Assembly: GCA_964391865.1 (NCBI GenBank)
Contig: CAYMNQ010000003.1
Location: 1-64,000 of the forward strand
Direction: 5' to 3'
Length of the DNA: 64,000 bases
Source of the DNA: an uncultured Phycisphaeraceae bacterium
GTDB taxonomy: Bacteria; Planctomycetota; Phycisphaerae; Phycisphaerales; UBA1924
Shown here in pieces: positions 1 to 64,000 of the stretch. The notes under the pieces were generated by a model. That model did no database searches, was not told the origin of the DNA, and saw only the letters and a list, made by a program, of their open reading frames with translations. The translations under genes were made by a program, and so were the position numbers. Within the stretch, counting starts at the first letter, position 1. Each line of letters opens with the position of its first letter.

Positions 1-174
1 GGAAGGTCGGAAGGCGGAAGAAAAGAGGGCGGCGTGTTTGGTGTGGGCGGCACCAGGCGCGGCCCAGGGCGGCCGCGGCTGGTGGCACCCGTGGCGCGCG
101 CGAAACAGCGGCCGGTCCTCTGGTGGGGCGCGGCCGCTGGGTGGGTGTTGAGCTGGGTTGTGCGTGCGCGAAAC

Positions 175-1920
175 TCAGCGGCGACGGCGGAGAGCGCTCA
201 CGCCGACGAGCGCGAAGAGACCGGCGACGCCGGGGGTCGGGACGGCCTGCACGACGAACTGGCTGACGATAAAGGGCTCGCGCTCGGTGATGAGGTTGGG
301 GTTGGCGAGGAGTTCGGCTTCGGTGTAGGGCAGGATGCCCCAGGTGGTGACGGTGAGCGCCTGGGTGAGCGGGTTGATGTCGAACTCGGTCCAGCCGAAG
401 GTGTTGGTGGCGGTGTAGCCGCCCTGCAGCAGGGTCGCGGGGATTTCAGAACCCTGGAGGCCCAGGGGGTCGTAGCCGAGGGGCGTGATCTGGGCGTTGA
501 TGAGGTTCTGGATGTAGCCCTCTTTCTGCGCGAGGGAGAGGCTCTGATAGGTGGGGAGGGGGAGCGCGCCGGGGATGCCGAGGCCGGCGGCGATGCCGGC
601 GACGGTGGGACCGAACGGCGCGTCGAAGGCGACGGAGCCGGTGGTGATCTCGAAGGCGCCGGTCGGGATCTGCGGCTGGCCCGGGCCGTTCTGGTAGGTC
701 AGGTTGTTGACGAGCGTGCCGTGGATGTCGGCGGCGACGAAGACGACATTCTCAATGTTGTTGTCGTCGATGAACTTGAGGATCTCGGTGCGCTCGGCGG
801 CGTAGCCCTCGAAACGGTCGGAGGCGTTGAGCACGCCGAGGTTCTGGATGGGCTCGGGGACGTTGATGAACTTCCAGGTGGTGCCGTTGGCCTGGGCGCT
901 CAGGAGGTCGGCCTTGAGATCATCGATCTGGGCGCGACCCAGCATGGTGCGGCCCGGGGTGAACGAGGCGGCGAGGTAGCCGCCGACCTGCACCGGGTCG
1001 AGCGGGTTCGCGGCGGGGAGGCCCTGATCGCGGAAGGAGCGGGTATCGAGGGAGAGGATGGCGGCGTCCTGGCCGAAGGACTGCGCGCGGTAGAGCTTGG
1101 TCTTGCCGGCGGTGCGGGGATCGGCGGTGGCGCCGTAGTTCTGCGGGGTGATGGGGTTGTACTCCTGGAAGGCCTGGATGCCGTTGTTGAAGAGGGTGGT
1201 CTCGTTGATGAAGTTGCCGGGCTGCCCGCTGAAGCGCGGGTCGCTGGAGGGGTGGGCGCCGCCGGCGAAGTCGTTGGTGACCTCGTGGTCGTCGATGGTG
1301 GCGATGATCGACATGTTGGAGCGGATATCGCCGAGCGTGTTCAGGCCGAAGCGGGTGGAGTAGACCTCGTTGTGCTTGGCGCGGAATTCGACGAGGGTTT
1401 CGGCCTGACCCACGCCGGGGAGAGCGGGGGATTCGATGTCGGCGTAGATGGTGTCGCCGAGGGAGATCCAGAGGTCGAGGTCGCGCCCGACCACGTTCTT
1501 GACGGCGGGGTAGGGGGCGAGTTCGCCGCGCCAGTCGCCCGAGGCGCCGAAGCGGAAGCCGTTGTAGCCCGAAGCGGCGGCGGTGCGGAACTTACCGGCG
1601 GAGGCGGCGCCGGTGGAATCGACGGCGCGGAAGTAGTACTCGGTGTTGGGCGAGAGGCCGGCGACCGGGGCCTTCACGGGCTGCGTGACGTCGGTGACGA
1701 AGGTGGTGGAGGAGCCGAGGATCGAGCCGAAGCCCGGGTCGGTGGAGTATTCGAAGGTGAGGTTGCCGGTGAAGTTGGTGCGGGCCCAGAGCAGCGACGA
1801 GGTGCTGGTGGTCTCGCCCGACGCGACGGCGTTGGGGAGCGTCTGAGCGAGAGCGAGCGTGGAGCCCGCGAGCGTGGCGAGGCCCGCGGCGAGGGTGGTG
1901 ATGAACCGGCGGCTGTGCAT
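175..1920 (-). CDS. phoD: PhoD-family alkaline phosphatase/phosphodiesterase, Tat signal peptide, PEP-CTERM-like C-terminal tail
   Basis: 581-aa ORF. N-term SRRFITTLAAGLATLAGSTLALA (twin-arginine motif plus h-region). Body has typical PhoD/metallophosphatase composition. C-term ...AVPTPGVAGLFALVGVSALRRRR: Pro motif, hydrophobic helix, Arg cluster. AGGAGA lies 9 nt upstream of the ATG at 1920. Confidence 0.75.
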   Translation of the reverse strand: MHSRRFITTLAAGLATLAGSTLALAQTLPNAVASGETTSTSSLLWARTNFTGNLTFEYSTDPGFGSILGSSTTFVTDVTQPVKAPVAGLSPNTEYYFRAVDSTGAASAGKFRTAAASGYNGFRFGASGDWRGELAPYPAVKNVVGRDLDLWISLGDTIYADIESPALPGVGQAETLVEFRAKHNEVYSTRFGLNTLGDIRSNMSIIATIDDHEVTNDFAGGAHPSSDPRFSGQPGNFINETTLFNNGIQAFQEYNPITPQNYGATADPRTAGKTKLYRAQSFGQDAAILSLDTRSFRDQGLPAANPLDPVQVGGYLAASFTPGRTMLGRAQIDDLKADLLSAQANGTTWKFINVPEPIQNLGVLNASDRFEGYAAERTEILKFIDDNNIENVVFVAADIHGTLVNNLTYQNGPGQPQIPTGAFEITTGSVAFDAPFGPTVAGIAAGLGIPGALPLPTYQSLSLAQKEGYIQNLINAQITPLGYDPLGLQGSEIPATLLQGGYTATNTFGWTEFDINPLTQALTVTTWGILPYTEAELLANPNLITEREPFIVSQFVVQAVPTPGVAGLFALVGVSALRRRR

Positions 1921-2198
1921 GGGACGTCTCTCCTATGCCGCGGGGAGGCGGGCGGGCGCGCGGAACACCAGCGCGCCGCGGGCGATCCTTCGCGGCATCA
2001 GGAAACTCATACCTCCTGAGTGCGGCGGGAATTGTGTTGGGCGCGCGTGGATTGCGCTGGAGTCTTGTGTTGCCGGATTCACGCGGTGTTCGGGTTGACG
2101 CGCGCGTGCGAGTGCTCGATCGGGGCGGGGCGGGCGTGAGATACGATGGTGCCTGACGCGCCCCGATCGGATGCGCCGTTCAATAAGGAGTGCCCGCG

Positions 2199-3395
2199 AT
2201 GCCCGCGAATGCTGTTGTTGCTCAGTCCGGCGGACCCACCGCCGTCATCAATCAGTCGCTCGTCGGCGTGGTCGAGGGGCTGCGCGGGAACCCGAAAATC
2301 GGGAAGATCCTCGGCGGGCGGCACGGCGTGCGCGGCATCACGGGCGAGCAGTTTGTTGATCTGACGAACGTGCCGCAGGCGCAGCTTGACTTGGTGGCGA
2401 AGACGCCCTCGGCGGCGCTGGGCTCATCGCGCGACAAGCCGGACAAGGCGTACTGCGAGCGCGTGCTCGCGGCGCTGAAGAAGAACGACATCCGCTACTA
2501 CTTTTACATCGGCGGGAATGACAGCTCTGATACGTGCCGCATTGTGGCGGAGATGGCGCGCGACACGGGCTACGAGCTGCACGCGTTCCACTGCCCGAAG
2601 ACGGTTGACAATGACTTGATGATGAACGATCACACGCCGGGGTACGCGTCGGCGGCGCGGTACGTGGCGATGGCGTTCATGGGTGATCAGCTTGATAACC
2701 GCTCGCTGCCCGGGATCAAGATCAACGTGGTGATGGGGCGGCACGCGGGGTTTCTCACCGGCGCGGCAGCGCTGCTGCGCGAGCGCGAGGACGACGGGCC
2801 GCACTTGGTGTATCTGCCCGAGGTGCCGTTCAACAATGAATCGTTCGTGGCGGATGTCGAGCGGGTGTACTCGAAGCTGGGGCGCTGCCAGATCGCGGTG
2901 AGCGAGGGGATCCAGAATTCGCAGGGCGAATCGATCGGCGCGACGCTGATCTCGGGCGAGAAGGATGCGCATGGCAACGTGCAGCTCTCGGGCAGCGGCG
3001 CGCTGGGCGATGCGCTGGCGGAGTTCATCAAGAAGAAGTTGACTCCTGAGGGGGGAAAGCCGCCGCGGGTGCGCGCGGACACACTGGGCTACCCGCAGCG
3101 GTGCTGGCCCGACGCGAGCCCGGTGGACCAGGCGGAAGCGCGGGCGAGCGCGCGGTTCGCGGCGGAGACGGCGCTGAAAGGGGAGCACGCGAGCGGGTCG
3201 ATCGCGATCCAGCGCGCGAATACTGCTGGTGCGCCGTATCAGGCGAAGTATGTGCGCGTGGAGTTGAAGGAAGTGGCGGCGAAGACGCGGCACATGCCGG
3301 AGGAGTTCATCAAGGGGATGAGCGATGTGTCGCCGGCGTTTGTGGAGTGGCTGAAGCCGCTGGTGGGGGTGATGCCGGGGATTGGGAGGTTGTAG
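2199..3395 (+). CDS. pfp: pyrophosphate-dependent 6-phosphofructokinase (PPi-PFK)
   Basis: PFK family motifs GGPTAVINQS, GGNDS, PKTVDNDL. Asp in GGNDS and Lys in PKTVDND sit at the positions that distinguish PPi- from ATP-PFKs. AAGGAG lies 8 nt upstream of ATG 2199; the track ORF begins at GTG 2190. Confidence 0.8.
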   Translation: MPANAVVAQSGGPTAVINQSLVGVVEGLRGNPKIGKILGGRHGVRGITGEQFVDLTNVPQAQLDLVAKTPSAALGSSRDKPDKAYCERVLAALKKNDIRYYFYIGGNDSSDTCRIVAEMARDTGYELHAFHCPKTVDNDLMMNDHTPGYASAARYVAMAFMGDQLDNRSLPGIKINVVMGRHAGFLTGAAALLREREDDGPHLVYLPEVPFNNESFVADVERVYSKLGRCQIAVSEGIQNSQGESIGATLISGEKDAHGNVQLSGSGALGDALAEFIKKKLTPEGGKPPRVRADTLGYPQRCWPDASPVDQAEARASARFAAETALKGEHASGSIAIQRANTAGAPYQAKYVRVELKEVAAKTRHMPEEFIKGMSDVSPAFVEWLKPLVGVMPGIGRL

Positions 3396-3506
3396 GAGTT
3401 GGGCTTGGGGCTTGGGGGTTTCGTAGTGAGCACGAGCGGCGCGAATCCGAGCTCGATCGGCGATCTGCTGTTTCCTCCTCCACAGTCGGGCAGACACTGC
3501 CGCGCG

Positions 3507-4595
3507 ATGCTGCCCAACGAGAGCCGGTATCAGTGGCTTTGCAGACACGAAGACGAATCTGTTGACAGTGCTCGTCACACGTTTGCGCGCATGTTCAGTG
3601 AGCTACCCCTCCGCATTCAGAGTGACCTTCGGCCAAAGCTGATACACAAGGACTATGTGAACCACGCGGGCGCGGTATTCGAGACTGTTCTTTGGCACCG
3701 CCTCAGAACGGCCGGGTGGAATCCCAAAGTCCACGAACCACTCGGCGGATCGCAGCCCGACCTTGTGATAACGATTCCTGAAATCGGACGGGCAATAGTG
3801 GAGGCTACCGCCATTCACCCGGAGAAGGAGCGCGTCGGTTCGGAGAGACGGCTTCGAGCTCTAGAGCGAAACACACTCCGATTGTTGGCCGACTGGCCCT
3901 ATCGAGTGGAAGTGATCGAGTATGAGACCCACCACGAAAGTCCCTCGGCAAAGGACTTTGCACGTTGGCTTCGCGATTGCTCGGCTGGTCTCGTCGCCGC
4001 TTTGGGGCACCATGCACTCGAAGAGGATGAAGCTGGACCGGTATTCGAGTACGCACCACGGCAGGGATGGCGAATTCGATTGAGAATTGAGCCACACTCA
4101 TTAGCCTTGCCCTGCGAGTATCTGTTTAGCTGCGTTCATAGTGGGCCGTACCCAATCGGCACGTACGACTTGGTCAAGCGGGCGGTTGAGAGAAAGCTCA
4201 AACAGCACCACGATCAGTCGCCTCCACTGATCGTCGCCATTTCGTCTGCGGAAGAGACGTTCAAGATCAATGACTGGGCTCTTCAATGCGCGATGCTCGG
4301 TACCAGCGCAGTCCAGTATGAATCGAGAGATTTATCGAACGGACAGCCGATTCGAAATCCGAATGGAATCTGGTACGGCCCGAGCGACATCCCTTTCCGA
4401 GACAAGCCCATTGCAGTGATTTGTTTCCCATACGTTTCCGTGTGCAAGTGTGAACAGCATGAACCAACGCTTTTCGTGAATCCTTTCGCATCACCTGCGA
4501 TCGATCTTGGGAGCTGGCCGTTCCGTCTTGAAACAGTTGAGTTTCAGGGTGCGCGAGGAACAATCAGGATTCGCGAATCACGGCGATCGGGTTGA
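3507..4595 (+). CDS. hypothetical protein in a low-GC islet
   Basis: ORF 3399..4595. GC drops to roughly 55% from about 3500, so ATG 3507 is the preferred start. No recognisable family. Segment QPDLVITIPEIGRAIVEATAIHPEK is weakly PD-(D/E)xK-like. Convergent with the OMP gene, with a hairpin between them. Confidence 0.45.
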   Translation: MLPNESRYQWLCRHEDESVDSARHTFARMFSELPLRIQSDLRPKLIHKDYVNHAGAVFETVLWHRLRTAGWNPKVHEPLGGSQPDLVITIPEIGRAIVEATAIHPEKERVGSERRLRALERNTLRLLADWPYRVEVIEYETHHESPSAKDFARWLRDCSAGLVAALGHHALEEDEAGPVFEYAPRQGWRIRLRIEPHSLALPCEYLFSCVHSGPYPIGTYDLVKRAVERKLKQHHDQSPPLIVAISSAEETFKINDWALQCAMLGTSAVQYESRDLSNGQPIRNPNGIWYGPSDIPFRDKPIAVICFPYVSVCKCEQHEPTLFVNPFASPAIDLGSWPFRLETVEFQGARGTIRIRESRRSG

Positions 4596-4708
4596 TTCCG
4601 AGGAGAAGTAGGTTGGGGAGCACTGGTTTCAGAGCCAACCAGTGGCACCCGGACCCCGAACCCCGGACACCGGACGGTGCGGCATGAACACCAACCCCGC
4701 GCGCGACA

Positions 4709-4728
4709 CCGCCCGCTTTCGCGGGCGG
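4709..4728. terminator. GC hairpin (CCGCCCGC-TTTC-GCGGGCGG) between convergent genes
   Basis: Perfect 8-bp stem with 4-nt loop, read directly. Sits between the stop of the 3507..4595 ORF and the stop of the 4817..5722 minus-strand gene. No strong U-tract follows. Confidence 0.3.
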
Positions 4729-4816
4729 TGTGCGGCCGTATGAGAAACATGGAGGAAAACGCGGGTGAGCGGGCGCGTGCGGCGTGTGTTGCCGTCGCGC
4801 GGGCACGAGCGCGGGG

Positions 4817-5722
4817 TCAGAACGAGAAGACCACGCTCGCGGTGATGCGCTGGCTGAAGAGGTCGTCGTCGTTGTCGGTGATGGGGATTTCCCACGCGAA
4901 GCGCAGGCCGAGGTTCTCGATGGGGCGGATTTCGAAGCCCGCGCCGAAGCTGACCACCGGGTCGTCTTCGCCCTTGCCGAAGTTGCCGACATCGAGGCCA
5001 TGGAAGGGGAGCGGCGAGGTGCCGGCGTTGATGACGTGGTAGCCGTTGAACTCGACGACGGGGCTGAACCAGTCGCACACGCCGTAGTCGGCGTGGACGT
5101 GCCAGGAGAGTCGGTCGGAGTTGCCGAGCGGGTCTTCATCTCCCGCGGCGAGGAAGACGTTCAGCGTGGCGCCGAGGTGGAGGGCGTCGAAGCCCTTGTT
5201 GATCGAGCCCCAGAAACGGACTTCGGCGTCGTTTTGCAGGACATCGTCGTCGCCCCAGGGGAACTGGAAGCCGGCGCCGAGGGCGGCGTGGAACTGGTTC
5301 TTGTAGTCCTGAAGGAATGACCACTTGAGGCCGGCGGCGACGTCGTTCGCGCCGTCGTCGTTGACGAGGGGGGTATCGAACTGCGCGAAGCCGTCCTTGT
5401 ACGCGACGAGCTGAACGCTGGGTGTGAGCGCGAGGCGGATCTGAAGGGCTTCAACGAAGGCGTGCCCGCCGCCGATGAGGCTCTCGCCCGGGAATTGGTG
5501 ATAGAGGAACCACGCGCGGATGTCGCTGGTGACGAAGGAATCTTCGTGGAAGTAGGGGGAGGTGATGGGGTGCACGAAGCGCTGCGTGATGGAGAGGTCG
5601 GCGGCTTCGGCGATGGAGTCGCCGAAGAGGACGAACTTGGCGGCCTGGGCGTGGGCGCTGTTCGTCAGCGCGATCGCGGCGGCGAGCCCGGCGGCGGCGG
5701 TGAGGAGACGGGTCTTCTTCAT
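4817..5722 (-). CDS. outer-membrane beta-barrel protein (MetA-pathway/phenol-degradation-type transporter-like)
   Basis: Signal peptide MKKTRLLTAAAGLAAAIALTNSAHA. Alternating amphipathic beta-strand composition; C-terminal ...VVFSF ends in Phe, as OMPs typically do. Start taken at the internal Met (ATG 5722) preceding the signal peptide. Confidence 0.55.
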   Translation of the reverse strand: MKKTRLLTAAAGLAAAIALTNSAHAQAAKFVLFGDSIAEAADLSITQRFVHPITSPYFHEDSFVTSDIRAWFLYHQFPGESLIGGGHAFVEALQIRLALTPSVQLVAYKDGFAQFDTPLVNDDGANDVAAGLKWSFLQDYKNQFHAALGAGFQFPWGDDDVLQNDAEVRFWGSINKGFDALHLGATLNVFLAAGDEDPLGNSDRLSWHVHADYGVCDWFSPVVEFNGYHVINAGTSPLPFHGLDVGNFGKGEDDPVVSFGAGFEIRPIENLGLRFAWEIPITDNDDDLFSQRITASVVFSF

Positions 5723-5849
5723 GGTCGAGCCCTTTCGAGAGAGTGAATTGGTCGCCGGCGGGCATCGCCCGCGCGGCGGCTGGGATTTCCGCCCCGGTCT
5801 CAATCCCCGCAGCGACGCGGGAGGAAGAGCGGCACCACCAGCCGGAGAA

Positions 5850-5925
5850 TCGGATATTCAGACTAAGAGATACACAAATACCAATATGACGTCAACTGGG
5901 ACACTCTCAAAGTCGGGAGGGGGTG
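5850..5925. promoter_or_regulatory. AT-rich leader with TGACGTCA palindrome upstream of the protease gene
   Basis: ggatattcagactaagagatacacaaataccaatatgacgtcaactggg is locally AT-rich in a ~70% GC genome and contains the perfect 8-bp palindrome TGACGTCA. It lies in the 388-bp divergent intergenic region 5723..6110. Confidence 0.2.
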
Positions 5926-6110
5926 GTGGTCCGTGTTCCTGGAGGGGAAAAAACGTGGAAAAGGTCCAGAAACCAGCCGCTCCGGGGGCCGGATTGGGGT
6001 ACGTTTCCTGTACGGCGTGGGCGTCTGCGACCGCCCCGTCGTGCCGTGTGTCCGGCTCTGGTGATGTCGCGTGTGATGTGCTGAGCGGAGCTCGCGCGAA
6101 AGGAGCCGAG

Positions 6111-8519
6111 ATGCTGTCCATTCGTGGTGTTCGTGGTGCTGTTGGCGCGGCGATGGTGGTGGCGGTGGTGCTGGCTTCGGGAACGGCGGCGGCGATCGCG
6201 GGGGAGCGCGGCGGGCTGAGCGAGTTGAGCGCGATGGTTGAGGCGCGGGCCGGGGGCGGGTTTGTGGTCCGCGCGGGCGGGATGGCGGTCGTGCGCGAGG
6301 GAGCGCGGTTCGCCCCCGAGGCGGTGCGGGCGATCGGGTTCGCGTCGGGTGCGCGGGTGGTGACGTGGAGCGAGGGGGGCGAGGCGTGGTACGCGATCGG
6401 GGCGGATGGGGCGCTCCCGAAGACGGTGGCGCGGGCGGATTTCGGGATCAAGCTGGCGAGCGGGGCGTTCGAGCCGATGGCGGTTGGGGCGCGGGCGGAG
6501 CCGGGGGCGCATCTGCGCGCGGCGGATGATTCGGAGTTGCTGATCGTTCAGTTCGTCACTCCCGCGTTGGCGGAGTACCGGGCGGCGATGGAAGAAGCCG
6601 GTGCGAAGGTTCGCTACTACCTGCCCGAGCAAGCGCAGTTGGTGACGATGGACGCGGCGGCGCGGGCGCGGGTCGAGGCGCTGCCGTTCGTGCGCTGGGT
6701 CGGCGCGTACCACCCGTCGGACAAGCTCGAGCAACCGCTGCGCGAGGCGCTGGGCGCGGATGCTTCGTCGTTGGCGGAGCGGCAGCGGTACAGCATCCAG
6801 GTGGCGGAGCGCGGGCCTGGGATGAAGGGCGAGTTGGCGGACACGATTCTCGCGCTCGGCGGGGAAGTCAGCGCGATCTCGCCGCATAGTTTCATTCTGG
6901 AAGCGACGCTCTCGCCCGGGCAGTTGCTGCGGGTGGCGGCGATGGATGAAGCGGTGGCGATCGACCGCGTGCTGCCGGCGGTTGAGTACATGGACAACGT
7001 GCGGAACGTGGGCGGCGGGAACTATGTTGAGACCGTCGCGGGGTTCAGGGGCGAGGGCGTGCGCGCCGAGGTGATGGACGGCGGCATCTTGACGACGCAC
7101 CAGGATTTCCAGGCGCGCCCGGTGATTCTGCACGGGGCGACGGCGGGGAGCGCGAGCCACGGGACGGCGACGTACGGGATCGTGTTCGGCACGGGCACGG
7201 CGAACCCGGCGGGGCGCGGGATGCTGCCGATGGCGCAGGGGATCTTCGCCGACTACGGGTCGTACGGCGGGGACCGGTACGCGCACAACGCGTCGCTGCT
7301 GCTCCCGCCGTATCAGGCGGTGTTCCAGAGCAACTCGTGGGGGTCGTGCTGCTTCTACAGCTACACGACCGCGGCAGCGGCGATGGACGACAACATCTTT
7401 GATAACCAGATCGTGCTCGTGCAGGCGCAGGCGAATCAGGGCTCGACGAGCAGCGACACGATCGCGTTCGCGAAGAACATTGTTTCGGTGGGCGGCATCC
7501 GGCATCAGGGGACGGGGGTGCTGACGGATGACAATTGGACCAACGCGGGGAGCATCGGCCCCGCGCCGGACGGGCGCATCAAGCCCGATCTCGCGTTCTG
7601 GTACGACTCGATCTTCACGACGACGAGCAGCAGCCCGACGGCGTACACCAGCAGCTTCGGCGGGACGTCGGCGGCGACGCCCATGACCGCCGGGCACTTC
7701 GGGCTGATGTTCCAGATGTGGCACAACGGCATCTTCGGGAACACGGTTGATCCGATGGGGACGGTGTTCAGCAACCGCCCGCGCATCGCGACGAGCAAGG
7801 CGCTCATGATCAACACCGCGACTCCCTACCCGTTCGTCGGCGCGAGCGCGGACCTGACGCGCACGCACCAGGGCTGGGGCCGCGCGGATGTGAAGCGTTT
7901 GTACGACCTGCGCGAGCGGATGTTCATTGTGGATGAGTCCCGCGTGCTGGCGCCGTTTGAAACAGCGACGTACATGCTGGAAGTGCCGACGGGCGCCGCC
8001 GAGCTGCGCGCCACGCTGGTGTGGACCGACCCGGCGGGCGTCGCGAGTTCGAGCGTCCACCGCGTGAACAACCTTGACCTGAAGGTGACCGCGCCCAACG
8101 GCACGACGTTCTACTGGGGCAACAACGGGCTGCGTGACGGGAACGTTTCGACGTCGGGCGGCGTGGCGAACACGCTGGACACGGTCGAGAACGTGTGGGT
8201 CAGCGCGCCGGCGCCAGGGATGTGGACCGTCGCGGTGACGGCGGCGCTGGTGAATCAGGACGGGCGCGTGGAGACACCGGAGCTGGATGTTGATTTCGGT
8301 TTGGTGGTCAGCGGCGTGCTGCCGCCCGTGAAGACCCCGGCGTGCCCGGGCGATGCGGACGGCGACGGCGCGGTCGGGCTGGCTGATGTGGCGCTGATCG
8401 TGCAGAACTGGGAGACCATCGGGCTGCCCGGCACGCTGGGCGATCTTGATAACGATGGCGCGCGCGGGCTCGCGGATATCGCGATCGTGATCAACAACTG
8501 GGAAGCGGTGTGCCGCTGA
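6111..8519 (+). CDS. subtilisin-like serine peptidase (S8) with C-terminal dockerin-type module
   Basis: Signal peptide MLSIRGVRGAVGAAMVVAVVLASGTAAA. S8 catalytic motifs: Asp in VMDGGI, His in SHGTATYG, Ser in GGTSAATPM. C-term CPGDADGDGAVGLADVALIVQNWE...GDLDNDGARGLADIAIVINNWEAVCR is two Ca-binding dockerin-like repeats flanked by Cys. AAAGGAG lies 6 nt upstream of ATG 6111. Track ORF 5562.. extends into the divergent gene and is not used. Confidence 0.8.
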   Translation: MLSIRGVRGAVGAAMVVAVVLASGTAAAIAGERGGLSELSAMVEARAGGGFVVRAGGMAVVREGARFAPEAVRAIGFASGARVVTWSEGGEAWYAIGADGALPKTVARADFGIKLASGAFEPMAVGARAEPGAHLRAADDSELLIVQFVTPALAEYRAAMEEAGAKVRYYLPEQAQLVTMDAAARARVEALPFVRWVGAYHPSDKLEQPLREALGADASSLAERQRYSIQVAERGPGMKGELADTILALGGEVSAISPHSFILEATLSPGQLLRVAAMDEAVAIDRVLPAVEYMDNVRNVGGGNYVETVAGFRGEGVRAEVMDGGILTTHQDFQARPVILHGATAGSASHGTATYGIVFGTGTANPAGRGMLPMAQGIFADYGSYGGDRYAHNASLLLPPYQAVFQSNSWGSCCFYSYTTAAAAMDDNIFDNQIVLVQAQANQGSTSSDTIAFAKNIVSVGGIRHQGTGVLTDDNWTNAGSIGPAPDGRIKPDLAFWYDSIFTTTSSSPTAYTSSFGGTSAATPMTAGHFGLMFQMWHNGIFGNTVDPMGTVFSNRPRIATSKALMINTATPYPFVGASADLTRTHQGWGRADVKRLYDLRERMFIVDESRVLAPFETATYMLEVPTGAAELRATLVWTDPAGVASSSVHRVNNLDLKVTAPNGTTFYWGNNGLRDGNVSTSGGVANTLDTVENVWVSAPAPGMWTVAVTAALVNQDGRVETPELDVDFGLVVSGVLPPVKTPACPGDADGDGAVGLADVALIVQNWETIGLPGTLGDLDNDGARGLADIAIVINNWEAVCR

Positions 8520-8727
8520 ATTCGTTCTCTCATCAGCTAAGCAGGGAGGACTTCGCACATCGGCTCGTCACCCGCGATGAGACGCGGCATGATTATTGTG
8601 AAGTTCACGTTGTATCAGCGTGATTTCCTTTGGTGTTGATTTGGGTGAATGGCAGACTGCCTACGGCTTGTTTGCCGCTGGTGTTTTGCGTTTCTGCATT
8701 TCATCTCATTCTCTGAAAGGCGATCTG

Positions 8728-11082
8728 ATGTTCCAATCACGCTGTATCGTCTGTGTGGGTGCGGTGCTGGCGTTGGCAGGTTCTTCGCACGCCCAGAGCA
8801 CCTTCGTCAACCGGCCCGGGTCGGCCGTGGGCACCGTGAATGCCTGGCTTCGAGCAGACATCTGGACGGTCGGCGGCGGCGGAATGCCGTCGGTTCCGAC
8901 CGCCGACAGTTTCACGAACCTGTTTGATCCCGGGCTGCAGTGGGAGCTGTATTTCGGGCGGGTGCTCGGGTTACCCGGCCCACCGACCGGATACCCCGCC
9001 GCGCATCCTTCGATCGGAGCCCTGATCGCGTCCAACATCAGTGTGAACTTGATCGGCCCCGATCAGACCGGCGGGACCGACGACGGGAGCCTCACGCTCA
9101 CGGGGATCGACGGCTCGTACATGCCTACGGTCCCGGATTTCTTCTCGACGGGGCTAACTACGAGCCTGCTGGTTAGCGACTTTACGACATTGTCGCAAGG
9201 CCCCAGTTGGCTGCGTTTGGCTTCACTGAAGACCGTGGCGAGCCAGCCGGTGTATGTGGTCGGTGGTTCGAGCACCTCGACGTTGATTGTCGAAGGCGCC
9301 ATCAGTGACGGCTCCGTGAACCTGCGCGCACCTCGGATCGAAATCGACGGCGCCTCGGCATCCATGGAGATCCGCGATTCGGCGAAGGTCAGCGCGGACA
9401 ACATCCAGGTCGGCGGGCTCAACTACATCACCGGAACCGTGGCCGGGACCCTGAAGGTCTTGAACGGTTCGGAGGTGGAAACCACGAGTGCGGACGGAGC
9501 CGCGGTCGGCGTGCGGGCGGCGACGACGACATTGGTGGCTCCGTTCGAAAGCCCGGATGCGGTGTCCACGTTCTTGCTCGATTCCGGAAGCACGCTGCGC
9601 ACCGCCCAGCTGTGGGCCTACGCCACGCGCGACGGTCTGCCGGTGGTTCCCCCGCCGTCTTACTCGAATCGTTCGCAGGCCATCCTGGATTTCCGCTCCG
9701 GCTCGGTCGAAGTGTTCGGGTACAACCGCGTGGTTTCGCTCCAGGCCGAGCGGAACGGGAACGCGAGACTGCTGCTTGGCTCGGCCGCCACGAGCGCGAC
9801 GCTCGACGCGGGCGGCATCGACGCCTCGGCTATCGATGGAAGCCAGGTCGGCGTGAGGGCGTTCGGCTCGACCCTCAACCTCGAAGGCACGATTGGCGGT
9901 GGGCAACTCGTTGGCAGTTTCATGCTCAGGTGCACGCTCGACAACGCCGCGAGCTTCGCGTCGTTCACGTTCAACAACAGCGACATGATCTCCTCCTACG
10001 GCGGCGTCTACCTCCGGGCCGATTCGCCGCCCTTTGAGCCGATCTCTCTTACAGTGTTGAACACCAGCGTCATCCGCGGGCGGAGCTTCACCGTCGGCGG
10101 TGGGCGCGTCATGATCCGGGACGACAGCGAAGTCAGCATGAACTTCCTCGGCGTGGGGATGATCCTCGCGCGGTCTCCCTTCGCGCAGCAGTTCGAGCTG
10201 TTCCCGGGCCAGCAGGGCTCCGTGATCCTGAAGGACAACAGCCGGCTGCTTCTGGTGCAGGATGTCGAGGGGGCGCCCGGGTTCTTCCACGGCACGACGC
10301 CGATCGTGACGCTCGGCGAGAACGCAAGGCTCGAGGTCGATTCGACCAGCGGCGTGAACATCGGCGGGAACGTGTTCGTTCCCATCGAGCCCGGCGCGAT
10401 CCAGATCTTCCCGCCCAGCTTCAGCGGGTACACGCCAGCGCTCTACGGCTCCGGCACGGTGGTCGGGACGGTGATCGGGCCAGCCCAAGAGCGCGGCGAG
10501 GCCGAGTCCGAGCGTGGCCCCGGGCCCGCGTCCAATGTCCGCGTCATCAATAACGGCGGGCTCATCGAACCTGGGGCGCCCGTGGGGACTCTCCGCATCG
10601 AGGGAGACCTCGTTCAGAACTCCGGCTCCATCGTCATCGAGATCGGCGGCACAGGGCGCGGGATGGAGCACGACCAGATCGCCGTCACCGGCGACATCTC
10701 TCTCTACGGCGGAAACATCGAACTCAGGCTCATGGAGGGCTTCACGCTGCCGTCTTCCTTCAGTTTGGAGATTTTCACCGGCTTCTCATCCTTCTTCATC
10801 GACCAGGACGCGGTGAGCTTGATTCCGCCCGCCGGGGTTGAGATCGAGAACTTCGACCCGCTAACCGGCATGATCACCATCACGCCGCCGCCCGGTTGCC
10901 CGGGCGATGTGAATGGTGACCTTTCGGTCGGGCTGGCGGATATCGCGGTGATGATTCAGCACTGGAGCAAGACCAAGCCGCCGGTCCCGCCGTTCATGGA
11001 CGGTGACCTTACGGGGGACGGGATGGTCACGATGGAGGACGTGGCGATCGTGATCATGAACTGGGCGGCGACTTGTCGGTAG
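8728..11082 (+). CDS. large secreted beta-helix/adhesin-like repeat protein with C-terminal dockerin-type module
   Basis: Signal peptide MFQSRCIVCVGAVLALAGSSHAQ. Gly/Thr/Ser-rich beta-strand repeats (e.g. GTLRIEGDLVQNSGSIVIEIGG) resemble autotransporter-associated beta-strand repeats. C-term CPGDVNGDLSVGLADIAVMIQHW...DGDLTGDGMVTMEDVAIVIMNWAATCR. GAAAGG RBS precedes ATG 8728. Confidence 0.7.
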   Translation: MFQSRCIVCVGAVLALAGSSHAQSTFVNRPGSAVGTVNAWLRADIWTVGGGGMPSVPTADSFTNLFDPGLQWELYFGRVLGLPGPPTGYPAAHPSIGALIASNISVNLIGPDQTGGTDDGSLTLTGIDGSYMPTVPDFFSTGLTTSLLVSDFTTLSQGPSWLRLASLKTVASQPVYVVGGSSTSTLIVEGAISDGSVNLRAPRIEIDGASASMEIRDSAKVSADNIQVGGLNYITGTVAGTLKVLNGSEVETTSADGAAVGVRAATTTLVAPFESPDAVSTFLLDSGSTLRTAQLWAYATRDGLPVVPPPSYSNRSQAILDFRSGSVEVFGYNRVVSLQAERNGNARLLLGSAATSATLDAGGIDASAIDGSQVGVRAFGSTLNLEGTIGGGQLVGSFMLRCTLDNAASFASFTFNNSDMISSYGGVYLRADSPPFEPISLTVLNTSVIRGRSFTVGGGRVMIRDDSEVSMNFLGVGMILARSPFAQQFELFPGQQGSVILKDNSRLLLVQDVEGAPGFFHGTTPIVTLGENARLEVDSTSGVNIGGNVFVPIEPGAIQIFPPSFSGYTPALYGSGTVVGTVIGPAQERGEAESERGPGPASNVRVINNGGLIEPGAPVGTLRIEGDLVQNSGSIVIEIGGTGRGMEHDQIAVTGDISLYGGNIELRLMEGFTLPSSFSLEIFTGFSSFFIDQDAVSLIPPAGVEIENFDPLTGMITITPPPGCPGDVNGDLSVGLADIAVMIQHWSKTKPPVPPFMDGDLTGDGMVTMEDVAIVIMNWAATCR

Positions 11083-11197
11083 TCGCCTGTGCGGTGCGAT
11101 GATCGTGTTCGCCTATCATGCGGACAACTGAATCCGTGCTGGCCGCGCAGCGAAAGCGCTGAGCGCCGAAAGTACAGATTCGGCGGAGTGTTGCCGT

Positions 11198-11563
11198 GTG
11201 ATTGTGCTGGTGTTGTACGCCGTGCCGGTGTGGGCGCTGATCTACCTGCTGCGCCGGCGGGTGGTGGGGCTGGTTGTGTTGGGGGTGGCGACGGCGTTGG
11301 TGCCGCTGCTGATCCATGTGGAGTCGGCGGCGATCGGGCCCTGGGCGGGGATGCTGCGGATCATCGGGGCGTCGTACGCGGGGCTGATCGCGGTCGTGGG
11401 TGTGCTGCTGTGGTTGCAGCGCCGTGCGGCGCGGGGTCACGAGTGCCGGCACTGTTTGTACGACCTGACGGGGAATGTCACGGGCGTGTGCCCGGAGTGC
11501 GGGCACGTGACGCCTGATGTGACGGCGGGGGAGGTGCGCCGGGCGAAGAAGGGGAAGGCGTAA
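11198..11563 (+). CDS. small membrane protein with C-terminal zinc ribbon (short member of the C-x2-C...CPECG family)
   Basis: Two TM helices then RRAARGHECRHCLYDLTGNVTGVCPECGHV. This matches the tail motif of the three larger paralogs (48806..49525, 49527..50219, 58172..58936). GTG start; GGAG upstream. Confidence 0.5.
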   Translation: MIVLVLYAVPVWALIYLLRRRVVGLVVLGVATALVPLLIHVESAAIGPWAGMLRIIGASYAGLIAVVGVLLWLQRRAARGHECRHCLYDLTGNVTGVCPECGHVTPDVTAGEVRRAKKGKA

Positions 11564-11600
11564 GTCGGAAGGGCGGAAGGCGGAGGTCGGAAGGGGGAAG
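11553..11600. repeat. purine-rich GGAAGG-type repeat, also present at window positions 1-30
   Basis: gtcggaagggcggaaggcggaggtcggaagggggaag directly after the 11198..11563 stop. Compare ggaaggtcggaaggcggaag at 1-20. Confidence 0.3.
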
Positions 11601-11655
11601 TGGCGGGTTTCGGGGGGTCGGGGGTCGGGTTTGGCGCACCGCGCATTCGCGCATC

Positions 11656-12897
11656 GTGCACCGCGCGGCCGCTCATATACTCGCCCGCGTGCGTGATCCT
11701 TCGTTTATTTATCTCGACAACGCCGCGACGAGCTGGCCCAAGCCGGCGGTTGTGGGCGAAGAGATGGCGCGGTTTCTTGCGGAATCGGCGGGGAATCCGG
11801 GGCGCGGCGGGCACGCGCTGGCGCGCGAGGCGGCGGGGCACATCGAGCGGGCGCGGGCGGCGCTGGCGAGATTGATCGGCGCGGAGAAGCCGGAGCGCGT
11901 GGTGCTGACGCCCGGCTGCACGGACTCGGTGAATCTCGCCGTGCATGGGTGGTTGTGGAAGTGTCTGCATGAGGCACGGCGCGGAGGGGGCAAGCCTCAT
12001 GTGGTGATGTCGAGCGTGGAGCATAACGCGGTGGGGCGGTCGCTGCACGCGCATCAAGAAGACGGCGAGATCACGCTGACGATTGTGCCGTGCGATGAGC
12101 GCGGGTACGTCAGCGCGGCGGCGATGCTCGGGGCGTGCGACGAGCGGACGGTGCTGGTGTGCCTGTCGCACGCGTCGAACGCGTGCGGCACGATCCAGCC
12201 GGTGCGCGAGGTCGGCGCGGGGCTGCGGGCGCGCTCGCCCGGCGCGCTGTTGATGGTGGATGCGGCGCAGACGGCGGGGCATCTGCCGATCGATGTGCGC
12301 GCGATGGATATTGACCTGCTGACGATCGCGGGGCACAAGGGGCTGCTGGGTCCGACGGGGACGGGGGCGCTGTATGTCGGGCCGCTGGCGTTCAGCGATG
12401 AGCCGGATGGGCCGCGGCTGCACTGCACGCGCTCGGGCGGGACGGGCGCGAAAAGCCCGGGGCTTGAGATGCCGGCGGAGTTGCCGGATGCGCTGGAAGC
12501 GGGGACGAGCAACGCGGTGGGCTTCGCTGGGTTGCTCGCGGCGATGGAGCACAAACCGGCCAACGCGCACGAGAACGAGACGGCGCGCACGGCGGAGTTG
12601 CTCGAGGGCCTGCGCGCGATCCGCGGGGTGAAGATCTACGGTGTGGAGAACGCGCACGATCGGACGGCGGTGGTGATGTTCAACATCGAGGGGATGCCGC
12701 CGAGGGATGTGGGCGCGATTCTGGACGGTGAATTCACTATCGCGGTGCGGGCGGGGCTCCACTGTGCGCCGATGCTGCACAAGTCGCTGCGCACGTTCCC
12801 GGATGGCGCGGTGCGCGCGAGCCCGGGGTGGTCGACGACGCGCGAGCAGGTGGAGCGGTTGATTCGCGCGGTGGGGGAGATCGCGGGTTCGCGGTGA
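11656..12897 (+). CDS. class-V aminotransferase / cysteine desulfurase (NifS/SufS-like)
   Basis: IYLDNAATSWPKP N-terminal signature. PLP-lysine context TIAGHKGLLGP. Class-V fold throughout. GTG start at 11656; alternative GTG at 11689. Confidence 0.85.
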   Translation: MHRAAAHILARVRDPSFIYLDNAATSWPKPAVVGEEMARFLAESAGNPGRGGHALAREAAGHIERARAALARLIGAEKPERVVLTPGCTDSVNLAVHGWLWKCLHEARRGGGKPHVVMSSVEHNAVGRSLHAHQEDGEITLTIVPCDERGYVSAAAMLGACDERTVLVCLSHASNACGTIQPVREVGAGLRARSPGALLMVDAAQTAGHLPIDVRAMDIDLLTIAGHKGLLGPTGTGALYVGPLAFSDEPDGPRLHCTRSGGTGAKSPGLEMPAELPDALEAGTSNAVGFAGLLAAMEHKPANAHENETARTAELLEGLRAIRGVKIYGVENAHDRTAVVMFNIEGMPPRDVGAILDGEFTIAVRAGLHCAPMLHKSLRTFPDGAVRASPGWSTTREQVERLIRAVGEIAGSR

Positions 12898-13036
12898 GCG
12901 TGTACTCGGACGGCGCCCGCGCGGCGGAGCCTGCGGCACACAGTCAGCGGGCATGGTTGCCGTATGATGATGGCGAGTACGGGATGATCGAAGAGTGCGC
13001 CGGTGCGGCGCGTGGGCGGGACGCGGAGGGTTCAGC

Positions 13037-14671
13037 ATGGCAACGGCGATTCTGATGATCTCGCTGATCGTGGCGGGGGCGATCGTGGTGGGCGCGTGGG
13101 GTGTGCAGCAGGCGGCGTTGCGCGTGCCGGCGGGGCTGCTGGCGATCGTGGTGATCGTGGGCGGGGCGATGCTGGCGTCGGTGCGGTTTGTGCCGGACTC
13201 GAAGCTGGGGGTGATCATCAAGAACGCGCTGGGCGCGAAGCTGCCGCCCGGCAAGATCATCGCAACGGCGGGGGAGATGGGCCCGCAGGCGCGGATCCTG
13301 CCGCCCGGCTGGCACTTCGGGTACTGGCCGATTTTGTACGACGTGCAGAACGAATCGATCCTTGAGATCGGCGAGGGTGAGGTCGGCTTGCTGACAGCGA
13401 GCGGCGGTTTGCCGCTGCCGTCGGGCGATGCGTTCGCTCCGGAGTGGGCGGAGACCGAGATCGAGAAGATGCTCGACGCGGAGCATTTCCTGACGGTCGG
13501 GAAGGGGTACCGCGGCCCGCAGGCGACGGTGCTGACGCCGGGCAAGTACCGGATCAACCCGAAGTTGTTCAAGGTGGAGACGCAGAAATCGACGAACATC
13601 GAGCGGGCGTCGGTCGGCGTGGTGAAGTCGAACGTGGGGCCGATCCCGGTGTCGAAGCCGGCGGCGACGACGGCGGACATGCTGGTGGATCGGGGGCAGC
13701 GCGGGATCTGGAAGCAGCCGCTCTCGCCGCAGAAGCTGTACCTGAATACGAGCGCGTATGAAGTGACGATGATCTCGACGCGGGCGCACATCGTGGAGTA
13801 CACGGAGGCGCGCGGCGAGGGGAGCGACCGTGAGATCTCGGTGCGGTCGGCGGACGGGTTCACGTTCCCGGTGGATGTGCGCGTCGAGTTCGAGATCATG
13901 CCGGAGCACGCGCCGCTGGTGGTCGCGAGTCTGCGGGACGATCAGGACGGTCTGCGCACGGTGCTGAACTCCGCGGTCCGGGCGACGTTCCGGAACTCGG
14001 CGGAGCGGGTGAAAGCGCTCGACTATGTGCGCCAGCGCTCGCAGCAGGAGCGGCAGGCGCTCGAAGCGATCAAGACGGAGATGAACCGCTACGGCGTCAC
14101 GGTCAACGCGGTGCGCATCGGCAACATCGGGAACGAGCAGACGCTCGGGCAACTGCTGAAGACGCAGACGGACCGCGAGATCGCCGTGCAGGAGCAGCAG
14201 ACGTTCCAGGAGCAGCAGCGCGCGGCGGAGCAGAAGAAGGCGCTGAGCCGCACGCAGCAGGAATCCGAAGAGGAGAAGCGGCTGGCGACGGCGAACTATC
14301 AGGTGAGGATCGCGGAGGCGGACAAGCAGAAGAAGATCATCGAAGCCGGCGCGGAAGCGGAAGCGATCAGCATCCGCGCGACGGCGCAGGCGAAGGCGTA
14401 CAGCGAGATCGCGGCGCAGATCGGGCGCGGGAATGCGGCGTTGATGGAGCTGATGAAGATCGTGGGCGAGCGGAACATCCAGATCACGCCGCGGGTGATG
14501 GTGAACGGCTCGGCGGGGAACGGCGCGGAGCCCGGCCCGGCGGAGACGACGGCGCTGATCGGGACGATGCTGGACTCGATGATGTCGCGGGGTGAGGAGC
14601 CGGCGGCGGCACCGGTGCCGAGCGCCAAGCCGCAGGCCGAACCGGCGCGGCCCGCGCCGCGGAGCCCCTGA
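13037..14671 (+). CDS. flotillin-like SPFH/band-7 domain membrane protein
   Basis: N-terminal TM (MATAILMISLIVAGAIVVGAW). SPFH core. Long Ala/Glu/Gln/Lys-rich coiled-coil tail (EQQRAAEQKKALSRTQQESEEEKRLA...). GGAGGG RBS 6 nt before ATG 13037. Confidence 0.8.
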   Translation: MATAILMISLIVAGAIVVGAWGVQQAALRVPAGLLAIVVIVGGAMLASVRFVPDSKLGVIIKNALGAKLPPGKIIATAGEMGPQARILPPGWHFGYWPILYDVQNESILEIGEGEVGLLTASGGLPLPSGDAFAPEWAETEIEKMLDAEHFLTVGKGYRGPQATVLTPGKYRINPKLFKVETQKSTNIERASVGVVKSNVGPIPVSKPAATTADMLVDRGQRGIWKQPLSPQKLYLNTSAYEVTMISTRAHIVEYTEARGEGSDREISVRSADGFTFPVDVRVEFEIMPEHAPLVVASLRDDQDGLRTVLNSAVRATFRNSAERVKALDYVRQRSQQERQALEAIKTEMNRYGVTVNAVRIGNIGNEQTLGQLLKTQTDREIAVQEQQTFQEQQRAAEQKKALSRTQQESEEEKRLATANYQVRIAEADKQKKIIEAGAEAEAISIRATAQAKAYSEIAAQIGRGNAALMELMKIVGERNIQITPRVMVNGSAGNGAEPGPAETTALIGTMLDSMMSRGEEPAAAPVPSAKPQAEPARPAPRSP

Positions 14672-14749
14672 GCACGAAGGGTGGGATCGGGGCCGAAACG
14701 GAACATACACTGGCCGCCCCGCCGATCGCGGCGGGAAGGAGCGGAGTGC

Positions 14750-15784
14750 ATGAACGTTCTCGTCACCGGCGGCGCCGGGTACATCGGGTCTCACGCGAGC
14801 CAGCGGCTGCTGCGCGATGGTCACTCGGTCAGCGTGATCGACAACCTGTTCCGCGGGCACGAGCGCGCGATCGACCTGCTGCGCACGATGCCGGGGGTGA
14901 CGGCGGAGCGCCTCGCGTTCTTCAAGGGCGATGTGGGCGACCGGGCGCTGGTCGAGCGCGTGCTCCGCGAGCGGAAGATCGAGGCGGTGATGCACTTCGC
15001 CGCCATGGCGTACGTGGGCGAGAGCGTGAACGACCCGCTGGCGTACTTCCGCAACAACACGACGGCGACGTTGAACCTGATCGAGGCGGTCGAAGCCGCG
15101 GGCGTGAAGCGGATGGTGTTCAGTTCGACGTGCGCCAGCTACGGCGAGCCGCCGCCGGAGATGATCCCGATCGCGGAGACGTGCCCGCAGAAGCCGATCA
15201 ACCCGTACGGCGCGTCGAAGCTCTTCTGCGAGCGGATGCTGTTTGATTACGCGGCGATGAAGAAGATCAAGGGAGAGGACTTCGCGTTCGCGGCGCCGCG
15301 GTACTTCAATGTCGCCGGGTGCGATCGTTCCGGGCTTCTGGGCGAGGACCACGAGCCGGAGACGCACCTGATCCCCGTGATTCTGCAGGCGGTGCTGGGC
15401 AAGCGCGACGCGATCACGATCTTCGGCACCGACTACCCGACGCCCGACGGCACGTGCATCCGCGACTATGTGCATGTTGAGGATCTGGTAGATGCGCACG
15501 TGCACGTGATGAACGCGCTGAAGCCGGGGGACACAAGGACGTACAACCTGGGCATCGGGCGCGGCTACTCGGTGCGCGAGGTGATCGACTCGGTGAAGCG
15601 CGTGACGGGGCGGAACTTCACGGTGAAGGAGGGCGCTCGGCGGGCGGGCGACCCGCCGACGCTGTTCGCGGATGCGTCGAAGATCAAGAGGGAACTGGGG
15701 TGGGAGGCGAAGATCCGCTCGATTGATGAGATCGTGGCGACGGCGTGGAAGTGGTTTGAGAAGAACCCGGGGGGGTACAGATAG
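14750..15784 (+). CDS. galE: UDP-glucose 4-epimerase
   Basis: MNVLVTGGAGYIGSH Rossmann start; YxxxK context (YGASKLFCE); GalE-length SDR. AAGGAG lies 8 nt upstream. Confidence 0.85.
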   Translation: MNVLVTGGAGYIGSHASQRLLRDGHSVSVIDNLFRGHERAIDLLRTMPGVTAERLAFFKGDVGDRALVERVLRERKIEAVMHFAAMAYVGESVNDPLAYFRNNTTATLNLIEAVEAAGVKRMVFSSTCASYGEPPPEMIPIAETCPQKPINPYGASKLFCERMLFDYAAMKKIKGEDFAFAAPRYFNVAGCDRSGLLGEDHEPETHLIPVILQAVLGKRDAITIFGTDYPTPDGTCIRDYVHVEDLVDAHVHVMNALKPGDTRTYNLGIGRGYSVREVIDSVKRVTGRNFTVKEGARRAGDPPTLFADASKIKRELGWEAKIRSIDEIVATAWKWFEKNPGGYR

Positions 15785-15816
15785 TTTTGAGTTGAGAGTT
15801 TTGAGCTTGGAGCCGG
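15785..15816. repeat. left arm of imperfect inverted repeat flanking the four-helix-bundle gene
   Basis: TTTTGAGTTGAGAGTTTTGAGCTTGGAGCCGG. Its reverse complement begins CCGGCTCCAAGCTCAAAA and pairs with the right arm at 16238..16271. Confidence 0.5.
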
Positions 15817-15841
15817 AATTAATGGGCGGCGGGGGAGTGTC

Positions 15842-16219
15842 GTGCAGGACTATCAGAAACTCGTGGTGTGGCAGCGGGCTCACGCGCTGGCGCTTTCGAT
15901 CTACGAATTGACGCGCGAGTACCCGCCCGACGAGCGATTTGGGCTCACCTCGCAGACGCGACGCTGTGCGGTGTCGATCGCGTCAAACATCGCCGAGGGG
16001 AGCGGGAGGGCGACCGATCGCGACTTCGCGCAGTTCCTTCATATCGCGGTTGGATCGACGAACGAACTGGAGTACCAGTTGCTGCTCGCGCGTGATCTTG
16101 GGTTTATCAGCGCCTCGCACGGAGACGTGATCGCCGCTGAAACAGTCGAAGTTCGGCGGATGCTGATCGCATTGATCGGGACCGTTCGCAGGGCCAATAC
16201 GCGACAGACGGCGTCGTAG
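15842..16219 (+). CDS. four-helix-bundle protein (TIGR02436 / 23S-rRNA-IVS-type protein)
   Basis: MQDYQKLVVWQRAHALALSIYELTREYP...SQTRRCAVSIASNIAEGSGR is the hallmark sequence of this family. Lower GC than its neighbours. GGGGGAG RBS before GTG 15842. Confidence 0.8.
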   Translation: MQDYQKLVVWQRAHALALSIYELTREYPPDERFGLTSQTRRCAVSIASNIAEGSGRATDRDFAQFLHIAVGSTNELEYQLLLARDLGFISASHGDVIAAETVEVRRMLIALIGTVRRANTRQTAS

Positions 16220-16237
16220 TTGGGGCGTTGAATCTGT

Positions 16238-16271
16238 CCGGCTCCAAACTTCAAACTCAAAGCTCTCAACC
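16238..16271. repeat. right arm of the inverted repeat flanking the four-helix-bundle gene
   Basis: CCGGCTCCAAACTTCAAACTCAAAGCTCTCAACC. Its first 10 nt are exactly complementary to the left arm; the remainder is imperfect and built of CTCAAA-type units. Confidence 0.5.
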
Positions 16272-16278
16272 GCGCCGA

Positions 16279-16971
16279 TCAGAACGGAAAGATGACTCCC
16301 GCCCACACACCGATGCCATCCCGCGCCGGGTTGTCGTCGGTGCCGAAGCTGCTGGCGTTGGAGATGTGGTGCCAGCCGATGCCCAGGTCGAGGCGTGCGC
16401 CGGAGTCGCCGAGCGCCCACGTCACGCCGATGCCGGCGCGTGGCGTGAAGTCGAAGGTGGTGCCGCCGTCGGGGACGTCGTCGCTGGTGAAGAGGAGGCC
16501 GATGCCGAGGTCGGCGTAGACGGTGTACTGGCGCGTCTCGGGTTCGATGAGGAAGTGCCAGCGGAAGCCGAGGTGCGGGTTGAAGCCGCCCGCGTTTTCG
16601 CCGTCCTGGTCGAAGTACCAGCCGCGGAAGCCGAAGCGGAACTCGAAGCCATCGGTAAGGAAGTAGTCGAAGTTGACGGAGCCGGCGTAGTCGTTGGCGT
16701 CGTCGGAGAAGACGGCGCCGGCGTCGAAGCCCCACCACCAGGTGTGGCGCTCGGCGAAGACCTTGCGCGCGGCGGCTTCGGCGATGGGCTGGTCGTTCGG
16801 AGAAGCGTCGGTGGGCGTGCTGGCGCCGCCGCCGGTCGCGGGCGGGTCGCTGAGTGTCGGCGCGCTCGAGTTGAACGAGAGCGCGTCGAGCGCCTCGGCG
16901 TGGGCAGCGCCCGGCGCGAGAAGTGCAGCGAGGACGATGAGCAACGGGCGTGGATCAGCGGATGGGCGCAT
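16279..16971 (-). CDS. outer-membrane beta-barrel, PagL-like lipid A deacylase / acyloxyacyl hydrolase family
   Basis: Signal peptide MRPSADPRPLLIVLAALLAPGAAHA. Small barrel ending ...GVIFPF. HHISNASSFG resembles the His-x-Ser-Asn catalytic strand of PagL-type enzymes. Confidence 0.5.
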   Translation of the reverse strand: MRPSADPRPLLIVLAALLAPGAAHAEALDALSFNSSAPTLSDPPATGGGASTPTDASPNDQPIAEAAARKVFAERHTWWWGFDAGAVFSDDANDYAGSVNFDYFLTDGFEFRFGFRGWYFDQDGENAGGFNPHLGFRWHFLIEPETRQYTVYADLGIGLLFTSDDVPDGGTTFDFTPRAGIGVTWALGDSGARLDLGIGWHHISNASSFGTDDNPARDGIGVWAGVIFPF

Positions 16972-17091
16972 GGTTGGTGTGTTCCTCGCGGTGTCTGGGC
17001 GGCGTGGTTGGATCGGGACGGGTAGAGTGTCGGGACGATCGCGCCCCGCCGCAAGACGGCGGCGCGGGTGAGCGGGGGCGGGAGCGGCGGC

Positions 17092-17313
17092 ATGAACGAC
17101 CCCGAATCACGGCTGACGAGGCTCGAAGAGTCGCAGGCGTTCGCCGAGCGAACGGGCGAGCAGTTGTCGGAGCAACTGCGCGAACTCTTCGGCAAGATCG
17201 AGCGGTTGAACCGGCGGTTGGAATCGCTTGAAGCGCGCCTTGAGCGCTCTCAGCGTGCTGATGACGGGCCGACGGTTGATGAAGCTGGTGATGATCCGCT
17301 GGCGTTTTCGTGA
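17092..17313 (+). CDS. slyX: SlyX-like coiled-coil protein
   Basis: MNDPESRLTRLEESQAFAERTGEQLSEQLRELFGKIERLNRRLESLEARLE matches the SlyX heptad pattern. GGGAG lies 7 nt upstream. Confidence 0.55.
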   Translation: MNDPESRLTRLEESQAFAERTGEQLSEQLRELFGKIERLNRRLESLEARLERSQRADDGPTVDEAGDDPLAFS

Positions 17314-17449
17314 GCGTGCGCGTGTGAGGAGCGGTCGGGTTGCCTCGCGATCGCACCGGGCGCGTCTCAGAGCAGACGCGGCTGGTGGCACCCGATGTCC
17401 GGTCCCCGATCTCCGATCCCCGACACCCGAGCGCGTTGCGTGTCGCGCG

Positions 17450-18424
17450 TCATGCTCCGATGCGCGGGTCGGCCCAGCGGTACAACACATCAACAATAAG
17501 GTTGAACGCGATCAGGATGGTGGAGAAGACGAGCGTCACGCCCATGATGACGAAGAGGTCCTTGCTCTGCACCGCGCTGACGAAGTGCCGGCCCAGACCC
17601 GGGATGTTGAAGACGCTCTCGACAACGAACGAACCGGTCATGGCGAAGGCACTCGCGGGGCCCAGGTAGCTGAGCACGGGGAGGAAGGCGTTCTTCAGCG
17701 CGTGGTCGATGACGACGCGGCGTGAGGAAAGCCCTTTGGCGCGAGCGGTGCGGGCGTAGTCGGAACTGAGCGCTTCGATCATGCCGAGGCGCGTCAGGCG
17801 CGCGATGTAGGCGGCGAAGGGGAGGCTGAGCGTGAGCGCGGGGAGGATCAGGTCGGTCACGCCGCCCCACGAACCGACTCGCCCCCAGCCGAGCCACACC
17901 GGGAACACCAGCAGCAGCGCGGTGCCGACGACAAAGCTGGGCACCGACACACCGATGAGCGAGAGCGCGAGCGTGGCGGTGTCGGCGAGCGAGTTGGGCT
18001 TCACCGCGCCGATTGCGCCGGCGGCGATGCCCAGCAGCGTGGCGATGAGCATGGCGCAGAAGCCGAGCGTCAGCGACACGGGGAGCGTGTCGGCGATCAG
18101 CTCGTTCACCGTCCAGTCTTCGTAGCGCAGGCAGGGGCCGAGGTCGATGACGGTGGGCGGCGGGTTGCCCGCGTCGCCCTTGATCGTTTCGCGCAGCCAG
18201 GTGACACCCGTGACGCGCGCGAGGTACTGCACATAGAACGCCGACGGGCTGTCGAGGTTGTAGCGGGCTTCCATCGCCGCGAGCACCGCGTCGGGCGGTC
18301 GGCGGCCCTCGTCTTTCACCATCGCCGACCCCGGCAACGCCCACGCGAGCAGGAATGTGATCGTGTACACCGCGAGCAGGACGAGCGGTGCTTGCAGCAG
18401 TCGGCGGAAAATCAGCCCGATCAT
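17450..18424 (-). CDS. ABC transporter permease, peptide/nickel (OppB/DppB) family
   Basis: 324-aa, 6-TM protein with the family's EAA-like loop (SSDYARTARAKGLSSRRVV). Its ATG overlaps the upstream gene's TGA (ATGA). Confidence 0.85.
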   Translation of the reverse strand: MIGLIFRRLLQAPLVLLAVYTITFLLAWALPGSAMVKDEGRRPPDAVLAAMEARYNLDSPSAFYVQYLARVTGVTWLRETIKGDAGNPPPTVIDLGPCLRYEDWTVNELIADTLPVSLTLGFCAMLIATLLGIAAGAIGAVKPNSLADTATLALSLIGVSVPSFVVGTALLLVFPVWLGWGRVGSWGGVTDLILPALTLSLPFAAYIARLTRLGMIEALSSDYARTARAKGLSSRRVVIDHALKNAFLPVLSYLGPASAFAMTGSFVVESVFNIPGLGRHFVSAVQSKDLFVIMGVTLVFSTILIAFNLIVDVLYRWADPRIGA

Positions 18425-20253
18425 GAGCCACCCCCCGCACCACCGCCCGCGAACGGCGCGCGCGTTTCGGTGGGTGTGCCGTCGACTTCGATGGCCCAGA
18501 GGTATTGCACGAGGCGTGGGTGTGTCGAGAGGCCGCGGACGTTGGCGCGGTTGAAGTGAAACTCCATCATGCCGTAGAGCGGGACGAGCGGCACCTCTTC
18601 TTGCAGGAGAAGGCGCTCGGCGTCGGCGAGGAGCGAGAGGCGCTTCGCGGGGTCGGGTTCGAGTTCGGCGGCGTCGAGCATCGCGTCGTAGCGCGGCGAG
18701 TTGAATCCGCGGTCGTTGTTGCCGTCGTCGGCGCGGTTGAGGTCGAGGAAGGTGGTCGGATCGCCGTAGTCGCCGAACCAGATAGCGCGGCTGGTGAAGT
18801 AGTTGCGCTGGCGGAGGTCCTGCTTGATCGCTTTCGACTCTTTGATGTCGACGCGGGTGCGGACGCCGAGGGTGCTTTGCCACATGCGCCCGAGCGCGAG
18901 AGCGGTGTCTTTGTGGTGCCCCGGCGCGCCGGGGACGAGCATTCCCACTTCGGGGAACGGTTCGCCGCGGGAGTTCTCGGGGACGCCGTCGGCGTCGCGG
19001 TCGCTCCAGCCGGCGGCTTCGAGTTCGCGCTTGGCGCGCGCCGGGTCGTAGGGCAGGCCGCTCGGCGAGGGGTACCCCGCGATGCCGCCGGGCGGGATGA
19101 GCGTGTCGCGGGCCGGCTCGCCGCGGCGGCGGACTTTCTCCGTGAGCGCGCGGCGGTCGATCGCCAGCGCGAACGCGCGGCGGACGCGCGCGTCGGCGAA
19201 CGGGTTCTCGCGCCCGTCGGGCAGGCGCTGCGCGCAGTTGAAGTTCCAGAAGTAGGTGCCGAAGGCGGGGTACCAATGGAAGTCGGCGCGCTCGCCGGAG
19301 TTCGCCTGCTCGATGAGTTCGGGGATGTAATCGACGTTCACGTCGCCGTGCCAGTCGGCGGCGCCGGTCTTGTACGCAAGCACGCTGGTGTTCTCATCGC
19401 CGATGGGCAGCATGCGGATGCGCCTGCTGCGCGCCAGGGCCGAGCCGGTGTAGGTGGGGCTGCGCTCCAGCAGCAGCTCGCGCTTGAAGCGCCATTCCTT
19501 CAGGATGTACGGCCCGTTGGTGATGAGCGCGTTCGGCTTGGTCCAGCCGTGGTCCTGGCGCAGCGCGCCGCTCGATGGGTCGGCGCTGGTGTAGCGGTCG
19601 ATGACGGATACATGTACGGGAAGAAACGTCGCGAAGGCGCAGAGGTCGAGGAAGTAGGGGGTCGGGCGCGTGAGCGTGACGCGGAGTGTGCGGTCGTCGG
19701 GCGTTTCGATGGCGACGGCTTCGTTGAAGCGCGCCTCGGCGTCGCGCGCGATCGCTTCCGCGGCGGCGCGGGTGCGCTCGGCGGGTGGGCGGGCGGCGTA
19801 GTCGCGGAGCTGGGCGGCGCGCCAGTCGAAGAATTCCTGCGCCCCGCGGATGCGGAAGAAGAGGGCGGTGTAGTCCGCCGCCGTGTCGGGCATGAGGGCG
19901 CGGAGCCAGGCGCGCTGGAAGTCGCGCGCGACGAGTGGCTCGCCGGTGGACCAGCGGGCGCTCTCGCGCAGGTGGAACGTGTAGGTGAGCCCGTCGGCGC
20001 TCACCTCCCACCGCTCGGCGGCGGCGGGGACGATGGTGAACTCCGGGCTGTGGATGTCCCAGCGCACCAGCCCCTCGAAGAGCGCGTACGCGAGCCGGAG
20101 GTCCTGCACGAACGTCATCCGCTGCGGGTCGAGCGTCTGCACGTCCTGCACTTCGATGTAGGTGAGGTCGGCGCGCGGCGAGGGGCGATCGCTCGCCACC
20201 GCGGCGAAGAGGGCCAGCCCGAGCAGCAGCACCAGCGCAAGAAGCTTCTTCAT
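18421..20253 (-). CDS. ABC transporter substrate-binding protein, family 5 (peptide/nickel/oligosaccharide)
   Basis: Signal peptide MKKLLALVLLLGLALFAAVAS. ~600-aa SBP_bac_5-like body. Translationally coupled to the permease. Confidence 0.85.
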   Translation of the reverse strand: MKKLLALVLLLGLALFAAVASDRPSPRADLTYIEVQDVQTLDPQRMTFVQDLRLAYALFEGLVRWDIHSPEFTIVPAAAERWEVSADGLTYTFHLRESARWSTGEPLVARDFQRAWLRALMPDTAADYTALFFRIRGAQEFFDWRAAQLRDYAARPPAERTRAAAEAIARDAEARFNEAVAIETPDDRTLRVTLTRPTPYFLDLCAFATFLPVHVSVIDRYTSADPSSGALRQDHGWTKPNALITNGPYILKEWRFKRELLLERSPTYTGSALARSRRIRMLPIGDENTSVLAYKTGAADWHGDVNVDYIPELIEQANSGERADFHWYPAFGTYFWNFNCAQRLPDGRENPFADARVRRAFALAIDRRALTEKVRRRGEPARDTLIPPGGIAGYPSPSGLPYDPARAKRELEAAGWSDRDADGVPENSRGEPFPEVGMLVPGAPGHHKDTALALGRMWQSTLGVRTRVDIKESKAIKQDLRQRNYFTSRAIWFGDYGDPTTFLDLNRADDGNNDRGFNSPRYDAMLDAAELEPDPAKRLSLLADAERLLLQEEVPLVPLYGMMEFHFNRANVRGLSTHPRLVQYLWAIEVDGTPTETRAPFAGGGAGGGS

Positions 20254-20333
20254 CGACGCGCGAACGATAGCAGGGGAGGCGGTCGGCGTTCAGCAATCGG
20301 CTGTCAGCCGGAGGAATGCCCCAAGCCCGAGCT

Positions 20334-21497
20334 TCACTTCTTTGGCGCGAGATCGGCGGCGTTCTGCCCGTAGGGGGGTCTGGTGAGCAGGCCGTTGGCG
20401 CCGATGTAGGCGGCGGCGGCGTCGTCGAACCACGTGGCGTCGTTGCGCTGTGCGGCTTGCTCGAAGGACTTGCGGAGTTCCTTCGCCGTGGCCTTGTTGC
20501 CGGGGTTTGCCTGCTGGTCGGAGAGGACGATGACGTTCTCCGACACGCCGACGATCAGGGTGAGGGCGTCGAGTTCGGGCTTGGACGCGGCGCTGGTGGG
20601 GTCGAGCGTGGCGAGCCGGTCGCGCGCGTGCGCCAGCGCGAAGCCCGCGAAAACGCCCGCTGACTTGGCGAATGGGGTCGTGATCGGTGTGCCGCCGGCC
20701 TGGAGCTGGAGCATGGTCTGGTACGCGCCGTCGAGGGCCTGGTAGACCGGGGAGGCCCATTCGCCGGTACTTGTGCCCGCCGGCGGAGTGGTGCGGAGGC
20801 GCTTGAGCACGGCCGCGCCGGCGTCGCACAAACTCTGGGTGGATTTGATCCGCAGGGTCGCGTTGCCCGCCCGCTCGGCGGCGGCGGTGGCTCGGAGCGA
20901 CAGCACCAGTCCTTCGGCGACCTTCGGGTCCGCCTCGCGCTCGAGCGAGTTTTTCACGGTCATCAGCACGGTGTCGACGGCGGAGTCGCCCAGGCTGTTC
21001 GAGCCGAGCGAAACCGCACGGAGCAATTCCTGATACCCCACGGCGGCGGCGAAACGGGTCGCCGGGACCGCGCTCTTCAGGCCCTCCTGCAGCACGCGCT
21101 CGGTGGTGGCGGTGGCGATCACGCCCGCAACGCGCAGCGCCGTCGCCGCCAGCATGGGGTCTTGCCCTTTCGTCAGTTCGGTCAGGCGCGCGGTCAGGGC
21201 TTTGGCATACTCGAGCCGGAAGGGAACCGTGACGGATTCGCCCAGCACCGGATCGACGAGCGCCTTGCGGGCTTTCTGCGCCATCGCGGGGTCCGGGTCG
21301 CGGAGGCGCGCGATCTGCTGCTCGGCGAACGACGCGATGGCGGCGGCATCGGCCGGAGACAATTCACTCTTCGCGGGCAGGTCCACTGGGAGCGACTGCG
21401 CGAGCATCGGCGCCGGCATCACCACGGCGGCGGCGGCGAAGAGGGCGGGCGCGAGCGCGCGGGCCAAGGGTCCAGTCTGTCGATCAGCGCGTCCCAC
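20334..21497 (-). CDS. hypothetical secreted protein
   Basis: GTG start with GAGGAAG RBS. Signal-peptide-like N-terminus. Balanced amino-acid composition, unlike the Arg/Pro-rich antisense frames. No recognisable domain. Confidence 0.5.
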   Translation of the reverse strand: MGRADRQTGPLARALAPALFAAAAVVMPAPMLAQSLPVDLPAKSELSPADAAAIASFAEQQIARLRDPDPAMAQKARKALVDPVLGESVTVPFRLEYAKALTARLTELTKGQDPMLAATALRVAGVIATATTERVLQEGLKSAVPATRFAAAVGYQELLRAVSLGSNSLGDSAVDTVLMTVKNSLEREADPKVAEGLVLSLRATAAAERAGNATLRIKSTQSLCDAGAAVLKRLRTTPPAGTSTGEWASPVYQALDGAYQTMLQLQAGGTPITTPFAKSAGVFAGFALAHARDRLATLDPTSAASKPELDALTLIVGVSENVIVLSDQQANPGNKATAKELRKSFEQAAQRNDATWFDDAAAAYIGANGLLTRPPYGQNAADLAPKK

Positions 21498-21734
21498 AGC
21501 GGCACTTCCTCGTCACAGGGGCGGAATCATTCCCGCGCCGGGCGATCACCTCGATCGTCGGCCGGACCCCCGCCGACCCGGTGCGTCAACCCGCGGCGGG
21601 TGGAACAGTGTAGTCGAACCGGCATTCCATTCGCGTGATCGGGCGTTCGGTTCGTTCGAGTTCTGGTCCCCCCGCGCGGGGGCGACTATTCTCTACCACC
21701 CCGAGGCCCCCGCCGAGGGAGATCGAGGCGACGT

Positions 21735-22040
21735 ATGCGAATCATGCAAGGCGGCATTTTGCTGGGACGGATCGTGCTGGGCGCGGTCTGGGCGATGCTG
21801 CTTGTGGTCGCGGGCTTGGCGGTGATCCTGAACCCCGGGCTGCGTGAGATGATCGGGCCGGCGGCGCTATGGCTGGGAACCGCCGGGATCGCCGCGGGGA
21901 CGTTCGTTTTTATGTTCGTGGTGGCGGATCGTCTGTGCCCGGTGGCGAACCGCGGGCCGATCGACGCCGTTGAACTGTTGGTCGCGGGCGTGATGATCGT
22001 GGCTTTTCTCGCGGCGCTGGTCGCGTGGTTGAGCCGATGA
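21735..22040 (+). CDS. small integral membrane protein (about 3 TM), first gene of a coupled three-gene operon
   Basis: Hydrophobic 101-aa ORF. Its stop overlaps the next gene's ATG (ccgATGAag at 22037-22040). Confidence 0.4.
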   Translation: MRIMQGGILLGRIVLGAVWAMLLVVAGLAVILNPGLREMIGPAALWLGTAGIAAGTFVFMFVVADRLCPVANRGPIDAVELLVAGVMIVAFLAALVAWLSR

Positions 22041-24556
22041 AGGGGGTCATGGTGTTCAGGCAGAGGGCCTTTCGTCGATGGGGTTGGATGTGGGCGGCGA
22101 CGGCGCTGCTGATGGTCGTGCCCGGTGCGCACGCCCGGCAGGGGTCCCCGCCCGCCGAGAAGCCCGCCCCGGCGCTGGATATGAAGCGGCTGGTGGGCGA
22201 CATGCTGACGCGCATCACACTGATGCGCCTGCGCGCGGTGCCCGAGCCCTCGGTCGCCGACTACCGCATCGCGGCGAACTCGCTGCGCCTCCTCCGCCCG
22301 GTCGCGCCGAATGACCCGGAGCAACTGCGCCTTGAGATCGAAGCTTGGGAGGGGGCGGCGGAGCCGGAGCGGCTTCAAGAGGTCCTCCGCGAGTTGGTCA
22401 AGCTCGATCCCGCCGATACCGCCGCCCAACTGCGCCTGATTACGACGCGCTTTGCAAGGCTGCACCGTGTTGAGGATCGGCTGGCGTCGTACTTGCAACT
22501 GCTCGGGCCGAAGGGGCGGGCGCTTGATCCATCGATCCGCAGCCGGCTCGCGCTCGACGCCGCCCTGCTGTCGCGCGACCACGGCGACGAGACCGGCTTT
22601 ATCGAATTCCTCACGCAGGCGGCCCAGCTCGACGCGACCAACAAGGACGCCGTCGCGCTCGCGTCGAGCTATTTCATCGACCGCACCGACGACCCGCTCG
22701 AGAAAGCCAAGCTGCTCGCGGACGTGGTGGTCGCCGACCCGACGGATGTCGGCGCGCATTTCAACCTGGCGCACGGGCTGATGAACCTCGGCGCGTGGCA
22801 GGCCGCGCGGCGGTGCCTCGACCTCGCGCACACGGTGCTCTCGAAGTCGTACGGGCAATCCGATTCGCAGAAGTTCATCGACAACAGCATCGTCGAATGG
22901 AACTCGAAAGACGCGGCGGCGGGGATGAAGCCCGTCATCGACCTGCACAATGCCACACAGACAAACATCAATCTTGAACACCGCAAGGCGCAGCTCGAGT
23001 TGAAGGTCGCGCCCGAGGCCCGCCCGGACGCCGCGCTGCTGACCGTGCCCATCGAGAGCATCCGGCTTTACGGCGCCTTCGCGCTGAGCGATGAGACGAT
23101 GGTGCAGCAGTCGATCGCGCTGATCCTGACGCAATCGAAGATGATCTTGAAAGATTTCGAGCCCGGCGGCGCGCTGCCCGAGGGGTTCCCCGTTGACCGG
23201 GCCGGCGAGGTGGCGACGTCGTTCCGGCTCGAATCGATCGTCACCCGGCTGGTGGCGAACGTCGACCTCGGCGGTGCGGAAGAAACGCTCGCGCTGCTCT
23301 CCAGCCCGGACGCGCCGGTGAAGCTGAGCGACGCGGCCCTGGCGCGCTTCCGCGCGTTCCTCGATGTGCGTTGGTGCGACGCCGAGCGCGCCCTCCCGAC
23401 GCTCGAGTTCCTTGCTGACGGCGGGGACAACCTGGCGCGGCTGGCGCTCGCGATCGCCGCCGAGCAGCGCGGCGACTGGGCCGAAGCGGCAGCGCACTAC
23501 GCGACCATCAACCTGAACGAACCCCTCAGTGTGCTGGGCTCTGCCGCCCGCACGAAGGCGGAGTTGTTGGGCCGCCCCGTGCCGCCCAAGCCGGGCGTTC
23601 CCGCGATCGAGGCGTATTTCAAGGAATGGTCCCCCTGGCTCGAAGGGATGGTGGGCGATCCGTACAAGTTCATTCTGTTGCGGGCGGAACTGGCGAAGCC
23701 CACGATCGGGCTCTTCGATCGCGCCGTGATGCGCGTGACGCTGAAGAACCGATCACGCCAGCCGCTGGCGCTCGGCTCGCTGGCGACGATCAATTCGCGC
23801 CTCCTCTTTTCACCGGATCTGCGCCTGAGCGCCCGCACGTCGGTAGAGACACCGCGCCCCGAGGTGCTCGATCTCAGCCGCCGCCTGCGCCTCGGGCCGG
23901 GCGAAGAGATCAAAGCCGACTTCTGGCCCACGCGCGGCTCGATCGGCATCATCATGATGCTCTACCCGACGGACACCGCCACGGTTCGCTGGCGGTTGGT
24001 GCAGGGGTTCCAGGTCTCGGGCAAGGGCGGGTTCGATACGGGCCCGATGTGCGTCACCGCCGATTCGTCCGTGCTCCAGCGGGCCGCGATCGTTGGCTTC
24101 GCGAGTGTCGATGAACTCATCGCCGCGCTCCCCACGCTCTCGGGTCGGCGGCTGCTCGAAGCCGTCTCGCTCATGACCCAGGAGTTACGCCGGCGCGTGA
24201 AGGACGAGCCCGAGGCCGCACTGAACGAGCGGCTCGGGCGCTACGCGCAGGCCGTCGCCGCCCGCATGGAGTCCATGAGCAGCGAGGAGCGTGCCTTCAC
24301 CATTATCATGCTTTGGCACTCCGGCATCTTCGGCACCGACGCCGGTAAACTAATCGCGTTCGGCGCGCGCACTGATGAGTCGCCCTACGTGCGCCTCGCG
24401 CTCATGCACTGCGCGGTGCTGACGCCCAACGACCCGCGCCTCGAAGAAGTTATCTCCTCCGGCACGCCGGTCGAGATGGAGCTTGCGAAAGCGGTCCGAC
24501 AATCGATCATCGAGTCGGGCCCGTACCGGCACCCGCCGCCCGAGCCCGAGGAATGA
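22037..24556 (+). CDS. large exported hypothetical protein (about 839 aa)
   Basis: Signal peptide MKGVMVFRQRAFRRWGWMWAATALLMVVPGAHA. Protein-like composition with an alpha-helical, TPR-like feel. The antisense ORF 21686..23497 is Arg-rich junk. ATGA overlap to the downstream gene at 24553. Confidence 0.65.
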   Translation: MKGVMVFRQRAFRRWGWMWAATALLMVVPGAHARQGSPPAEKPAPALDMKRLVGDMLTRITLMRLRAVPEPSVADYRIAANSLRLLRPVAPNDPEQLRLEIEAWEGAAEPERLQEVLRELVKLDPADTAAQLRLITTRFARLHRVEDRLASYLQLLGPKGRALDPSIRSRLALDAALLSRDHGDETGFIEFLTQAAQLDATNKDAVALASSYFIDRTDDPLEKAKLLADVVVADPTDVGAHFNLAHGLMNLGAWQAARRCLDLAHTVLSKSYGQSDSQKFIDNSIVEWNSKDAAAGMKPVIDLHNATQTNINLEHRKAQLELKVAPEARPDAALLTVPIESIRLYGAFALSDETMVQQSIALILTQSKMILKDFEPGGALPEGFPVDRAGEVATSFRLESIVTRLVANVDLGGAEETLALLSSPDAPVKLSDAALARFRAFLDVRWCDAERALPTLEFLADGGDNLARLALAIAAEQRGDWAEAAAHYATINLNEPLSVLGSAARTKAELLGRPVPPKPGVPAIEAYFKEWSPWLEGMVGDPYKFILLRAELAKPTIGLFDRAVMRVTLKNRSRQPLALGSLATINSRLLFSPDLRLSARTSVETPRPEVLDLSRRLRLGPGEEIKADFWPTRGSIGIIMMLYPTDTATVRWRLVQGFQVSGKGGFDTGPMCVTADSSVLQRAAIVGFASVDELIAALPTLSGRRLLEAVSLMTQELRRRVKDEPEAALNERLGRYAQAVAARMESMSSEERAFTIIMLWHSGIFGTDAGKLIAFGARTDESPYVRLALMHCAVLTPNDPRLEEVISSGTPVEMELAKAVRQSIIESGPYRHPPPEPEE

Positions 24557-25482
24557 ATCGGCATCGCCGATGGATCACGTTCGCGCTCGGCGCGATCCTG
24601 CTCGCCGCCGCCGTTGTCGCGGTGGCGCGCGCCGGCGTGTCGTGGGCGGGAGTATGGTCGATGCTCCGCGCCGCGCCGGCGGGTGTGCTCGCGGTCGCGG
24701 TTGGTGCGACGTTGCTGACCGTCGTGCTCACCGCCGGCACGTTCCACCTGCTCACGAACCGCTACGGCCGGGTCGGCGCGGGAGAAATGCTCGCGCTCAT
24801 TGGTGCCGCGTGGCTGCTCAACTACCTCCCCATGTCCCCCGGCATGTTCGGGCGCCTCGCGTATCACAAGTCGGTCAACCGCATCGCGCTCGCCGACTCC
24901 GCGAAGGTGCTTCTGTGGGCGAACCTGCTCAGCCTGGTCGCCGTCGCGATGACGCTCGCGGTGGTGGTGGCGGCGTCGGTCTTCTTCGCCGGCGATCACG
25001 CCGGCTTCGCGCTCATCGGCGCGCTGCCGATCGGCGTCGCGCTGCTCGGCGCGTGGCGCGCGAGGGCCGTTCCGCCGCCGCCCGACCCGCACCTGTGGCG
25101 GACGCTCGGCGCACTCACGCTCCGGCTCCTCGAGATTCAAACCTGGGCCGCCCGCTACTGGGCGTGCTTTGTAATCATCGACCGCCCGCTCGCGTGGGGT
25201 GCGTGCCTGGCGCTGGCGGCGGCGACAACCATCGCCACCATACTCCCCATCGCCGGCAACGGGCTTGGCGTGCGCGAGTGGGCCGTCGGATTGCTCATGC
25301 CTCTGTTGCCAGTGGGCATCGCGTCGCGCGCGGGGTTGCTGGTGGGCGACGGCTTGACCGCCGATCTCGTTCACCGCGCGATCGAAGTCGTGGTCGCCGT
25401 GCCGATCGGACTCTTGGCGGCGGTATGGGTGAAGCGTCGGCTCACACAATCCCAGCGCCGAGCGTCAGACCCAGCACCATGA
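24553..25482 (+). CDS. flippase-like / lysylphosphatidylglycerol-synthase-TM-domain-like (UPF0104) membrane protein
   Basis: 8-TM topology. Conserved P-x-G-N-G-L-G-x-x-E segment (LPIAGNGLGVREWAV) typical of UPF0104. Start is ATGA-coupled to the upstream gene. Confidence 0.55.
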   Translation: MNRHRRWITFALGAILLAAAVVAVARAGVSWAGVWSMLRAAPAGVLAVAVGATLLTVVLTAGTFHLLTNRYGRVGAGEMLALIGAAWLLNYLPMSPGMFGRLAYHKSVNRIALADSAKVLLWANLLSLVAVAMTLAVVVAASVFFAGDHAGFALIGALPIGVALLGAWRARAVPPPPDPHLWRTLGALTLRLLEIQTWAARYWACFVIIDRPLAWGACLALAAATTIATILPIAGNGLGVREWAVGLLMPLLPVGIASRAGLLVGDGLTADLVHRAIEVVVAVPIGLLAAVWVKRRLTQSQRRASDPAP

Positions 25483-26242
25483 GCGCAAGCGCCACGCTCA
25501 CCCTCAGCCCCTTCAGTGTCACTTTGCGGATGAGGATCATTCCCGCGACCGAACCTGCGAACGCCGCCAACGACGCCGCAGCGATGAGCCACATCAGGCG
25601 CGGTTCGACTGGTGTGCTGCCGCCGGCGCGCGTGAAGGCGAAGCGGTCCACGCCGTAGACACCCAGGCGCGCCACATCCACTAGGCACGCGATCACCACG
25701 CCCGACGCGATAAAGCTCTCCTTGCTCAATCCCGCGCGGAGCAGGAACGCCGATCGAAGCGCCCCCTGGTGCCCGGACAAGCCGCCGAAGAACCCGCTGA
25801 CCGCCCCGCCCAGCGGAATCCAGCGCTGGTCAAACTCCAGCTTCTCGAACCGGGGCCACAGTTCGATCGCCGCGAACGCGATGATGACGAGCGCCATCAC
25901 GAGTTTGAGCGGTGTCACGGCCGCCGTGCGCCCGAGCACTGGGTACTCAAGCATCGGGCGCTCGGAGTGCGCGAGTACCGTCAGCAGCCACGCGCCGATC
26001 AGCGCCGCGATCACGGCGGGCAATCCGAACGCGAGCACAACGGCTCGATCCGACCGTCGTCCGACGAGCATCAGCTTGAACACGTTGTTCGCCAGATGAA
26101 CGATCGCGGTCGCCGCCACCGCCAGTTCCACCGGCGCGACGAGCGCAAAGACGGGCATAAGCAGCGTGCCCAGCCCGAAGCCGCAGAAGAAGGTCAGCAC
26201 GCTGACCGCGCCGGCGGCGAACGTGACGAGCAGGAAGTCCAT
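25442..26242 (-). CDS. TSUP-family (TauE/SafE, DUF81) anion exporter
   Basis: 266 aa, two 4-TM repeats with Gly-rich motifs (FFCGFGLGTLLMP; GGLSGHQGALRSAFLL). Convergent 41-nt overlap with the previous gene. Confidence 0.8.
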   Translation of the reverse strand: MDFLLVTFAAGAVSVLTFFCGFGLGTLLMPVFALVAPVELAVAATAIVHLANNVFKLMLVGRRSDRAVVLAFGLPAVIAALIGAWLLTVLAHSERPMLEYPVLGRTAAVTPLKLVMALVIIAFAAIELWPRFEKLEFDQRWIPLGGAVSGFFGGLSGHQGALRSAFLLRAGLSKESFIASGVVIACLVDVARLGVYGVDRFAFTRAGGSTPVEPRLMWLIAAASLAAFAGSVAGMILIRKVTLKGLRVSVALALMVLGLTLGAGIV

Positions 26243-26271
26243 CCGCGTAGTGTGCCGCGCGCCCGCCGAGC

Positions 26272-27567
26272 GTGCGCGACTACACTCCGCGCGTGGACCA
26301 GCCGGTAGACGTGTGCGTGATCGGGTGCGGGGCCGCCGGCCTGATGGCGGCGATCTTCGCCGCCCGCGCCGCGCGCGAAGCGGGGCGCGACACGCGCATC
26401 CTCGCGCTCGACGGCGCGCGGACTCTCGGCGCGAAAATCCTCGTTGCCGGCGGCGGGCGCTGCAACGTGACGCACCACGAGGTCACCGAAGCCGCGTACG
26501 CAGGGTCGTCACGGAATGCGATCAAGAAGGTGCTGCGCCGGTTTGATGTGCCGCGGACGGTTGAGTTTTTCGGGGAGCTCGGGGTCGAGCTGAAACGCGA
26601 GGAGACAGGGAAACTCTTCCCCGTGACCGACCGAGCGCGCACGGTGCTCGACGCCCTGTTGCGCGAATCAGAGCGAGCGGGCGCGCAGCTCGAACACCCG
26701 TGGCGGGTCGGGCGCGTGGAACGCGCCGGCGAGTTGTTCCGCGTCATCGAAGCCGCGCCGGGCGAGCGAACGATCCTCGCGCGGCGCGTGATTCTCGCCA
26801 CCGGCGGGAAGAGCCTGCCGAAAAGCGGTTCCGACGGCGCGGGGTATGACATCGCCAGATCGCTTGGACACTCGATCACCGATCGCGTGTTCCCCGCGCT
26901 CGTGCCGCTGGTGCTGCCGGGCGATCATTTTCTGCGCGGGCTGAGCGGCGTAACGCTGCCCACCACGCTCGAAGTGCGTTCCGCAACGGGCAAGCGCCTC
27001 GCGTCGTTCACGAACTCGACCCTCTTCACGCACTTCGGGCTGTCCGGGCCGGGGCCGCTGGATATCAGCCGCTACTTCACCGACGCGCGCTTGGATGACC
27101 CCGGCGCTCGGCTGGTGATGAACGCCGCCCCGACGCTGGGCGAGTCGTGCGCGGAGGCGGGTGAGTCGCTCGACCGTGCGCTGCAAGCCCTCGGTCGCGG
27201 CACGATCATCACACTGCTGCGCGAGCGGATGCCGGAGCGGCTCGCGCGAGCGCTGTGCGACGATGCGAAGGTTGATGGGGCGACGACCGGAGCGAACCTG
27301 CCGCGCGAGGCGCGCCGGACGCTTGTGCGCGCCGTCACCGAACTCGACCTTCCGGTCGCCGGCGACCGCGGCTACACGTACGCCGAAGTGACCGCCGGCG
27401 GCGTGCCGCTCGCGGAACTTCACCTCGAGCGCATGGAGTCCCGCGTGTGCCCCGGGCTGTTCCTCGCGGGCGAGCTCTGTGACGTGGACGGGCGCATCGG
27501 CGGGTTCAACTTCCAGTGGGCTTGGGCCAGTGGGTTCGTGGCGGGCTTGAGCGCGGTGAATGGTTGA
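26272..27567 (+). CDS. HI0933-family NAD(P)/FAD-dependent flavoprotein (aminoacetone-oxidase-like)
   Basis: DVCVIGCGAAGLMAAIFAA dinucleotide-binding start; GGGRCN and GG motifs of the family. GTG start; a downstream GTG is possible. Confidence 0.8.
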   Translation: MRDYTPRVDQPVDVCVIGCGAAGLMAAIFAARAAREAGRDTRILALDGARTLGAKILVAGGGRCNVTHHEVTEAAYAGSSRNAIKKVLRRFDVPRTVEFFGELGVELKREETGKLFPVTDRARTVLDALLRESERAGAQLEHPWRVGRVERAGELFRVIEAAPGERTILARRVILATGGKSLPKSGSDGAGYDIARSLGHSITDRVFPALVPLVLPGDHFLRGLSGVTLPTTLEVRSATGKRLASFTNSTLFTHFGLSGPGPLDISRYFTDARLDDPGARLVMNAAPTLGESCAEAGESLDRALQALGRGTIITLLRERMPERLARALCDDAKVDGATTGANLPREARRTLVRAVTELDLPVAGDRGYTYAEVTAGGVPLAELHLERMESRVCPGLFLAGELCDVDGRIGGFNFQWAWASGFVAGLSAVNG

Positions 27568-27688
27568 CTCCTCCGGCGAAACGTAGGGCGCCGGTCGCCG
27601 ACAGCAAAAAAGGGAACGCGCCGCCCAATGAGCCCGCGGCGCGCCCCCGAGGAGGCGGAGTTCCATCGATGACAAGCGGTCCCCGCGA

Positions 27689-27970
27689 TTACATCAGCCG
27701 TTGCAGTTGCCAGCGCGCGGATGACTGTTCCGCCGGGCGGATGACGTACTGCCGACCGTCGTCGCCCATGACTTCGAACAGCTTGCCCGGCTCTTCGCAC
27801 GAAATGAGCATCGACACGCGGGCGAATTGCCAGCCTTTGCGGTCGAGCTTGATGAGATCGCCCGACATCGGCGCGGCGTGATCACGCAGCTCCGCGTTGA
27901 ACTCGTTCCACTTCCGGCGGGCGTTCGACGCGATCCGGTTTACCCCTCTGGTCAATTCTGCGAGCATCAT
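27689..27970 (-). CDS. small hypothetical protein (93 aa)
   Basis: Strong RBS AGGGAGA 7 nt before the ATG. Mixed composition with K, E, W, Q. Divergent from aroDE. Confidence 0.45.
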   Translation of the reverse strand: MMLAELTRGVNRIASNARRKWNEFNAELRDHAAPMSGDLIKLDRKGWQFARVSMLISCEEPGKLFEVMGDDGRQYVIRPAEQSSARWQLQRLM

Positions 27971-28266
27971 GGTTGGTCTCCCTTGATGATGATGTTGAGC
28001 ACGAAAGCCGCGCCGCGAGGGGAAACGAACGGCGCGCTCGCCGGAGCCGGATTCGATTCGGCGTGACGCCCGCCGTGCCCGTTGTGCGTCCCTTCTGCTG
28101 GGCGGGGCGGCGGATCGAACCGCGACACGTGAACCATACGATTCGTTTCCGCGATTTCCAAATACCGTGCAAGCGGTTTTTTCGGGCGTTTCTGCGGCGA
28201 TGTGCGCCCTTCGGCCGCGGTTCTCATCGCCGGCGCGGATGGCGGCACGCGCCGTACACTCCGCGC

Positions 28267-29901
28267 GTGCCGACGCTCGTGTGCGTGCCCATCATGGTTG
28301 AGGATGTCCACGCCGCGCTGGCGGACGCCGCCGCCGCGCGCTCCGCCGGCGCGGACCTCGTCGAGTACCGCATCGATTCGCTCTTCCACGGCGAGGGTGA
28401 CGCGGAGGGTGATGCGGGCGCGATCCGGCTCGTGCGCGAATCGCCTCTGCCCTGCATCGTCACCTGCCGATCGTCTGCCGAGGGCGGTTCGTACGACGGC
28501 GACGACTCGGCCCGCGTGTCGCTGTACGAGAAGCTCGGCACGCTCGACCACCCGCCGCGGTACATCGATGTCGAACTCGCGACCTACACACGCTCCGCGA
28601 ATCTTCGGCAGAAGGTGAATCTCGCGGTCGATCACCCCGGCGCGGCGCGCGATCTGGCGACTTCACTGATCCTCTCGACGCACGACTTCAACGGCCGCCC
28701 CGCGAACTTGTTCAAGCAGATGAGCGCACTTCGCGATGAGCCGGCGGCGCGGGTTCACAAGATCGCCTACCGCGCCCGCTCGCTGCGCGACAACCTTGAA
28801 TTGTTCGAACTGCTCCGCGAGCGTGACCGCCCCACGATCGCCCTCGGCATGGGCGAGTTCGGCTTGATGTCGCGCGTGCTCGCGCCGAAGTTCGGCGGGC
28901 TCCTCACGTTCGCGTCACTCCGCAATTCATCAGCCACGGCGCCGGGACAACCCACCATCGCCGAGCTGCTCGGCCTGTACCGATTCAGTTCCATCACCCC
29001 GGCGACACACCTCTTCGGCGTGATCGGCTGGCCCGTGAGTCACTCGCGCTCGCCGATGGTCCACAACGCCGGGTTCGAAGCCGCCGGGCGCGACGCGGTG
29101 TATCTGCCGATGCCGATCGCAGAGGGATGGGAACCATTCAAAGCGACGGCGCTGGAGATGCTCGGCACGCCGTGGCTGGATTTCCGCGGCGCGAGCGTCA
29201 CGCTGCCGCACAAGGAGCATCTGGTGCGACTGGCGCGCGAAGACTCGTCGCGAGCGTGGACGATCGACCCCGCCGCGGCCCTCGCCGGCGCGGGGAACAC
29301 GCTGGTGGTGGACGACGTCGGCGCGTGCCGCGTGATGAACACCGATGCGGACGCGGCGGGCGAACTGCTGCGCACCGCGCTGGACGGAGTGCTCGACGGG
29401 AAAACCATCGGCATCCTCGGCGCGGGCGGTGCGGCGCGGGGTGTCGCGGCCGGGGTCCTGCTCCGCGGCGGTCGCGTCCGCCTCTTCGCGCGCAACCAGC
29501 CGCGCGCCACCGCGCTCGCTGAGGAGCTCGGGCGCGCCGTGGGCGAGCCGGCCCGCATGCTGGCTGATGCGATCGACAAGATTTTGTCACGGCCGTGTGA
29601 AGCCATCGTGAACTGCACGCCCGTCGGCATGCTCGGAGGCGGGGCGGAGGCTGAGTCGCCACTGACCGACGATCAAGTGAAATCGCTCCGCCCCGGCACG
29701 GTCATCTTCGACACCGTCTATAACCCCCCGTCTACGCCGCTCTTACGCTCGGCGGGCGTGGCCGGGCTTCCCACCATCACCGGCGTTGATATGTTCGTGA
29801 GCCAGGCGGCGGCCCAATTCGAAGCCTGGACGGCAATGAAAGCACCAATTTCGCTCTTTCGTCGTGTGTTGGCCGAAACTCTTGACAACACGGGCCCGTA
29901 A
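28267..29901 (+). CDS. aroDE: bifunctional 3-dehydroquinate dehydratase (type I) / shikimate 5-dehydrogenase
   Basis: Type I DHQase start LVCVPIMVEDV. Shikimate DH motifs GVIGWPVSHSRSPMVHNAGF, TLPHKE, GAGGAARG. GTG 28267 is proposed; the track ORF 27973.. begins upstream in the divergent promoter region. Confidence 0.75.
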   Translation: MPTLVCVPIMVEDVHAALADAAAARSAGADLVEYRIDSLFHGEGDAEGDAGAIRLVRESPLPCIVTCRSSAEGGSYDGDDSARVSLYEKLGTLDHPPRYIDVELATYTRSANLRQKVNLAVDHPGAARDLATSLILSTHDFNGRPANLFKQMSALRDEPAARVHKIAYRARSLRDNLELFELLRERDRPTIALGMGEFGLMSRVLAPKFGGLLTFASLRNSSATAPGQPTIAELLGLYRFSSITPATHLFGVIGWPVSHSRSPMVHNAGFEAAGRDAVYLPMPIAEGWEPFKATALEMLGTPWLDFRGASVTLPHKEHLVRLAREDSSRAWTIDPAAALAGAGNTLVVDDVGACRVMNTDADAAGELLRTALDGVLDGKTIGILGAGGAARGVAAGVLLRGGRVRLFARNQPRATALAEELGRAVGEPARMLADAIDKILSRPCEAIVNCTPVGMLGGGAEAESPLTDDQVKSLRPGTVIFDTVYNPPSTPLLRSAGVAGLPTITGVDMFVSQAAAQFEAWTAMKAPISLFRRVLAETLDNTGP

Positions 29902-29918
29902 GCGCATAAGGTGAATAT

Positions 29919-30278
29919 ATGGTGCGGCAACCGGTCCTCTATCCCGCCGCGTACCCGATTTTCGTCGCGATGGCGGCGGCGGATGTGTTCGTGACGTGGT
30001 TCTTTCTGAACATTGGTTCATTCAACGTCTGGGGGCACGCCTTCCACTGCGTCGAAGCCAACCCGATCGCCTGCGCGCTCAACAGAGCGCTTGGACCCGC
30101 CGGGCTGGTGATCCTGAAGTTCAGTACCGTGCTGTTTGTCCTCTGTGCCTGCGAGTACATCGGGCGTAAGCGGCATATGACGGGTAAGCGGCTTGTCGAG
30201 TGGGCGATCGCTCTCAACGCGCTCGCGGCGGTGCTTGGGGTCACCCAGATCGCCGCCGCCACTCTCGCGGCGACGTGA
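29919..30278 (+). CDS. small membrane protein co-transcribed with aroDE
   Basis: AAGGTGA RBS then ATG, 17 nt after the aroDE stop. 3 TM segments. Confidence 0.5.
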   Translation: MVRQPVLYPAAYPIFVAMAAADVFVTWFFLNIGSFNVWGHAFHCVEANPIACALNRALGPAGLVILKFSTVLFVLCACEYIGRKRHMTGKRLVEWAIALNALAAVLGVTQIAAATLAAT

Positions 30279-30382
30279 GTCGGGCCGATATCAATCGATC
30301 TTGAGTTGATGAGTTCGCACGCAGTTCGGGCAATGATCCGCCCGGTTGATGCGTTGGGCTTGTGCTCATTGGAGAACGACAG

Positions 30383-31351
30383 ATGAACAACATCGCTCGC
30401 TTTGCCGCGATCATCATGGCGTGTCTCGGCACCGGCTTCGCTTGGGGTGCGGGTCCGAGTACCGCGGAACCGAAGCCCGAGATGGCACCCGCGCCCACGG
30501 ATCCCCTCGCCGGCCCGCGCGTGCGCGAGAGTGGCACCGATCGCCCGGCCGGCGCGCCGACCCTCATCGAGCGCACCTTCGAGGGCAAGCTGAAGCGCTA
30601 CGACACCCGCATCGAAGAGGCCGCGGCGCAGCGACTCAACCTCGCGCCCACCGAGCGTGAGAGCGTCAACGCTGTTCTTGCCGCCCGCGCCGCCAAGATG
30701 GACGGCATCGTCCGTGAGAATGTCGAACTGCTGCTCAAGGGCGTCTCGGCCCGCGAGTCGGGCGATCGCAAGCTCATCCGCGAGAACCTCCTCGCCATGC
30801 GCGAGAAGTTCGGCGACCTCGCCGACCGCGGCGGGCTGCTCGACGAGCTCGCCGACGCGATCCCGACCGAACGGGCCGACGAACTCCGCGCCATGGTGCA
30901 GGAGTATTGGCGTGCCCTGATCGAGGAAGAGACCGCCAAGCAGCGGCGCGATCGCGTGAAGTTCATGGAGGACGCACCGGCGGATGGCGAGCCGGGCGAG
31001 CACGACGCGAAGGACGATCCCGCCCCGGACATGGACTCAATGCCGAGCCCGCGCGCCGGCAACCGGCAGGTGCTCACCCGCCTCGCGCTCGAAGAGTTCG
31101 GGCGCGAGATCAAGCGCAGTTACGACCGCATCGCTCAGGACGGGCAGAAGCGCCTCGACGAAGTCATCACGCAGCTCGCGCTGACGCCCGAGCAGGAAAG
31201 CCGCGTGCGGCAGATCGTGCTGCAGCACGCGCAGGAAGCAAAGCTCAACCCGAACGCGAAACAGAAATCAAAGCTCTTCTTCGACGTGCTGCGCGAGCTG
31301 ACCCCCGAGCAGCGCCGCAAGTTCATGGAGCTGGTGCGCGAGGGACGGTGA
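30383..31351 (+). CDS. periplasmic LTXXQ-motif protein (Spy/CpxP-like)
   Basis: Signal peptide MNNIARFAAIIMACLGTGFAWGA. Repeated L(T/A)PxQ/E motifs (LNLAPTERESV, LALTPEQESRV, LTPEQRRKF). GGAGAA RBS. Confidence 0.55.
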   Translation: MNNIARFAAIIMACLGTGFAWGAGPSTAEPKPEMAPAPTDPLAGPRVRESGTDRPAGAPTLIERTFEGKLKRYDTRIEEAAAQRLNLAPTERESVNAVLAARAAKMDGIVRENVELLLKGVSARESGDRKLIRENLLAMREKFGDLADRGGLLDELADAIPTERADELRAMVQEYWRALIEEETAKQRRDRVKFMEDAPADGEPGEHDAKDDPAPDMDSMPSPRAGNRQVLTRLALEEFGREIKRSYDRIAQDGQKRLDEVITQLALTPEQESRVRQIVLQHAQEAKLNPNAKQKSKLFFDVLRELTPEQRRKFMELVREGR

Positions 31352-31366
31352 GGGTGGGCGTGCGGG

Positions 31367-32278
31367 TCAGGCCGCCCCTGCGAGCACCGCATCCGCGAGT
31401 TCCCTGAAGCACCCTTCCCCGCCGCCTGATTCTAGCACCAGATCGACCCGGTTCCGCACCTCGGCGTGCGCATCCGCGGGGCACGCGCTCAGCCCCGCGA
31501 GCGCCATCGCGGGCAGATCGTTCACATCGTCGCCGAGATACACCACGCTCGCCGGTTCGATACCCAGTCGCGCGCAGAGCGCCGTGAATCGCGCGCCCTT
31601 CTCGCCCTTGCCCGCGTCAACGCATTCGACGCCCAGCATGCGCGCCCGCCCCATGATTGACTCCGCTTCGCTGGTCGCGCTGAGCCAGCCGACCTTCACG
31701 CCGCGCTCGAAGAGCATGTGGTGCCCGAGCCCGTCTTTCGTGCTGAAGACGCGCCCGCCCTTGATGGAGCCGGCGAAGTGGATCCCGCCGTCGGTCAGGA
31801 CGCCATCGACGTCGCTGATGATCGCGCGGATGTCGCGCGCGATCGGGAGACGCCAGCGCATCGCGCCGCGGACGATCGGGTGATCGCCCGGCAATCCGCG
31901 CGCGACGGCCCGCGCGAGTTCGAGTTCTTCACCACCGGTGATCCTCAGCGCTTCAATGGGCGAGTGCTGGTGCGCCGCCAAGCTCGATGCCCGCGCCGCG
32001 ACCGCCGCGCGAACGCTCGATTCCAGCACGAAGGGCCGGGCCGGGTCGGCGACGATCGCGCCGCGCATCGGCGCGTCCGCGCCGATCACACGCAGCCCGT
32101 GCCGATCAGCGAACGCGCGCGCGTCGGGTAATCCCGCGCGGATCACCACCCGCTCGCGCGGCAGGGCGCGCATCAAGCCGTGCGCCGCCCAGCCGACGAG
32201 CGGCACGCCCAGCACGCGCTCCGTTGCTATCGCCCCGGCCGACTCGGCATCGACGATCGCGTCCATTTCCATGAGCAC
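31367..32278 (-). CDS. kdsC: KdsC-like HAD phosphatase (KDO-8-P phosphatase family) with N-terminal extension of about 140 aa
   Basis: C-terminal half has IISDVDGVLTD...GDDVNDLPAM HAD motifs I-IV with KdsC-like spacing. N-terminal half resembles part of a sugar-nucleotidyltransferase. Confidence 0.65.
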   Translation of the reverse strand: MLMEMDAIVDAESAGAIATERVLGVPLVGWAAHGLMRALPRERVVIRAGLPDARAFADRHGLRVIGADAPMRGAIVADPARPFVLESSVRAAVAARASSLAAHQHSPIEALRITGGEELELARAVARGLPGDHPIVRGAMRWRLPIARDIRAIISDVDGVLTDGGIHFAGSIKGGRVFSTKDGLGHHMLFERGVKVGWLSATSEAESIMGRARMLGVECVDAGKGEKGARFTALCARLGIEPASVVYLGDDVNDLPAMALAGLSACPADAHAEVRNRVDLVLESGGGEGCFRELADAVLAGAA

Positions 32279-32366
32279 AGACTACCGCCAGCCCGAGAGC
32301 ATTATTGCGTTGCCCGCATATTGGTCAGGCCGCATGACGTCGCGCGGGCACACGGCCGACCCGGTT

Positions 32367-33482
32367 TCACTCAGACGCCGGGGCGCCGCCGCACGCTTCG
32401 CCCCAGCGCGCAATCACCTCGGCGATGTCCCCGAGCCCCACGTCACCGGAAGTGTCCAGATCCTCAGCGGTCGATGCGGGAGGAGACGCCAGCCCCCAGT
32501 TCACGATCAAACGGGCCAAGTCGCTCAGCCCCGCCGAGCCGTCGCCGTCGACATCGCCCTCGCACCCCGGACCCGGCAGCACCTTTCGCGAGAAGAAGTT
32601 CCAGATGACTTCGCTCGCCGAGAAATCGCGCGAGGTGAGACCGATGGCGGACTCCGGCAGATACTGTAAGCCGCCGGGCCAGGTGTGCCCGCCGTTCACG
32701 ACCACGATCCGGGCGAGTTCGAATCCTTGCGTGGACGCCGTGTAAGATTCGCGGAACGAGCTCGTGCCGTCCGCTTGCGGGTTGGCGAGCGGGGCGCTGC
32801 TGGGTGGGCCGTTCCCGTTCACGGCTTGCCAGTAGGTCATCGCCTCCAGCGAGCTGCTGCTCGGCTCGCCAGTCCCGGGGAAGACGCCGCCCTCGAACGC
32901 GATCAGGGGGTCCGCCGTCCCGACGATCTGCAGCACGTGAACCGGCCCGTCGGGCGTTGCCTGCTCGATGAACGCCCGCGCGAGATTGTGCGCGACCGGG
33001 GCGATGGCGGTGACTCGGTCGCGCAGCTCCGCGCCCAGAACGAACGAGAACCCCGCTCCGTTCGAGAGCCCGGTGGCGTAGACGCGCCGCGGATCGACGC
33101 CGAACTCGTGGGTCAGTCGGTCGATCGTCGCGCGCACATACGCGAGATCGTTCTCAGGGCTGCCGGTCGAGGCGCGGTAGTCGCCCCAGACGCCGTCGCC
33201 GGCGTCGAGATACGCCACCGCGAACCCGCGCGCGTCGGCCGTGGCGTTGAGCCCGGTAAGCGCGCGGAAGGATTCGGCATTGCCCGTCCCGCCGTGGAAT
33301 CCAAGAATCACGGGGCGCGGCAGAGGCCCGCCGCTCGCCGGGAGGTGCAGCAGCGCCCGGCGCATGGACCCATCGGGCATCGCGATTTGGAGTTCCTGGT
33401 CCGCTCGACCGCCGCGGCTCAGTACCAGGAAGATCGCCGCGCACATGGCACCCAGGCTGGACTGACTCCGGCGCTCTCGCAT
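32367..33482 (-). CDS. PHB-depolymerase/LpqC-family esterase with C-terminal dockerin-type module
   Basis: Signal peptide; alpha/beta-hydrolase nucleophile elbow GLSNGAG. C-term CEGDVDGDGSAGLSDLARLIVNWG...DLDTSGDVGLGDIAEVIARWGEAC. Confidence 0.7.
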   Translation of the reverse strand: MRERRSQSSLGAMCAAIFLVLSRGGRADQELQIAMPDGSMRRALLHLPASGGPLPRPVILGFHGGTGNAESFRALTGLNATADARGFAVAYLDAGDGVWGDYRASTGSPENDLAYVRATIDRLTHEFGVDPRRVYATGLSNGAGFSFVLGAELRDRVTAIAPVAHNLARAFIEQATPDGPVHVLQIVGTADPLIAFEGGVFPGTGEPSSSSLEAMTYWQAVNGNGPPSSAPLANPQADGTSSFRESYTASTQGFELARIVVVNGGHTWPGGLQYLPESAIGLTSRDFSASEVIWNFFSRKVLPGPGCEGDVDGDGSAGLSDLARLIVNWGLASPPASTAEDLDTSGDVGLGDIAEVIARWGEACGGAPASE

Positions 33483-33596
33483 GGCGTTGCCTCCGAGCCG
33501 GGCACAACGCGAACGCGCACCGCTTATTGCGATCTCACGCGATGCGGCCCAGTCCGCCCCGGGTGGCCGATCTCCCGGACCCGCTCGCCACCGGGA

Positions 33597-33851
33597 TCAA
33601 TTGAGCGATTCGATCCGCGAATACTGGTCGAGGTTGATCATCGCCAGTTCGCCGTCGGCCTTACGGAGTTCAACGCGGTCGAGCCACAGCTTGTCGCCCG
33701 CCGCGTGGGCGAACCACGACCCGGTCTTCTGCTGCCCGACGCGCAGGATCTCGCCCTCGACGCTGGCGCTTGTGCCGCCCTTTCCGAAAGGGATCTGCTG
33801 GGTGACGCGCACGCGCATGCCGGGGCGGAGTTGTTCGGTCGGAACGAGCAT
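33597..33851 (-). CDS. small hypothetical protein (84 aa)
   Basis: Internal Met start giving MLVPTEQLRPGMRVRVTQQIP...RIESLN, which is protein-like. No clear RBS. Confidence 0.35.
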   Translation of the reverse strand: MLVPTEQLRPGMRVRVTQQIPFGKGGTSASVEGEILRVGQQKTGSWFAHAAGDKLWLDRVELRKADGELAMINLDQYSRIESLN

Positions 33852-33882
33852 GCGGGCAGTGTAGCGGCGGGCGCTTGCCCGG

Positions 33883-35238
33883 TCACGCCCGCACGATGTT
33901 CGATCCGGGGACCGCGCGCATCGCGTTCCGCGTGTCGACCACCAACCTCGCATGCGCCGCGATCATCGCCCAGTCGTACGCCGAGTGGTGCGTCGAGATC
34001 ACCGCCGCGTCGTAGCCGCGCAGCATCTCGGGCGAGAGCGGCACGCTGTCCATCTTCAAGTCATGCCGGCGCATGCGGTGCGTCCGCGGCACGTGCGGGT
34101 CGTTGTAGTCCACCCGCGCGCCGAGCGCATCGAACTTCTCGATCAGTTCGAGGCTCGGGCTCTCGCGCACGTCATCGATATCCGGCTTGTACGCCAGCCC
34201 CAGGATCAGCACCCGCGCCCCGCTGATCGGCGTGCCGCGCTCGGCGAGCGCGCTCACGGTCCGCCCGACCACATAGTCCGGCATTGCATGATTGATTTCG
34301 CCCGCCAGCTCGATGAACCGCGTCGGCTGTCCGATCCGGCGCGCTTTCCACGACAGGTAGAACGGGTCGATCGGGATGCAGTGCCCGCCCAGCCCCGGGC
34401 CGGGGTCGAAGCGCTGGAAGCCGAAGGGCTTCGTGCTCGCGGCGGCGATCACCTCCCACACGTCGATCCCCATCGCGCCGAGGATCACCTTCATCTCATT
34501 GACGAGCGCGATGTTCACCGCGCGGTAGATGTTCTCCAGCAGCTTCGCCGCCTCCGCCACCTCCGCGCGCGAGCAGGGCACGATCGTCTCGAACGCCGCC
34601 GCGTACAGCGCGACCGCGGCCTGCCCGCTCGGCTCGTCCACGCCGCCGACGAGCTTGGGGATCTGGTAGGTCGAAAGGTCCTTGCGCCCGGGGTCCTCGC
34701 GCTCGGGCGAGAACGCGAGGAAGAAGTCGGTGCCGAGCGAGAGCGTGGCCCCTCTCCCCGGCCCTCTCCCCGAGGGAGAGGGTGACAGGAGCCGCGGCAA
34801 CACTTCATCGCGCGTCGTGCCGGGGTAGGTGGTTGATTCGAGCACGACGAGCTGCCCCGCGCGGAGCGTCGCGCCGACATCCTCCGCCGTGCGATGGACG
34901 TATGAAAGGTCCGGTTGCTGCGCCTGATCCAAGGGCGTGGGCACGCAGATCAGCACCGCGTCCGGCTCGCCGAGGCGGTGGAAATCGCACGTGGGCTCGA
35001 ATTCCCCGCCCGAGCCCAGCCGAGCAACGAACTCGTCGCCCAGATGCCGGATGTACGAGCGCCCGGCGCGGAGCATCTCGATCTTCGCCGGATCGACATC
35101 AAAGCCCAATACGCGGAACCCGGCGCGACGGAAGACCCCCGCCAAGGGGAGGCCGACATACCCGAGCCCGATCACGCCCACGACGGCGGAACGGTCGGCG
35201 ATCTTGCGGAGCAGACTGACAAGCGCGGCGGTGGACAT
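33883..35238 (-). CDS. UDP-N-acetyl-D-glucosamine/mannosamine 6-dehydrogenase (nucleotide-sugar dehydrogenase, WbpA/WecC-like)
   Basis: GLGYVGLP Rossmann start. Catalytic GGHCIP. UDPG/MGDP dehydrogenase three-domain layout. Contains a Pro/Gly-rich insert. Confidence 0.8.
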   Translation of the reverse strand: MSTAALVSLLRKIADRSAVVGVIGLGYVGLPLAGVFRRAGFRVLGFDVDPAKIEMLRAGRSYIRHLGDEFVARLGSGGEFEPTCDFHRLGEPDAVLICVPTPLDQAQQPDLSYVHRTAEDVGATLRAGQLVVLESTTYPGTTRDEVLPRLLSPSPSGRGPGRGATLSLGTDFFLAFSPEREDPGRKDLSTYQIPKLVGGVDEPSGQAAVALYAAAFETIVPCSRAEVAEAAKLLENIYRAVNIALVNEMKVILGAMGIDVWEVIAAASTKPFGFQRFDPGPGLGGHCIPIDPFYLSWKARRIGQPTRFIELAGEINHAMPDYVVGRTVSALAERGTPISGARVLILGLAYKPDIDDVRESPSLELIEKFDALGARVDYNDPHVPRTHRMRRHDLKMDSVPLSPEMLRGYDAAVISTHHSAYDWAMIAAHARLVVDTRNAMRAVPGSNIVRA

Positions 35239-35320
35239 GGCGCGAGCAAGGCTACCCGAGCGACATCGAACGAACGCGGCAAGCACCGATCGCGTACAAG
35301 TGTGCTGGCGCTTTGGGCCG

Positions 35321-36988
35321 ATGATGTTCGGCACGAGGACGGCCCGCCGCGGCAACGACTCCGCATCCCGCATGAGCGAAGACCCCCAACACACCCCGCC
35401 CGCCACAGCACCCGTTCTCGCCGAGCCGGTCGTGCCGGCACCGGGCGGCGATGGGCTCGCGAAGCGCGTCGGGCATTCGATGGTCTGGCAAGCGCTGAAC
35501 ACCGGGCTGGGCAAGGTGCTGAGCTTCCTGGCGCAGATCGCGCTCGGGTGGCTGCTGCTCGCCGAGGACTTCGGGGTATACGCGATCGCGGTGTCGGTCG
35601 TATCGTTTCTGGGCGTCTTTCGTTCCGGCGGCGCGCGCGACCTGATGATCCAAGGTGGCTCGAAGCGCTACGAGGAACTCGCGGGCCCGCTCTTCTGGAT
35701 GGCCATCACCGCGGATGTCGTGACCGCCGCGCTGCTCCTGGCCGCCGCGCCGATCGCCGCGTGGATCTACGGCGATCCGCAACTGATGTGGCTCATCGCG
35801 TTCAACGCCGTGTTGATCCCCTTCGGCACGCCGGGCGTGATGCTCTCGGCGAAGCTGGTGGCGGACCTGCGCTTCCGCGAATACTCGATCGTGCAACTCT
35901 GGGTCCAGATCTGCCGCTACGGATTGTCAGTGCTCTTCGCGTGGCTCGGCTTCGGCACGATGAGTTTCTTTCTGCCCCTGATCCCCATGATCATCGCGGA
36001 GTTCACGCTGGCCAGCCGCTACGTCGACGACCGACCCTGGGAGCGCCGAGCGGAACTGAACCGCTGGGGCGGGTTCCTGCGCCAGTCGCGCTGGATCATC
36101 TTCACGACATTCACCGGCGCGACTCTCACCAACGGCGAGAGCATGATGATCGGGGCTTTCGTCGCGCCCGACGTGCTGGGCGTCTTCTTTTTCGCCCGCC
36201 AGATCGTCGTCCAGACCGGCGCGATGCTCGCGTGGAACTTGCACCAGGTGCTCTTCCCCGCGCTCAGCCGAATGGACGGCGAGTGGGAGCGCCAGCGCCG
36301 AGCGATGCTCCGCGCGCTCTCCACGCTCAGCCTCGCGTCGGCTCTTTTCATGGGGGTCCAGGCGGTGACGTTCGCGCCCCTCGAGCGCCTGCTCTGGCAA
36401 GGCAAATGGAACGCGGCGGTGCTGCCCACCATCGTGTGCGCTATTCTCTACCCGATGCGCATGATGCTGTCGGTCGCCGAAGCGACCTGCTACGCGCGCA
36501 TGCGATTCCGCATGCTCGGCGCGGTGCACGTCACGCTGGCGATCGCGCTGATCGGTTCGGCGGCGACCGCCGCGAAAGTGTGGGGCGACCCGCTGAGCCT
36601 CTCCATCGTCAGCGGCGTGGTCACCGCCGCCGCGTGTCTCGCGATCAACGTCGTCGTGCTCAAGGTCTTCGAGATCCCCCGCCGCGCGACGATCGCCGCC
36701 ACCGTGCCCGCCTGGCTCGTCACCGGCGTGATATGCGTCCTCATCGTCCTTGCCGACCGGCGAATGGCGGCGATTCTCGAACCGCTCATCGCGCCCGATG
36801 GTCAGCGGTGGCGCATCGTGATTCTCGACCTGCTGCGCTGCGCCTACACCGGCGCGATGTTCTCCGCGGCGATGCTCCTCATCGCGCGGGTTCTCTTCCC
36901 GCGAGAACTCGGCGAGTTCCTCCGGGTGGTGCCGCGAGGATGGGGCGCGCGGGTTGCCCGGTGGCTGCGCGTGGAGCAGGCGGCGTAG
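35321..36988 (+). CDS. wzx: Wzx-like oligosaccharide flippase (polysaccharide biosynthesis protein family)
   Basis: 12-14 TM helices; family-like N-terminus (KRVGHSMVWQALNTGLGKVLSFLAQIALGWLL). Start is ATG 35321 or ATG 35372; divergent from the dehydrogenase gene. Confidence 0.7.
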   Translation: MMFGTRTARRGNDSASRMSEDPQHTPPATAPVLAEPVVPAPGGDGLAKRVGHSMVWQALNTGLGKVLSFLAQIALGWLLLAEDFGVYAIAVSVVSFLGVFRSGGARDLMIQGGSKRYEELAGPLFWMAITADVVTAALLLAAAPIAAWIYGDPQLMWLIAFNAVLIPFGTPGVMLSAKLVADLRFREYSIVQLWVQICRYGLSVLFAWLGFGTMSFFLPLIPMIIAEFTLASRYVDDRPWERRAELNRWGGFLRQSRWIIFTTFTGATLTNGESMMIGAFVAPDVLGVFFFARQIVVQTGAMLAWNLHQVLFPALSRMDGEWERQRRAMLRALSTLSLASALFMGVQAVTFAPLERLLWQGKWNAAVLPTIVCAILYPMRMMLSVAEATCYARMRFRMLGAVHVTLAIALIGSAATAAKVWGDPLSLSIVSGVVTAAACLAINVVVLKVFEIPRRATIAATVPAWLVTGVICVLIVLADRRMAAILEPLIAPDGQRWRIVILDLLRCAYTGAMFSAAMLLIARVLFPRELGEFLRVVPRGWGARVARWLRVEQAA

Positions 36989-36994
36989 CGCGGC

Positions 36995-37939
36995 TCAGTT
37001 CGATGAACGGCCGAGCAAGCGGTCCGACACCCCCACCAGCGTTCCGAGCCCGTCGGCGCAGCTGATCCGCGCGACCAAGAGCCGCTCGCTATCTCCGAAG
37101 GGGAGGAGCAGCAGTCGCGCGATCCCGTGCAGGATGAACCGCGCCGAGCCACCCAAGATCCACTTGAGCCAGCGGATCGCGTCGACCCGGTCGTATGTCC
37201 TGATGCGCTGTCGCGCGTTTACATACAAGAGTTTCTCGAACCATATCTGATTCACGCGCTCCGGCAGCACCCAGTGCTTCACATGGGCGTGCGGTGTGTA
37301 GAAGATGCGGTAGCCGGCACGAATCGCCCCCGACATGAACACGGATTCCTCGAGCGTGCCGAGCGAGTTGCCCTTGCGCCCCAGATCCTTGCGGAACGGG
37401 CCCACGCGGTCGAACACCTCGCGCCGAAACGAGAAGTTCGCGCCGAACAAGTGCGGACCGTCGAGCTCGCGGACTTCGTCGCCGCCGTCATGCCCCGCGA
37501 GCAGCCACTCGTACTTTTTCGGCAGCCAGTCGGGGCGCTGCACCGCCTGCCACCACAAATCCACCCGCCCGCCCACCACCCCGACCCGCTCACCGCGCGT
37601 GTCATAGATGTCCAGCAGCGCAAGAACCCAGCCCGGATCGACCAGCACATCGTCGTCGGTGAAGATCAGAATGTCGTGCGATGCTTCGCGCAGAGCGCGA
37701 TTCCTCGCCACGCTGAGCCCGGGCTCGGGCTCGACCACCACCTTCATCGGCACCGGCATCCGCGCGGCCCACTCACGCCCCACCTGTTCGGAGTTATCGC
37801 GGCACGCGTTTGCCACCAAGACGATTTCCGCGGGGCGACCCGCCGGGAATTGCAGCTTCGTGAGACCTTCGAGCGTCTGCGCTAGGATCGCCGCGCGGTT
37901 GTAGGTGCAGATCAGGATCGAAAACCCGTCGCTCGGCAT
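36995..37939 (-). CDS. family-2 glycosyltransferase (copy B of a tandem pair)
   Basis: SILICTYNR start. DxD in FTDDDV. About 75% identical to the adjacent copy. Confidence 0.8.
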   Translation of the reverse strand: MPSDGFSILICTYNRAAILAQTLEGLTKLQFPAGRPAEIVLVANACRDNSEQVGREWAARMPVPMKVVVEPEPGLSVARNRALREASHDILIFTDDDVLVDPGWVLALLDIYDTRGERVGVVGGRVDLWWQAVQRPDWLPKKYEWLLAGHDGGDEVRELDGPHLFGANFSFRREVFDRVGPFRKDLGRKGNSLGTLEESVFMSGAIRAGYRIFYTPHAHVKHWVLPERVNQIWFEKLLYVNARQRIRTYDRVDAIRWLKWILGGSARFILHGIARLLLLPFGDSERLLVARISCADGLGTLVGVSDRLLGRSSN

Positions 37940-37984
37940 ACATCCTCCACGCCGTTTCTGGCTTTGCGCCCATCGGCCCGCGCG

Positions 37985-38941
37985 TCACGCGCGATTCAAA
38001 TCCGCCATCGAACGCCCCAAGATACGCGACCAAAGCCCGCCCAGCAGCCCGCGCCCGCTATGAAACTCCACCCGATGCCGGAGGAGCGCCGCCGATTCAG
38101 CCCCGCGCCGCCGCGCCATCACTCCGATCCCGTGCCGCACGATGCGCCATAGACCCCCGGCCAGTGTTCGAGCGAACAGACGAACAGACGCTCGTTCGGG
38201 CAGCAGCACGCGCTGCCGCGAGTACTCGAAGACGAGCCTGCTCATGTACCGCTGTGTCGCGCGCTCCGGGTGCACCCAGTGCCGCACGCTCGCCCGCGGC
38301 GTGTAGAACACGCCGAACCCCGCACGGATCGCGGACTCGATGAAAACCGCCTCCTCGAACCCGCCGAGACTGCTGCCCTTCCGCCCGAGATCCGTCCGGA
38401 ACGGTCCGACGCGGCCGAAGACCTCTCGCCGAAGCGAGAAGTTCGCCCCGAACAGGTCGGGGGTCGAGAGTTCGAGAATCTGATCGCCCCGGTCATGCGA
38501 CGCAAGCAGCCACTCCAGTTCCTTCGGCAGCCACGCCGGGCGCTCGACGGCTTCCCACCAAAGATCCACGCGCCCGCCCACGATGCCCACCCGCTCACCG
38601 CGCGTGCGATAGATGTCGAGCAGTCCGTCAAGCCAGTCGGGATCGACCAGCACGTCGTCATCGGTGAACACCAGGATGTCATGCCGCGCTTCCGCAATCG
38701 CGCGATTTCGCGCCACGCTGAGCCCGGGTTCTGGCTCGCCGACCACCCTCATAGCAAACGGCATCCGCGCCGACCACTCGCGCCCCACGTCTTCGGAGCC
38801 GTCCGTGCATGCGTTGCACACCAGAATGAGTTCGGCGTCGACACCCGCCGGAACGCGAAGTCGGGTCAGCCCTTCCAAGGTCTGCGCGAGTACACGCCGC
38901 CGGTTGTACGTGCAGATCAAGATCGAGACACCCGTGGCCAT
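37985..38941 (-). CDS. family-2 glycosyltransferase (copy A of a tandem pair)
   Basis: SILICTYNR start. DxD in FTDDDV. Paralog of 36995..37939. Confidence 0.8.
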   Translation of the reverse strand: MATGVSILICTYNRRRVLAQTLEGLTRLRVPAGVDAELILVCNACTDGSEDVGREWSARMPFAMRVVGEPEPGLSVARNRAIAEARHDILVFTDDDVLVDPDWLDGLLDIYRTRGERVGIVGGRVDLWWEAVERPAWLPKELEWLLASHDRGDQILELSTPDLFGANFSLRREVFGRVGPFRTDLGRKGSSLGGFEEAVFIESAIRAGFGVFYTPRASVRHWVHPERATQRYMSRLVFEYSRQRVLLPERASVRLFARTLAGGLWRIVRHGIGVMARRRGAESAALLRHRVEFHSGRGLLGGLWSRILGRSMADLNRA

Positions 38942-38955
38942 TCAGCGCCCCCGAT

Positions 38956-39795
38956 TCACCCGGTCTGTGACGGCACTTGATGCTGAACGCCAAATTGCAC
39001 GCTCACCGGCGGCGAGTTCTTCAAGCATCGAAAACCGAACCGTGCGCCGCCGGACAAGAGGTCTTCGGACAGCTGCTCCAGATCGTACGGCGCGTGCGTT
39101 TCCACGATCATCCGTTTCACCCCCCCGATCCACCCCGCGCACGACGCGAATACCTCCGCCTCCGCTCCCTCGATATCACATTTCAGCAGGTCGATCGCCC
39201 CGCCGATCCCCGCGCGCTCGAGCACATCCGTCAGCGTAATCGCGTCCACCTCCGCGGTCGCCCCGCCGCCCCCCGAGCCCGAGTCCTTCATGCGGAACCC
39301 CCACGCTAAGTCCGACCGGTCGAGGGTCACCTTCCGGCGCGCTCCCGCAACGCACGCCTGGATCAGCGTCACGCGCTCGGGGCTCGGGCCCGCGTCCACG
39401 TTCCGTCGGCATACTTCCATGTTCGATGCGTCAGGCTCCACCCCCGCGATCCGCGCGTGCGGGAACCGCTCCTGCCACAGCCGGATCGATAGCCCCACAT
39501 TCGCCCCCAGATCGACCACCGCGCGGACGTCGCCCAGTTCGGAATCGAGCACCGGCGCGTACTCGCGTTCGCGGAACATCTCGTCCGCGACCAGGAGGTC
39601 GCTCGTCCCGAGTCGGATGAAGTAGTCCCCCTTCTGCCGCGCAAACCGCACGCGTACGATCGCACCGCGCCCCGGGAGCGGCCAGCCCCGACAGCGCAGC
39701 AATAGCCCGCTGTACAGTCCCAGTACCCAGCTCCGCGCGTCGCCGAAGCGGGCGCGGGACAATTTCAGTCGTCGGATGAACGTTGTGGGGCTCAT
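38956..39795 (-). CDS. FkbM-family methyltransferase
   Basis: DLGANVGLS SAM motif. FkbM-like C-terminal KCDIEGAEAEVF. Confidence 0.75.
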   Translation of the reverse strand: MSPTTFIRRLKLSRARFGDARSWVLGLYSGLLLRCRGWPLPGRGAIVRVRFARQKGDYFIRLGTSDLLVADEMFREREYAPVLDSELGDVRAVVDLGANVGLSIRLWQERFPHARIAGVEPDASNMEVCRRNVDAGPSPERVTLIQACVAGARRKVTLDRSDLAWGFRMKDSGSGGGGATAEVDAITLTDVLERAGIGGAIDLLKCDIEGAEAEVFASCAGWIGGVKRMIVETHAPYDLEQLSEDLLSGGARFGFRCLKNSPPVSVQFGVQHQVPSQTG

Positions 39796-39941
39796 GCGGT
39801 CGCGGTTCGGGTCGGAGTTCCTCGGCTCATTGATCGTGCAGCTACGGCGGATTGTGTCACAGTTCGGGCGTTTATGCGGCCGATGGAGTGTTGATACTAC
39901 ACTCCGCCCGTCTCGCCTCTTTTCGCTTCAAGACTCCCCGC

Positions 39942-40646
39942 ATGACCCCCCACACGAACGACAAACTCCACCTCGGCTGCGGGCTCACCGCGCCACCCAC
40001 CTGGCTGAACGTCGACGGATCGTGGGGCGCGCGTCTCGCGAAATACCCGCTCATCAAGAAGTGTCTTGCCGCTGTCGGCGTCGTGAAGAAGCACCAGGAC
40101 GAGATCTCCTGGAGCCGCGACATTGTCATCGCCGACCTCACGAAGCCGCTGCGCTTCCCCACCGGCCGGTTCACCGCGGTGTACGCCTCGCACACACTCG
40201 AACATCTCTATCTCGATCAGGCCGACGCACTGCTCCGCGAGAGCTTCAGGGTGCTTAAGCCGGGTGGCGTGGCCCGCTTCGTCGTGCCCGATGTCTTCGC
40301 CATCCTCGAGGAGTACTACGGGCGCCAGAATCTCGAGGGCATCTACTACCCCGCCGCTGACAAGTCGCGCGCCGACCGACTGAACATGCGCCTGCTCATG
40401 CACCCCTGGAACGCACCCCGCGGCAACTTCCTCTGGCGCGCCTACAACGCCGCTATGAACTTCCACGACCACAAATGGATGTACGACACCGACTCGCTCG
40501 CCGACCACATGCGCGCCGCCGGCTTCGTGAACGTCCAGCCCCGCGGCTACCTCGAGAGCGCCATCCCCGACCTCGCCGATGTCGAACGGCGCGAGCGTGT
40601 CGAAAGGGGCGTCGGCGCGGTCTGCGAAGGCGTGAAACCATCCTGA
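39942..40646 (+). CDS. class I SAM-dependent methyltransferase (copy 1 of tandem pair)
   Basis: KLHLGCGL motif I; RVLKPGGVARFVVPD motif. About 65% identical to the next gene. Confidence 0.7.
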   Translation: MTPHTNDKLHLGCGLTAPPTWLNVDGSWGARLAKYPLIKKCLAAVGVVKKHQDEISWSRDIVIADLTKPLRFPTGRFTAVYASHTLEHLYLDQADALLRESFRVLKPGGVARFVVPDVFAILEEYYGRQNLEGIYYPAADKSRADRLNMRLLMHPWNAPRGNFLWRAYNAAMNFHDHKWMYDTDSLADHMRAAGFVNVQPRGYLESAIPDLADVERRERVERGVGAVCEGVKPS

Positions 40647-40658
40647 ACCCGAGCCGCC

Positions 40659-41363
40659 GTGCCAACCCCCACCCACGACAAACTCCACCTCGGCTGCGGG
40701 CTCGTCACGCCGCCCGATTGGCTCAACGTCGACGGCTCGTGGAACGCGCGCCTCAATAAAGTCCCCGGCGTGCGCCCGCTCCTCGGCGCGCTGGGCGTCC
40801 TCGGCAAACGCGAACGCGGCACCGCCTGGAGCACGAGCGTTTACTCAGCGAATCTCAACAAGCGCCTGCCGTGGGCCGACGCGTCATTCACCGCCGTGTA
40901 CTGCTCGCACACGCTCGAGCACATGTACCTCACGAAGGGCCAGGAACTGCTCCTCGAGTGCCGGCGCGTCCTCAAACCGGGCGGCGTGGCCCGCTTCGTC
41001 GTCCCCGACCTCAAGACCATCGTGCAGGAGTACCTCGGCGGCCCGCGCCTCGATCACTGTTTCCCGGAGTCGCCGCGGAACGCGCCCCCCGCCGATCGGA
41101 TGAACGACCGGCTGCTCTACCACGAGCGCTTCCCGCTCAAGGGCAGCATCCTCTGGCGGATGTACTCCGCCGCCTTCGGCTTCCACTGGCACAAGTGGAT
41201 GTACGACTCCGACTCGCTCATCCATCACATGCGCCAGGCGGGCTTCGATGACGTGCGCGAACATCCGGTCTTCGACAGCCGCATCCCCAACATCGAAGGC
41301 ATCGAACGCCGCGAGCGCGTCGCCGACGGCGGCGGCATCGCCGTCGAGGGCGTGCGTGAGTAA
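40659..41363 (+). CDS. class I SAM-dependent methyltransferase (copy 2 of tandem pair)
   Basis: Same motifs as copy 1. GTG start 12 nt after the previous stop. Confidence 0.7.
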   Translation: MPTPTHDKLHLGCGLVTPPDWLNVDGSWNARLNKVPGVRPLLGALGVLGKRERGTAWSTSVYSANLNKRLPWADASFTAVYCSHTLEHMYLTKGQELLLECRRVLKPGGVARFVVPDLKTIVQEYLGGPRLDHCFPESPRNAPPADRMNDRLLYHERFPLKGSILWRMYSAAFGFHWHKWMYDSDSLIHHMRQAGFDDVREHPVFDSRIPNIEGIERRERVADGGGIAVEGVRE

Positions 41364-41604
41364 ACTCGACGGTTTTCACGCCGCACAAACATAACCTGAA
41401 CCGGACGATAACACGCTCCCGCGCCGTCCCCAAGTCGCAGTCGCCCGCTGATCCGGCCGATGGACCATCCGCCGCCGCGTGCGTCGGGCGGGTCCGCTAT
41501 CCTTGACGCCCCTCTTCGCCGGCGCGGTGGGCGCTCGACGACAGTTCCCCTGCGGGGCCGGGGCCGTGCCGCGTTCCTTGTCTTCCTTTTCGAGGAATCC
41601 CCTC

Positions 41605-42582
<978 letters not shown>

Positions 42583-42585
42583 GAA

Positions 42586-42619
42586 TTCACCACAGAGGAC
42601 ACAGAGAGCACAGAGGTGG
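42586..42619. repeat. inverted copy of a ~30-bp repeat (GTGCTCTCTGTGTYCTCTGTGGTGAA family)
   Basis: ttcaccacagaggacacagagagcacagaggtgg. Its reverse complement matches 43155..43188 at about 30/33 positions. Includes a GAATTC site. Confidence 0.5.
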
Positions 42620-42646
42620 TTCAGAGTTGGGAATGGGTTCAGACCG

Positions 42647-43015
42647 ATGCACGAGCAGTTGACAGAACGGATCATCGGCGCGGCGATCGAGGTGCATCGC
42701 GCGCTGGGGCCGGGCCTGCTCGAATCCGCGTACGAGGCGTGCCTCTGCCACGAACTCTCGAAGCAGGGGATTGCATTCCAACGCCAGGCCGAAATGCCGG
42801 TGGTCTACGACGGCGAGCGGATCGACTGCGGCTACCGGCTCGATCTCGTCGTCGAGGGCTCCGTTATCGAGGAATTGAAGAGCGTCGAAGAACTCTCCCC
42901 GATCCACGAAGCCCAACTGCTTACTTACCTCAGGCTCTCCGGCTTGAAGGTCGGCTTGCTCATCAACTTCAACGTCAATCTCCTCAAGGACGGCGTGAAA
43001 CGCCGGGTGATGTAG
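42647..43015 (+). CDS. GxxExxY protein (PD-(D/E)xK-superfamily, IVS-associated type)
   Basis: [37 protein letters not shown]...[19 protein letters not shown] is the family hallmark. Lower GC. Flanked by the inverted repeats above and below. Confidence 0.8.
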
Positions 43016-43154
43016 ACACTTTGCCTTTACGCCCTCGCAACGCATGGCGGCCACAACAACTACAAACTGATTCTGTTCGTCATCGCTCCCTTCCTCCCGC
43101 TGGCTTTCCGGTTCTTTGTCTCGTCTGGTTCTGACCTGAATTCAATCAGATTTC

Positions 43155-43188
43155 CAACTCCGTGCTCTCTGTGTTCTCTGTGGTGAAA
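43155..43188. repeat. direct copy of the ~30-bp repeat, forming the 5' leader/RBS of ugd
   Basis: ccaactccgtgctctctgtgttctctgtggtgaa followed by AGGTTTGAAGATG. Confidence 0.5.
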
Positions 43189-43197
43189 GGTTTGAAG

Positions 43198-44541
43198 ATG
43201 CGACTGACCATGGTGGGTACCGGCTATGTGGGTCTCGTGACCGGCGTGTGCTTCAGCAACACCGGCAACGATGTCATCTGCCTCGACACCGATAAACGCA
43301 AGATCGACATCCTCCTCGGTGGCGGATGCCCCATCTACGAGCCGGGCCTCACCGAGATGATGGAGAAGAACGTGCAGGCGGGCCGCCTGCACTTCACCAC
43401 CGACGCCGCCAGCGCCTACAAGAACGCCCAGATGATCTTCATCTGCGTCGGCACGCCCACGGGCGAGAACGGCGAGACCAACATGAGCTACGTCTGGGGC
43501 GCCGCCGACGCCATCGGGCAGGCGATCAAGGCGCTCGGCCCGAACCAGGAGCCGAAGGTCGTCGTCGTCAAGTCCACCGTCCCCGTCGGCACCACGCTCG
43601 CCGTCAAGGAGCGCATCAAGAAGATCGTCGGCGATCTCCCCTTCAGCGTCGCCGACAACCCCGAGTTCCTCAAGGAAGGCGCCGCGATCAACGACTTCAT
43701 GAAGCCCGACCGCGTGGTCTGCGGCGTGGAAGACGAGCGCACCGGCGACCTCATGCGCGAACTCTACGACCCCTTCGTCCGCCAGGGGCACCCCATCTAC
43801 ATCATGGACGTGCTCTCTGCCGAGATGGTCAAGTACGCCAGCAACAACTTCCTCGCCACCAAGATCAGCTTCATCAACGAGATGGCCGCCCTGTGCGAAG
43901 CCTACGGCGCCGACATCGGCAAGGTCCGCGAGGGCATGTGCGCCGACAAACGCATCGGCAACCAGTTCCTCTACCCCGGCCTCGGCTACGGCGGGTCTTG
44001 CTTCCCCAAAGACACGCTCGCGTGCATCATGATGGGCAACCAGAAGAAGGTCGCCACGCAGCTCTCGCAAGCCGTGCACGATGTGAACCAGCGCCAACGC
44101 AAGCTCTTCTGGAACAAAATCACCGGCCACTTCGGCGGCGAGAGTTCGCTGAAGGGCAAGACGCTCGCCTTCTGGGGCATGGCGTTCAAGCCGCACACCG
44201 ACGACATCCGCGAAGCCCCCGCCGTCGATCTCATGCTCTGGGCCAAGCAGGCCGGCGCGAAGGTCCGCGGCTTCGACCCCGTCGCCGCCGAGAACGTCGA
44301 GCGCGAAAACCCCAAAGCCTTCGAAATCTCCGACGGGCTGTACGAAACCGCCCGCGGCGCCGATGCCCTCATCATCAGCACCGACTGGGACGAGTTCAAG
44401 CAGCCCGACTTCGGCAAGCTGAAGGAACTCATGAAGTCCGCCGTCATCTTCGACGGCCGGAACCTCTACAAGCGCGACGCGATGGAGCGGGCGGGGTTCA
44501 ACTACTACTCCGTCGGGCGGGCGCCGGTGAAGGCGCGATAG
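43198..44541 (+). CDS. ugd: UDP-glucose 6-dehydrogenase
   Basis: MRLTMVGTGYVGLVTG. Catalytic GGSCFPKD. Full three-domain UGDH. Confidence 0.85.
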   Translation: MRLTMVGTGYVGLVTGVCFSNTGNDVICLDTDKRKIDILLGGGCPIYEPGLTEMMEKNVQAGRLHFTTDAASAYKNAQMIFICVGTPTGENGETNMSYVWGAADAIGQAIKALGPNQEPKVVVVKSTVPVGTTLAVKERIKKIVGDLPFSVADNPEFLKEGAAINDFMKPDRVVCGVEDERTGDLMRELYDPFVRQGHPIYIMDVLSAEMVKYASNNFLATKISFINEMAALCEAYGADIGKVREGMCADKRIGNQFLYPGLGYGGSCFPKDTLACIMMGNQKKVATQLSQAVHDVNQRQRKLFWNKITGHFGGESSLKGKTLAFWGMAFKPHTDDIREAPAVDLMLWAKQAGAKVRGFDPVAAENVERENPKAFEISDGLYETARGADALIISTDWDEFKQPDFGKLKELMKSAVIFDGRNLYKRDAMERAGFNYYSVGRAPVKAR

Positions 44542-44586
44542 TCGCGTCACGCGATTCGACCGATGCCTCGGCGAAGCGCGCCCGCG

Positions 44587-45111
44587 CTACGCGGCACTCG
44601 GCCCGGTCCGCCGCGTCGGTGGCGCCGCGCGCGAGCGGACCGCTTCGATGAATTCGTCCATCGAATCTTGCGGGGAGAACGCTCGCTTCGGCAGCACAGT
44701 CTGAATCCCGAACTGGAACTCGAGCCGGTAGACGTCGCCGAGATCGTCGACCTCCCGCACACTCCGCCAGAAGTGGACGCCCGAGCCCCACTCGTTCGAG
44801 ATATGGACGCCGTCCTCGTCAAGCCAGAGCCGGGTCGGCCCGAGCGGGACCGGCATCTGGCCTGTCCGGACAGACTCTTCCACGGCACGGCGCGCGGCGG
44901 TCTTGAGTGGAGACCTCACAAATCGATGCACGACAACCAGCACGAAGTAGACGCCCAGCATCGCCACCGCAACCCACGCCACCTGATTGGACAGGATCCA
45001 CTTCACTACGATAAACGCGGCCAAGCCGACGACGAACAGCGTGGTCCAGACTTTGGATAGCATCCTGTAGTTGTCCAGAACGCTGTTCTTGGACGCGACC
45101 ACACTGTCCAT
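44587..45111 (-). CDS. hypothetical membrane-anchored protein (2 TM plus soluble domain), lower-GC islet
   Basis: MDSVVASKNSVLDNYRMLSKVWTTLFVVGLAAFIVVKW.. with a folded-looking C-terminus (GDVYRLEFQFGIQTVLPKRAF). Local GC about 55%. Preferred over the overlapping plus-strand ORF 44563..45060. Confidence 0.45.
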   Translation of the reverse strand: MDSVVASKNSVLDNYRMLSKVWTTLFVVGLAAFIVVKWILSNQVAWVAVAMLGVYFVLVVVHRFVRSPLKTAARRAVEESVRTGQMPVPLGPTRLWLDEDGVHISNEWGSGVHFWRSVREVDDLGDVYRLEFQFGIQTVLPKRAFSPQDSMDEFIEAVRSRAAPPTRRTGPSAA

Positions 45112-45187
45112 CGCTCGCAAGTGCGCGCCGACCCAATCATCAACAGTCAGCGTGTATTCAAGAGCAGCCGTCGGAATTGCAGTGGCC

Positions 45188-45724
45188 ATGCCACAGGGTA
45201 CCCCGAGCGATCCGAGGAATTCCACGCCGCCCCCCGGCGCGGAATTGTTCACCCTCAACACCAACCCGCACGCGCCGGCAATCATCGCCCGCATCACCGC
45301 CGAACTCACGAGCGAACTCCGCGCCCTCCTGCCCTGCGCCATCATCGAACCCATCGGCGCGACAGCGATCCCCGGCTGCCTGACCAAGGGCGACATCGAC
45401 CTCCTCGCGCGCGTCGAGCCCGCCGACTTCCAAGCCGCCGCCGCTGAACTCGCGCGCCGCTTCACACCGCACCAGACCGAGAACTGGTCGGCGACATTCG
45501 CCTCGTTCGCCACCGAGCGCGACGACATCCCCGTCGGCGTGCAGCTCGTCATCATCAACTCGACCGACGACGCCGATTTCCGCGCGTTCCGCGACCAACT
45601 CCGCGCCAACCCCGAACGAGTCAACGAATACAACGCGCTCAAGCGGTCATGGCACGGGCGACCGATGGCCGAATATCGAGATGCGAAAGAGCAATTCGTC
45701 CGCCGAGTGCTCGGCGCCACATGA
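45188..45724 (+). CDS. grpB: GrpB-family protein (UPF0157 nucleotidyltransferase-fold)
   Basis: IEPIGATAIPGCLTKGDIDLLARV matches the GrpB core; about 178 aa. Confidence 0.65.
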   Translation: MPQGTPSDPRNSTPPPGAELFTLNTNPHAPAIIARITAELTSELRALLPCAIIEPIGATAIPGCLTKGDIDLLARVEPADFQAAAAELARRFTPHQTENWSATFASFATERDDIPVGVQLVIINSTDDADFRAFRDQLRANPERVNEYNALKRSWHGRPMAEYRDAKEQFVRRVLGAT

Positions 45725-45821
45725 GGCGCGAGCGCGAATCCGGGACGGCGGGCAACGAAGCACGCGGCGTTGGGCGCACCCCGCGTTCGACGACGCGCTG
45801 ACGCGCTGCCACACTCCCGCC

Positions 45822-46589
45822 ATGAACCGCGACCGCTTCTCCTTCATCGCCCACACGCACCGCGCCATCTGCAACCCGCTGAGCTTCGACAAGCTCGACG
45901 GCGTGATCGCGCGGCTCGAACTTCCCGAGAACGCCGCCGCCATCGACATCGGCTGCGGCAAGGCGGAACTCCTCATCCGCCTCGCGCACGCCTGGGGACA
46001 CCGGGGTGACCGCGGCGTCCGCGCCGTGGGCGTCGAACGCTCGCCGCTCTTCGCCGCCGATGCACAGCGCCGCGTGAACGACGCGGGCTTCGCCGAGCAC
46101 ATCGCCATCCACGAGACCGACGCGCTCGCGTGGCTCAACGCCAACCCCGCCCAGCGCTTCGACCTCGCCTGCTGCACCGGCTCGCTCCACGCCCTCGGCG
46201 GCTACGAGCCCACCCTCCGCACGCTCCTCGATCGGCTCAACCCCGCCGGCTGGCTGCTCATCGCCGAGGGTTTCTGGGCCAAGCCCCCCGCGCCCGAGTA
46301 CCTCAAGTTCCTGGGCGATGACGAATCGCAGTTCACCACCCACGCGGGCAACATCGAGCGAGCGATCGCGTTGGGCCTCACGCCCCACTTCGCCGCCACC
46401 GCGACGACCGACGAGTGGGACGACTACGAGTGGACCTACTCCTCAACCATCGAATCGCACGTCCGCGAGAACCCGGACGATCCTGATGCGAGCGAGATGC
46501 TCGCCCGCATCCGCCCCTGGCGCGAGGCGTATCTCACATGGGGCCGCGAGACGCTCGGCTTCGGCGTCTATCTCTTCCGCGCACCATGA
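45822..46589 (+). CDS. SAM-dependent methyltransferase-like protein
   Basis: AIDIGCGKAELLIRLA motif I. About 255 aa. Start at ATG 45822. Confidence 0.5.
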   Translation: MNRDRFSFIAHTHRAICNPLSFDKLDGVIARLELPENAAAIDIGCGKAELLIRLAHAWGHRGDRGVRAVGVERSPLFAADAQRRVNDAGFAEHIAIHETDALAWLNANPAQRFDLACCTGSLHALGGYEPTLRTLLDRLNPAGWLLIAEGFWAKPPAPEYLKFLGDDESQFTTHAGNIERAIALGLTPHFAATATTDEWDDYEWTYSSTIESHVRENPDDPDASEMLARIRPWREAYLTWGRETLGFGVYLFRAP

Positions 46590-46879
46590 ACCACCACAAG
46601 TCCTCAAACACAGACAATTGCCGCAGCGGAGTACGTCTGGCCCGATTCATGGCCGCGTGGATGCTCGTGCTGCTGCTCTGGTCCGCGCTCACTCCGGATC
46701 CGGAAGTTCGGCGGACGTGGTTCATCTGGGCGTCGTTCTCCGCCGCGCTGCTCGTCATCAGCACCGGCACGAGACGCCTTCCCGAGTGGGCATACTCGTG
46801 GCTTGGCATACGGATCCTGTGCGCGACCCTGGTGTTCATCTCGCTAGGAGTGCTGGTGCTCGTAAAGCAACTCTTCTGA
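46586..46879 (+). CDS. small membrane protein (97 aa), ATGA-coupled to the upstream gene
   Basis: caccATGAacc overlap at 46586-46589. 3 predicted TM segments. Confidence 0.4.
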   Translation: MNHHKSSNTDNCRSGVRLARFMAAWMLVLLLWSALTPDPEVRRTWFIWASFSAALLVISTGTRRLPEWAYSWLGIRILCATLVFISLGVLVLVKQLF

Positions 46880-46897
46880 CTCACTGTGCCGTAAGTC

Positions 46898-47557
46898 TCA
46901 CCGACAATTCGGGCATGGGCACTCGAACCCCCACGCATTGATCACCACCGCCAGATCGCCCAGCCCCACCTGACCATCGCCATCCAAATCCTGCAGCGCC
47001 CGCGGCGAGTCGTCCCCCCACGCGCCGATGATCGACGCGATATCGCCCAGCCCCACGAACCCGTCGCCGTCGAGGTCCGCCGGGCAGTCAGGGATGTACT
47101 CGACATCGAACGATGAATCGGTGAAGCGCCCGATCACCGCCAGGCCGCCGGGCAGCCCGCTCTCCCGCACCATGATCCACGTCGCGAACGGGTTGCCGAA
47201 GAAATCGATCTCGCCGTTCAGATCCGCGGTCTCGAACTCGGCGCTGAACGTGCCCTGCCCGTTCCATCCCAGCGATGAACCGATCACCGCCGTGCCGCGC
47301 GTCGCGTGGATCAGGAACACCCTCACATCCGCGGCGTCATACCCGCCGACCGTCTCAAACGTCGCCCGCACGCGCGTGTTCACCACCCGCCCCTGCGCCG
47401 TGCTGACGATCAGCGACTCCTTCGCCGGCAGCGCGGTCATCTCCTCCGGGATCGCAAAGCTCATCACCCGCGTGTACACCGGGCCCGCCGCCGCCGCCGC
47501 GCCGAGCGATGCGAACACCGCCAGCGCCGCCGCCTTCACCATTCGATGATCTCGCAT
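46898..47557 (-). CDS. small secreted protein with C-terminal dockerin-type module
   Basis: Signal peptide MMRDHRMVKAAALAVFASLGAAAAAG. GGAGGTGG RBS. C-term CPADLDGDGFVGLGDIASIIGAWG...DLDGDGQVGLGDLAVVINAWGFECPCPNCR. Confidence 0.6.
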   Translation of the reverse strand: MRDHRMVKAAALAVFASLGAAAAAGPVYTRVMSFAIPEEMTALPAKESLIVSTAQGRVVNTRVRATFETVGGYDAADVRVFLIHATRGTAVIGSSLGWNGQGTFSAEFETADLNGEIDFFGNPFATWIMVRESGLPGGLAVIGRFTDSSFDVEYIPDCPADLDGDGFVGLGDIASIIGAWGDDSPRALQDLDGDGQVGLGDLAVVINAWGFECPCPNCR

Positions 47558-47612
47558 CATCCACCTCCAGCCCACGCCGATTCAATCGAGCATCTCTCCC
47601 TATGCCGCTAAA

Positions 47613-48836
47613 TCAGGCGACGGTTTCCTCGCCGCCGTCATCGCCCTCCGCCCCCACCCCGGCTCCCGCCGTCTCGCGCGGGAACCAGCGCAGACCGCCC
47701 GCTTCGAACTCATCCAGCGCCGCGCGCACCCCCGCCGCGTCCGGCGCGGTGCGCACCCGCTCGCGCAGCGGCTTGCACGGCCCCAGCTTCTTCGCGAACC
47801 ACGCGATCCGCCGCCGGATGTGATTCATCGCGTACCGCTCGTCGCGGTATTCGAGCATCAGGGCGAAGTACCGGCGGATGATCGCGAGTTTTTCCGCGAG
47901 CGGGGGGTCGGCGGGGGAAAGTCCAAAGTCCAAAGTCACAAAGTCCAAATGCTGGCGTGACCCGGTCTGGCTCGGGCTCAACTGTCTTTCAATTGCACTT
48001 TGCTCATTTGCACTTTGGACTTTCTGAACCTCCCACCCCTGCCGGAAGATCCACGGCGCCGCCAGCGCCCCGCGCCCGATCATCACGCCGTCGCAGCCGG
48101 TGCGCTCCATCATGTCGATCACGCCGAGGGCGGTGGTCACGTCGCCGTTGCCGAGCACGGGGATCGCGCCGTCAACCGATTCGACCACGCGACGGATGCC
48201 CTCGTGGTTCACGCCGCCCGTAAACTTCTGCTCCGTCGTGCGCCCATGCACCGTGACGAGTTGAATCCCGGCGCCCGCGAGATCGCGCGCCAGCCGGGGG
48301 GCGACGAACCGCTCGTTATCCCAGCCGAGGCGCATCTTCGCGGTGACGGGCACGCGCCCGGCGCTGGCGCGCTCCGCCGCGCGGACCACCATCTCCGCGA
48401 GGTGCACCGTGGCGCACGGGTCGCACAGCAGCATCGACCCGCCGTTCTTCTTCGTCACTTTGTCGACGGGGCAGCCCATGTTGATGTCGATCACCGTCGC
48501 GCCGTGATCGACGGCCCAGCGCGCCCCCTCCGCCAGAATCTCCCCCTCCGCCCCGTACAGCTGCATGCACAAGGGCTTGTCCAGCTCGTTCGTCGCCGCC
48601 AGATCAAGCGAGTGCATCGACCCGCGCAAGAGCCCGTGCGGCGAGAGCAAATCCGTACACGCGAGGCCAAGCCCGCCCTGCTCGCGGCACACAATCCGGA
48701 ACGCCAAATCGCAATACCCCGCGATCGGCGCGAGCAACAGATTGCTCCGCAGCGTCACCGCCCCGATCGTCAGCGGCACGCCGACACGCGGATTCGCGCG
48801 AGCGCTTAAGCGGGTTGGCTGGGAGGTGTCGTGCAT
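47613..48836 (-). CDS. dus: tRNA-dihydrouridine synthase carrying an in-frame ~36-codon insertion
   Basis: Dus motifs LAPIAGYCDLAFR, DINMGCP, GRGALAAPWIF. Between PWIFRQ and the conserved C-terminal helix lies QGWEVQKVQSANEQSAIERQLSPSQTGSRQHLDFVTLDFGLS, encoded by the low-GC palindromic element at 47917..48024. Confidence 0.75.
   Translation of the reverse strand: MHDTSQPTRLSARANPRVGVPLTIGAVTLRSNLLLAPIAGYCDLAFRIVCREQGGLGLACTDLLSPHGLLRGSMHSLDLAATNELDKPLCMQLYGAEGEILAEGARWAVDHGATVIDINMGCPVDKVTKKNGGSMLLCDPCATVHLAEMVVRAAERASAGRVPVTAKMRLGWDNERFVAPRLARDLAGAGIQLVTVHGRTTEQKFTGGVNHEGIRRVVESVDGAIPVLGNGDVTTALGVIDMMERTGCDGVMIGRGALAAPWIFRQGWEVQKVQSANEQSAIERQLSPSQTGSRQHLDFVTLDFGLSPADPPLAEKLAIIRRYFALMLEYRDERYAMNHIRRRIAWFAKKLGPCKPLRERVRTAPDAAGVRAALDEFEAGGLRWFPRETAGAGVGAEGDDGGEETVA
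47917..48024. repeat. MITE-like low-GC inverted-repeat element inserted in-frame within dus
   Basis: GAAAGTCCAAAGTCCAAAGTCACAAAGTCCAAATG ... CATTGCACTTTGCTCATTTGCACTTTGGACTTTC. The outer 13 bp are perfectly complementary. About 108 bp, a multiple of 3. GC far below its surroundings. Confidence 0.5.
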
Positions 48837-49525
48837 GAAGAGGAGGGAATGGTAGCCCCGCCGCATTCCGGGCAGCGGGCGGCGCTGAGGCCGTGAAGGT
48901 CGTAGCCGCACGCGGGGCAAAGTCCGCGCTGGCGGCGGCGCAGCCGGCGAGTCGTCGGAACAACAGTGATCGCCGCGAGCCACAGCGCGGCATAGAACAG
49001 GGCATCAATCAACATCGCGGGACAGAGTGCCGACGTCGGTAGAAGAATCAGCGAGTGGTGAGGATTCGCCGATCGCTTGGTCCAGTTCGGAACGCGCAGC
49101 CCTTCACGTACTCGCGTGGCGCTATACGGCTCGTCGGGGTAGTCAGCCGTTACGGCCGAACCACGAAGGCACTTGAACGGCCAACCTGCGCGGTTCACAT
49201 GAATGAAGTGAGTGATCGTCGGGAGATTGTCACGCCACCCAGCCGTCCACCGGGGCGCGACATCGATCCTGCGCTCAAAGTAGTACGCCGGGTGTGTCAT
49301 GGCGCGATAGGGATGGAGCCCCAACGACGAGTAGCCGGTCCACTCCTGAAGTTGCCCGTGCCAATACTGTTGTTCCGGGCTTCGAAACTGCGCGCCATCG
49401 GGCGGACGCGTGGCGAACGGTCCGAATCGAAGCTGAGCGGACATCGAGATTCCCCATGCCACCGCCACCGTCGTCAACACGCCGAGCGCGAGACACACCA
49501 CCACTCGCCACACCCAGCGCCGCAT
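48806..49525 (-). CDS. membrane protein with periplasmic domain and cytoplasmic C-terminal zinc ribbon (family member P2)
   Basis: N-term MRRWVWRVVVCLALGVLTTVAVAWG (TM1). Periplasmic segment contains GWPFKC. TM2 is followed by RRLRRRQRGLCPACGYDLHGLSAARCPECGG. Start chosen by homology to the adjacent paralog. Confidence 0.55.
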   Translation of the reverse strand: MRRWVWRVVVCLALGVLTTVAVAWGISMSAQLRFGPFATRPPDGAQFRSPEQQYWHGQLQEWTGYSSLGLHPYRAMTHPAYYFERRIDVAPRWTAGWRDNLPTITHFIHVNRAGWPFKCLRGSAVTADYPDEPYSATRVREGLRVPNWTKRSANPHHSLILLPTSALCPAMLIDALFYAALWLAAITVVPTTRRLRRRQRGLCPACGYDLHGLSAARCPECGGATIPSSSCTTPPSQPA

Positions 49526-49526
49526 C

Positions 49527-50219
49527 TCAAGGCTCCGTGACAACGACCGCCGACTTAGGCTGCGCCCATGATGCAATGACCGAATCACCACACTCAGGGC
49601 AACGAGAAGAGTGGAGGCCGACCAGACAATACCCGCACCCGCCGCATTGGTTTCGCTGCTGCCTCCGCCATCGAATCAGGATGCGCGGGAATGGGATGAG
49701 TCCAGCCAAGAGAATTGCATAGAAGATCGAGCTGAGGGCCAGCCCGCGCACGATCGGTGAGTGTGGCAGTGGGAATCGAGCCGGAGTGGTGTTGGTGGCC
49801 GTTGGCGGTGTGTAACCAGTGAAGAGAACAGTGCTGCTCAAGTCGATGCGGCTCTTTCGTTCGCTCGATTGGACACATCTGAATGGCCATCCATAGGCCG
49901 TGAGTGTCAGATCAAAGTCCTCGGCGGTAAGAGCGCCTTCGGCGGTGCTCACAGCCCAATCCGCAAGTGCAACTTCGGGCCCGATGGCGACGCAGAGGCA
50001 ACTGCTCGGTGTTCTCAGCCGGTAACGATCACTGATCCAATCTCTCTCGCGAACACCGTCGATGCTGGGCTCTCGGTCGATCAGAATGACGCGGTTCACA
50101 CGCAGCGATGGCCCGACCGGTGCTGCGCCGCGCATCAGTATTGATACCCACGGCAGCGCGACCGTTGTCAGCACGCCGAGTGCCAAGCACACCGGGATTC
50201 TCTTCACCCATCGCCGCAC
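49527..50219 (-). CDS. membrane protein with periplasmic domain and C-terminal zinc ribbon (family member P3, tandem with P2)
   Basis: MRRWVKRIPVCLALGVLTTVALPW; GWPFRC; RWRRQQRNQCGGCGYCLVGLHSSRCPECGDS. Its stop lies 1 nt from the P2 start. Confidence 0.55.
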   Translation of the reverse strand: MRRWVKRIPVCLALGVLTTVALPWVSILMRGAAPVGPSLRVNRVILIDREPSIDGVRERDWISDRYRLRTPSSCLCVAIGPEVALADWAVSTAEGALTAEDFDLTLTAYGWPFRCVQSSERKSRIDLSSTVLFTGYTPPTATNTTPARFPLPHSPIVRGLALSSIFYAILLAGLIPFPRILIRWRRQQRNQCGGCGYCLVGLHSSRCPECGDSVIASWAQPKSAVVVTEP

Positions 50220-50250
50220 GCGCGACCTCCCGCGCCGAACGTCGCAGTCT

Positions 50251-50372
50251 TCCGGCTCCCAGCCTCAAGCTCCAAGCTTCAAGCTTCCGGTCTCCGGCCC
50301 CCAACTCAAAACCCCCAACCCAAAACCCGCAGCACTCAGCACTCGTTCCTCAGCACTCAGCTCCCCCGCTCC
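50251..50372. repeat. low-complexity direct-repeat tract upstream of P3
   Basis: cctcaagctccaagcttcaagcttcc; ccaactcaaaacccccaacccaaaaccc; gcagcactcagcactcgttcctcagcactcagc. Resembles the CTCAAA/CTCCAA units of the IRs at 15785 and 16238. Confidence 0.4.
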
Positions 50373-50833
50373 GCCGCCGCCTTCATCGCGTTCAAATCCC
50401 CCTCGAGCATTTTCTTCATCGCGCCCTTCATCATCAGCCCCATCAGCGGCGACATGATCTTCGCCATCAGCGTCACCGGTCGCGCCGTCGTCGTCATCAC
50501 GACGTCGGTTCCGCCGGAACCACCGGGACTACCCGCGCCGCCCGTCGGCGTGAATGTGAAGCGCGTCGCGTACTCCACGCCGCAGGATGTGCAGCCGACG
50601 GTGTACGCCCGCCCCGGCTGGAACTCGGTGAACTCCATCGTCTCCGTCGCCGTCTTGCCGAACATCACGCGGCTCTCGCGGAAGCGCGTGCCCGTGCCGA
50701 TCGGCCCGTCGGTCAGCACCTCCAGCGCGGTGATCCCCTTGATGTGCTTCGGCGCCTCGCGCACATTCGAGAAGACCTCGAACACGCGATCGACCGGCGC
50801 TTCAACGCGCACGCGGCTCTCGAACATCGCCAT
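50357..50833 (-). CDS. SRPBCC-superfamily protein (polyketide-cyclase/START-like)
   Basis: 158 aa, MAMFESRVRVEAPVDRVFEVFSN.. typical of Polyketide_cyc2-like proteins. GGAGG RBS 8 nt upstream. Confidence 0.6.
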   Translation of the reverse strand: MAMFESRVRVEAPVDRVFEVFSNVREAPKHIKGITALEVLTDGPIGTGTRFRESRVMFGKTATETMEFTEFQPGRAYTVGCTSCGVEYATRFTFTPTGGAGSPGGSGGTDVVMTTTARPVTLMAKIMSPLMGLMMKGAMKKMLEGDLNAMKAAAERGS

Positions 50834-50880
50834 GGCTTCAACCTCCGCGCCCCCAGCGTCTCCGCGGTGAATCTTCTTCC

Positions 50881-51192
50881 TCAAACCCCCGGTGTCGCGT
50901 CGAGCTGCGCCGCGAGATCGAAATCCTTCTGCGTGATCCCGCCCGCGTCGTGCGTGTTGAGCGAGAGCGTGACCTTGTTCCAGCGGATGAGGATGTCCGG
51001 GTGGTGCTGCACCTTCTCGGCGAGTTCCGCCGCGCGATTCACGAACTTCATGGCGGCGATGAAATCCTTGAACTGGTACGTCCGCTGGATCGACCCCGCC
51101 ACCTCGGCCCATTGCGGCAGAGGCTTCAACTGGTCCGCGATCTGCTCTTCCGTCAGCTTCTGCGGGGCTTTGGTGCTCGCTTTCGCCGCCAT
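50881..51192 (-). CDS. phhB: pterin-4a-carbinolamine dehydratase
   Basis: LTEEQIADQLKPLPQWAEV...YQFKDFIAAMKFVNRAAELAEKVQHHPDILIRWNKVTLSLNTHDAGGIT matches the PCD/DCoH family. Confidence 0.8.
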   Translation of the reverse strand: MAAKASTKAPQKLTEEQIADQLKPLPQWAEVAGSIQRTYQFKDFIAAMKFVNRAAELAEKVQHHPDILIRWNKVTLSLNTHDAGGITQKDFDLAAQLDATPGV

Positions 51193-51463
51193 GGTGATCG
51201 CCTCCCTCGCCGCCCAGCGGCGTGAACCACCAGCCTATCGCGCGGCGAACGCCCGTGCCGCGCTCTTGTTGACGCATTGAACCACGGAGGCACGGGGGAC
51301 GCGGAGGAGAGATTCTTCAACGCGAAGATCGCGAAGGGCGCAAAGAGATGAAGGCAAAAGAGAGGAGATGACAAGAGAACGGGATAGACCAAGAACAAAC
51401 TCGCTCTGACCCCCGACGCATTTTCCCTCTTCGCGCTCTCTGCGATCTTCGCGTTATAAATCC

Positions 51464-51495
51464 CCGTTCCGTGCTCTCCGTGTCTCTGTGGTGAA
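51464..51495. repeat. third copy of the ~30-bp GTGCTCTC..CTGTGGTGAA repeat, forming the gluQ leader
   Basis: ccgttccgtgctctccgtgtctctgtggtgaatcttgaag precedes the gluQ start, as the copy at 43155 precedes ugd. Confidence 0.45.
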
Positions 51496-51497
51496 TC

Positions 51498-52484
51498 TTG
51501 AAGACGCCCACTCCCACCACCCGCCTTGCCCCGTCGCCCACCGGCGCGCTGCACCTGGGCAACGCGCGCACGTTCCTCATCAACTGGGCGCTCGCGCGCC
51601 GGCTCGGCTGGCGCATCGTGCTGCGCATCGAAGACCTCGACGGCCCGCGCATCAAGCCCGGCGCCGCCGAGGCGTGCATCGACACGCTCCGCTGGCTCGG
51701 CATCGACTGGGATACCGGCCCCATCATCCAGTCGCACGACCTGTCGCCGTACCTCGATGCGATGCGCACACTTGCCGCCCGCGCCGCCGCGTACCCCTCC
51801 GAACTCACGCGCTCGGAGATCGAAGCCGCCGCCAGCGCCCCGCAGGAACTCGGCGCCGATCCGGGCGCGCCCGTCGGCACGGGCGAAATCCGCTTCCCGC
51901 CCGAGCTGCGCCCCGCGCTGCACCCGCGCGAGTTCGTCGACGCCGAGACGAACTGGCGCTTCGCCGTCCCCGACCGGGCGGTGGAGTTCGCCGACGACTT
52001 CGCGGGCCCGCAGCGCGGCCGCCCCATCGACACCATCGGCGACTTCGTGATCTGGACCAAGCGCGCGCAGCCGTCGTACCAGCTCGCGGTCGTGGTGGAT
52101 GATGCGCGCCAGGGCGTGACGCACATCGTCCGCGGGGACGACCTGCTCGACTCCGCCGCGCGTCAACTGCTGCTCTACGAAGCACTGAATCTCGCGCCGA
52201 TCCCGCGCTACTGCCACCTGCCGCTGGTCGTCGGCACCGACGGCCGCCGGCTCGCGAAGCGCCACGGCGACACCCGGCTTGATACCTACCGCGCCCGCGG
52301 CGTCCCCGCCGAGCGCGTCATCGGGCTGCTCGCCTACTGGAGCGGCGTGACCAACCCCGACCAACCTCCGAAGCCCATGTCCGCCGCCGAATACGCCGCC
52401 GGGTTTGAGCTGAACCGACTCCCCCGCGCGCGGGTAACCTTCACCAACAACGACGATCGCTGGCTCACGAAAACCAACTCCTGA
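51498..52484 (+). CDS. gluQ: glutamyl-Q tRNA(Asp) synthetase
   Basis: RLAPSPTGALHLGNARTFLINW (HIGH-type motif). Truncated GluRS catalytic domain only, about 328 aa. Non-ATG (TTG) start per the track. Confidence 0.8.
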   Translation: MKTPTPTTRLAPSPTGALHLGNARTFLINWALARRLGWRIVLRIEDLDGPRIKPGAAEACIDTLRWLGIDWDTGPIIQSHDLSPYLDAMRTLAARAAAYPSELTRSEIEAAASAPQELGADPGAPVGTGEIRFPPELRPALHPREFVDAETNWRFAVPDRAVEFADDFAGPQRGRPIDTIGDFVIWTKRAQPSYQLAVVVDDARQGVTHIVRGDDLLDSAARQLLLYEALNLAPIPRYCHLPLVVGTDGRRLAKRHGDTRLDTYRARGVPAERVIGLLAYWSGVTNPDQPPKPMSAAEYAAGFELNRLPRARVTFTNNDDRWLTKTNS

Positions 52485-53006
52485 GTGCATACACCCATGC
52501 TCCGCGCCATCCTTTTCTTCGTCTCCCTCTGCGTCCTCTGCGTTCAGAGTCTTGTGCTGATCGGCTGCGACACGCGCACCGCCGACGGGCGCGAGATCGT
52601 CACCGTCGCCGGCACCCAGTTCAAGCTCGACGGCGCGCTCGACCACGCCACCCGCACGAAAGGGCTGGGCGGGCGTACCGAAATCCCCGCCGACGGCGGG
52701 ATGATCTTCGTTTTCCCCATTGTCTCCGTGCTCGAGTTCGTCATGCGCGACTGCCCCGTGCCGATCGACGTCGCGTTCCTCGACGACTCCGGGCGCGTGC
52801 TCACGATCCACGAGATGACCCCCGAGGACCCGCAGCGCGCGGGCGAAAGCCCGGAAATCTACGAGCAGCGCCTCAAGCGGTACTCCAGCCGCTACCCGGC
52901 GCGCTACGCGGTCGAGCTCGCGGGCGGCACATACCGGAAACTCGGCGTGAAACCGGGCGATCTCATCGAGTTCGACCGCGAGGGTCTTAAGAAGCGGCTG
53001 AAGTGA
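52485..53006 (+). CDS. DUF192-family lipoprotein
   Basis: Lipobox LVLIGC. DUF192/COG1430-like core (GMIFVFP...PIDVAFLDDSGRVL). Confidence 0.6.
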   Translation: MHTPMLRAILFFVSLCVLCVQSLVLIGCDTRTADGREIVTVAGTQFKLDGALDHATRTKGLGGRTEIPADGGMIFVFPIVSVLEFVMRDCPVPIDVAFLDDSGRVLTIHEMTPEDPQRAGESPEIYEQRLKRYSSRYPARYAVELAGGTYRKLGVKPGDLIEFDREGLKKRLK

Positions 53007-53024
53007 TCCGATCCGAGGGGGGCC

Positions 53025-54437
53025 GTGCGACGCGCGCCCGGCGCTTCTCGGACCACACCAGTGACCCGACCCACGAAGTCGCCCGCCGGGGGCGCGCCCA
53101 TCCTGCTGATCGCGACGGGCGAGGAGCCCGAGTTGGCGCAGGCGCGCTGGTGGCGCCCCATCTCCGACCACTGGCCAGAGTACGCGCCGCTGCCGCACAT
53201 CTCGTTCGTCCCGCTGCACGACCCGCCGAGCGACGACGCGCGCCCCACGCCCACGGCGGTGCTCGTCATCACGCGCGCGACCGACGACCCCGCCGACGTA
53301 CACCGGCTGATCGACGCGCTGGGTGATGAACTGCTCCCCGTCGCCGTGCTCGCCGACGAGCCGAAGCGCTTCGCGCGCTCGGGGTCGAGCGGGCTGTTCG
53401 CGTTCAAGAAGGACGAGAACCCGGTGGTCGTCGCCGCCACGCTCGGCGCGGTGATGGCGCGGCAAGAACTGCTCCGCGCCGCCGAAGACGAAGCCCGTTT
53501 GCTCCGCCGGTTCCAGGGCGGCCTGCGCACCGAGATGGAGAAGCTGCAGGACGAATTGCAGCTCGCCGCCAGCGTGCAGCGCGAGTTCCTGCCCAAGGCG
53601 CTCCCGCCCGTGCCGAACCTTGACTTCCACGTGCTCTTCCGCCCCTGCGGCTACGTCAGCGGCGATATCTACGATGTGCTGCGCCTTGATGAGAACCACG
53701 TCGGCTTCTTCCTTGCCGACGCTGTGGGGCACGGCGTGCCGGCGGCGCTGATGACCATGGTCATCGCGCGCGGGCTCACGACGAAGGTCGTCACGCCCGA
53801 CGGTGCGACGTTGCTCGCCCCCGCCGAGGTGCTCCGCCGACTGAACGAAGAGATGGTCGACCGGCACGGCAACGGGTCGCGCTTCGCCACCGCGGTGTAC
53901 GGCGTGATCGACGTGCGCACGCGGAGAGTCACACTCGCCGGCGCGGGGCATCCGCCGCCGCTGCGGATCAGAATCTCCGACGACCCCGACGACTCCTCGC
54001 CCACGCACACGACGCGCATCGAAACCTCCGGCGGGCTGCTGGGCGTCTTCCCCGACGCGCAGTACGACGAGGTGAGCTTCACGCTCGCGCCAGACGAGAT
54101 GCTCGTCGTCCACTCCGACGGGTTCGAGACGGCGTTCCCGGTCGTCTCCGCCGATGCGCGCTCGAAGAAGCTGCCCAATCATCATTACGTGGAGCACTTC
54201 GTCCGCCTCGCGCGCGCCTGGCACCGCGACGGCATCTCGAACGCGATGAAGAAACTCGGCAGCGAGATCGACCGCCAGTCCGGCTCGCTGCACCAGGTGG
54301 ACGACCTGTCGGCGATCGCGATCGTGCCGACGAAGGACTCGGCGCTTGACCGGCTGTTCACGGGCGGCACGGAGCAGTCGCGCCCGCGGAATCAGCCCGG
54401 CCAGCGCTCGTCGCCGAACGCGCCGTCCAACTCGTGA
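53025..54437 (+). CDS. SpoIIE/PP2C-family serine phosphatase with degenerate receiver-like N-terminal domain
   Basis: C-terminal SGDIYDV, FFLADAVGHGVPAALMT, HSDGF motifs of the RsbU/SpoIIE PP2C family. N-terminal about 130 aa has a CheY-like hydrophobic pattern (ILLIATGEE...VLVITRATDD). Confidence 0.7.
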   Translation: MRRAPGASRTTPVTRPTKSPAGGAPILLIATGEEPELAQARWWRPISDHWPEYAPLPHISFVPLHDPPSDDARPTPTAVLVITRATDDPADVHRLIDALGDELLPVAVLADEPKRFARSGSSGLFAFKKDENPVVVAATLGAVMARQELLRAAEDEARLLRRFQGGLRTEMEKLQDELQLAASVQREFLPKALPPVPNLDFHVLFRPCGYVSGDIYDVLRLDENHVGFFLADAVGHGVPAALMTMVIARGLTTKVVTPDGATLLAPAEVLRRLNEEMVDRHGNGSRFATAVYGVIDVRTRRVTLAGAGHPPPLRIRISDDPDDSSPTHTTRIETSGGLLGVFPDAQYDEVSFTLAPDEMLVVHSDGFETAFPVVSADARSKKLPNHHYVEHFVRLARAWHRDGISNAMKKLGSEIDRQSGSLHQVDDLSAIAIVPTKDSALDRLFTGGTEQSRPRNQPGQRSSPNAPSNS

Positions 54438-54647
54438 CATTGGTGTGTGCGAGGGGCGCGGCTCGGCGCGGCGGATGATCGAGATCGCTGGGGCGATCGC
54501 GCCATTTGCGGCCCGGTTCTCTCCCCCCGCGGGTCCGCTATAATTCCCGGTCTTCGTCCGCTTCCTGGCGTTCCGCGGCCCGGGCCGATTGTTGTACCCC
54601 CGCCCCCCGGACCGCTCTGACGCACCCGCCGACCGGAGTTCACCGCG

Positions 54648-55526
54648 TTGACCGCCGCTTCTTCCGGCATCCACCCGTCCGCCATCATCGATCCCTCCGC
54701 GCGGATTGACCCGACCAGCACCATCGGCCCGAACGTGCGTGTCGGCGCCGATACGATCGTTGGCCCGCGCTGCGTCATCGGTGAGGGGACCATCCTGCAC
54801 CCGCGCGCCATCATCGTGAAGCACACGACGCTCGGCGCGCACAACGAGGTGCATCCCTACGCCGTGCTCGGCGGCGATCCGCAGGACCGCTCCTTCAAGC
54901 CCGACCAGCCGGGCGAATTGGTCATCGGCGACAAGAACGTCTTCCGCGAGGGCGCAACGTTCCACCGTGGCAACTGGAACGGGCCGGCGACACGCGTCGG
55001 CTCGAACGGCTACTTCATGGTGCAGTCCCACGCCGGGCACAACGCGCAGATCGGAGACAACGTGACCATGGCGAACGGCGCGTGCCTCGCCGGGCACGCG
55101 CGCCTGGGCAGCTTCTGTGTGATGTCCGCGTTTGCCGCTGTGCATCAGTTCACGCAGGTGGGTGAGGGTGTGATGTTCCAGGCGTGCGGGCGCGCCAGCA
55201 TGCACGTCCCGCCGTGGGTGATCCTCGCGGGGCTGAACACCGTCTCGGGGCTGAACGCGGTGGGGCTGCGCCGGAACCCGACGCTCGTGCCGCAGGACCG
55301 GGTGGATGTGAAGACGGTGTACCGTGCGCTGTACCGAGAGCGCGGCGCCGGTTCAATGGAAGACGCGCTCCGCGAGCTTGAAGCGCGCGAGTGGAGCCCG
55401 GCGGCGATGCGGTTCATCGCGTTCTTCCGCGAGGCGCTGAGCGAGCAGCCGCCGCGCAAGCGCGGCGTGTGCGGCGGGAACAAGCGCTTTCGCGCCATCG
55501 CGGAGGTCGACGCCGCCGAAGGGTGA
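54648..55526 (+). CDS. lpxA: acyl-ACP--UDP-N-acetylglucosamine O-acyltransferase
   Basis: Hexapeptide-repeat left-handed beta-helix (IHPSAIIDPSARIDPTSTIGPNVRVGADTIVGP...). LpxA-specific C-terminal helical domain. TTG start per the track. Confidence 0.8.
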   Translation: MTAASSGIHPSAIIDPSARIDPTSTIGPNVRVGADTIVGPRCVIGEGTILHPRAIIVKHTTLGAHNEVHPYAVLGGDPQDRSFKPDQPGELVIGDKNVFREGATFHRGNWNGPATRVGSNGYFMVQSHAGHNAQIGDNVTMANGACLAGHARLGSFCVMSAFAAVHQFTQVGEGVMFQACGRASMHVPPWVILAGLNTVSGLNAVGLRRNPTLVPQDRVDVKTVYRALYRERGAGSMEDALRELEAREWSPAAMRFIAFFREALSEQPPRKRGVCGGNKRFRAIAEVDAAEG

Positions 55527-55527
55527 T

Positions 55528-56133
55528 TCACGCCGATCCGCGCTGGCGGCGCAGCCACTGCACCACGGTTCGCGCGATGATGTCCGTCTCGATGTTGCAG
55601 CGCGAGCCCTCGCGCAGTTCGCCGAGATTGGTCTTCTCCAGCGTGGTGGGGATGAGCGCCACTTCGAACCAGTCGTCGCCCACATCGGCGATGGTGAGCG
55701 AGACGCCCGAGACGGCGACCGATCCCTTCGGGGCCATGCACTCCATCAGCTCGCGCTGCGGGCGGAAGCGGACGCGCCAGTCGGCGGGGTCGCGCTGGGC
55801 GCGGATCACGTCCGCCACACCGTCGACGTGACCCTGCACGATGTGCCCGCCCAGCAGCGTGTCGGCGCGGCAGGCGTGCTCGAGATTTACGCGCGAGCCC
55901 GCGCGGAGCGATCCGAGCGTGGTGACGGAGAGCGTCTGCGCCACCGCGTCGAAGCACCAGCAGCCCCCGGGCGTGATGGCGGCAACGGTGAGGCAGCAGC
56001 CGTCGATGCTGATGGAATCGCCGAGCGCGGGCGCATGAGTCCAGCCCGCGGGGTCGATCTCGAGGTGCGCGCCGGCGGGCGAGGGGGTGATCTTCGCGAC
56101 GCGGGCGACGGATTGGATGAGTCCGGTGAACAC
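55528..56133 (-). CDS. ribE: riboflavin synthase alpha subunit
   Basis: VFTGLIQSVARV start. Duplicated lumazine-binding halves with GDSISIDGCCLTV and GSVAVSGVSLTIA. GTG start. The longer track ORF continues into Arg-rich junk. Confidence 0.8.
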   Translation of the reverse strand: MFTGLIQSVARVAKITPSPAGAHLEIDPAGWTHAPALGDSISIDGCCLTVAAITPGGCWCFDAVAQTLSVTTLGSLRAGSRVNLEHACRADTLLGGHIVQGHVDGVADVIRAQRDPADWRVRFRPQRELMECMAPKGSVAVSGVSLTIADVGDDWFEVALIPTTLEKTNLGELREGSRCNIETDIIARTVVQWLRRQRGSA

Positions 56134-56168
56134 GCGGGTGAGCGTAGCCGAGCGCGGCGGATGGCGCG

Positions 56169-57302
56169 TCAGGCGCTGACGTAGCGGGCGTAGAGCGCGC
56201 GGGCGCGCTCGGGTTTGCTGGTGCCGGTGAAGATGGCGCGGCCGTCGGGGAAGAGGGTGAGTTCGATGGGGGTTGCTCCCGATTCGTCGGCGCGTTCGGT
56301 GGTGAAGCAGCCGCGGACGAGGAAGCGGGTGGCGGTGAAGTCGCCGTGTGGTGAGAGTCGTGCGGCGGCGGCGTTGAGGTCGAGGCGCTGGGTGGATTCG
56401 GTGATGGTGGGGGTGACCTGGACGCTCGCGCGGCCACAGAGGGCGGCGGCGGCGGAACCGTGTTTGCCTTCGAGCCAGTCGAACTGATGGAGCGCGCAGC
56501 AGGGGCAATCGGCGCGCGGGTGATCGTCGGTGAGCACGCGGCGTGATTCGAAGGGTGAGAGTGTGATGGTGAGCAGGCCGCGGGTGAGCGCGGCGGTGTG
56601 GCCGCTGAGGAGCGTGATGGCTTCGGCGGCCTGGAGTGCGCCGAGGAGCGCGGTGAGCGGCGGGAAGACGCCGGCGGTCTCGCAGGTGGGCGCGGTTCCG
56701 GGGGGCGGCGGGTCGTTGAAGAGGCAGCGCAGGCAGGTGGTCTTGCGCGGTTGGATGCGCTTGAGCATGCCCGATGTGCCGACAGCGCCGGCGTAGATGA
56801 GCGGGAGGTTGAGCGAGACGGCGGCGTCGTTGAGCAGGTAGCGCGTCTCGAAGTTGTCGGTGCAGTCGAGCAGGACAGTGGGGCGGTCGCGCGGCCCGAT
56901 GAGGCGCGCGATGGTGCGGTGGGTGCAGTCCTCGGCGCGGGGCGTGATGGTGATGGTTGAGTTGATCTGGCGCAGCCGGCGCGCGGCGGCCTCGGCTTTG
57001 GGGAGCGCTTCGCGCGCATCGGCTTCGTCGTACAAGGTCTGGCGGTGGAGGTTGGAGAGTTCGACGATGTCGCGGTCGATGAGGATGAGTTCGCCCACGC
57101 CGGCGCGGCAGAGGAGTTCGGCGGCGGGTGAGCCGAGCGCGCCGCAGCCGACGATGACGGCGCGGGAGTTGAGGAGATGGCGTTGGCCGGAGTCGCCGAG
57201 CTGGGGGAGGAGCATCTGGCGGTGATAGCGCGCGAGAGCCGCGGCGTTTGCTGAAGAATCAGCGGGCGGGGAGGCGTGTTGTTGGAGCGCGGGGGTTGGC
57301 AT
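56169..57302 (-). CDS. ThiF/MoeB-family E1-like adenylyltransferase with C-terminal extension
   Basis: VIVGCGALGSPAAELLCRAGVGELILIDRDIVELSNLHRQ. CxxC pair (CLRC...CPCC). About 100-aa C-terminal extra domain. Confidence 0.75.
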   Translation of the reverse strand: MPTPALQQHASPPADSSANAAALARYHRQMLLPQLGDSGQRHLLNSRAVIVGCGALGSPAAELLCRAGVGELILIDRDIVELSNLHRQTLYDEADAREALPKAEAAARRLRQINSTITITPRAEDCTHRTIARLIGPRDRPTVLLDCTDNFETRYLLNDAAVSLNLPLIYAGAVGTSGMLKRIQPRKTTCLRCLFNDPPPPGTAPTCETAGVFPPLTALLGALQAAEAITLLSGHTAALTRGLLTITLSPFESRRVLTDDHPRADCPCCALHQFDWLEGKHGSAAAALCGRASVQVTPTITESTQRLDLNAAAARLSPHGDFTATRFLVRGCFTTERADESGATPIELTLFPDGRAIFTGTSKPERARALYARYVSA

Positions 57303-57383
57303 GGGGGCATCGGCGCGGGAGAGTCATCGTATTCGCGTGCTGGGGTGACGGGGAGGGGTGAGGCGGTGACGCTCGCGTGATCG

Positions 57384-57413
57384 CACGACAATCCGGAGGA
57401 ACCGGATTGTCGT
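57384..57413. promoter_or_regulatory. perfect 13-bp inverted repeat (CACGACAATCCGG-AGGA-ACCGGATTGTCGTG) upstream of the thiF-ribE operon
   Basis: Read directly. Lies 82-111 nt upstream of the thiF ATG (57302) on the transcribed side. Candidate operator or RNA hairpin. Confidence 0.3.
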
Positions 57414-57482
57414 GGCACGGGGGGTGCAGGCGACCGATGCATGGGCGCGGGTTGAGTTGGCGAGTTTGGCTGAGTCCAAGAC

Positions 57483-57530
57483 CCCTCTCCCCCTCCCCCC
57501 GGATTCTCCCCCTGAGGGGGAGGGGGTGGG
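57483..57530. repeat. GC-rich palindromic element (CCCCCTCCCCCC..TCCCCCTGAGGGGGAGGGGGTGGG)
   Basis: Nested perfect complementarity: CCCCCTCCCCC pairs with GGGGGAGGGGG, and TCCCCC with GGGGGA. Followed on the plus strand by TTGTTCGTTGTT. Confidence 0.45.
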
Positions 57531-57564
57531 TTGTTCGTTGTTCCGGCGTGTTCAGTGCCATCAT

Positions 57565-57883
57565 CGTCGGAGTCTTTGCGGCGATCGTGCCGGGCGATGA
57601 AGCGGAGGAGGGCGGCGGCGGCTTTGCGGCGCGGCTCGAGCGCGGTCGCTTCGTCGAGCATCATCGTGCAGAGGTTGGCGACGGCGACGGAGAGGTGCGT
57701 GCGGGCGAGGTCGAGGGCGCGGGCGGCGTCGACGCGCGCGACGCGGGCGCGCGCTTCGGCGACGGAGGGATCGGCGAGCCAGGCGTCGAGGAGGCGGGTG
57801 GTGGTGCCGTGCTCGGCGTTGAGCTGCTCGTCGGGGATGCGCGGGCTGAGGTAGGCGGGGAAGAAGTGACAGAAGCCCGGCAT
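57565..57883 (-). pseudogene. protein-like reading frame (MPGFCHFFPAYLSPRIPDEQLNAEHGTTTRLLDAWLADPS...) with no in-frame stop before the palindromic element
   Basis: High GC3 and protein-like composition for about 105 codons starting at ATG 57883. The frame then runs straight through the GC palindrome and on into the antisense of thiF without a stop (track ORF 55145..57991). Confidence 0.25.
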
Positions 57884-58095
57884 GTCGGCGGCGGGCGTGG
57901 GGAGCGGCGGGAGGTTGCTGGGCGGCTGGCGGATTTCCGGCGCTTGGCGCGGCGCGCGATCGGATGGTTGGTTGTTCCCCGGAGCGTGCATGGGGGGATC
58001 ATGCGCCGGGGTTGATGAGGGTCAAGCGCGATGGGGGGTAGGTTCCGTTTTTTGCGGCGCAATCGTGAACATGCGCGTGAATTTTGTGTTGTGAG

Positions 58096-58210
58096 GGCGT
58101 TTGACCTTGAGCATCAGGGCATGCTCGGGCGTCCAGTTGCGGGGTGCTTGATCCTGAGCGTCGGAGCACGCTCAGGCGTCCGTGGTGCTGATTTCTGCGG
58201 GGTATTTGGT
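58096..58210. repeat. hairpin-containing repeat overlapping the 3' end of zinc-ribbon gene P4 (two tandem GAGCRT-n-AYGCTC-RGGCGTCC units)
   Basis: gagcatcagggcatgctcgggcgtcc and cctgagcgtcggagcacgctcaggcgtccgtggtgctgatttctgcggggtatttggtgg. The second unit recurs at 59086..59170. Confidence 0.45.
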
Positions 58211-58936
58211 GGTGGCGTTGTTGGCGGCGCCGCATTCTGGGCATGGGGTCGTTGGCGAGAGACCTTGGAGGTCGTAGCCGCAGGAGAGGCAGGCGTTTCG
58301 GCGGCGACGAGCGCGCGGGCGGAGCGCGGTGGGGATGAACAGGAGCGCGAACCAGAGCGTGGCGTAGAGAGCAGAGTTGATGAGGAAGGCGGGCCAGATG
58401 GGGCGGTAGGGGAGTGGGATGTACCTGGTGAGAGACGGATACTGTCCCGGAAGTTCGACCGCGAACGCACCTTTGAATTCTGGACGAGATTGCTGCAGGT
58501 ACGAGATCGTTGCAGTCTCGTCGGCGATGAGGGGCACATGACCGAAGAGAAAACTTCTCAGCGGCCACCCGATCGCGGTTTCGAAATGGTCTCTGTACCT
58601 CAACGGTCTCTTCGCCATGATCTCGCGTTCGTCCGGCGACCATATCGAGGACCACACTGGAGGACGCGACTTAGCTTGTCGTATGAACCACGCGGGATTA
58701 ATGTCCTGGCTCTGATCGAATCGGCGGGCGGACCACCACACATCGGTTCGTCCGAACTGATCGCGAAGTGATGCCTCGCAGATGTAGTCGTCGAGGCCCA
58801 GGTAGCCGAGGCGTGTGCCGCCTTGCTTGATCGGCAGCCACCAGGTGATCGCCCACGCGACGGCGATGTTGGTCAGCACACCCAGCGCGGCGCAGAGCAG
58901 CAGTCGGCGGATGAATCTGGCGCGCCCCTTCGGCAT
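58172..58936 (-). CDS. membrane protein with periplasmic domain and C-terminal zinc ribbon (family member P4)
   Basis: MPKGRARFIRRLLLCAALGVLTNIAVAWAITWW (TM1). GWPLRS; NSALYATLWFALLF (TM2). RPRARRRRNACLSCGYDLQGLSPTTPCPECGAA. Confidence 0.55.
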   Translation of the reverse strand: MPKGRARFIRRLLLCAALGVLTNIAVAWAITWWLPIKQGGTRLGYLGLDDYICEASLRDQFGRTDVWWSARRFDQSQDINPAWFIRQAKSRPPVWSSIWSPDEREIMAKRPLRYRDHFETAIGWPLRSFLFGHVPLIADETATISYLQQSRPEFKGAFAVELPGQYPSLTRYIPLPYRPIWPAFLINSALYATLWFALLFIPTALRPRARRRRNACLSCGYDLQGLSPTTPCPECGAANNATTKYPAEISTTDA

Positions 58937-59085
58937 GGTGATTGAGGATAGGTGTGGCGGCGTTGTTCGTGGCGGGGACAACGAGGGTTCGCGCGGGCTT
59001 GGGCGTTCGTTGGTGGGATCGGCGCTGGTGTTGATCTTCGGCACCGAGGTCGGTCAGAGCACCGACCTCGGTGGCACGCGGCGTG

Positions 59086-59170
59086 GCCCTGAGCGTCGGA
59101 GCATGCTCGGGCGTCCGGGGCTGCGGCTTCTCGATGCTGTCTGCGGGGTTTTGCGGGGTATTTGTGATCC
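59086..59170. repeat. direct-repeat copy upstream of P4
   Basis: cctgagcgtcggagcatgctcgggcgtccggggctgcgg...tgtctgcggggttttgcggggtatttgtga matches 58147..58210 over about 60 nt. Confidence 0.45.
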
Positions 59171-59332
59171 CTTTCGGTTCCCGAACGTGCGGGGGCTGCG
59201 GGAGTGATTGGAGTTGTTCGCGGGTGTGATTGGAATTGGCGGATCGCCTACACTCTTTCTCCCCCGCGTCCGGCGTTTTGCTGGGTGCGGGTTGAAGTTC
59301 AACCTGTTGATGTTCAAGGAGTTTTCTCGCCC

Positions 59333-60523
59333 ATGGCCGCGACTGCCCCTGCCGCTCCCGCCCCTGCTTCTTCATCCGCTCCGAAGACCTCCGGGTTGGA
59401 GGGGATCATTGCCGGGCAAACCGCCGTCGGCGCGGTGGCGCAGGACAAGCTCGTCTACCGCGGGTATGAGATTCATGATCTCGCGGATCACGCGACGTTT
59501 GAAGAGGTGGCGTTCGTGCTGCTGGTCGGGCACAAGCCGTCGGCGGCGGAGCTGAGCGCGTTCAAGCAGGAGATCGTCGGCATGCGCGAGCTGCCGGCGC
59601 TGGTGGTCGAGACGATCCAGAAGACGGCGAAGCTGCCGAACACGGTGCCGATGGACACGCTGCGGACAGCGGTGTCGGTGCTGGGGCATCTTGATGCCGA
59701 TTGCCAGAGCGTGGAGGCGGACGCGAACCTGCGGAAGGCGAAACGTCTGCTCGCGCAGATCCCGACGATCATCGGGCACATGCAGAACGTGATCGACGGC
59801 ACGCCGATCGTGAAGCCGGACGCGTCGCTCGATCACGCCGCGAACCTGATGTGGATGATGACGGGGAAGAAGCCCACGAGCGAAGCGGCGCGGGTGATTG
59901 ATGTGAGTTTGATTCTGTACGCCGAGCATGATTTCAACGCCAGCACGTTCACGGGGCGGACGATCGCGAGCACGCTGAGCGACATGCACGGGGCGGTGAC
60001 GGGGGCGATCGCGGCGCTGAAGGGGCCGCTGCACGGCGGGGCGAACGAGATGGCGATGGAGATGCTCAAGGAGATCATGAGCGACGTGGGCGAAGCCGGC
60101 ATCGGCACGAAGAAGGTCGATGACTGGATGCAGAACGCCTTCGACACGAAGCGCAAACTGATGGGCTTCGGGCACCGCGTTTATAAGAACGGCGACCACC
60201 GCGCGCCGATCCTGCACAAGCTGGGTCGCACCGTGGCGGCGAAGGACACGGGGAATCCGGGCGGGCACGCGGCGACGAAGTGGTTCGAGCTGGGCGAGCA
60301 GGTGCAGAAGATCATGCTCGACAAGAAGAACATCCACCCGAACGTGGACTTCCCGTGCGGGCTGACGTATTTCACGCTGGGCATCCCGGTGCCGCAGTAC
60401 ACGCCGATCTTCGTGGCGAGCCGGATCACCGGCTGGTGCGCGCACATCATGGAGCAGCACGCGAACAACCGGATCATCCGCCCGGTGGCGGAGTACGTGG
60501 GGCGGCCGTTCACGAAGTGGTAA
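59333..60523 (+). CDS. gltA: citrate synthase
   Basis: Citrate synthase catalytic motifs: GFGHRVYKNGDHRAP (His), ...HIMEQ.. (His), PNVDFPCG (Asp). AAGGAG upstream. Confidence 0.85.
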   Translation: MAATAPAAPAPASSSAPKTSGLEGIIAGQTAVGAVAQDKLVYRGYEIHDLADHATFEEVAFVLLVGHKPSAAELSAFKQEIVGMRELPALVVETIQKTAKLPNTVPMDTLRTAVSVLGHLDADCQSVEADANLRKAKRLLAQIPTIIGHMQNVIDGTPIVKPDASLDHAANLMWMMTGKKPTSEAARVIDVSLILYAEHDFNASTFTGRTIASTLSDMHGAVTGAIAALKGPLHGGANEMAMEMLKEIMSDVGEAGIGTKKVDDWMQNAFDTKRKLMGFGHRVYKNGDHRAPILHKLGRTVAAKDTGNPGGHAATKWFELGEQVQKIMLDKKNIHPNVDFPCGLTYFTLGIPVPQYTPIFVASRITGWCAHIMEQHANNRIIRPVAEYVGRPFTKW

Positions 60524-60539
60524 GTCACCGCTGCGCGGG

Positions 60540-60562
60540 CGGGTGAGCGCGCGTTCTGCGCG
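60540..60562. terminator. short alternating-GC hairpin between convergent gltA and the beta-helix gene
   Basis: gagcgcgcg-ttc-tgcgcgcg sits between stop codons at 60523 (+) and 60565 (-). Weak U-tract. Confidence 0.25.
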
Positions 60563-60564
60563 CG

Positions 60565-62385
60565 TCAATTGCAGCTCGAACCCCAGTGCTGGATGACGCG
60601 AGCGATATCGCCAAGGCCGATCACGCCCGAGTGGTCGAGGTCGATCCGTGCGCAGATGATTTCGTCGGTGCTGTTCCAGGTTTGGATGATCGCGGCGATA
60701 TCGGGGAGGCCGACCATCAGGTCGGTGCTGGCGTCGCCCGGGCAGGGGAAGAGGAACTCGTGCGCGCCGGCGTCGACGATGAGGGCGCCGATCGGCGCTC
60801 CGGTGTCGGGGGTCGAGGGATCGTCGGCGAAGCGCGGGCAGTTGGTGAAGTCGAGCGCGATTCCGGCGGGGAGGAACGAGTTGTCGCCGCGGTCGATGGC
60901 GGGGGAGTTGGGGGAGAGTCGGAGGTCATCGTCGATGCTGCCGGGGATGTTGTCGGGGCCGTCGGCGTCGACGAACTGAGGGTTGGCGTTGGAGTTGCCG
61001 ATGCCGGGGAACTGAGAGGCCCACCCTTCGATCAGGCAGCGGCTGGCGGTGATTGTGCCGGCGAAGAACGTGGTGCCGAACGCGTCGATTGGCTCCAGCG
61101 TGCTCTGGATGTCCCAGACGATCGAGTTGCTGATGTGAACCGGGCCGATGGTGCCGAGGAACGAGAACACTTGTGAAGGATTTCCATCATTCCATGCGGT
61201 GCAGTTGATGATTTGCGCTGGTGCCTGCGTAATAAGGGTCGCCCCGCCGCCGGTGCGACCGTTGCCGGTGAAGAGGCTGTTGGTGATGCGGAGGCCGGGG
61301 CAGAGGCTTTCGACGACGATGGCCGCCCCGCCGTCGGCCGTGCCCTCGTTGCCGACGAAGAGGCAGCGGTCGATGGTGACTGCAGCGGCGGTGGCGCGGA
61401 GCGCGCCGGCGTTCCCGCCGCTGGTGTTGCGGATGAAGCGTGATCGGCGGATGTCGGCAGTTCCGCCGCCGATGCGGATGCCCACGCCGTTGGTGGCGAT
61501 CTGGCACTGCATGGAGAAGAGACAGTCCTCGACGGTGAGGTGGCTGGTGAAATCCAGATCGCCGATGTAGTTGATGCCGGAGGCGATGCCCATGCCGTTG
61601 ATCCCGCCGGTTTGGATGTCGGCTTCGACAAAGGTGCATCGGCGGACGGTGGTGTTCGACCCGGCGCGGGAGCTGATGTTTGCCCCGGTGCCGGCGCGGT
61701 TGCCGACGAAGGAGCAGTCCTCGATGAGGGGCGCGGCGTTGAGGGCTGAGATGCCCGCGCCCTCGAGCATTTTGAACTGTCCGTTGTCGCGGAAGTGACA
61801 GGCTCGGATGGTCGGCGCGCCGGCGAGAATGAGCACGCCGCCGCCGGTGCCGCTGCCGGGGTTGTCGAAAGAGAATTCGCCGCCCGTGCCGCGCTCGATG
61901 GTGAAGCCGTCGAGGAGGGTGGTTGTGCCGGCGTTGTTGAAGCGGACGACGTGGTCGCTGTTGTCGTCCAGTGTCGCGAAGACGTGCGATAGATCGTCGC
62001 TGTTCAGGTCGGCGGTGAGGATGGTGGGATGAGCCGCGGGATTGCGATGGTCCGCGCTGGTTTCCGTGCCGACGAACCCGCCGAGGAGCGCGACGCCGCT
62101 GGGGATGACGAGGGAGATGGTGGTCGGGCCGTTGGGTGGCGCGGGGGCGTAGGTGCCCTGCGCGACCCAGAGTTCATCGCCCGGTTGCGCGAGGACGAGG
62201 GCGCTCTGGACGGCGAGGCGGCCCTGGAAGGCGTTGGGCCAGGAGGTGCCGTCGTTCGCGCCCGTGGTGAGTTCGGCGTTGACGAAGATGACGGCCGCAT
62301 CGGCGGGCGGCGTCAGCGCTGCGATCGCGCCGACGAATGCGACGGAGCCAAAGAGCATGCGAGCGTTTCGATTGAAGTGCTTCAT
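60565..62385 (-). CDS. right-handed parallel beta-helix repeat protein (pectate-lyase-fold, secreted) with C-terminal dockerin-type module
   Basis: Signal peptide MKHFNRNARMLFGSVAFVGAIAALTPPADA. Repeated NxxGxxxGG/beta-helix rungs (IRIGGGTADIRRSRFIRNTS...). C-term CPGDASTDLMVGLPDIAAIIQTWN...IDLDHSGVIGLGDIARVIQHWGSSCN. The ATG overlaps the upstream paralog's stop within TCATGA. Confidence 0.7.
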   Translation of the reverse strand: MKHFNRNARMLFGSVAFVGAIAALTPPADAAVIFVNAELTTGANDGTSWPNAFQGRLAVQSALVLAQPGDELWVAQGTYAPAPPNGPTTISLVIPSGVALLGGFVGTETSADHRNPAAHPTILTADLNSDDLSHVFATLDDNSDHVVRFNNAGTTTLLDGFTIERGTGGEFSFDNPGSGTGGGVLILAGAPTIRACHFRDNGQFKMLEGAGISALNAAPLIEDCSFVGNRAGTGANISSRAGSNTTVRRCTFVEADIQTGGINGMGIASGINYIGDLDFTSHLTVEDCLFSMQCQIATNGVGIRIGGGTADIRRSRFIRNTSGGNAGALRATAAAVTIDRCLFVGNEGTADGGAAIVVESLCPGLRITNSLFTGNGRTGGGATLITQAPAQIINCTAWNDGNPSQVFSFLGTIGPVHISNSIVWDIQSTLEPIDAFGTTFFAGTITASRCLIEGWASQFPGIGNSNANPQFVDADGPDNIPGSIDDDLRLSPNSPAIDRGDNSFLPAGIALDFTNCPRFADDPSTPDTGAPIGALIVDAGAHEFLFPCPGDASTDLMVGLPDIAAIIQTWNSTDEIICARIDLDHSGVIGLGDIARVIQHWGSSCN

Positions 62386-64000
62386 GAGCAGCTTTCTCCC
62401 CAGTGCTGGATGACGAGGGCGATATCGCCGAGGCCGATGACGCCCGAGTGATCGAGGTCGATGCGCGTGCAGATGGTTTCGTCGGTGCTGTTCCAGGTTT
62501 GGATGATCGCGGCGATATCGGGGAGGCCGACCATCAGGTCGGTGCTGGCGTCGCCCGGGCAGGGGAAGAGGAACTCGTGCGCGCCGGCGTCGACGATGAG
62601 GGCGCCGATCGGCGCTCCGGTGTCGGGGGTCGAGGGATCGTCGGCGAAGCGCGGGCAGTTGGCGAAGTCGAGCGCGATGCCGGCGGGGAGGAACGAGTTG
62701 TCGCCGCGGTCGATGGCGGGAGAACCAGCGGAGAGTCGGAGGTCATCGTCGATGGTGCCGGGGATGTTGTCGGGGCCGTCGGCGTCGGCGAAGAGGGGGT
62801 TCGCGTTGATGGTGCCGTTGCCGGGGAATTGGCCGGTCCAGGTTTGGATGAGCGAACGGTTGACGGTGAAAGCGGCCGAGCCGAGTCGGAGCAGGTCGGC
62901 GAACTGTGGTGTGTTGCCGAGATTGCCGCGGAAGATGCAGTTGTGGATGTTCGCGGTGGTGTTGTTGCCGCTAGCGATGAGCGCGGCGTGGAACATGTTG
63001 GCTCCGCCGTTGTTGGCGATGGTGCAGTTGGTCATGGTGAACGAAGCGCCTTGCGAGAAGATGGTGGAGAATCCCAGACGGTCATTGCCGGAGAAGACGG
63101 AGTTGGTGATGGTGATGGCCGAGGCACCGAGGGTGTAGATGGCGGCACCGCCGTCGCCGGCGCCTTCGCATCCGACGAAGAGGCAGTGGTCGACGGTGGT
63201 GACGGAGAGCGATCCCGGCGTGTCGAAGGAACCGGCGCTGATCCCGCCGCCGCTGCCGGCGTGAGTGCAGTTGATGAATCGGCATCGGCGGATGGTCGCT
63301 TCGCCGCTCTCGACTTTGATGCCGAGGCCGTCGCCGGCGATGAAGAAGGTGGACGGGAAGGAGAAGTCGCAGTCCTCGATGAGGATGGTGGAGGGCGGGC
63401 TGATGAAACTGCCGATCCCGACGCCGGAGGCGATGCCGAGCCCGGCGCCGAAGTTCGTTTCAAGAGTGGCATCGGTGAAAGAGCAGCCGCGGACGACGGA
63501 GTTCGAGCCGTGGTTGTTGAGATTCGCGCCGACGGCGGCGCGGTTGCGTGTGAAGTGGCAGTGTTCGACGGTGGTGTTGCCGGCGGCGATGTGGAGCCCG
63601 CCGCCGAAACTCTCGGCGGAGTTTTCGCGGATGAGGCAGTTGCGGATGGTGGGCGCGCCAGCAAGGACGATGATCCCGCCGCCGGCACCGATGTCGGGTT
63701 TGACGGCGGGCAGGGCGCGGGAGAGTGCGAAGCCGCGCTCGATGGTGAAGCCGTCGATGACGGTGCCCGCCCCGCCGATGGTGGTGACGATGTGGAAGAC
63801 GTTGTCATTCATGGGCGGGTCGATGGGGGTGTCGTCGTTGTTGAGGTCGCCGGTGAGGATGGTGGGGTTGGCGCTGTGGTTGCGTTGATCGGCGGCGGTC
63901 TCGATGCCGAGAAACCCGCCGAGGAGCGCGACGCCGTTGGGGACGTTGAAGGTGCTGAGCGGCGGAGCGCCGGGCGCTCCGGGGGCGTAGGTGCCTTGAG
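62382..64000 (-). CDS. paralogous beta-helix dockerin protein, 5'-truncated by the window edge
   Basis: C-terminal 200 aa nearly identical to 60565..62385 (..CPGDASTDLMVGLPDIAAIIQTWNSTDETICTRIDLDHSGVIGLGDIALVIQHWGESCS). Homology to the paralog continues upstream of the track's first Met (63812) to position 64000. Confidence 0.7.
   Translation of the reverse strand, partial: QGTYAPGAPGAPPLSTFNVPNGVALLGGFLGIETAADQRNHSANPTILTGDLNNDDTPIDPPMNDNVFHIVTTIGGAGTVIDGFTIERGFALSRALPAVKPDIGAGGGIIVLAGAPTIRNCLIRENSAESFGGGLHIAAGNTTVEHCHFTRNRAAVGANLNNHGSNSVVRGCSFTDATLETNFGAGLGIASGVGIGSFISPPSTILIEDCDFSFPSTFFIAGDGLGIKVESGEATIRRCRFINCTHAGSGGGISAGSFDTPGSLSVTTVDHCLFVGCEGAGDGGAAIYTLGASAITITNSVFSGNDRLGFSTIFSQGASFTMTNCTIANNGGANMFHAALIASGNNTTANIHNCIFRGNLGNTPQFADLLRLGSAAFTVNRSLIQTWTGQFPGNGTINANPLFADADGPDNIPGTIDDDLRLSAGSPAIDRGDNSFLPAGIALDFANCPRFADDPSTPDTGAPIGALIVDAGAHEFLFPCPGDASTDLMVGLPDIAAIIQTWNSTDETICTRIDLDHSGVIGLGDIALVIQHWGESCS

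Follow-up and report, generated by a model that had tools for sequence, protein, structure and literature searches.

Three genes of the 64-kb stretch of DNA analysed here (the window), which we call A, B and C, very probably represent a very large, undescribed and lineage-specific family of small cytoplasmic-membrane proteins from Planctomycetota, mainly Phycisphaerales, a confidence that applies to the family's architecture and evolutionary behaviour taken jointly. Between closely related genomes, the ends of these genes, which encode the scaffold, are kept, the middle, which encodes the ectodomain, is replaced wholesale, and the arrays in which the genes occur expand and contract. As to function, we tentatively propose that a constant scaffold of hairpin and ribbon shows a variable domain, shuffled by recombination, for recognition or protection. 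It ranks among the larger uncharacterised families in a lineage that is abundant in the environment, has no curated annotation, solved relative or literature record, and offers a concrete example of a cytoplasmic-membrane protein with segmental hypervariability, in which the recombination boundaries map to the codons of the conserved first transmembrane helix (TM1) and the zinc ribbon.

A preliminary description of the window had assigned a single architecture to four open reading frames (ORFs), all of which are present (Table 1). A, B and C are indeed full-length paralogues that can be aligned end to end (BLASTP, 1e-20 for A-B over the full length and 1e-15 for A-C), and they have in common TM1 (LALGVLTTVAVAW), a GWP motif, the block that precedes and includes the second helix (TM2), and the ribbon. 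The fourth, D, fails to align outside the Arg cluster and ribbon, where it matches A over 31 residues only (E 9e-6), and the family HMM matches D only at profile positions 177–226. D also has three hydrophobic segments of its own ahead of the Arg cluster and ribbon module, and is not a member lacking the middle domain, as had been thought. Our working definition of the family (basic N-terminus, TM1 (LGAITTVAVAWG), GWP, PxWPGF-TM2, Arg cluster and CxxCGYDLxG...CPECG) therefore takes in A, B and C and leaves out D. A six-frame scan of the window for C..C.Y.L.G.{2,9}CP.CG found exactly four sites, the ribbons of A, B, C and D, and tblastn with 68 family members as queries found no extra or degenerate copies in the window. 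The CGYDLxG motif ascribed to all four ORFs is present in A, C and D, with B carrying the variant listed in Table 1. The stop of B and the start of A are separated by 1 nt. Neighbours of the family genes in the window are Dus (whose start is overlapped by the last 31 nt of A), SRPBCC, pterin-4a dehydratase and, on either side of C, ThiF (56169–57323, minus strand) and citrate synthase (59204–60523, plus strand). Dockerins are also present in the window.

Table 1 Positions of the genes and their parts in the window.
Feature	Position	Strand	Size or residues	Remarks
Gene D	11198-11563	plus	121 aa, GTG start	ribbon at 11444-11503; non-member
Gene A	48806-49525	minus	239 aa, ATG start	downstream member of tandem pair; identical to P0001
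Putative C4 zinc ribbon of A, CPACGYDLHGLSAARCPECG	48860-48919	minus		motif scan
TM2 and Arg cluster of A	48929-49018	minus	residues 170-199	AlphaFold helix 170-199, consensus, K+R density
Ectodomain-coding segment of A	49019-49447	minus	~residues 27-169	hypervariable cassette
GWP motif of A	49178-49186	minus		inside ectodomain-coding segment
TM1 of A	49448-49504	minus	residues 8-26	hydropathy; invariant Gly15 and AVAW motif; conserved 5' block of the family
Gene B	49527-50219	minus	230 aa, GTG start	upstream member of tandem pair; identical to P0018; TM1, beta ectodomain with GWPFR, TM2, Arg cluster, ribbon with CGYCLVG
Putative zinc ribbon of B	49587-49646	minus		motif scan
Leader upstream of B	50220-50361	minus		three heptanucleotide-repeat runs; GGAGG 6 nt before GTG start
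Gene C	58172-58936	minus	254 aa, ATG start	solitary family member; ORF open up to 59044
Putative zinc ribbon of C	58229-58291	minus		motif scan; strain-level breakpoint at 3' edge of ribbon (58229)

Each unit of the family consists, in order, of a basic N-terminus, TM1, a beta-rich ectodomain (~135 aa in A, B and C), an LPxxPxWPGF motif running into TM2, an Arg cluster and a putative C4 zinc ribbon. Across an alignment of 68 members, G15, G114, P116, C203, C206, Y208 and C218 are invariant and C221 is at least 90% conserved. The four cysteines fall in two CxxC knuckles, as in zinc ribbons generally, and mark a putative zinc site. G114 and P116 are the only invariant residues of the ectodomain, joined by W115 in a 12-sequence subset. 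The consensus reads MKRWxxR-IxxCLxLGAITTVAVA-WG at the N-terminus and LPLxPIWPGF-TM-RRxIRRKRG at the C-terminus, gene A reading CPAM where the family has the PxWPGF-type motif. The ectodomain has a median length of 141 aa and is mostly about 130–150 aa long (range about 60–170 aa), shorter than the ~170 aa initially estimated. With two hydrophobic segments, the proteins would form a hairpin and would not be strictly bitopic, as they had been called, unless TM1 is a cleaved signal peptide. The content of K and R per residue, which drops from 0.38 at the N-terminus to 0.10 in the middle and is 0.29 past TM2, fits, by the positive-inside rule, an N-in/C-in topology with the ribbon cytoplasmic and the middle domain outside; this orientation is the one first described, and the order of elements in the AlphaFold models agrees with it. 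The predicted cytoplasmic part amounts to only ~35 aa. AlphaFold2 modelled A with a pLDDT of 83.8 and a pTM of 0.79 (helix 2–33, strands between 43 and 163, helix 170–199, then the ribbon) and C, at a pLDDT of 74.6, with the same order of elements. TM1 of A was modelled as a confident helix (residues 2–33, pLDDT 94–98), consistent with a TM1-TM2 hairpin, and TM1 and TM2 covary, a signal that is confounded by two sub-clades. A cohesin identity for the beta ectodomain was considered and set aside, as neither a profile nor a fold match was found.

A single-sequence query returned 264 matches, and a profile search returned 61,043 at E ≤ 1e-3, 13,852 at ≤ 1e-10 and 3,863 at ≤ 1e-30, the last being clusters at 50% identity. 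A scan with the alignment of the 12-sequence subset yielded 83 confirmed loci, of which 80 were kept. All lie in MAGs of Planctomycetota, mostly Phycisphaerales, and one MAG has at least 7 of these loci; the much larger genomic expansion that had been predicted from the window is thus borne out. Likewise, we found no curated family or described function for the architecture, which had been said to belong to no characterised system. Pfam, NCBIfam, PADLOC and PHROGs gave no assignment, just sub-threshold zinc-ribbon matches (Pfam DZR, DZR_2, Zn_ribbon_3 and Zn_Ribbon_1 at best 15–17 bits against gathering cut-offs of 25–27, NCBIfam also sub-threshold, and nothing below E 0.04 in PADLOC and PHROGs, where weak matches were confined to the ribbon or TM regions). 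The PDB held no significant fold match, the sequence profile matching generic zinc knuckles only, and literature searches for the motif, or for Phycisphaerae with zinc ribbon, returned nothing relevant. With generic C4 zinc ribbons and rubredoxin-like knuckles (DZR PF12773, Zn_ribbon_3 PF13248, zinc_ribbon_2-type, and the ribbons of NrdD, bL32, eL37 and Nop10), the family shares two CxxC knuckles, CPxCG in the second knuckle, a short and sometimes expanded loop between them, and weak profile matches that include PDB chains. However, these matches reach 15–17 bits against a cut-off of 27, and the GYDLRG inter-knuckle motif, the obligatory neighbouring TM helix and Arg cluster, and the attached architecture are found in no described ribbon family. 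A Pfam or NCBIfam entry is merited, so that these genes are no longer annotated as unrelated hypotheticals. A viral origin was rejected, as a pattern search of IMG/VR found no relative.

The replacement of the middle was seen in six syntenic comparisons with flanks 80–95% identical, in which nucleotide similarity enters TM1, is lost over the ectodomain and is back at TM2 or the ribbon. One of the six sets gene A against the locus L084, where pterin dehydratase is 95% identical (amino acids and nucleotides) and Dus is ~93–95% identical in nucleotides. The ectodomain of A is 28% identical in amino acids and 39% in nucleotides to its syntenic allele, no closer than the paralogues A, B and C are among themselves. 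Nucleotide similarity persists at ~74–80% in TM1, and after the ectodomain identity climbs from ~50% to ~93% at the RGLCPAC codons, the first of the ribbon, with the recombination breakpoint at ~48928, just upstream of the first ribbon Cys codon. The single gene at L084 combines a B-type leader, homologous to the leader upstream of B, with an A-type 3' end. In the five other syntenic pairs, HSPs reach into the first ~80 nt, are absent across the ectodomain and resume at TM2 or the ribbon, a contrast also seen between the proteins, and copy numbers in three of these pairs are 6 versus 1, 2 versus 1 and 3 versus 3. Ribbon stretches are 98–100% identical between copies over 46 nt, and A, B and C all have a lower GC3 than the genes around them (values below). 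As the middle is replaced wholesale, the ends are conserved and the arrays change size, the exchange is therefore recombinational and not a matter of point mutation. It is frequent but not universal, because some syntenic orthologues are conserved, including L025/L051, L080/L083 and one L008/L029 pair (76–90%) as well as C itself, whose best homologue outside its own strain is 30% identical and whose locus shares 97% identity with L085 over the interval 59068–58229, beyond which an indel follows. A metagenome scan for further alleles of the Dus locus gave distant relatives only (67–75% in nucleotides), with no family member beside Dus.

Arrays of 2–6 full-length copies occur at 31 of 81 loci, and adjacent pairs are invariably on the same strand (63/63). 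Natural fusions of two to three units exist as well; for one two-unit fusion (P0017), all single-unit homologues align to one half only. The members sit among unrelated housekeeping genes. BLAST clustering of all ORFs from 80 loci brought out no recurrent partner, the recurring clusters being the family's own shadow ORFs. In a Pfam census of the closest neighbours of each family gene or array (74 upstream and 65 downstream genes, taken from 80 loci), no Pfam family appeared in more than three loci, and no ECF sigma factor or secretion component is among the recurrent neighbour families listed. Earlier suggestions of a signalling or anti-sigma module and of a polymer-export accessory thus gain no support from these neighbourhoods. 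A PT-HINT fragment lies beside a member in a single case (L067).

In the explanation that we propose, the basic N-terminus, the small-residue-rich TM1, the interfacial LPxxPxWPGF, the aromatic TM2, the Arg cluster and the juxtamembrane C4 ribbon together form a constant scaffold, which would display a beta-rich domain of 60–170 aa on the periplasmic side. The conserved DNA at the 5' end (TM1) and the 3' end (TM2 and ribbon) would act as homology arms for recombination, and the variable domain, subject to diversifying pressure, may be a surface for recognition or protection, which could bind or exclude antagonists entering the periplasm (phage components, toxins) or serve in self/non-self recognition. 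Adjacent and fused units may form hetero-oligomers, as suggested by the tandem arrangement and the fusions, and the ribbon, which also caps many other membrane proteins in these genomes, would be a common tag for docking or anchoring in the cytoplasm. Constant ends around a swapped, outward-facing middle are usually a sign of recognition or conflict genes. Flagellin and type IV pilin combine conserved ends with a hypervariable middle, and orphan immunity arrays and Proteus IdsD/IdsE are polymorphic immunity or identity gene arrays. The family resembles these systems in its conserved anchoring or assembly parts with an exposed part that is replaced between strains, as well as in its tandem arrays, its changes in copy number and its recombination at the conserved ends, but it has no sequence or fold relationship to them, appears to be anchored in the cytoplasmic membrane facing the periplasm, and has no linked toxin, pilus or flagellar genes. 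Readings of the proteins as pilins or DGR targets were also considered and gained no support. Some observations weigh against recognition: the neighbours are mostly housekeeping genes and not defence or toxin islands, the ectodomain is predicted to face the periplasm and not the cell exterior, unless processed, the family is absent from PADLOC and PHROGs and from IMG/VR as searched by pattern, replacement of the middle is not universal, and cassettes could be shuffled by ectopic recombination among the many paralogues even if diversity were not selected for. No partner gene linking the family to phage, toxins or kin recognition was found in the neighbourhoods of the 80 loci. Should the variable domain indeed serve to exclude phage or toxins, or to recognise self, the family would offer a view on biological conflict in Planctomycetota, about which, to our knowledge, almost nothing is known.

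We consider it unlikely that the proteins are transmembrane sensors, in which the ectodomain would bind periplasmic ligands and the ribbon would sequester or recruit a regulator, for example a sigma factor, whose gene lies elsewhere, the whole being an anti-sigma-like or one-component-like repertoire of receptors. The topology, which puts the variable domain outside and keeps a small, conserved and putatively metal-binding module inside, would suit such a role, but the cytoplasmic part is very short for this, and sensors of nutrients or stress do not usually have their alleles replaced wholesale between strains. One ribbon on many membrane proteins would suit a single shared trans-acting partner, and Planctomycetota are rich in ECF sigma factors; however, neither a sigma factor nor another regulator recurs among the nearest genes of the census. 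ZAS proteins are, like the family, membrane proteins that combine an extracytoplasmic domain with a small zinc-binding element in the cytoplasm, but their H-x3-C-x2-C motif is N-terminal, inside an anti-sigma domain that is helical, and their genes lie next to one for an ECF sigma factor. The family has none of these: its N-terminus is a basic peptide of ~7 residues that leads directly into TM1, its zinc module is C-terminal, and no sigma-factor neighbour recurs.

Similarly improbable, in our view, is that these are exported surface proteins, with TM1 a cleaved Sec signal peptide and the PGF motif, TM2 and Arg cluster (plus the ribbon) a sorting signal for an exosortase- or archaeosortase-like enzyme, which would leave the hypervariable domain attached at the cell surface and exposed to phage and grazers. 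The N-terminus does have a basic n-region, an h-region of ~15 residues and AVA/WG, but TM1 also has an invariant Gly, covaries with TM2 (with the sub-clade confounding noted above), is modelled as a confident helix and lies internally in fused multi-unit proteins. The C-terminal consensus (PIWPGF-[TM]-RRxIRRKRG) has the signature motif, TM helix and basic cluster of a sorting signal, and formally resembles the PGF-CTERM and PEP-CTERM tripartite signals. With the PGF-CTERM/archaeosortase, PEP-CTERM/exosortase and GlyGly-CTERM/rhombosortase systems, the family (through PxWPGF) shares a short signature motif, a TM helix and an Arg-rich cluster as well as large paralogous families with variable middles, and export and sorting signals do yield constant ends around a variable middle in families of surface proteins. 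CTERM signals, however, stand at the extreme C-terminus, whereas the family's signal is followed by 25–40 residues (a folded ribbon and a tail), and no TIGR or NCBIfam sorting-signal model matches (E ≤ 1). No exosortase, archaeosortase or rhombosortase was seen within the 64-kb window and flanks of ~12 kb, and the recurrent neighbour families listed in the census include no exosortase-like gene. Polytopic proteins also carry the ribbon, and in some proteins it lies N-terminal to TM segments, which does not suit a sorting signal.

Less probable still is that the two-helix hairpin is the functional part, as an oligomer that, by analogy with MscL, would be a channel, a pore or a scaffold in the membrane, and the middle domain a tolerant loop. 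Conservation is strongest in TM1 (rich in G, A and T), TM2 and the juxtamembrane region, the fusions of two to three units imply multimers, and the length of the ectodomain varies from ~60 to 170 aa. Nevertheless, the resemblance to MscL is one of layout, with no Pfam match to it or to any channel family at E ≤ 1; the ectodomain keeps the GWP motif and beta fold; the presence of dozens of divergent paralogues in each genome would be left unexplained; and neutral drift cannot give replacement of the middle where the flanks are 87–95% identical. The idea that A, B and C are functionless ORFs, spurious or in decay, and similar through a low-complexity artefact of a high-GC genome, could draw on their atypically low GC3 (0.65–0.75, with B at 0.65, versus 0.84–0.94 in neighbouring genes), the degenerate ribbon motif of B and database entries that are all 'hypothetical', but is effectively refuted already by thousands of intact homologues with invariant Cys, Gly and Pro positions, confident AlphaFold models and a conserved promoter-like element that stands at a constant distance upstream of the start codon in 49/120 genes versus 8/3160 control positions. 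At the start of C (58936), the sequence reads TATCCT-N8-ATG.

Beyond the family, the GYDLRG-type ribbon is found after an MFS-like transporter and with a HEAT-repeat membrane protein, and it precedes or separates TM segments in small proteins adjoining family members. These architectures were read from ORFs next to family members, a search with the ribbon module itself giving short proteins or fragments only; tens of thousands of proteins carry the module. Its presence on unrelated membrane proteins points to a lineage-specific cytoplasmic tag. Returning to recognition or protection by a shuffled domain, its fullest form is speculative and, on balance, doubtful: Phycisphaerales would keep a hitherto unrecognised, cassette-shuffling repertoire of variable receptors, with dozens of membrane-anchored units per genome, middles exchanged by recombination between TM1 and ribbon 'arms', strain-specific sets that decide phage or toxin sensitivity or kin recognition, and one cytoplasmic partner, through which all units report or by which they are organised, reading the GYDLRG ribbon as a lineage-wide docking tag. 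Gene D, which carries the ribbon outside the family, has a GC3 of 0.91, typical of the genome, and variants of it at ≥90% identity occur in related strains.

All four ORFs of the preliminary description were present in the window as described (genes A–D, table below), and a six-frame scan for the C-terminal zinc ribbon (C..C.Y.L.G.{2,9}CP.CG, nine fixed residues with Cys at four of them) returned exactly these four sites, far more than would be expected by chance in ~128,000 six-frame codons. No additional or decayed family copies were found in the 64 kb by tblastn with 68 family members as queries. Their grouping as a family of four held for A, B and C, which align end to end (BLASTP E of 1e-20 for A–B and 1e-15 for A–C) and have an atypical GC3 (0.71, 0.65 and 0.75, vs 0.84–0.94 in neighbouring genes). 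It did not hold for D, which had been considered a member without the middle domain. The match between D and A is confined to 31 residues of the Arg cluster and ribbon (E 9e-6), and D contains three separate hydrophobic segments; D is a distinct protein that shares this C-terminal module, and its GC3 (0.91) is typical. The surrounding gene content is that of an ordinary chromosome (PhoD, PFK, subtilase, a polysaccharide-synthesis cluster, Dus, ThiF, citrate synthase, LpxA-like).

Coordinates of the family genes and other features in the window
Feature	Position	Strand	Length
Dockerin-like protein, directly upstream of D	8620-11082	plus
Gene D	11198-11563	plus	121 aa
Polysaccharide biosynthesis cluster	34928-46589
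Dockerin-like protein, ~1.2 kb from A	46898-47575	minus
Gene A	48806-49525	minus	239 aa
A/Dus overlap (end of A, start of Dus)	48806-48836		31 nt
Gene B	49527-50219	minus	230 aa
SRPBCC-B spacer	50220-50361		137 nt
SRPBCC (Polyketide_cyc2) gene	50357-50833
Segment between ThiF and the C ribbon	57237-58228
Gene C	58172-58936	minus	254 aa
Start region of C	58936-58955

In a 68-sequence alignment, the N-terminal consensus M[KR]RWxxRIxxCLxLGAITTVAVAWG is followed by a variable region of ~140 residues with GWP, then by LPLxPIWPGFxINTLFYAAIW and RRxIRRxRGRCPxCGYDLRG-x5-CPECG, with G15, G114, P116, C203, C206, Y208 and C218 invariant. Hydropathy shows two peaks in most members, and K+R per residue is 0.38 before the first transmembrane segment (TM1), 0.10 in the middle and 0.29 after the second (TM2); by the positive-inside rule, this indicates an N-in/C-in topology with the middle outside. 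AlphaFold2 with the family alignment as input gave a confident model of A (pLDDT 83.8, pTM 0.79), in which a first helix (2-33) precedes one short helix and eight beta strands (within 43-163), a second long helix (170-199) and the ribbon. The elements follow the same order in the model of C, at lower ectodomain confidence (pLDDT 74.6). Retention of TM1 as a hairpin with TM2, rather than a signal peptide cleaved between AVA and WG, is tentatively favoured for three reasons. First, TM1 contains an invariant Gly. Second, TM1 is internal in fused multi-unit proteins. Third, TM1 and TM2 covary more strongly (MI up to 0.56) than do TM2 and the ribbon next to it (up to 0.34), although two sub-clades confound this result. 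Among the database proteins P0010, P0013 and P0025, ‘mini’ members of 159–166 aa keep TM1, a GWP/GFP motif, TM2 and the ribbon around an ectodomain of only ~60 aa, and another variant has CAYPxG…CTECG in place of CGYDLRG.

The C-x2-C-G-Y-D-L-R-G...C-P-E-C-G motif also occurs in other proteins encoded beside family members: following an MFS-like transporter, flanked by TM segments in a HEAT-repeat protein, ahead of TM segments in small proteins, doubled, and at the end of various 1–4-TM proteins. D is one such protein. Most of these motifs lie next to basic residues and a TM helix, which makes the ribbon a lineage-wide juxtamembrane cytoplasmic module.

The outward domain is replaced between strains. 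A Logan contig of a close relative (L084) carries the A/B locus, with flanking genes that match those of the window (pterin-4a dehydratase, 95% aa and nt; Dus, ~93–95% nt), while the family gene between them shares only 45% aa identity with A. This identity is unevenly distributed: 63% aa and 74% nt in TM1, 28% and 39% in the ectodomain, 81% and 79% in the Arg cluster and ribbon, and 93% and 91% in the tail. The ectodomain value is not above that among the paralogues A, B and C, and in the DNA alignment identity leaps to ~93% right at the RGLCPAC codons, around 48928. L084 has a single gene in the place of SRPBCC, B and A, with a B-type leader and first codons (~90% identity) and an A-type 3′ end. 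Since SRPBCC and B are missing from this otherwise 95%-identical locus, SRPBCC-B-A as a whole represents an indel or a unit of replacement. The overlap of A with the start of Dus (MHDTSQ…) is also found in L084.

Five more syntenic pairs (L058/L063, L008/L065, L013/L066, L043/L062 and L054/L063) show the same pattern. Their flanks are 80–94% identical in nt, and HSPs enter the first ~80 nt of the gene, vanish across the ectodomain and restart at TM2 or the ribbon; protein identity is 36–48% for the family gene vs 86–95% for the flanks. In three of the pairs the copy numbers are 6 vs 1, 2 vs 1 and 3 vs 3, and ribbon stretches reach 100% identity over 46 nt between copies. As the middle cannot be aligned while nearby intergenic and synonymous sites are 87–95% identical, neutral drift is excluded in favour of recombinational exchange, for which the conserved ends would serve as homology arms. 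Replacement is frequent, not universal: some orthologues are conserved at 76–90%, and C and its counterpart in strain L085 share 97% identity as far as the final ribbon codon (58229), at which a ~660-nt indel starts. The extra ~660 nt of the window lie between ThiF and the C ribbon, in an unannotated, GC-rich segment with an ORF in the C frame (…MPGFCHFFPAYLSPRIPDEQLNAEH…) without family similarity.

Tandem arrays are common, with 2–6 full-length copies in 31/81 loci, and all 63/63 adjacent pairs are on the same strand, many abutting. Natural fusions of two or three units, with the internal ribbon kept or absent, are numerous among database proteins; they make topological sense and point to units acting together. 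The family has no recurrent linked partner gene: clustering of all flanking ORFs returned only shadow ORFs of the family itself, and in a nearest-neighbour Pfam census (74 upstream and 65 downstream genes) no family occurred in more than 3 loci. Neither ECF sigma factors nor secretion components were among the recurrent neighbour families listed. Upstream of the A/B locus, the window contains a polysaccharide biosynthesis cluster that encodes a Wzx-like flippase, UDP-glucose dehydrogenase, an epimerase, two GT2 glycosyltransferases and several methyltransferases; the census gave it no recurrent association with the family at other loci. Two secreted proteins near D and A end in Cys-flanked type I dockerin-like modules; no cohesin turned up, nor does the family ectodomain match one. 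In L067 (4221-4886), a half-ribbon fragment (CPRCGYDLRG…) fused to a pretoxin-HINT domain adjoins family members, the sole indication that the family may be linked to polymorphic toxins.

Searching with the sequence of A alone returned 264 proteins, all ‘hypothetical’ or misnamed and without a Pfam domain, the named ones from Phycisphaerales MAGs. Profile search of 1.84 billion representatives gave 61,043 matches at E<=1e-3, 13,852 at <=1e-10 and 3,863 at <=1e-30. With one genome per species scanned, 83 loci were confirmed and 80 kept, all from Planctomycetota MAGs (mostly Phycisphaerales), with up to 7 in one MAG; a pattern search of IMG/VR yielded no relative. Members diverge strongly from one another, and C has no homologue above 30% identity outside its own strain among 5.8 billion proteins. 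Pfam and NCBIfam gave only sub-threshold zinc-ribbon matches, PADLOC and PHROGs none, profile search of PDB sequences only generic Zn knuckles, and full-text literature search nothing relevant on the ribbon motif or lineage. Large hypothetical families are common in Planctomycetota. This one resembles two known kinds, membrane proteins capped by a zinc ribbon and polymorphic genes whose conserved ends enclose a variable middle; in sequence, fold, context and literature, it fits no described family or system. It is large, real and well delimited, and its evolutionary behaviour is unusual and testable.

For a membrane scaffold that is constant, ends in a zinc-ribbon tail and displays an exchangeable beta-rich outward domain, in arrays of varying copy number, our tentative reading is that the variable domain may be a recognition or protection surface. 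It could exclude or bind phage or toxin components entering the periplasm, or distinguish self from non-self; neighbouring units might form hetero-oligomers, and the ribbon might be a common docking or anchoring tag. A repertoire of sensors or anti-sigma-like receptors, as the preliminary description proposed, would fit the topology but is unlikely given the lack of sigma or regulator linkage and of a ZAS motif. Similarly improbable are exported surface proteins that bear a signal peptide plus a sorting signal of the PGF+TM+Arg type. Such an arrangement would attractively expose the variable domain at the surface, but the sorting-like signal is not C-terminal and has no model match, and the ribbon is found elsewhere too. 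A channel or scaffold with the hairpin as its functional part appears less likely still, and non-functional ORFs are effectively excluded by the conservation pattern.

A -10-like hexamer lies 6–8 nt before the GTG/ATG start in 49/120 family genes from 38 loci (L004-L083), compared with 8/3160 control positions, and is TAGAAT in 25 of the 49. This position implies leaderless transcripts, with a predicted promoter for each unit. Within arrays, TAGAAT includes the TAG stop codon of the copy upstream. C has TATCCT-N8-ATG; in place of such a hexamer, A and B carry Shine-Dalgarno sites of the GGAG type. The SRPBCC-B spacer is made up of three heptanucleotide repeat runs in succession (AGTGCTG, GGGTTTT-like and GAAGCTT) and could be a regulatory or slippage-prone tract; the GAAGCT run is also found upstream of the L084 allele and of one family gene in L016.

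Follow-up and report, generated by a model that had tools for sequence, protein, structure and literature searches.

Why does the gene for a conserved tRNA-modification enzyme contain, within its reading frame, a palindrome built of short tandem repeats, and what kind of DNA is this palindrome? The locus lies in the window (the whole 64-kb stretch of DNA that was analysed) and is laid out as follows, with a strand given where one applies:

47613..48983, minus strand: DusB-type tRNA-dihydrouridine synthase, longest ORF, 456 codons (Pfam PF01207 at 4.6e-66)
48039..48773, minus strand: catalytic TIM-barrel, residues 71–315, ending at the PWIFRQ motif (aligned to 6EI9 residues 20–255)
47703..47906, minus strand: C-terminal helical (tRNA-binding) domain, residues 360–427 (mainly from AlphaFold2 helices 362–427, pLDDT ~90 or higher)
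47917..48024: palindromic heptamer-repeat element, 108 bp, encoding residues 321–356 in frame
47917..47951: arm, 3' in the mRNA (inverted-repeat search; TRF period 7, 4.4 copies, 92% matches)
47952..47989: loop or spacer, 38 nt, GC-richer and with a small internal stem, encoding ..RQLSPSQTGSRQ..
47990..48024: arm, 5' in the mRNA (inverted-repeat search; TRF period 7, 4.3 copies)
47917..47929: left terminal repeat, 13 bp and perfect, GAAAGTCCAAAGT
48012..48024: right terminal repeat, 13 bp and perfect, ACTTTGGACTTTC

The host protein has the TIM-barrel and the C-terminal helical domain, with the conserved residues, by which a Dus enzyme is recognized. Dus was the sole Pfam family matched, the best solved relative was E. 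coli DusB (6EI9, 2.7e-41), and the alignment of Dus orthologues contained 101 invariant columns. A database protein (P0001) is 100% identical over 417 aa and starts at M40, which corresponds to 47613–48866. In the AlphaFold2 model (pTM 0.74), the barrel was mostly confident, with two short low-confidence stretches (residues 114–122 and 176–180). The C-terminal domain aligned to 6EI9 residues 269–334 only as a second, non-significant stretch.

What does the element add to this protein? It runs in frame from codon Q320 (third base) to codon S356 (second base) and thus encodes residues 321–356 (36 aa); the peptide quoted for it in an earlier, sequence-only reading is its true translation, and the frame is unbroken. 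That reading had also placed the insert between the PWIF motif and the C-terminal helical domain, and the 6EI9 alignment and the AlphaFold2 model agree, locating it in the interdomain linker between DusB residues 255 and 269. The claim that ~36 residues were added holds for what the element encodes but not for the change in length: the linker has 54 residues in the window gene compared with 22–23 in insert-free orthologues, so that the net gain is ~31 residues (93 nt). Among the 120 closest orthologues, at least 54 have the canonical 22–23 residues, and ~40 have longer linkers. These lengths show an addition to the ancestral linker of 22–23 residues, in keeping with the earlier suggestion that the insertion is tolerated in a loop; the extra DNA sits in a permissive one. 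In the model, the first half of the insert extends the preceding helix, the pLDDT falls below 50 at residues 339–354, and both flanking domains are confident. Modelled in this way, the insert peptide is probably a partly helical, partly disordered loop that is unneeded for Dus function, and the unbroken frame suggests that it is translated as part of the Dus protein. Its predicted tryptic peptides include VQSANEQSAIER and QHLDFVTLDFGLSPADPPLAEK.

At the DNA level, the GC content of the element is 0.48, compared with 0.70 for the remainder of the dusB-type gene and 0.67 for the 64-kb window, and the element is the longest inverted repeat anywhere in the window. Its arms (47917–47951 and 47990–48024) are 35 nt each, with 80% complementarity and 38 nt between them, and at their outer ends GAAAGTCCAAAGT (47917–47929) is the exact reverse complement of ACTTTGGACTTTC (48012–48024). 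With up to 2 mismatches allowed, the terminal 13-mer occurs 3 times, always within the element (0.34 expected; in 100 shuffles, the count was always below 3). Both arms are short tandem arrays of 7–8-nt units, GTCCAAA/GTGCAAA, of the general form NNNCAAA on the coding strand, and TRF detects period-7 AAAGTCC arrays in each (×4.4 at 47918–47949 and ×4.3 at 47993–48023). On the + strand, the arm at 47917–47951 reads GAAAGTCC AAAGTCC AAAGTCAC AAAGTCC AAATG, with the peptide ..HLDFVTLDFGLS; on the coding strand, the arm at 47990–48024 reads GAAAGTCCAAAGTGCAAATGAGCAAAGTGCAATTG, with the peptide KVQSANEQSAI. The ~108-bp low-GC element, the perfect 13-bp terminal inverted repeats and the internal repeats that had been described within dus are therefore all present. 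As RNA, the element is predicted to fold at −53.7 kcal/mol (z = −5.2) on the coding strand and at −50.5 kcal/mol (z = −3.8) on the opposite strand.

Is the palindrome private to this genome? We compared the dus gene of the window at the DNA level with 11 further Phycisphaerales dus genes, and the relatives carry a segment at the same site. Four of them (L001, L002, L004 and L209) have strong hairpins built from other units, and the units in the relatives' hairpins include GCTCAAA, TCGCAAA and others; five have asymmetric or decayed versions (L205, L206, L207, L208 and L212, the last with its loop and 3' arm gone); and two (L210 and L211) have GC-rich hairpins of different kinds. The window and L001 share 89–91% identity in the flanks but 56% in the element, and Dus cores that are 95–97% identical carry completely different inserts. 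The outermost stem is kept in these alignments, the interior arrays are replaced, and the CAAA phase is retained. When the window is compared with L001 and L002, both sides are altered in 4 of the 13 outer-stem pairs and 0 pairs are broken; this comparison was confined to the flank-anchored outer stem because the inserts are otherwise alignable by structure alone, which is circular for a covariation test. The frame is open across the insert in 12 of 12 dus genes (the window and the 11 orthologues), and both L001 and L002 have an 8-nt unit exactly where a plain TTTGAGC heptamer would yield an in-frame TGA. Taken together, the alignments show an element that changes far faster than its gene, with both arms changing together and the frame staying open.

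A segment of normal GC and without inverted repeats in close relatives had been named earlier as the sign of a lineage-specific loop. At this site, close relatives also carry a segment, but one that is low in GC, palindromic and different in sequence, so that neither a conserved protein loop nor a private insertion of recent date describes it. Judged from these comparisons, the dus insert is an old, resident and very fast-evolving hairpin cassette. Translational bypass, recoding and an intein, part of which had been offered as an alternative in the sequence-only reading, are not supported: there is no interrupted frame or in-frame stop in the window gene and its 11 orthologues, all 12 frames being open, and Pfam finds only Dus.

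Furthermore, the heptamers extend well beyond dus. A genome contig scan with the arm motif GAAAGTCCAAAGTSCAAA revealed arrays at no fewer than 120 loci in many phyla; among the matches listed, they are often paired as hairpins, and ~33 of these at least 120 listed matches sit in long open frames. Pfam searches with five array-bearing ORFs placed the array inside or between domains in four (kinase, NuoG-like, CobN-like and DnaE-type C-terminal); in the fifth, IGPS and PALP (trpC and trpB) stand on either side of the array, and this may reflect intergenic read-through. In a DnaE-type polymerase of Acidobacteriota, there are three resident array sites across species. The class spans multiple phyla and is mostly intergenic, yet housekeeping genes repeatedly contain it in frame at permissive sites. 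A full-text literature search found no paper with GTCCAAAGTCCAAA or its encoded peptides.

Which of the known repeat systems does the element resemble? By analogy, it is like the Rickettsia palindromic elements (RPEs) in outcome and like heptamer simple-sequence repeats in build. As summarized from Ogata et al. (2000) in PMC10969869, RPEs are palindromes of ~100–150 bp that lie in frame in unrelated housekeeping genes, are translated as an extra surface segment fitting the protein fold and occupy the same gene position in related species; in that summary, they are confined to Rickettsia and fall into sequence families, each of which encodes a conserved peptide. The dus element is likewise an in-frame palindrome (108 bp) in a conserved gene at a permissive site, between DusB residues 255 and 269. 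Unlike RPEs, the dus inserts have no conserved sequence or peptide, even among Dus cores that are 95–97% identical; their arms are tandem 7-nt units, their content is replaced between near-identical genes, and the class is found across many phyla.

Heptameric repeats are over-represented in bacteria, an excess attributed to polymerase slippage, and include cyanobacterial STRR, Xanthomonas GGGAATC, some of it in inverted pairs, and Nostoc GGGGAYT arrays (PMC4692102); TAACTGA arrays are described from Beggiatoa, cyanobacteria and Bacteroidetes (PMC4679880). The dus element shares with them tandem 7-nt units with variants (2 to >20 copies in the described arrays), variation in length and sequence between close relatives at conserved positions, a patchy distribution over several phyla, and the lack of a known mobilising enzyme, and some Xanthomonas arrays are inverted pairs able to form stem-loops. 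Of the features of STRR-like repeats, head-to-tail 7-nt units are present in both arms (TRF), as is polymorphism in length and sequence at the orthologous position among close relatives; the intergenic location of other arrays of the class is not, as the element lies within dusB. The described heptamer repeats are essentially intergenic, with units that are G-rich or TAACTGA, and an in-frame paired heptamer array inside a conserved enzyme gene falls outside those descriptions (PMC4692102, PMC4679880).

Other systems share single traits. Bacterial MITEs have intragenic, in-frame copies, among them intragenic ERIC and Anabaena MITEs (review PMC10969869), and, like the dus element, these are small, AT-richer than the host, bounded by terminal inverted repeats and fused in frame with a host ORF; MITEs, however, are flanked by target-site duplications, occur in many near-identical copies and have a parent IS that shares their ends. 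The dus element showed none of these features, the search for copies covering the 64-kb window. REP/BIME and REPIN elements, which RAYT transposases mobilise (PMC3116915, PMC3733652), are also short repeats that form hairpins, are retained at orthologous positions and evolve within the genome, but REPs are 20–40 bp, extragenic, headed by GTAG or CGTC and tied to RAYT, whereas the dus element is 108 bp, intragenic and headless. The tandem repeats of Borg elements create disordered protein regions (PMC9879509) and, like the dus arrays, are rapidly evolving repeats inside ORFs that add disordered, tolerated segments, the Borg ones being recently formed; their units are divisible by three and direct only, in contrast with the 7-nt units and palindromic pairing at dus.

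We consider it rather probable that the element is a selfish or neutral, hypervariable repeat hairpin, one that the permissive dusB linker tolerates and that is translated as part of it, and, as part of the same judgement, that it is a feature of the DNA rather than of the mRNA, given that neither strand has a consistent folding advantage. The hairpin would have been resident at the dus site since before this Phycisphaerales clade diversified, and it may persist because almost any peptide without a stop is acceptable in the Dus linker. Its turnover would be driven by processes at the DNA level, not by a transposase: slippage during replication of the 7-nt arrays, template switching inside the hairpin (quasipalindrome correction), which would keep the arms complementary, and probably swaps of whole arrays with other heptamer arrays, for which the phased CAAA could serve as microhomology. 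Selection on dusB would act as a filter only, passing lengths divisible by three and no stop codons. In E. coli, quasipalindrome-associated template switching makes imperfect inverted repeats more perfect (PMC7202029); it is a mutational mechanism rather than an element family, and its operation at dus is our inference. As it perfects inverted repeats, it would produce both-sided 'compensatory' changes without selection. Two observations stand against the resident-hairpin reading. The replacement of whole arrays between near-identical genes is hard to obtain via point mutation and slippage alone and could instead reflect true mobility, with a new element re-inserted into an old hairpin. Moreover, unrelated hairpin families in the same Dus loop of distant lineages are more coincidence than simple tolerance predicts, and this might indicate that insertion is targeted to hairpins or that a hairpin at the domain boundary has a role under selection.

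Could the element then be genuinely mobile, a non-autonomous MITE- or REP-like element that re-invades existing hairpins or arrays? The dus linker would be a 'nest' of repeated insertion, and the differing inserts in near-identical genes would be successive insertions. Its terminal inverted repeats, small size and low GC fit this picture, as does the occurrence of the same heptamer sequence in many phyla. In L206, a TCGCAAATGGCCAAA-type hairpin lies within the retained outer stem of an L002-like GCTCAAA-type hairpin and resembles a nested insertion; unrelated hairpin families share the loop in more distant Planctomycetota-type Dus genes (L147, L151, L152, L165 and L188); and three metagenome contigs (L157, L188 and L194) stop at or just past the insert site, as multicopy repeats would cause. 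On the other hand, there is no target-site duplication at the boundaries of the element (...GGCGGGG on one side and TGAACCTC... on the other) or in L001, L002 and L206. The search for other copies that the sequence-only reading had proposed found none in the 64-kb window, and in five relatives, the ~20-kb flanks contained no further copy of the version that each carries. Clustering of the ORFs within 2.5 kb of 120 listed arrays revealed no recurrent transposase-like or nuclease ORF, and only orthologous host genes recur. The GxxExxY gene in the window is flanked by inverted arrays of a kind unlike GTCCAAA and is not linked to GTCCAAA arrays, with one partial match only. We therefore regard mobility as unlikely, and the label of MITE is not supported as given, for want of a target-site duplication, a second copy in 64 kb and a recurrent transposase near arrays. 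The element does not look like a classical transposon-derived MITE, and its terminal inverted repeats, although present, are the outermost units of two inverted heptamer arrays.

If the hairpin acted in the RNA instead, the stem-loop between the Dus domains might pause ribosomes during co-translational folding of the FMN barrel or control mRNA processing or stability. In many lineages, a hairpin of unrelated sequence does recur at this boundary between the domains, its complementarity is preserved through both-sided changes, and the stems are very stable (−46 to −63 kcal/mol compared with −31 to −44 for shuffles). We nevertheless think such a function improbable: the insert is missing from many of the closest orthologues (the canonical linkers counted above), the decayed or one-armed versions in L207, L208 and L212 have folding energies close to those of shuffles, and the mRNA strand has no advantage over its complement, the sense strand folding better in 5 of 11 cases, with no consistent difference between sense and antisense. 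An Rfam search over 47500–48400 found no relevant family at E ≤ 1, and both intergenic DNA and unrelated genes commonly have the identical architecture. Still less credible to us is a contingency switch. With a 7-nt unit, the gain or loss of a single unit would shift the frame and turn dusB off or on by phase variation; the unit length, not divisible by three, inside a coding region, the extremely fast array turnover and the inspected (GTCCAAA)n sequence, stop-free in all six frames, would suit it. However, the arrays are short (2–4 units) and imperfect, there is no apparent reason for a phase-variable tRNA-modification enzyme, and all alleles are in frame, with 0 of the 80 metagenome loci listed having a dus gene whose frame is broken at the site, a count biased by the method of locus retrieval; the listed metagenome Dus matches are all ≤57% identical to the window protein. 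Least of all do we expect a lineage-specific protein loop under protein-level selection with an incidental palindrome. The segment occurs at the same position in many relatives, and its first half is modelled as a helix extension, but the peptide is unconserved even between Dus proteins that are 95–97% identical, low GC and strong dyad symmetry recur across lineages (the L210 and L211 hairpins being GC-rich), and residues 339–354 have a pLDDT < 50.

The dus hairpin belongs to a kind of repeat hairpin that is widespread, changes fast and has been little described. A broader proposal, possible but doubtful, is that heptamer-repeat hairpins are a distinct, transposase-independent selfish DNA in many bacterial phyla that colonises hairpins and arrays, swaps cassettes via phased CAAA-type microhomology, has its arms matched by template switching, and forms long-lived, in-frame, hypervariable nests. 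If true, the dusB linker would be such a nest in Planctomycetota, the three DnaE-type polymerase sites in Acidobacteriota would be further ones, and the hairpins would constitute a general, undescribed source of variation in protein linkers. For the dusB-type gene itself, the consequence is probably small, a dispensable extra loop of ~31 residues in a tolerant linker. Paired in-frame heptamer arrays are a natural system for the study of slippage, template switching and array replacement in bacteria, and the arrays may serve as strain-level markers. They also explain many odd low-complexity 'inserts' and spurious annotated peptides (KSKVQSP, LDFGLWT, QIANGQIAN and DLRFAIC). Finally, the Rickettsia idea of 'selfish DNA in protein-coding genes' is extended to free-living Planctomycetota, Acidobacteriota and other phyla, with an element that is built differently.

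Direct reading of the sequence bore out the palindromic features that the sequence-only reading had described inside the tRNA-dihydrouridine synthase gene (dus). The element and its host gene are laid out as follows.

47917-48024, 108 bp: element, with ends GAAAGTCCAAAGT and its exact reverse complement
47917-47929, 13 bp: left terminal repeat, GAAAGTCCAAAGT
48012-48024, 13 bp: right terminal repeat, exact reverse complement of GAAAGTCCAAAGT
47917-47951 and 47990-48024, 35 nt each: arms of the element, 80% complementarity, 38 nt between them
47613-48983, minus strand: dus ORF, Dus family (Pfam PF01207, 4.6e-66)
48867-48983: upstream ORF extension, 39 codons before M40, the start of the identical database protein P0001

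An inverted-repeat search returned the element as the longest inverted repeat of the 64-kb window, and TRF found period-7 tandem arrays in each of its two arms. Its GC content is 0.48, compared with 0.70 for the remaining gene and 0.67 for the window. When up to two mismatches were allowed, the 13-mer matched three times in the window, all within the element, compared with 0.34 expected; this count was reached in none of 100 shuffles. The predicted RNA fold has an energy of -53.7 kcal/mol on the coding strand (z = -5.2) and -50.5 kcal/mol on the opposite strand (z = -3.8), and an Rfam search of the element region found no matching family.

The nearest solved structure to the dus protein is E. 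coli DusB (6EI9, 2.7e-41). Residues 71-315 align with DusB 20-255, and residues 360-425 align weakly, below significance, with DusB 269-334, so that the extra segment falls in the linker joining the catalytic barrel to the helical domain. The element begins at the last base of codon 320, ends at the second base of codon 356 and leaves the frame open throughout. The proposal of an in-frame insertion in a tolerant loop was right. The extra segment is real, but the claimed addition of ~36 residues is too large: the linker has 54 residues in the window protein versus 22-23 in insert-free orthologues, giving a net gain of ~31. An AlphaFold2 model (25 sequences, pTM 0.74) has high confidence for both domains. 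In this model the insert prolongs helix 312-335, and beyond this extension pLDDT drops below 50 at residues 339-354. Because the N-terminal extension before M40 is unconserved and has a pLDDT of ~30, translation probably starts at 48866 or at a site downstream of it.

A protein search retrieved thousands of Dus homologues, the named ones being from Phycisphaerales and Planctomycetota. Alignment with the best 24 orthologues upheld the insertion point, with inserts of varying length and sequence at exactly the same place and repeat-like peptides such as QIANGQIAN...DLRFAIC and QSSNSQTSN...DLSFENLSF. Eleven dus orthologues were then fetched and read at the DNA level. Four of them (L001, L002, L004 and L209) each have a strong hairpin at this site whose repeat units are other heptamers (GCTCAAA, TCGCAAA/TAGCAAA, ATCGCAA/ATGGCAA); in L205, L206, L207, L208 and L212 the hairpin is asymmetric, has decayed or has only one arm, and L210 and L211 have GC-rich hairpins of other types. 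The coding-strand pattern is always (NNNCAAA)n in the 5' arm, with (TTTGNNN)n in the 3' arm, and the element measures 108 nt in the window, 117 in L001, 96 in L002 and 123 in L206.

The closest relative of the window protein, L001, has 85% protein identity; at the DNA level, the gene flanks are 89-91% identical, whereas the element is 56% identical. When the window, L001 and L002 are aligned by their flanks, four positions of the 13-bp outer stem differ and no pair is broken, both partners having changed each time (A-T to C-G, T-A to C-G, C-G to T-A and T-A to C-G). L002 and L206 have their outermost stem in common in the DNA alignment (GAAAGCTCA ... TGAGCTTYC), but the arrays inside it differ, with GCTCAAA in one and TCGCAAATGGCCAAA in the other. 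Between L004 and L212, the CAAA phase is retained while nearly all other unit positions differ, and L212 lacks the loop and 3' arm. Since the element diverges far beyond its flanks, and orthologue pairs with 95-97% identical Dus cores hold unrelated inserts, the linker site is a hypervariable cassette inside a conserved gene.

Could the hairpin serve the protein or the transcript? The linker is canonical in at least 54 of the best 120 Dus homologues and longer, at 29 to 84 residues, in ~40; with so many close homologues having a canonical linker, the insert appears dispensable. A selected protein loop is scarcely credible. The frame across the element is open in all dus orthologues read. An mRNA hairpin selected at the Dus domain boundary would suit the position and stability of the fold; however, the sense strand folds better than its complement in 5 of 11 cases. 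This lack of a consistent mRNA-strand advantage speaks for a palindrome at the DNA level and against selection of an RNA structure on the transcript, and the mRNA reading is improbable. L001 and L002 have an 8-nt unit exactly where the next TTTGAGC heptamer would give an in-frame TGA, and this, together with the open frames, fits translation of the element by the ribosome. Phase variation, for which a repeat array within a reading frame might be a substrate, is very improbable; no frame break was found at the dus site among the 80 metagenome Dus loci listed.

Most of these 80 more distant loci have the canonical ...L-x-T-G-E-L-L-P-E-P... linker. Five (L147, L151, L152, L165 and L188) have strong in-frame hairpins of -50 to -91 kcal/mol, from unrelated sequence families, at the same few codons of the Dus loop; examples are GTAGGACAGGC.../...GCCTGTCCTAC, GTAGCAGCGGACGTGAGTC.../...GACTCACGTCGGCTGCTG and a perfect 22-bp GAAGTGAGAAGTGCGAAGGGCG stem. 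Contigs L157, L188 and L194 stop at or just past the linker site, as would be expected if the hairpins there were multicopy repeats that break assemblies. With unrelated hairpins at one site, the Dus linker is a recurrent home of hairpin DNA in Planctomycetota-type genomes.

A search for the arm motif GAAAGTCCAAAGTSCAAA, with each species represented by a single genome, gave at least 120 loci; the matches listed include Acidobacteriota, Verrucomicrobiota, Chloroflexota, Bacteroidota (among them cultured Flavobacterium and Mucilaginibacter), Planctomycetota and others. At these loci heptamers with variant units are repeated in tandem, very frequently with the inverted array 10-60 nt further on, and ~33 of them lie in stop-free frames of at least 100 codons on each side. 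In-frame (GTCCAAA)n arrays or hairpins were found in L107, L116, L049, L101, L009, L071, L011, L082 and L123. Across the scan, translation and Pfam point to genuine host genes: a protein kinase (with the array within the Ser/Thr kinase domain), a NuoG-like subunit, a CobN-like chelatase and the C-terminus of a DnaE-type polymerase; a fifth array, in an open frame between IGPS and PALP domains (trpC/trpB), could be a read-through of an intergenic hairpin. The DnaE-type polymerase has three in-frame hairpin sites whose positions, but not sequences, are conserved across related genomes.

This polymerase is the ~1200-aa DnaE-type Pol III alpha of four Pyrinomonadaceae/Blastocatellia genomes (L059, L035, L098 and L067); its three separate heptamer-hairpin inserts encode peptides such as ESPKSKVQSP...TLDIGHWTLD, with lengths varying between species and a different site 2 insert in L067. 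At others of the nine loci named above, translation alone placed arrays in ArnT-like membrane proteins (several each), in a HemL-like protein, at a MetG C-terminus and immediately ahead of the C-terminal zinc motif of SecA. In a Planctomycetota MAG (L043:32-300), tRNA-like sequence adjoins a (GTCCAAG/GTCCAAA)n array that is very long and has a short inverted partner. In a Pirellulaceae locus (L007:540-680), the stop codon of an frr-like gene is where a GTCCAAA array begins; a second hairpin, of (ATTGCAA)n type, comes after it.

The window itself holds other repeat arrays, listed here with the genes beside them.

42586-42620: 9-nt array ACCACAGAGGACACAGAGAGCACAGAGGTGG, flanking the GxxExxY gene
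42647-43015, plus strand: GxxExxY protein gene (TIGR04256, 1.6e-47), between inverted tandem 9-nt arrays (region 42586-43190)
43160-43190: 9-nt array CCGTGCTCTCTGTGTTCTCTGTGGTGA, flanking the GxxExxY gene
51283-51490: composite intergenic hairpin between a PCD-like ORF (50881-51192, minus) and a gluQ-like ORF (51498-52484, plus)
11548-11666: period-7 arrays (GAAGGCG)n, (GGGGGTC)n and (GCGCACC)n, past a gene end
50255-50361: (GCTCCAA)n, (AACCCAA)n and (CAGCACT)n, directly downstream of a minus-strand SRPBCC-like gene

The GxxExxY gene and its arrays have the look of a small cassette with repeat arrays as its "terminal inverted repeats"; a tblastn search for GxxExxY near GTCCAAA arrays found no link. 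The 51283-51490 hairpin could be a gene-less derivative of this cassette: its outer arms are of the CACGGAGG/CTCCGTG kind found around the gene, and its inner arms (51319-51347 and 51427-51455, 29 nt, 86% complementarity) consist of 9-nt units. Comparable intergenic CACAGAG hairpins occur at L002 15454-15581 and L206 15470-15599. The two extra period-7 regions suggest that heptamer arrays are common in the source genome.

Heptameric simple-sequence repeats are over-represented in bacteria, with polymerase slippage held responsible; at fixed positions they differ from one close relative to the next, and inverted pairs are possible in Xanthomonas (PMC4692102). Arrays of the heptamer TAACTGA are scattered patchily over several phyla and have no known carrier (PMC4679880), and Rickettsia palindromic elements (RPEs) are the classic example of palindromes that were inserted into housekeeping genes in frame (PMC10969869). 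Quasipalindrome template switching turns imperfect inverted repeats perfect (PMC7202029), which would offer a selection-free route to the both-sided stem changes in the window, L001 and L002. The element unites features of heptamer repeats, RPEs and quasipalindromes. It differs from RPEs in having no sequence family and from REPs in size, location and head motif; a full-text literature search found no paper with its repeat or peptides.

Might unrelated inserts at one site instead reflect true mobility, with re-insertion targeted to hairpins? The "MITE" label given earlier is not supported: no target-site duplication was found at the boundaries, no second copy in the 64-kb window and no parent element. 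Among all ORFs up to 2.5 kb from the arrays listed, clustering gave no recurrent transposase-like protein. In ~165 kb (the window and five relatives' loci) all other strong low-GC hairpins are intergenic. We consider targeted re-insertion unlikely. The reading we favor, with some reserve, is that the element is a hypervariable hairpin of heptamer repeats that exists at the DNA level, is selfish or neutral and has been lodged in the dusB linker for a long time. Slippage, template switching and array replacement would maintain and reshuffle it, and it would be translated as a dispensable loop, the sole constraint being that the frame is kept open.
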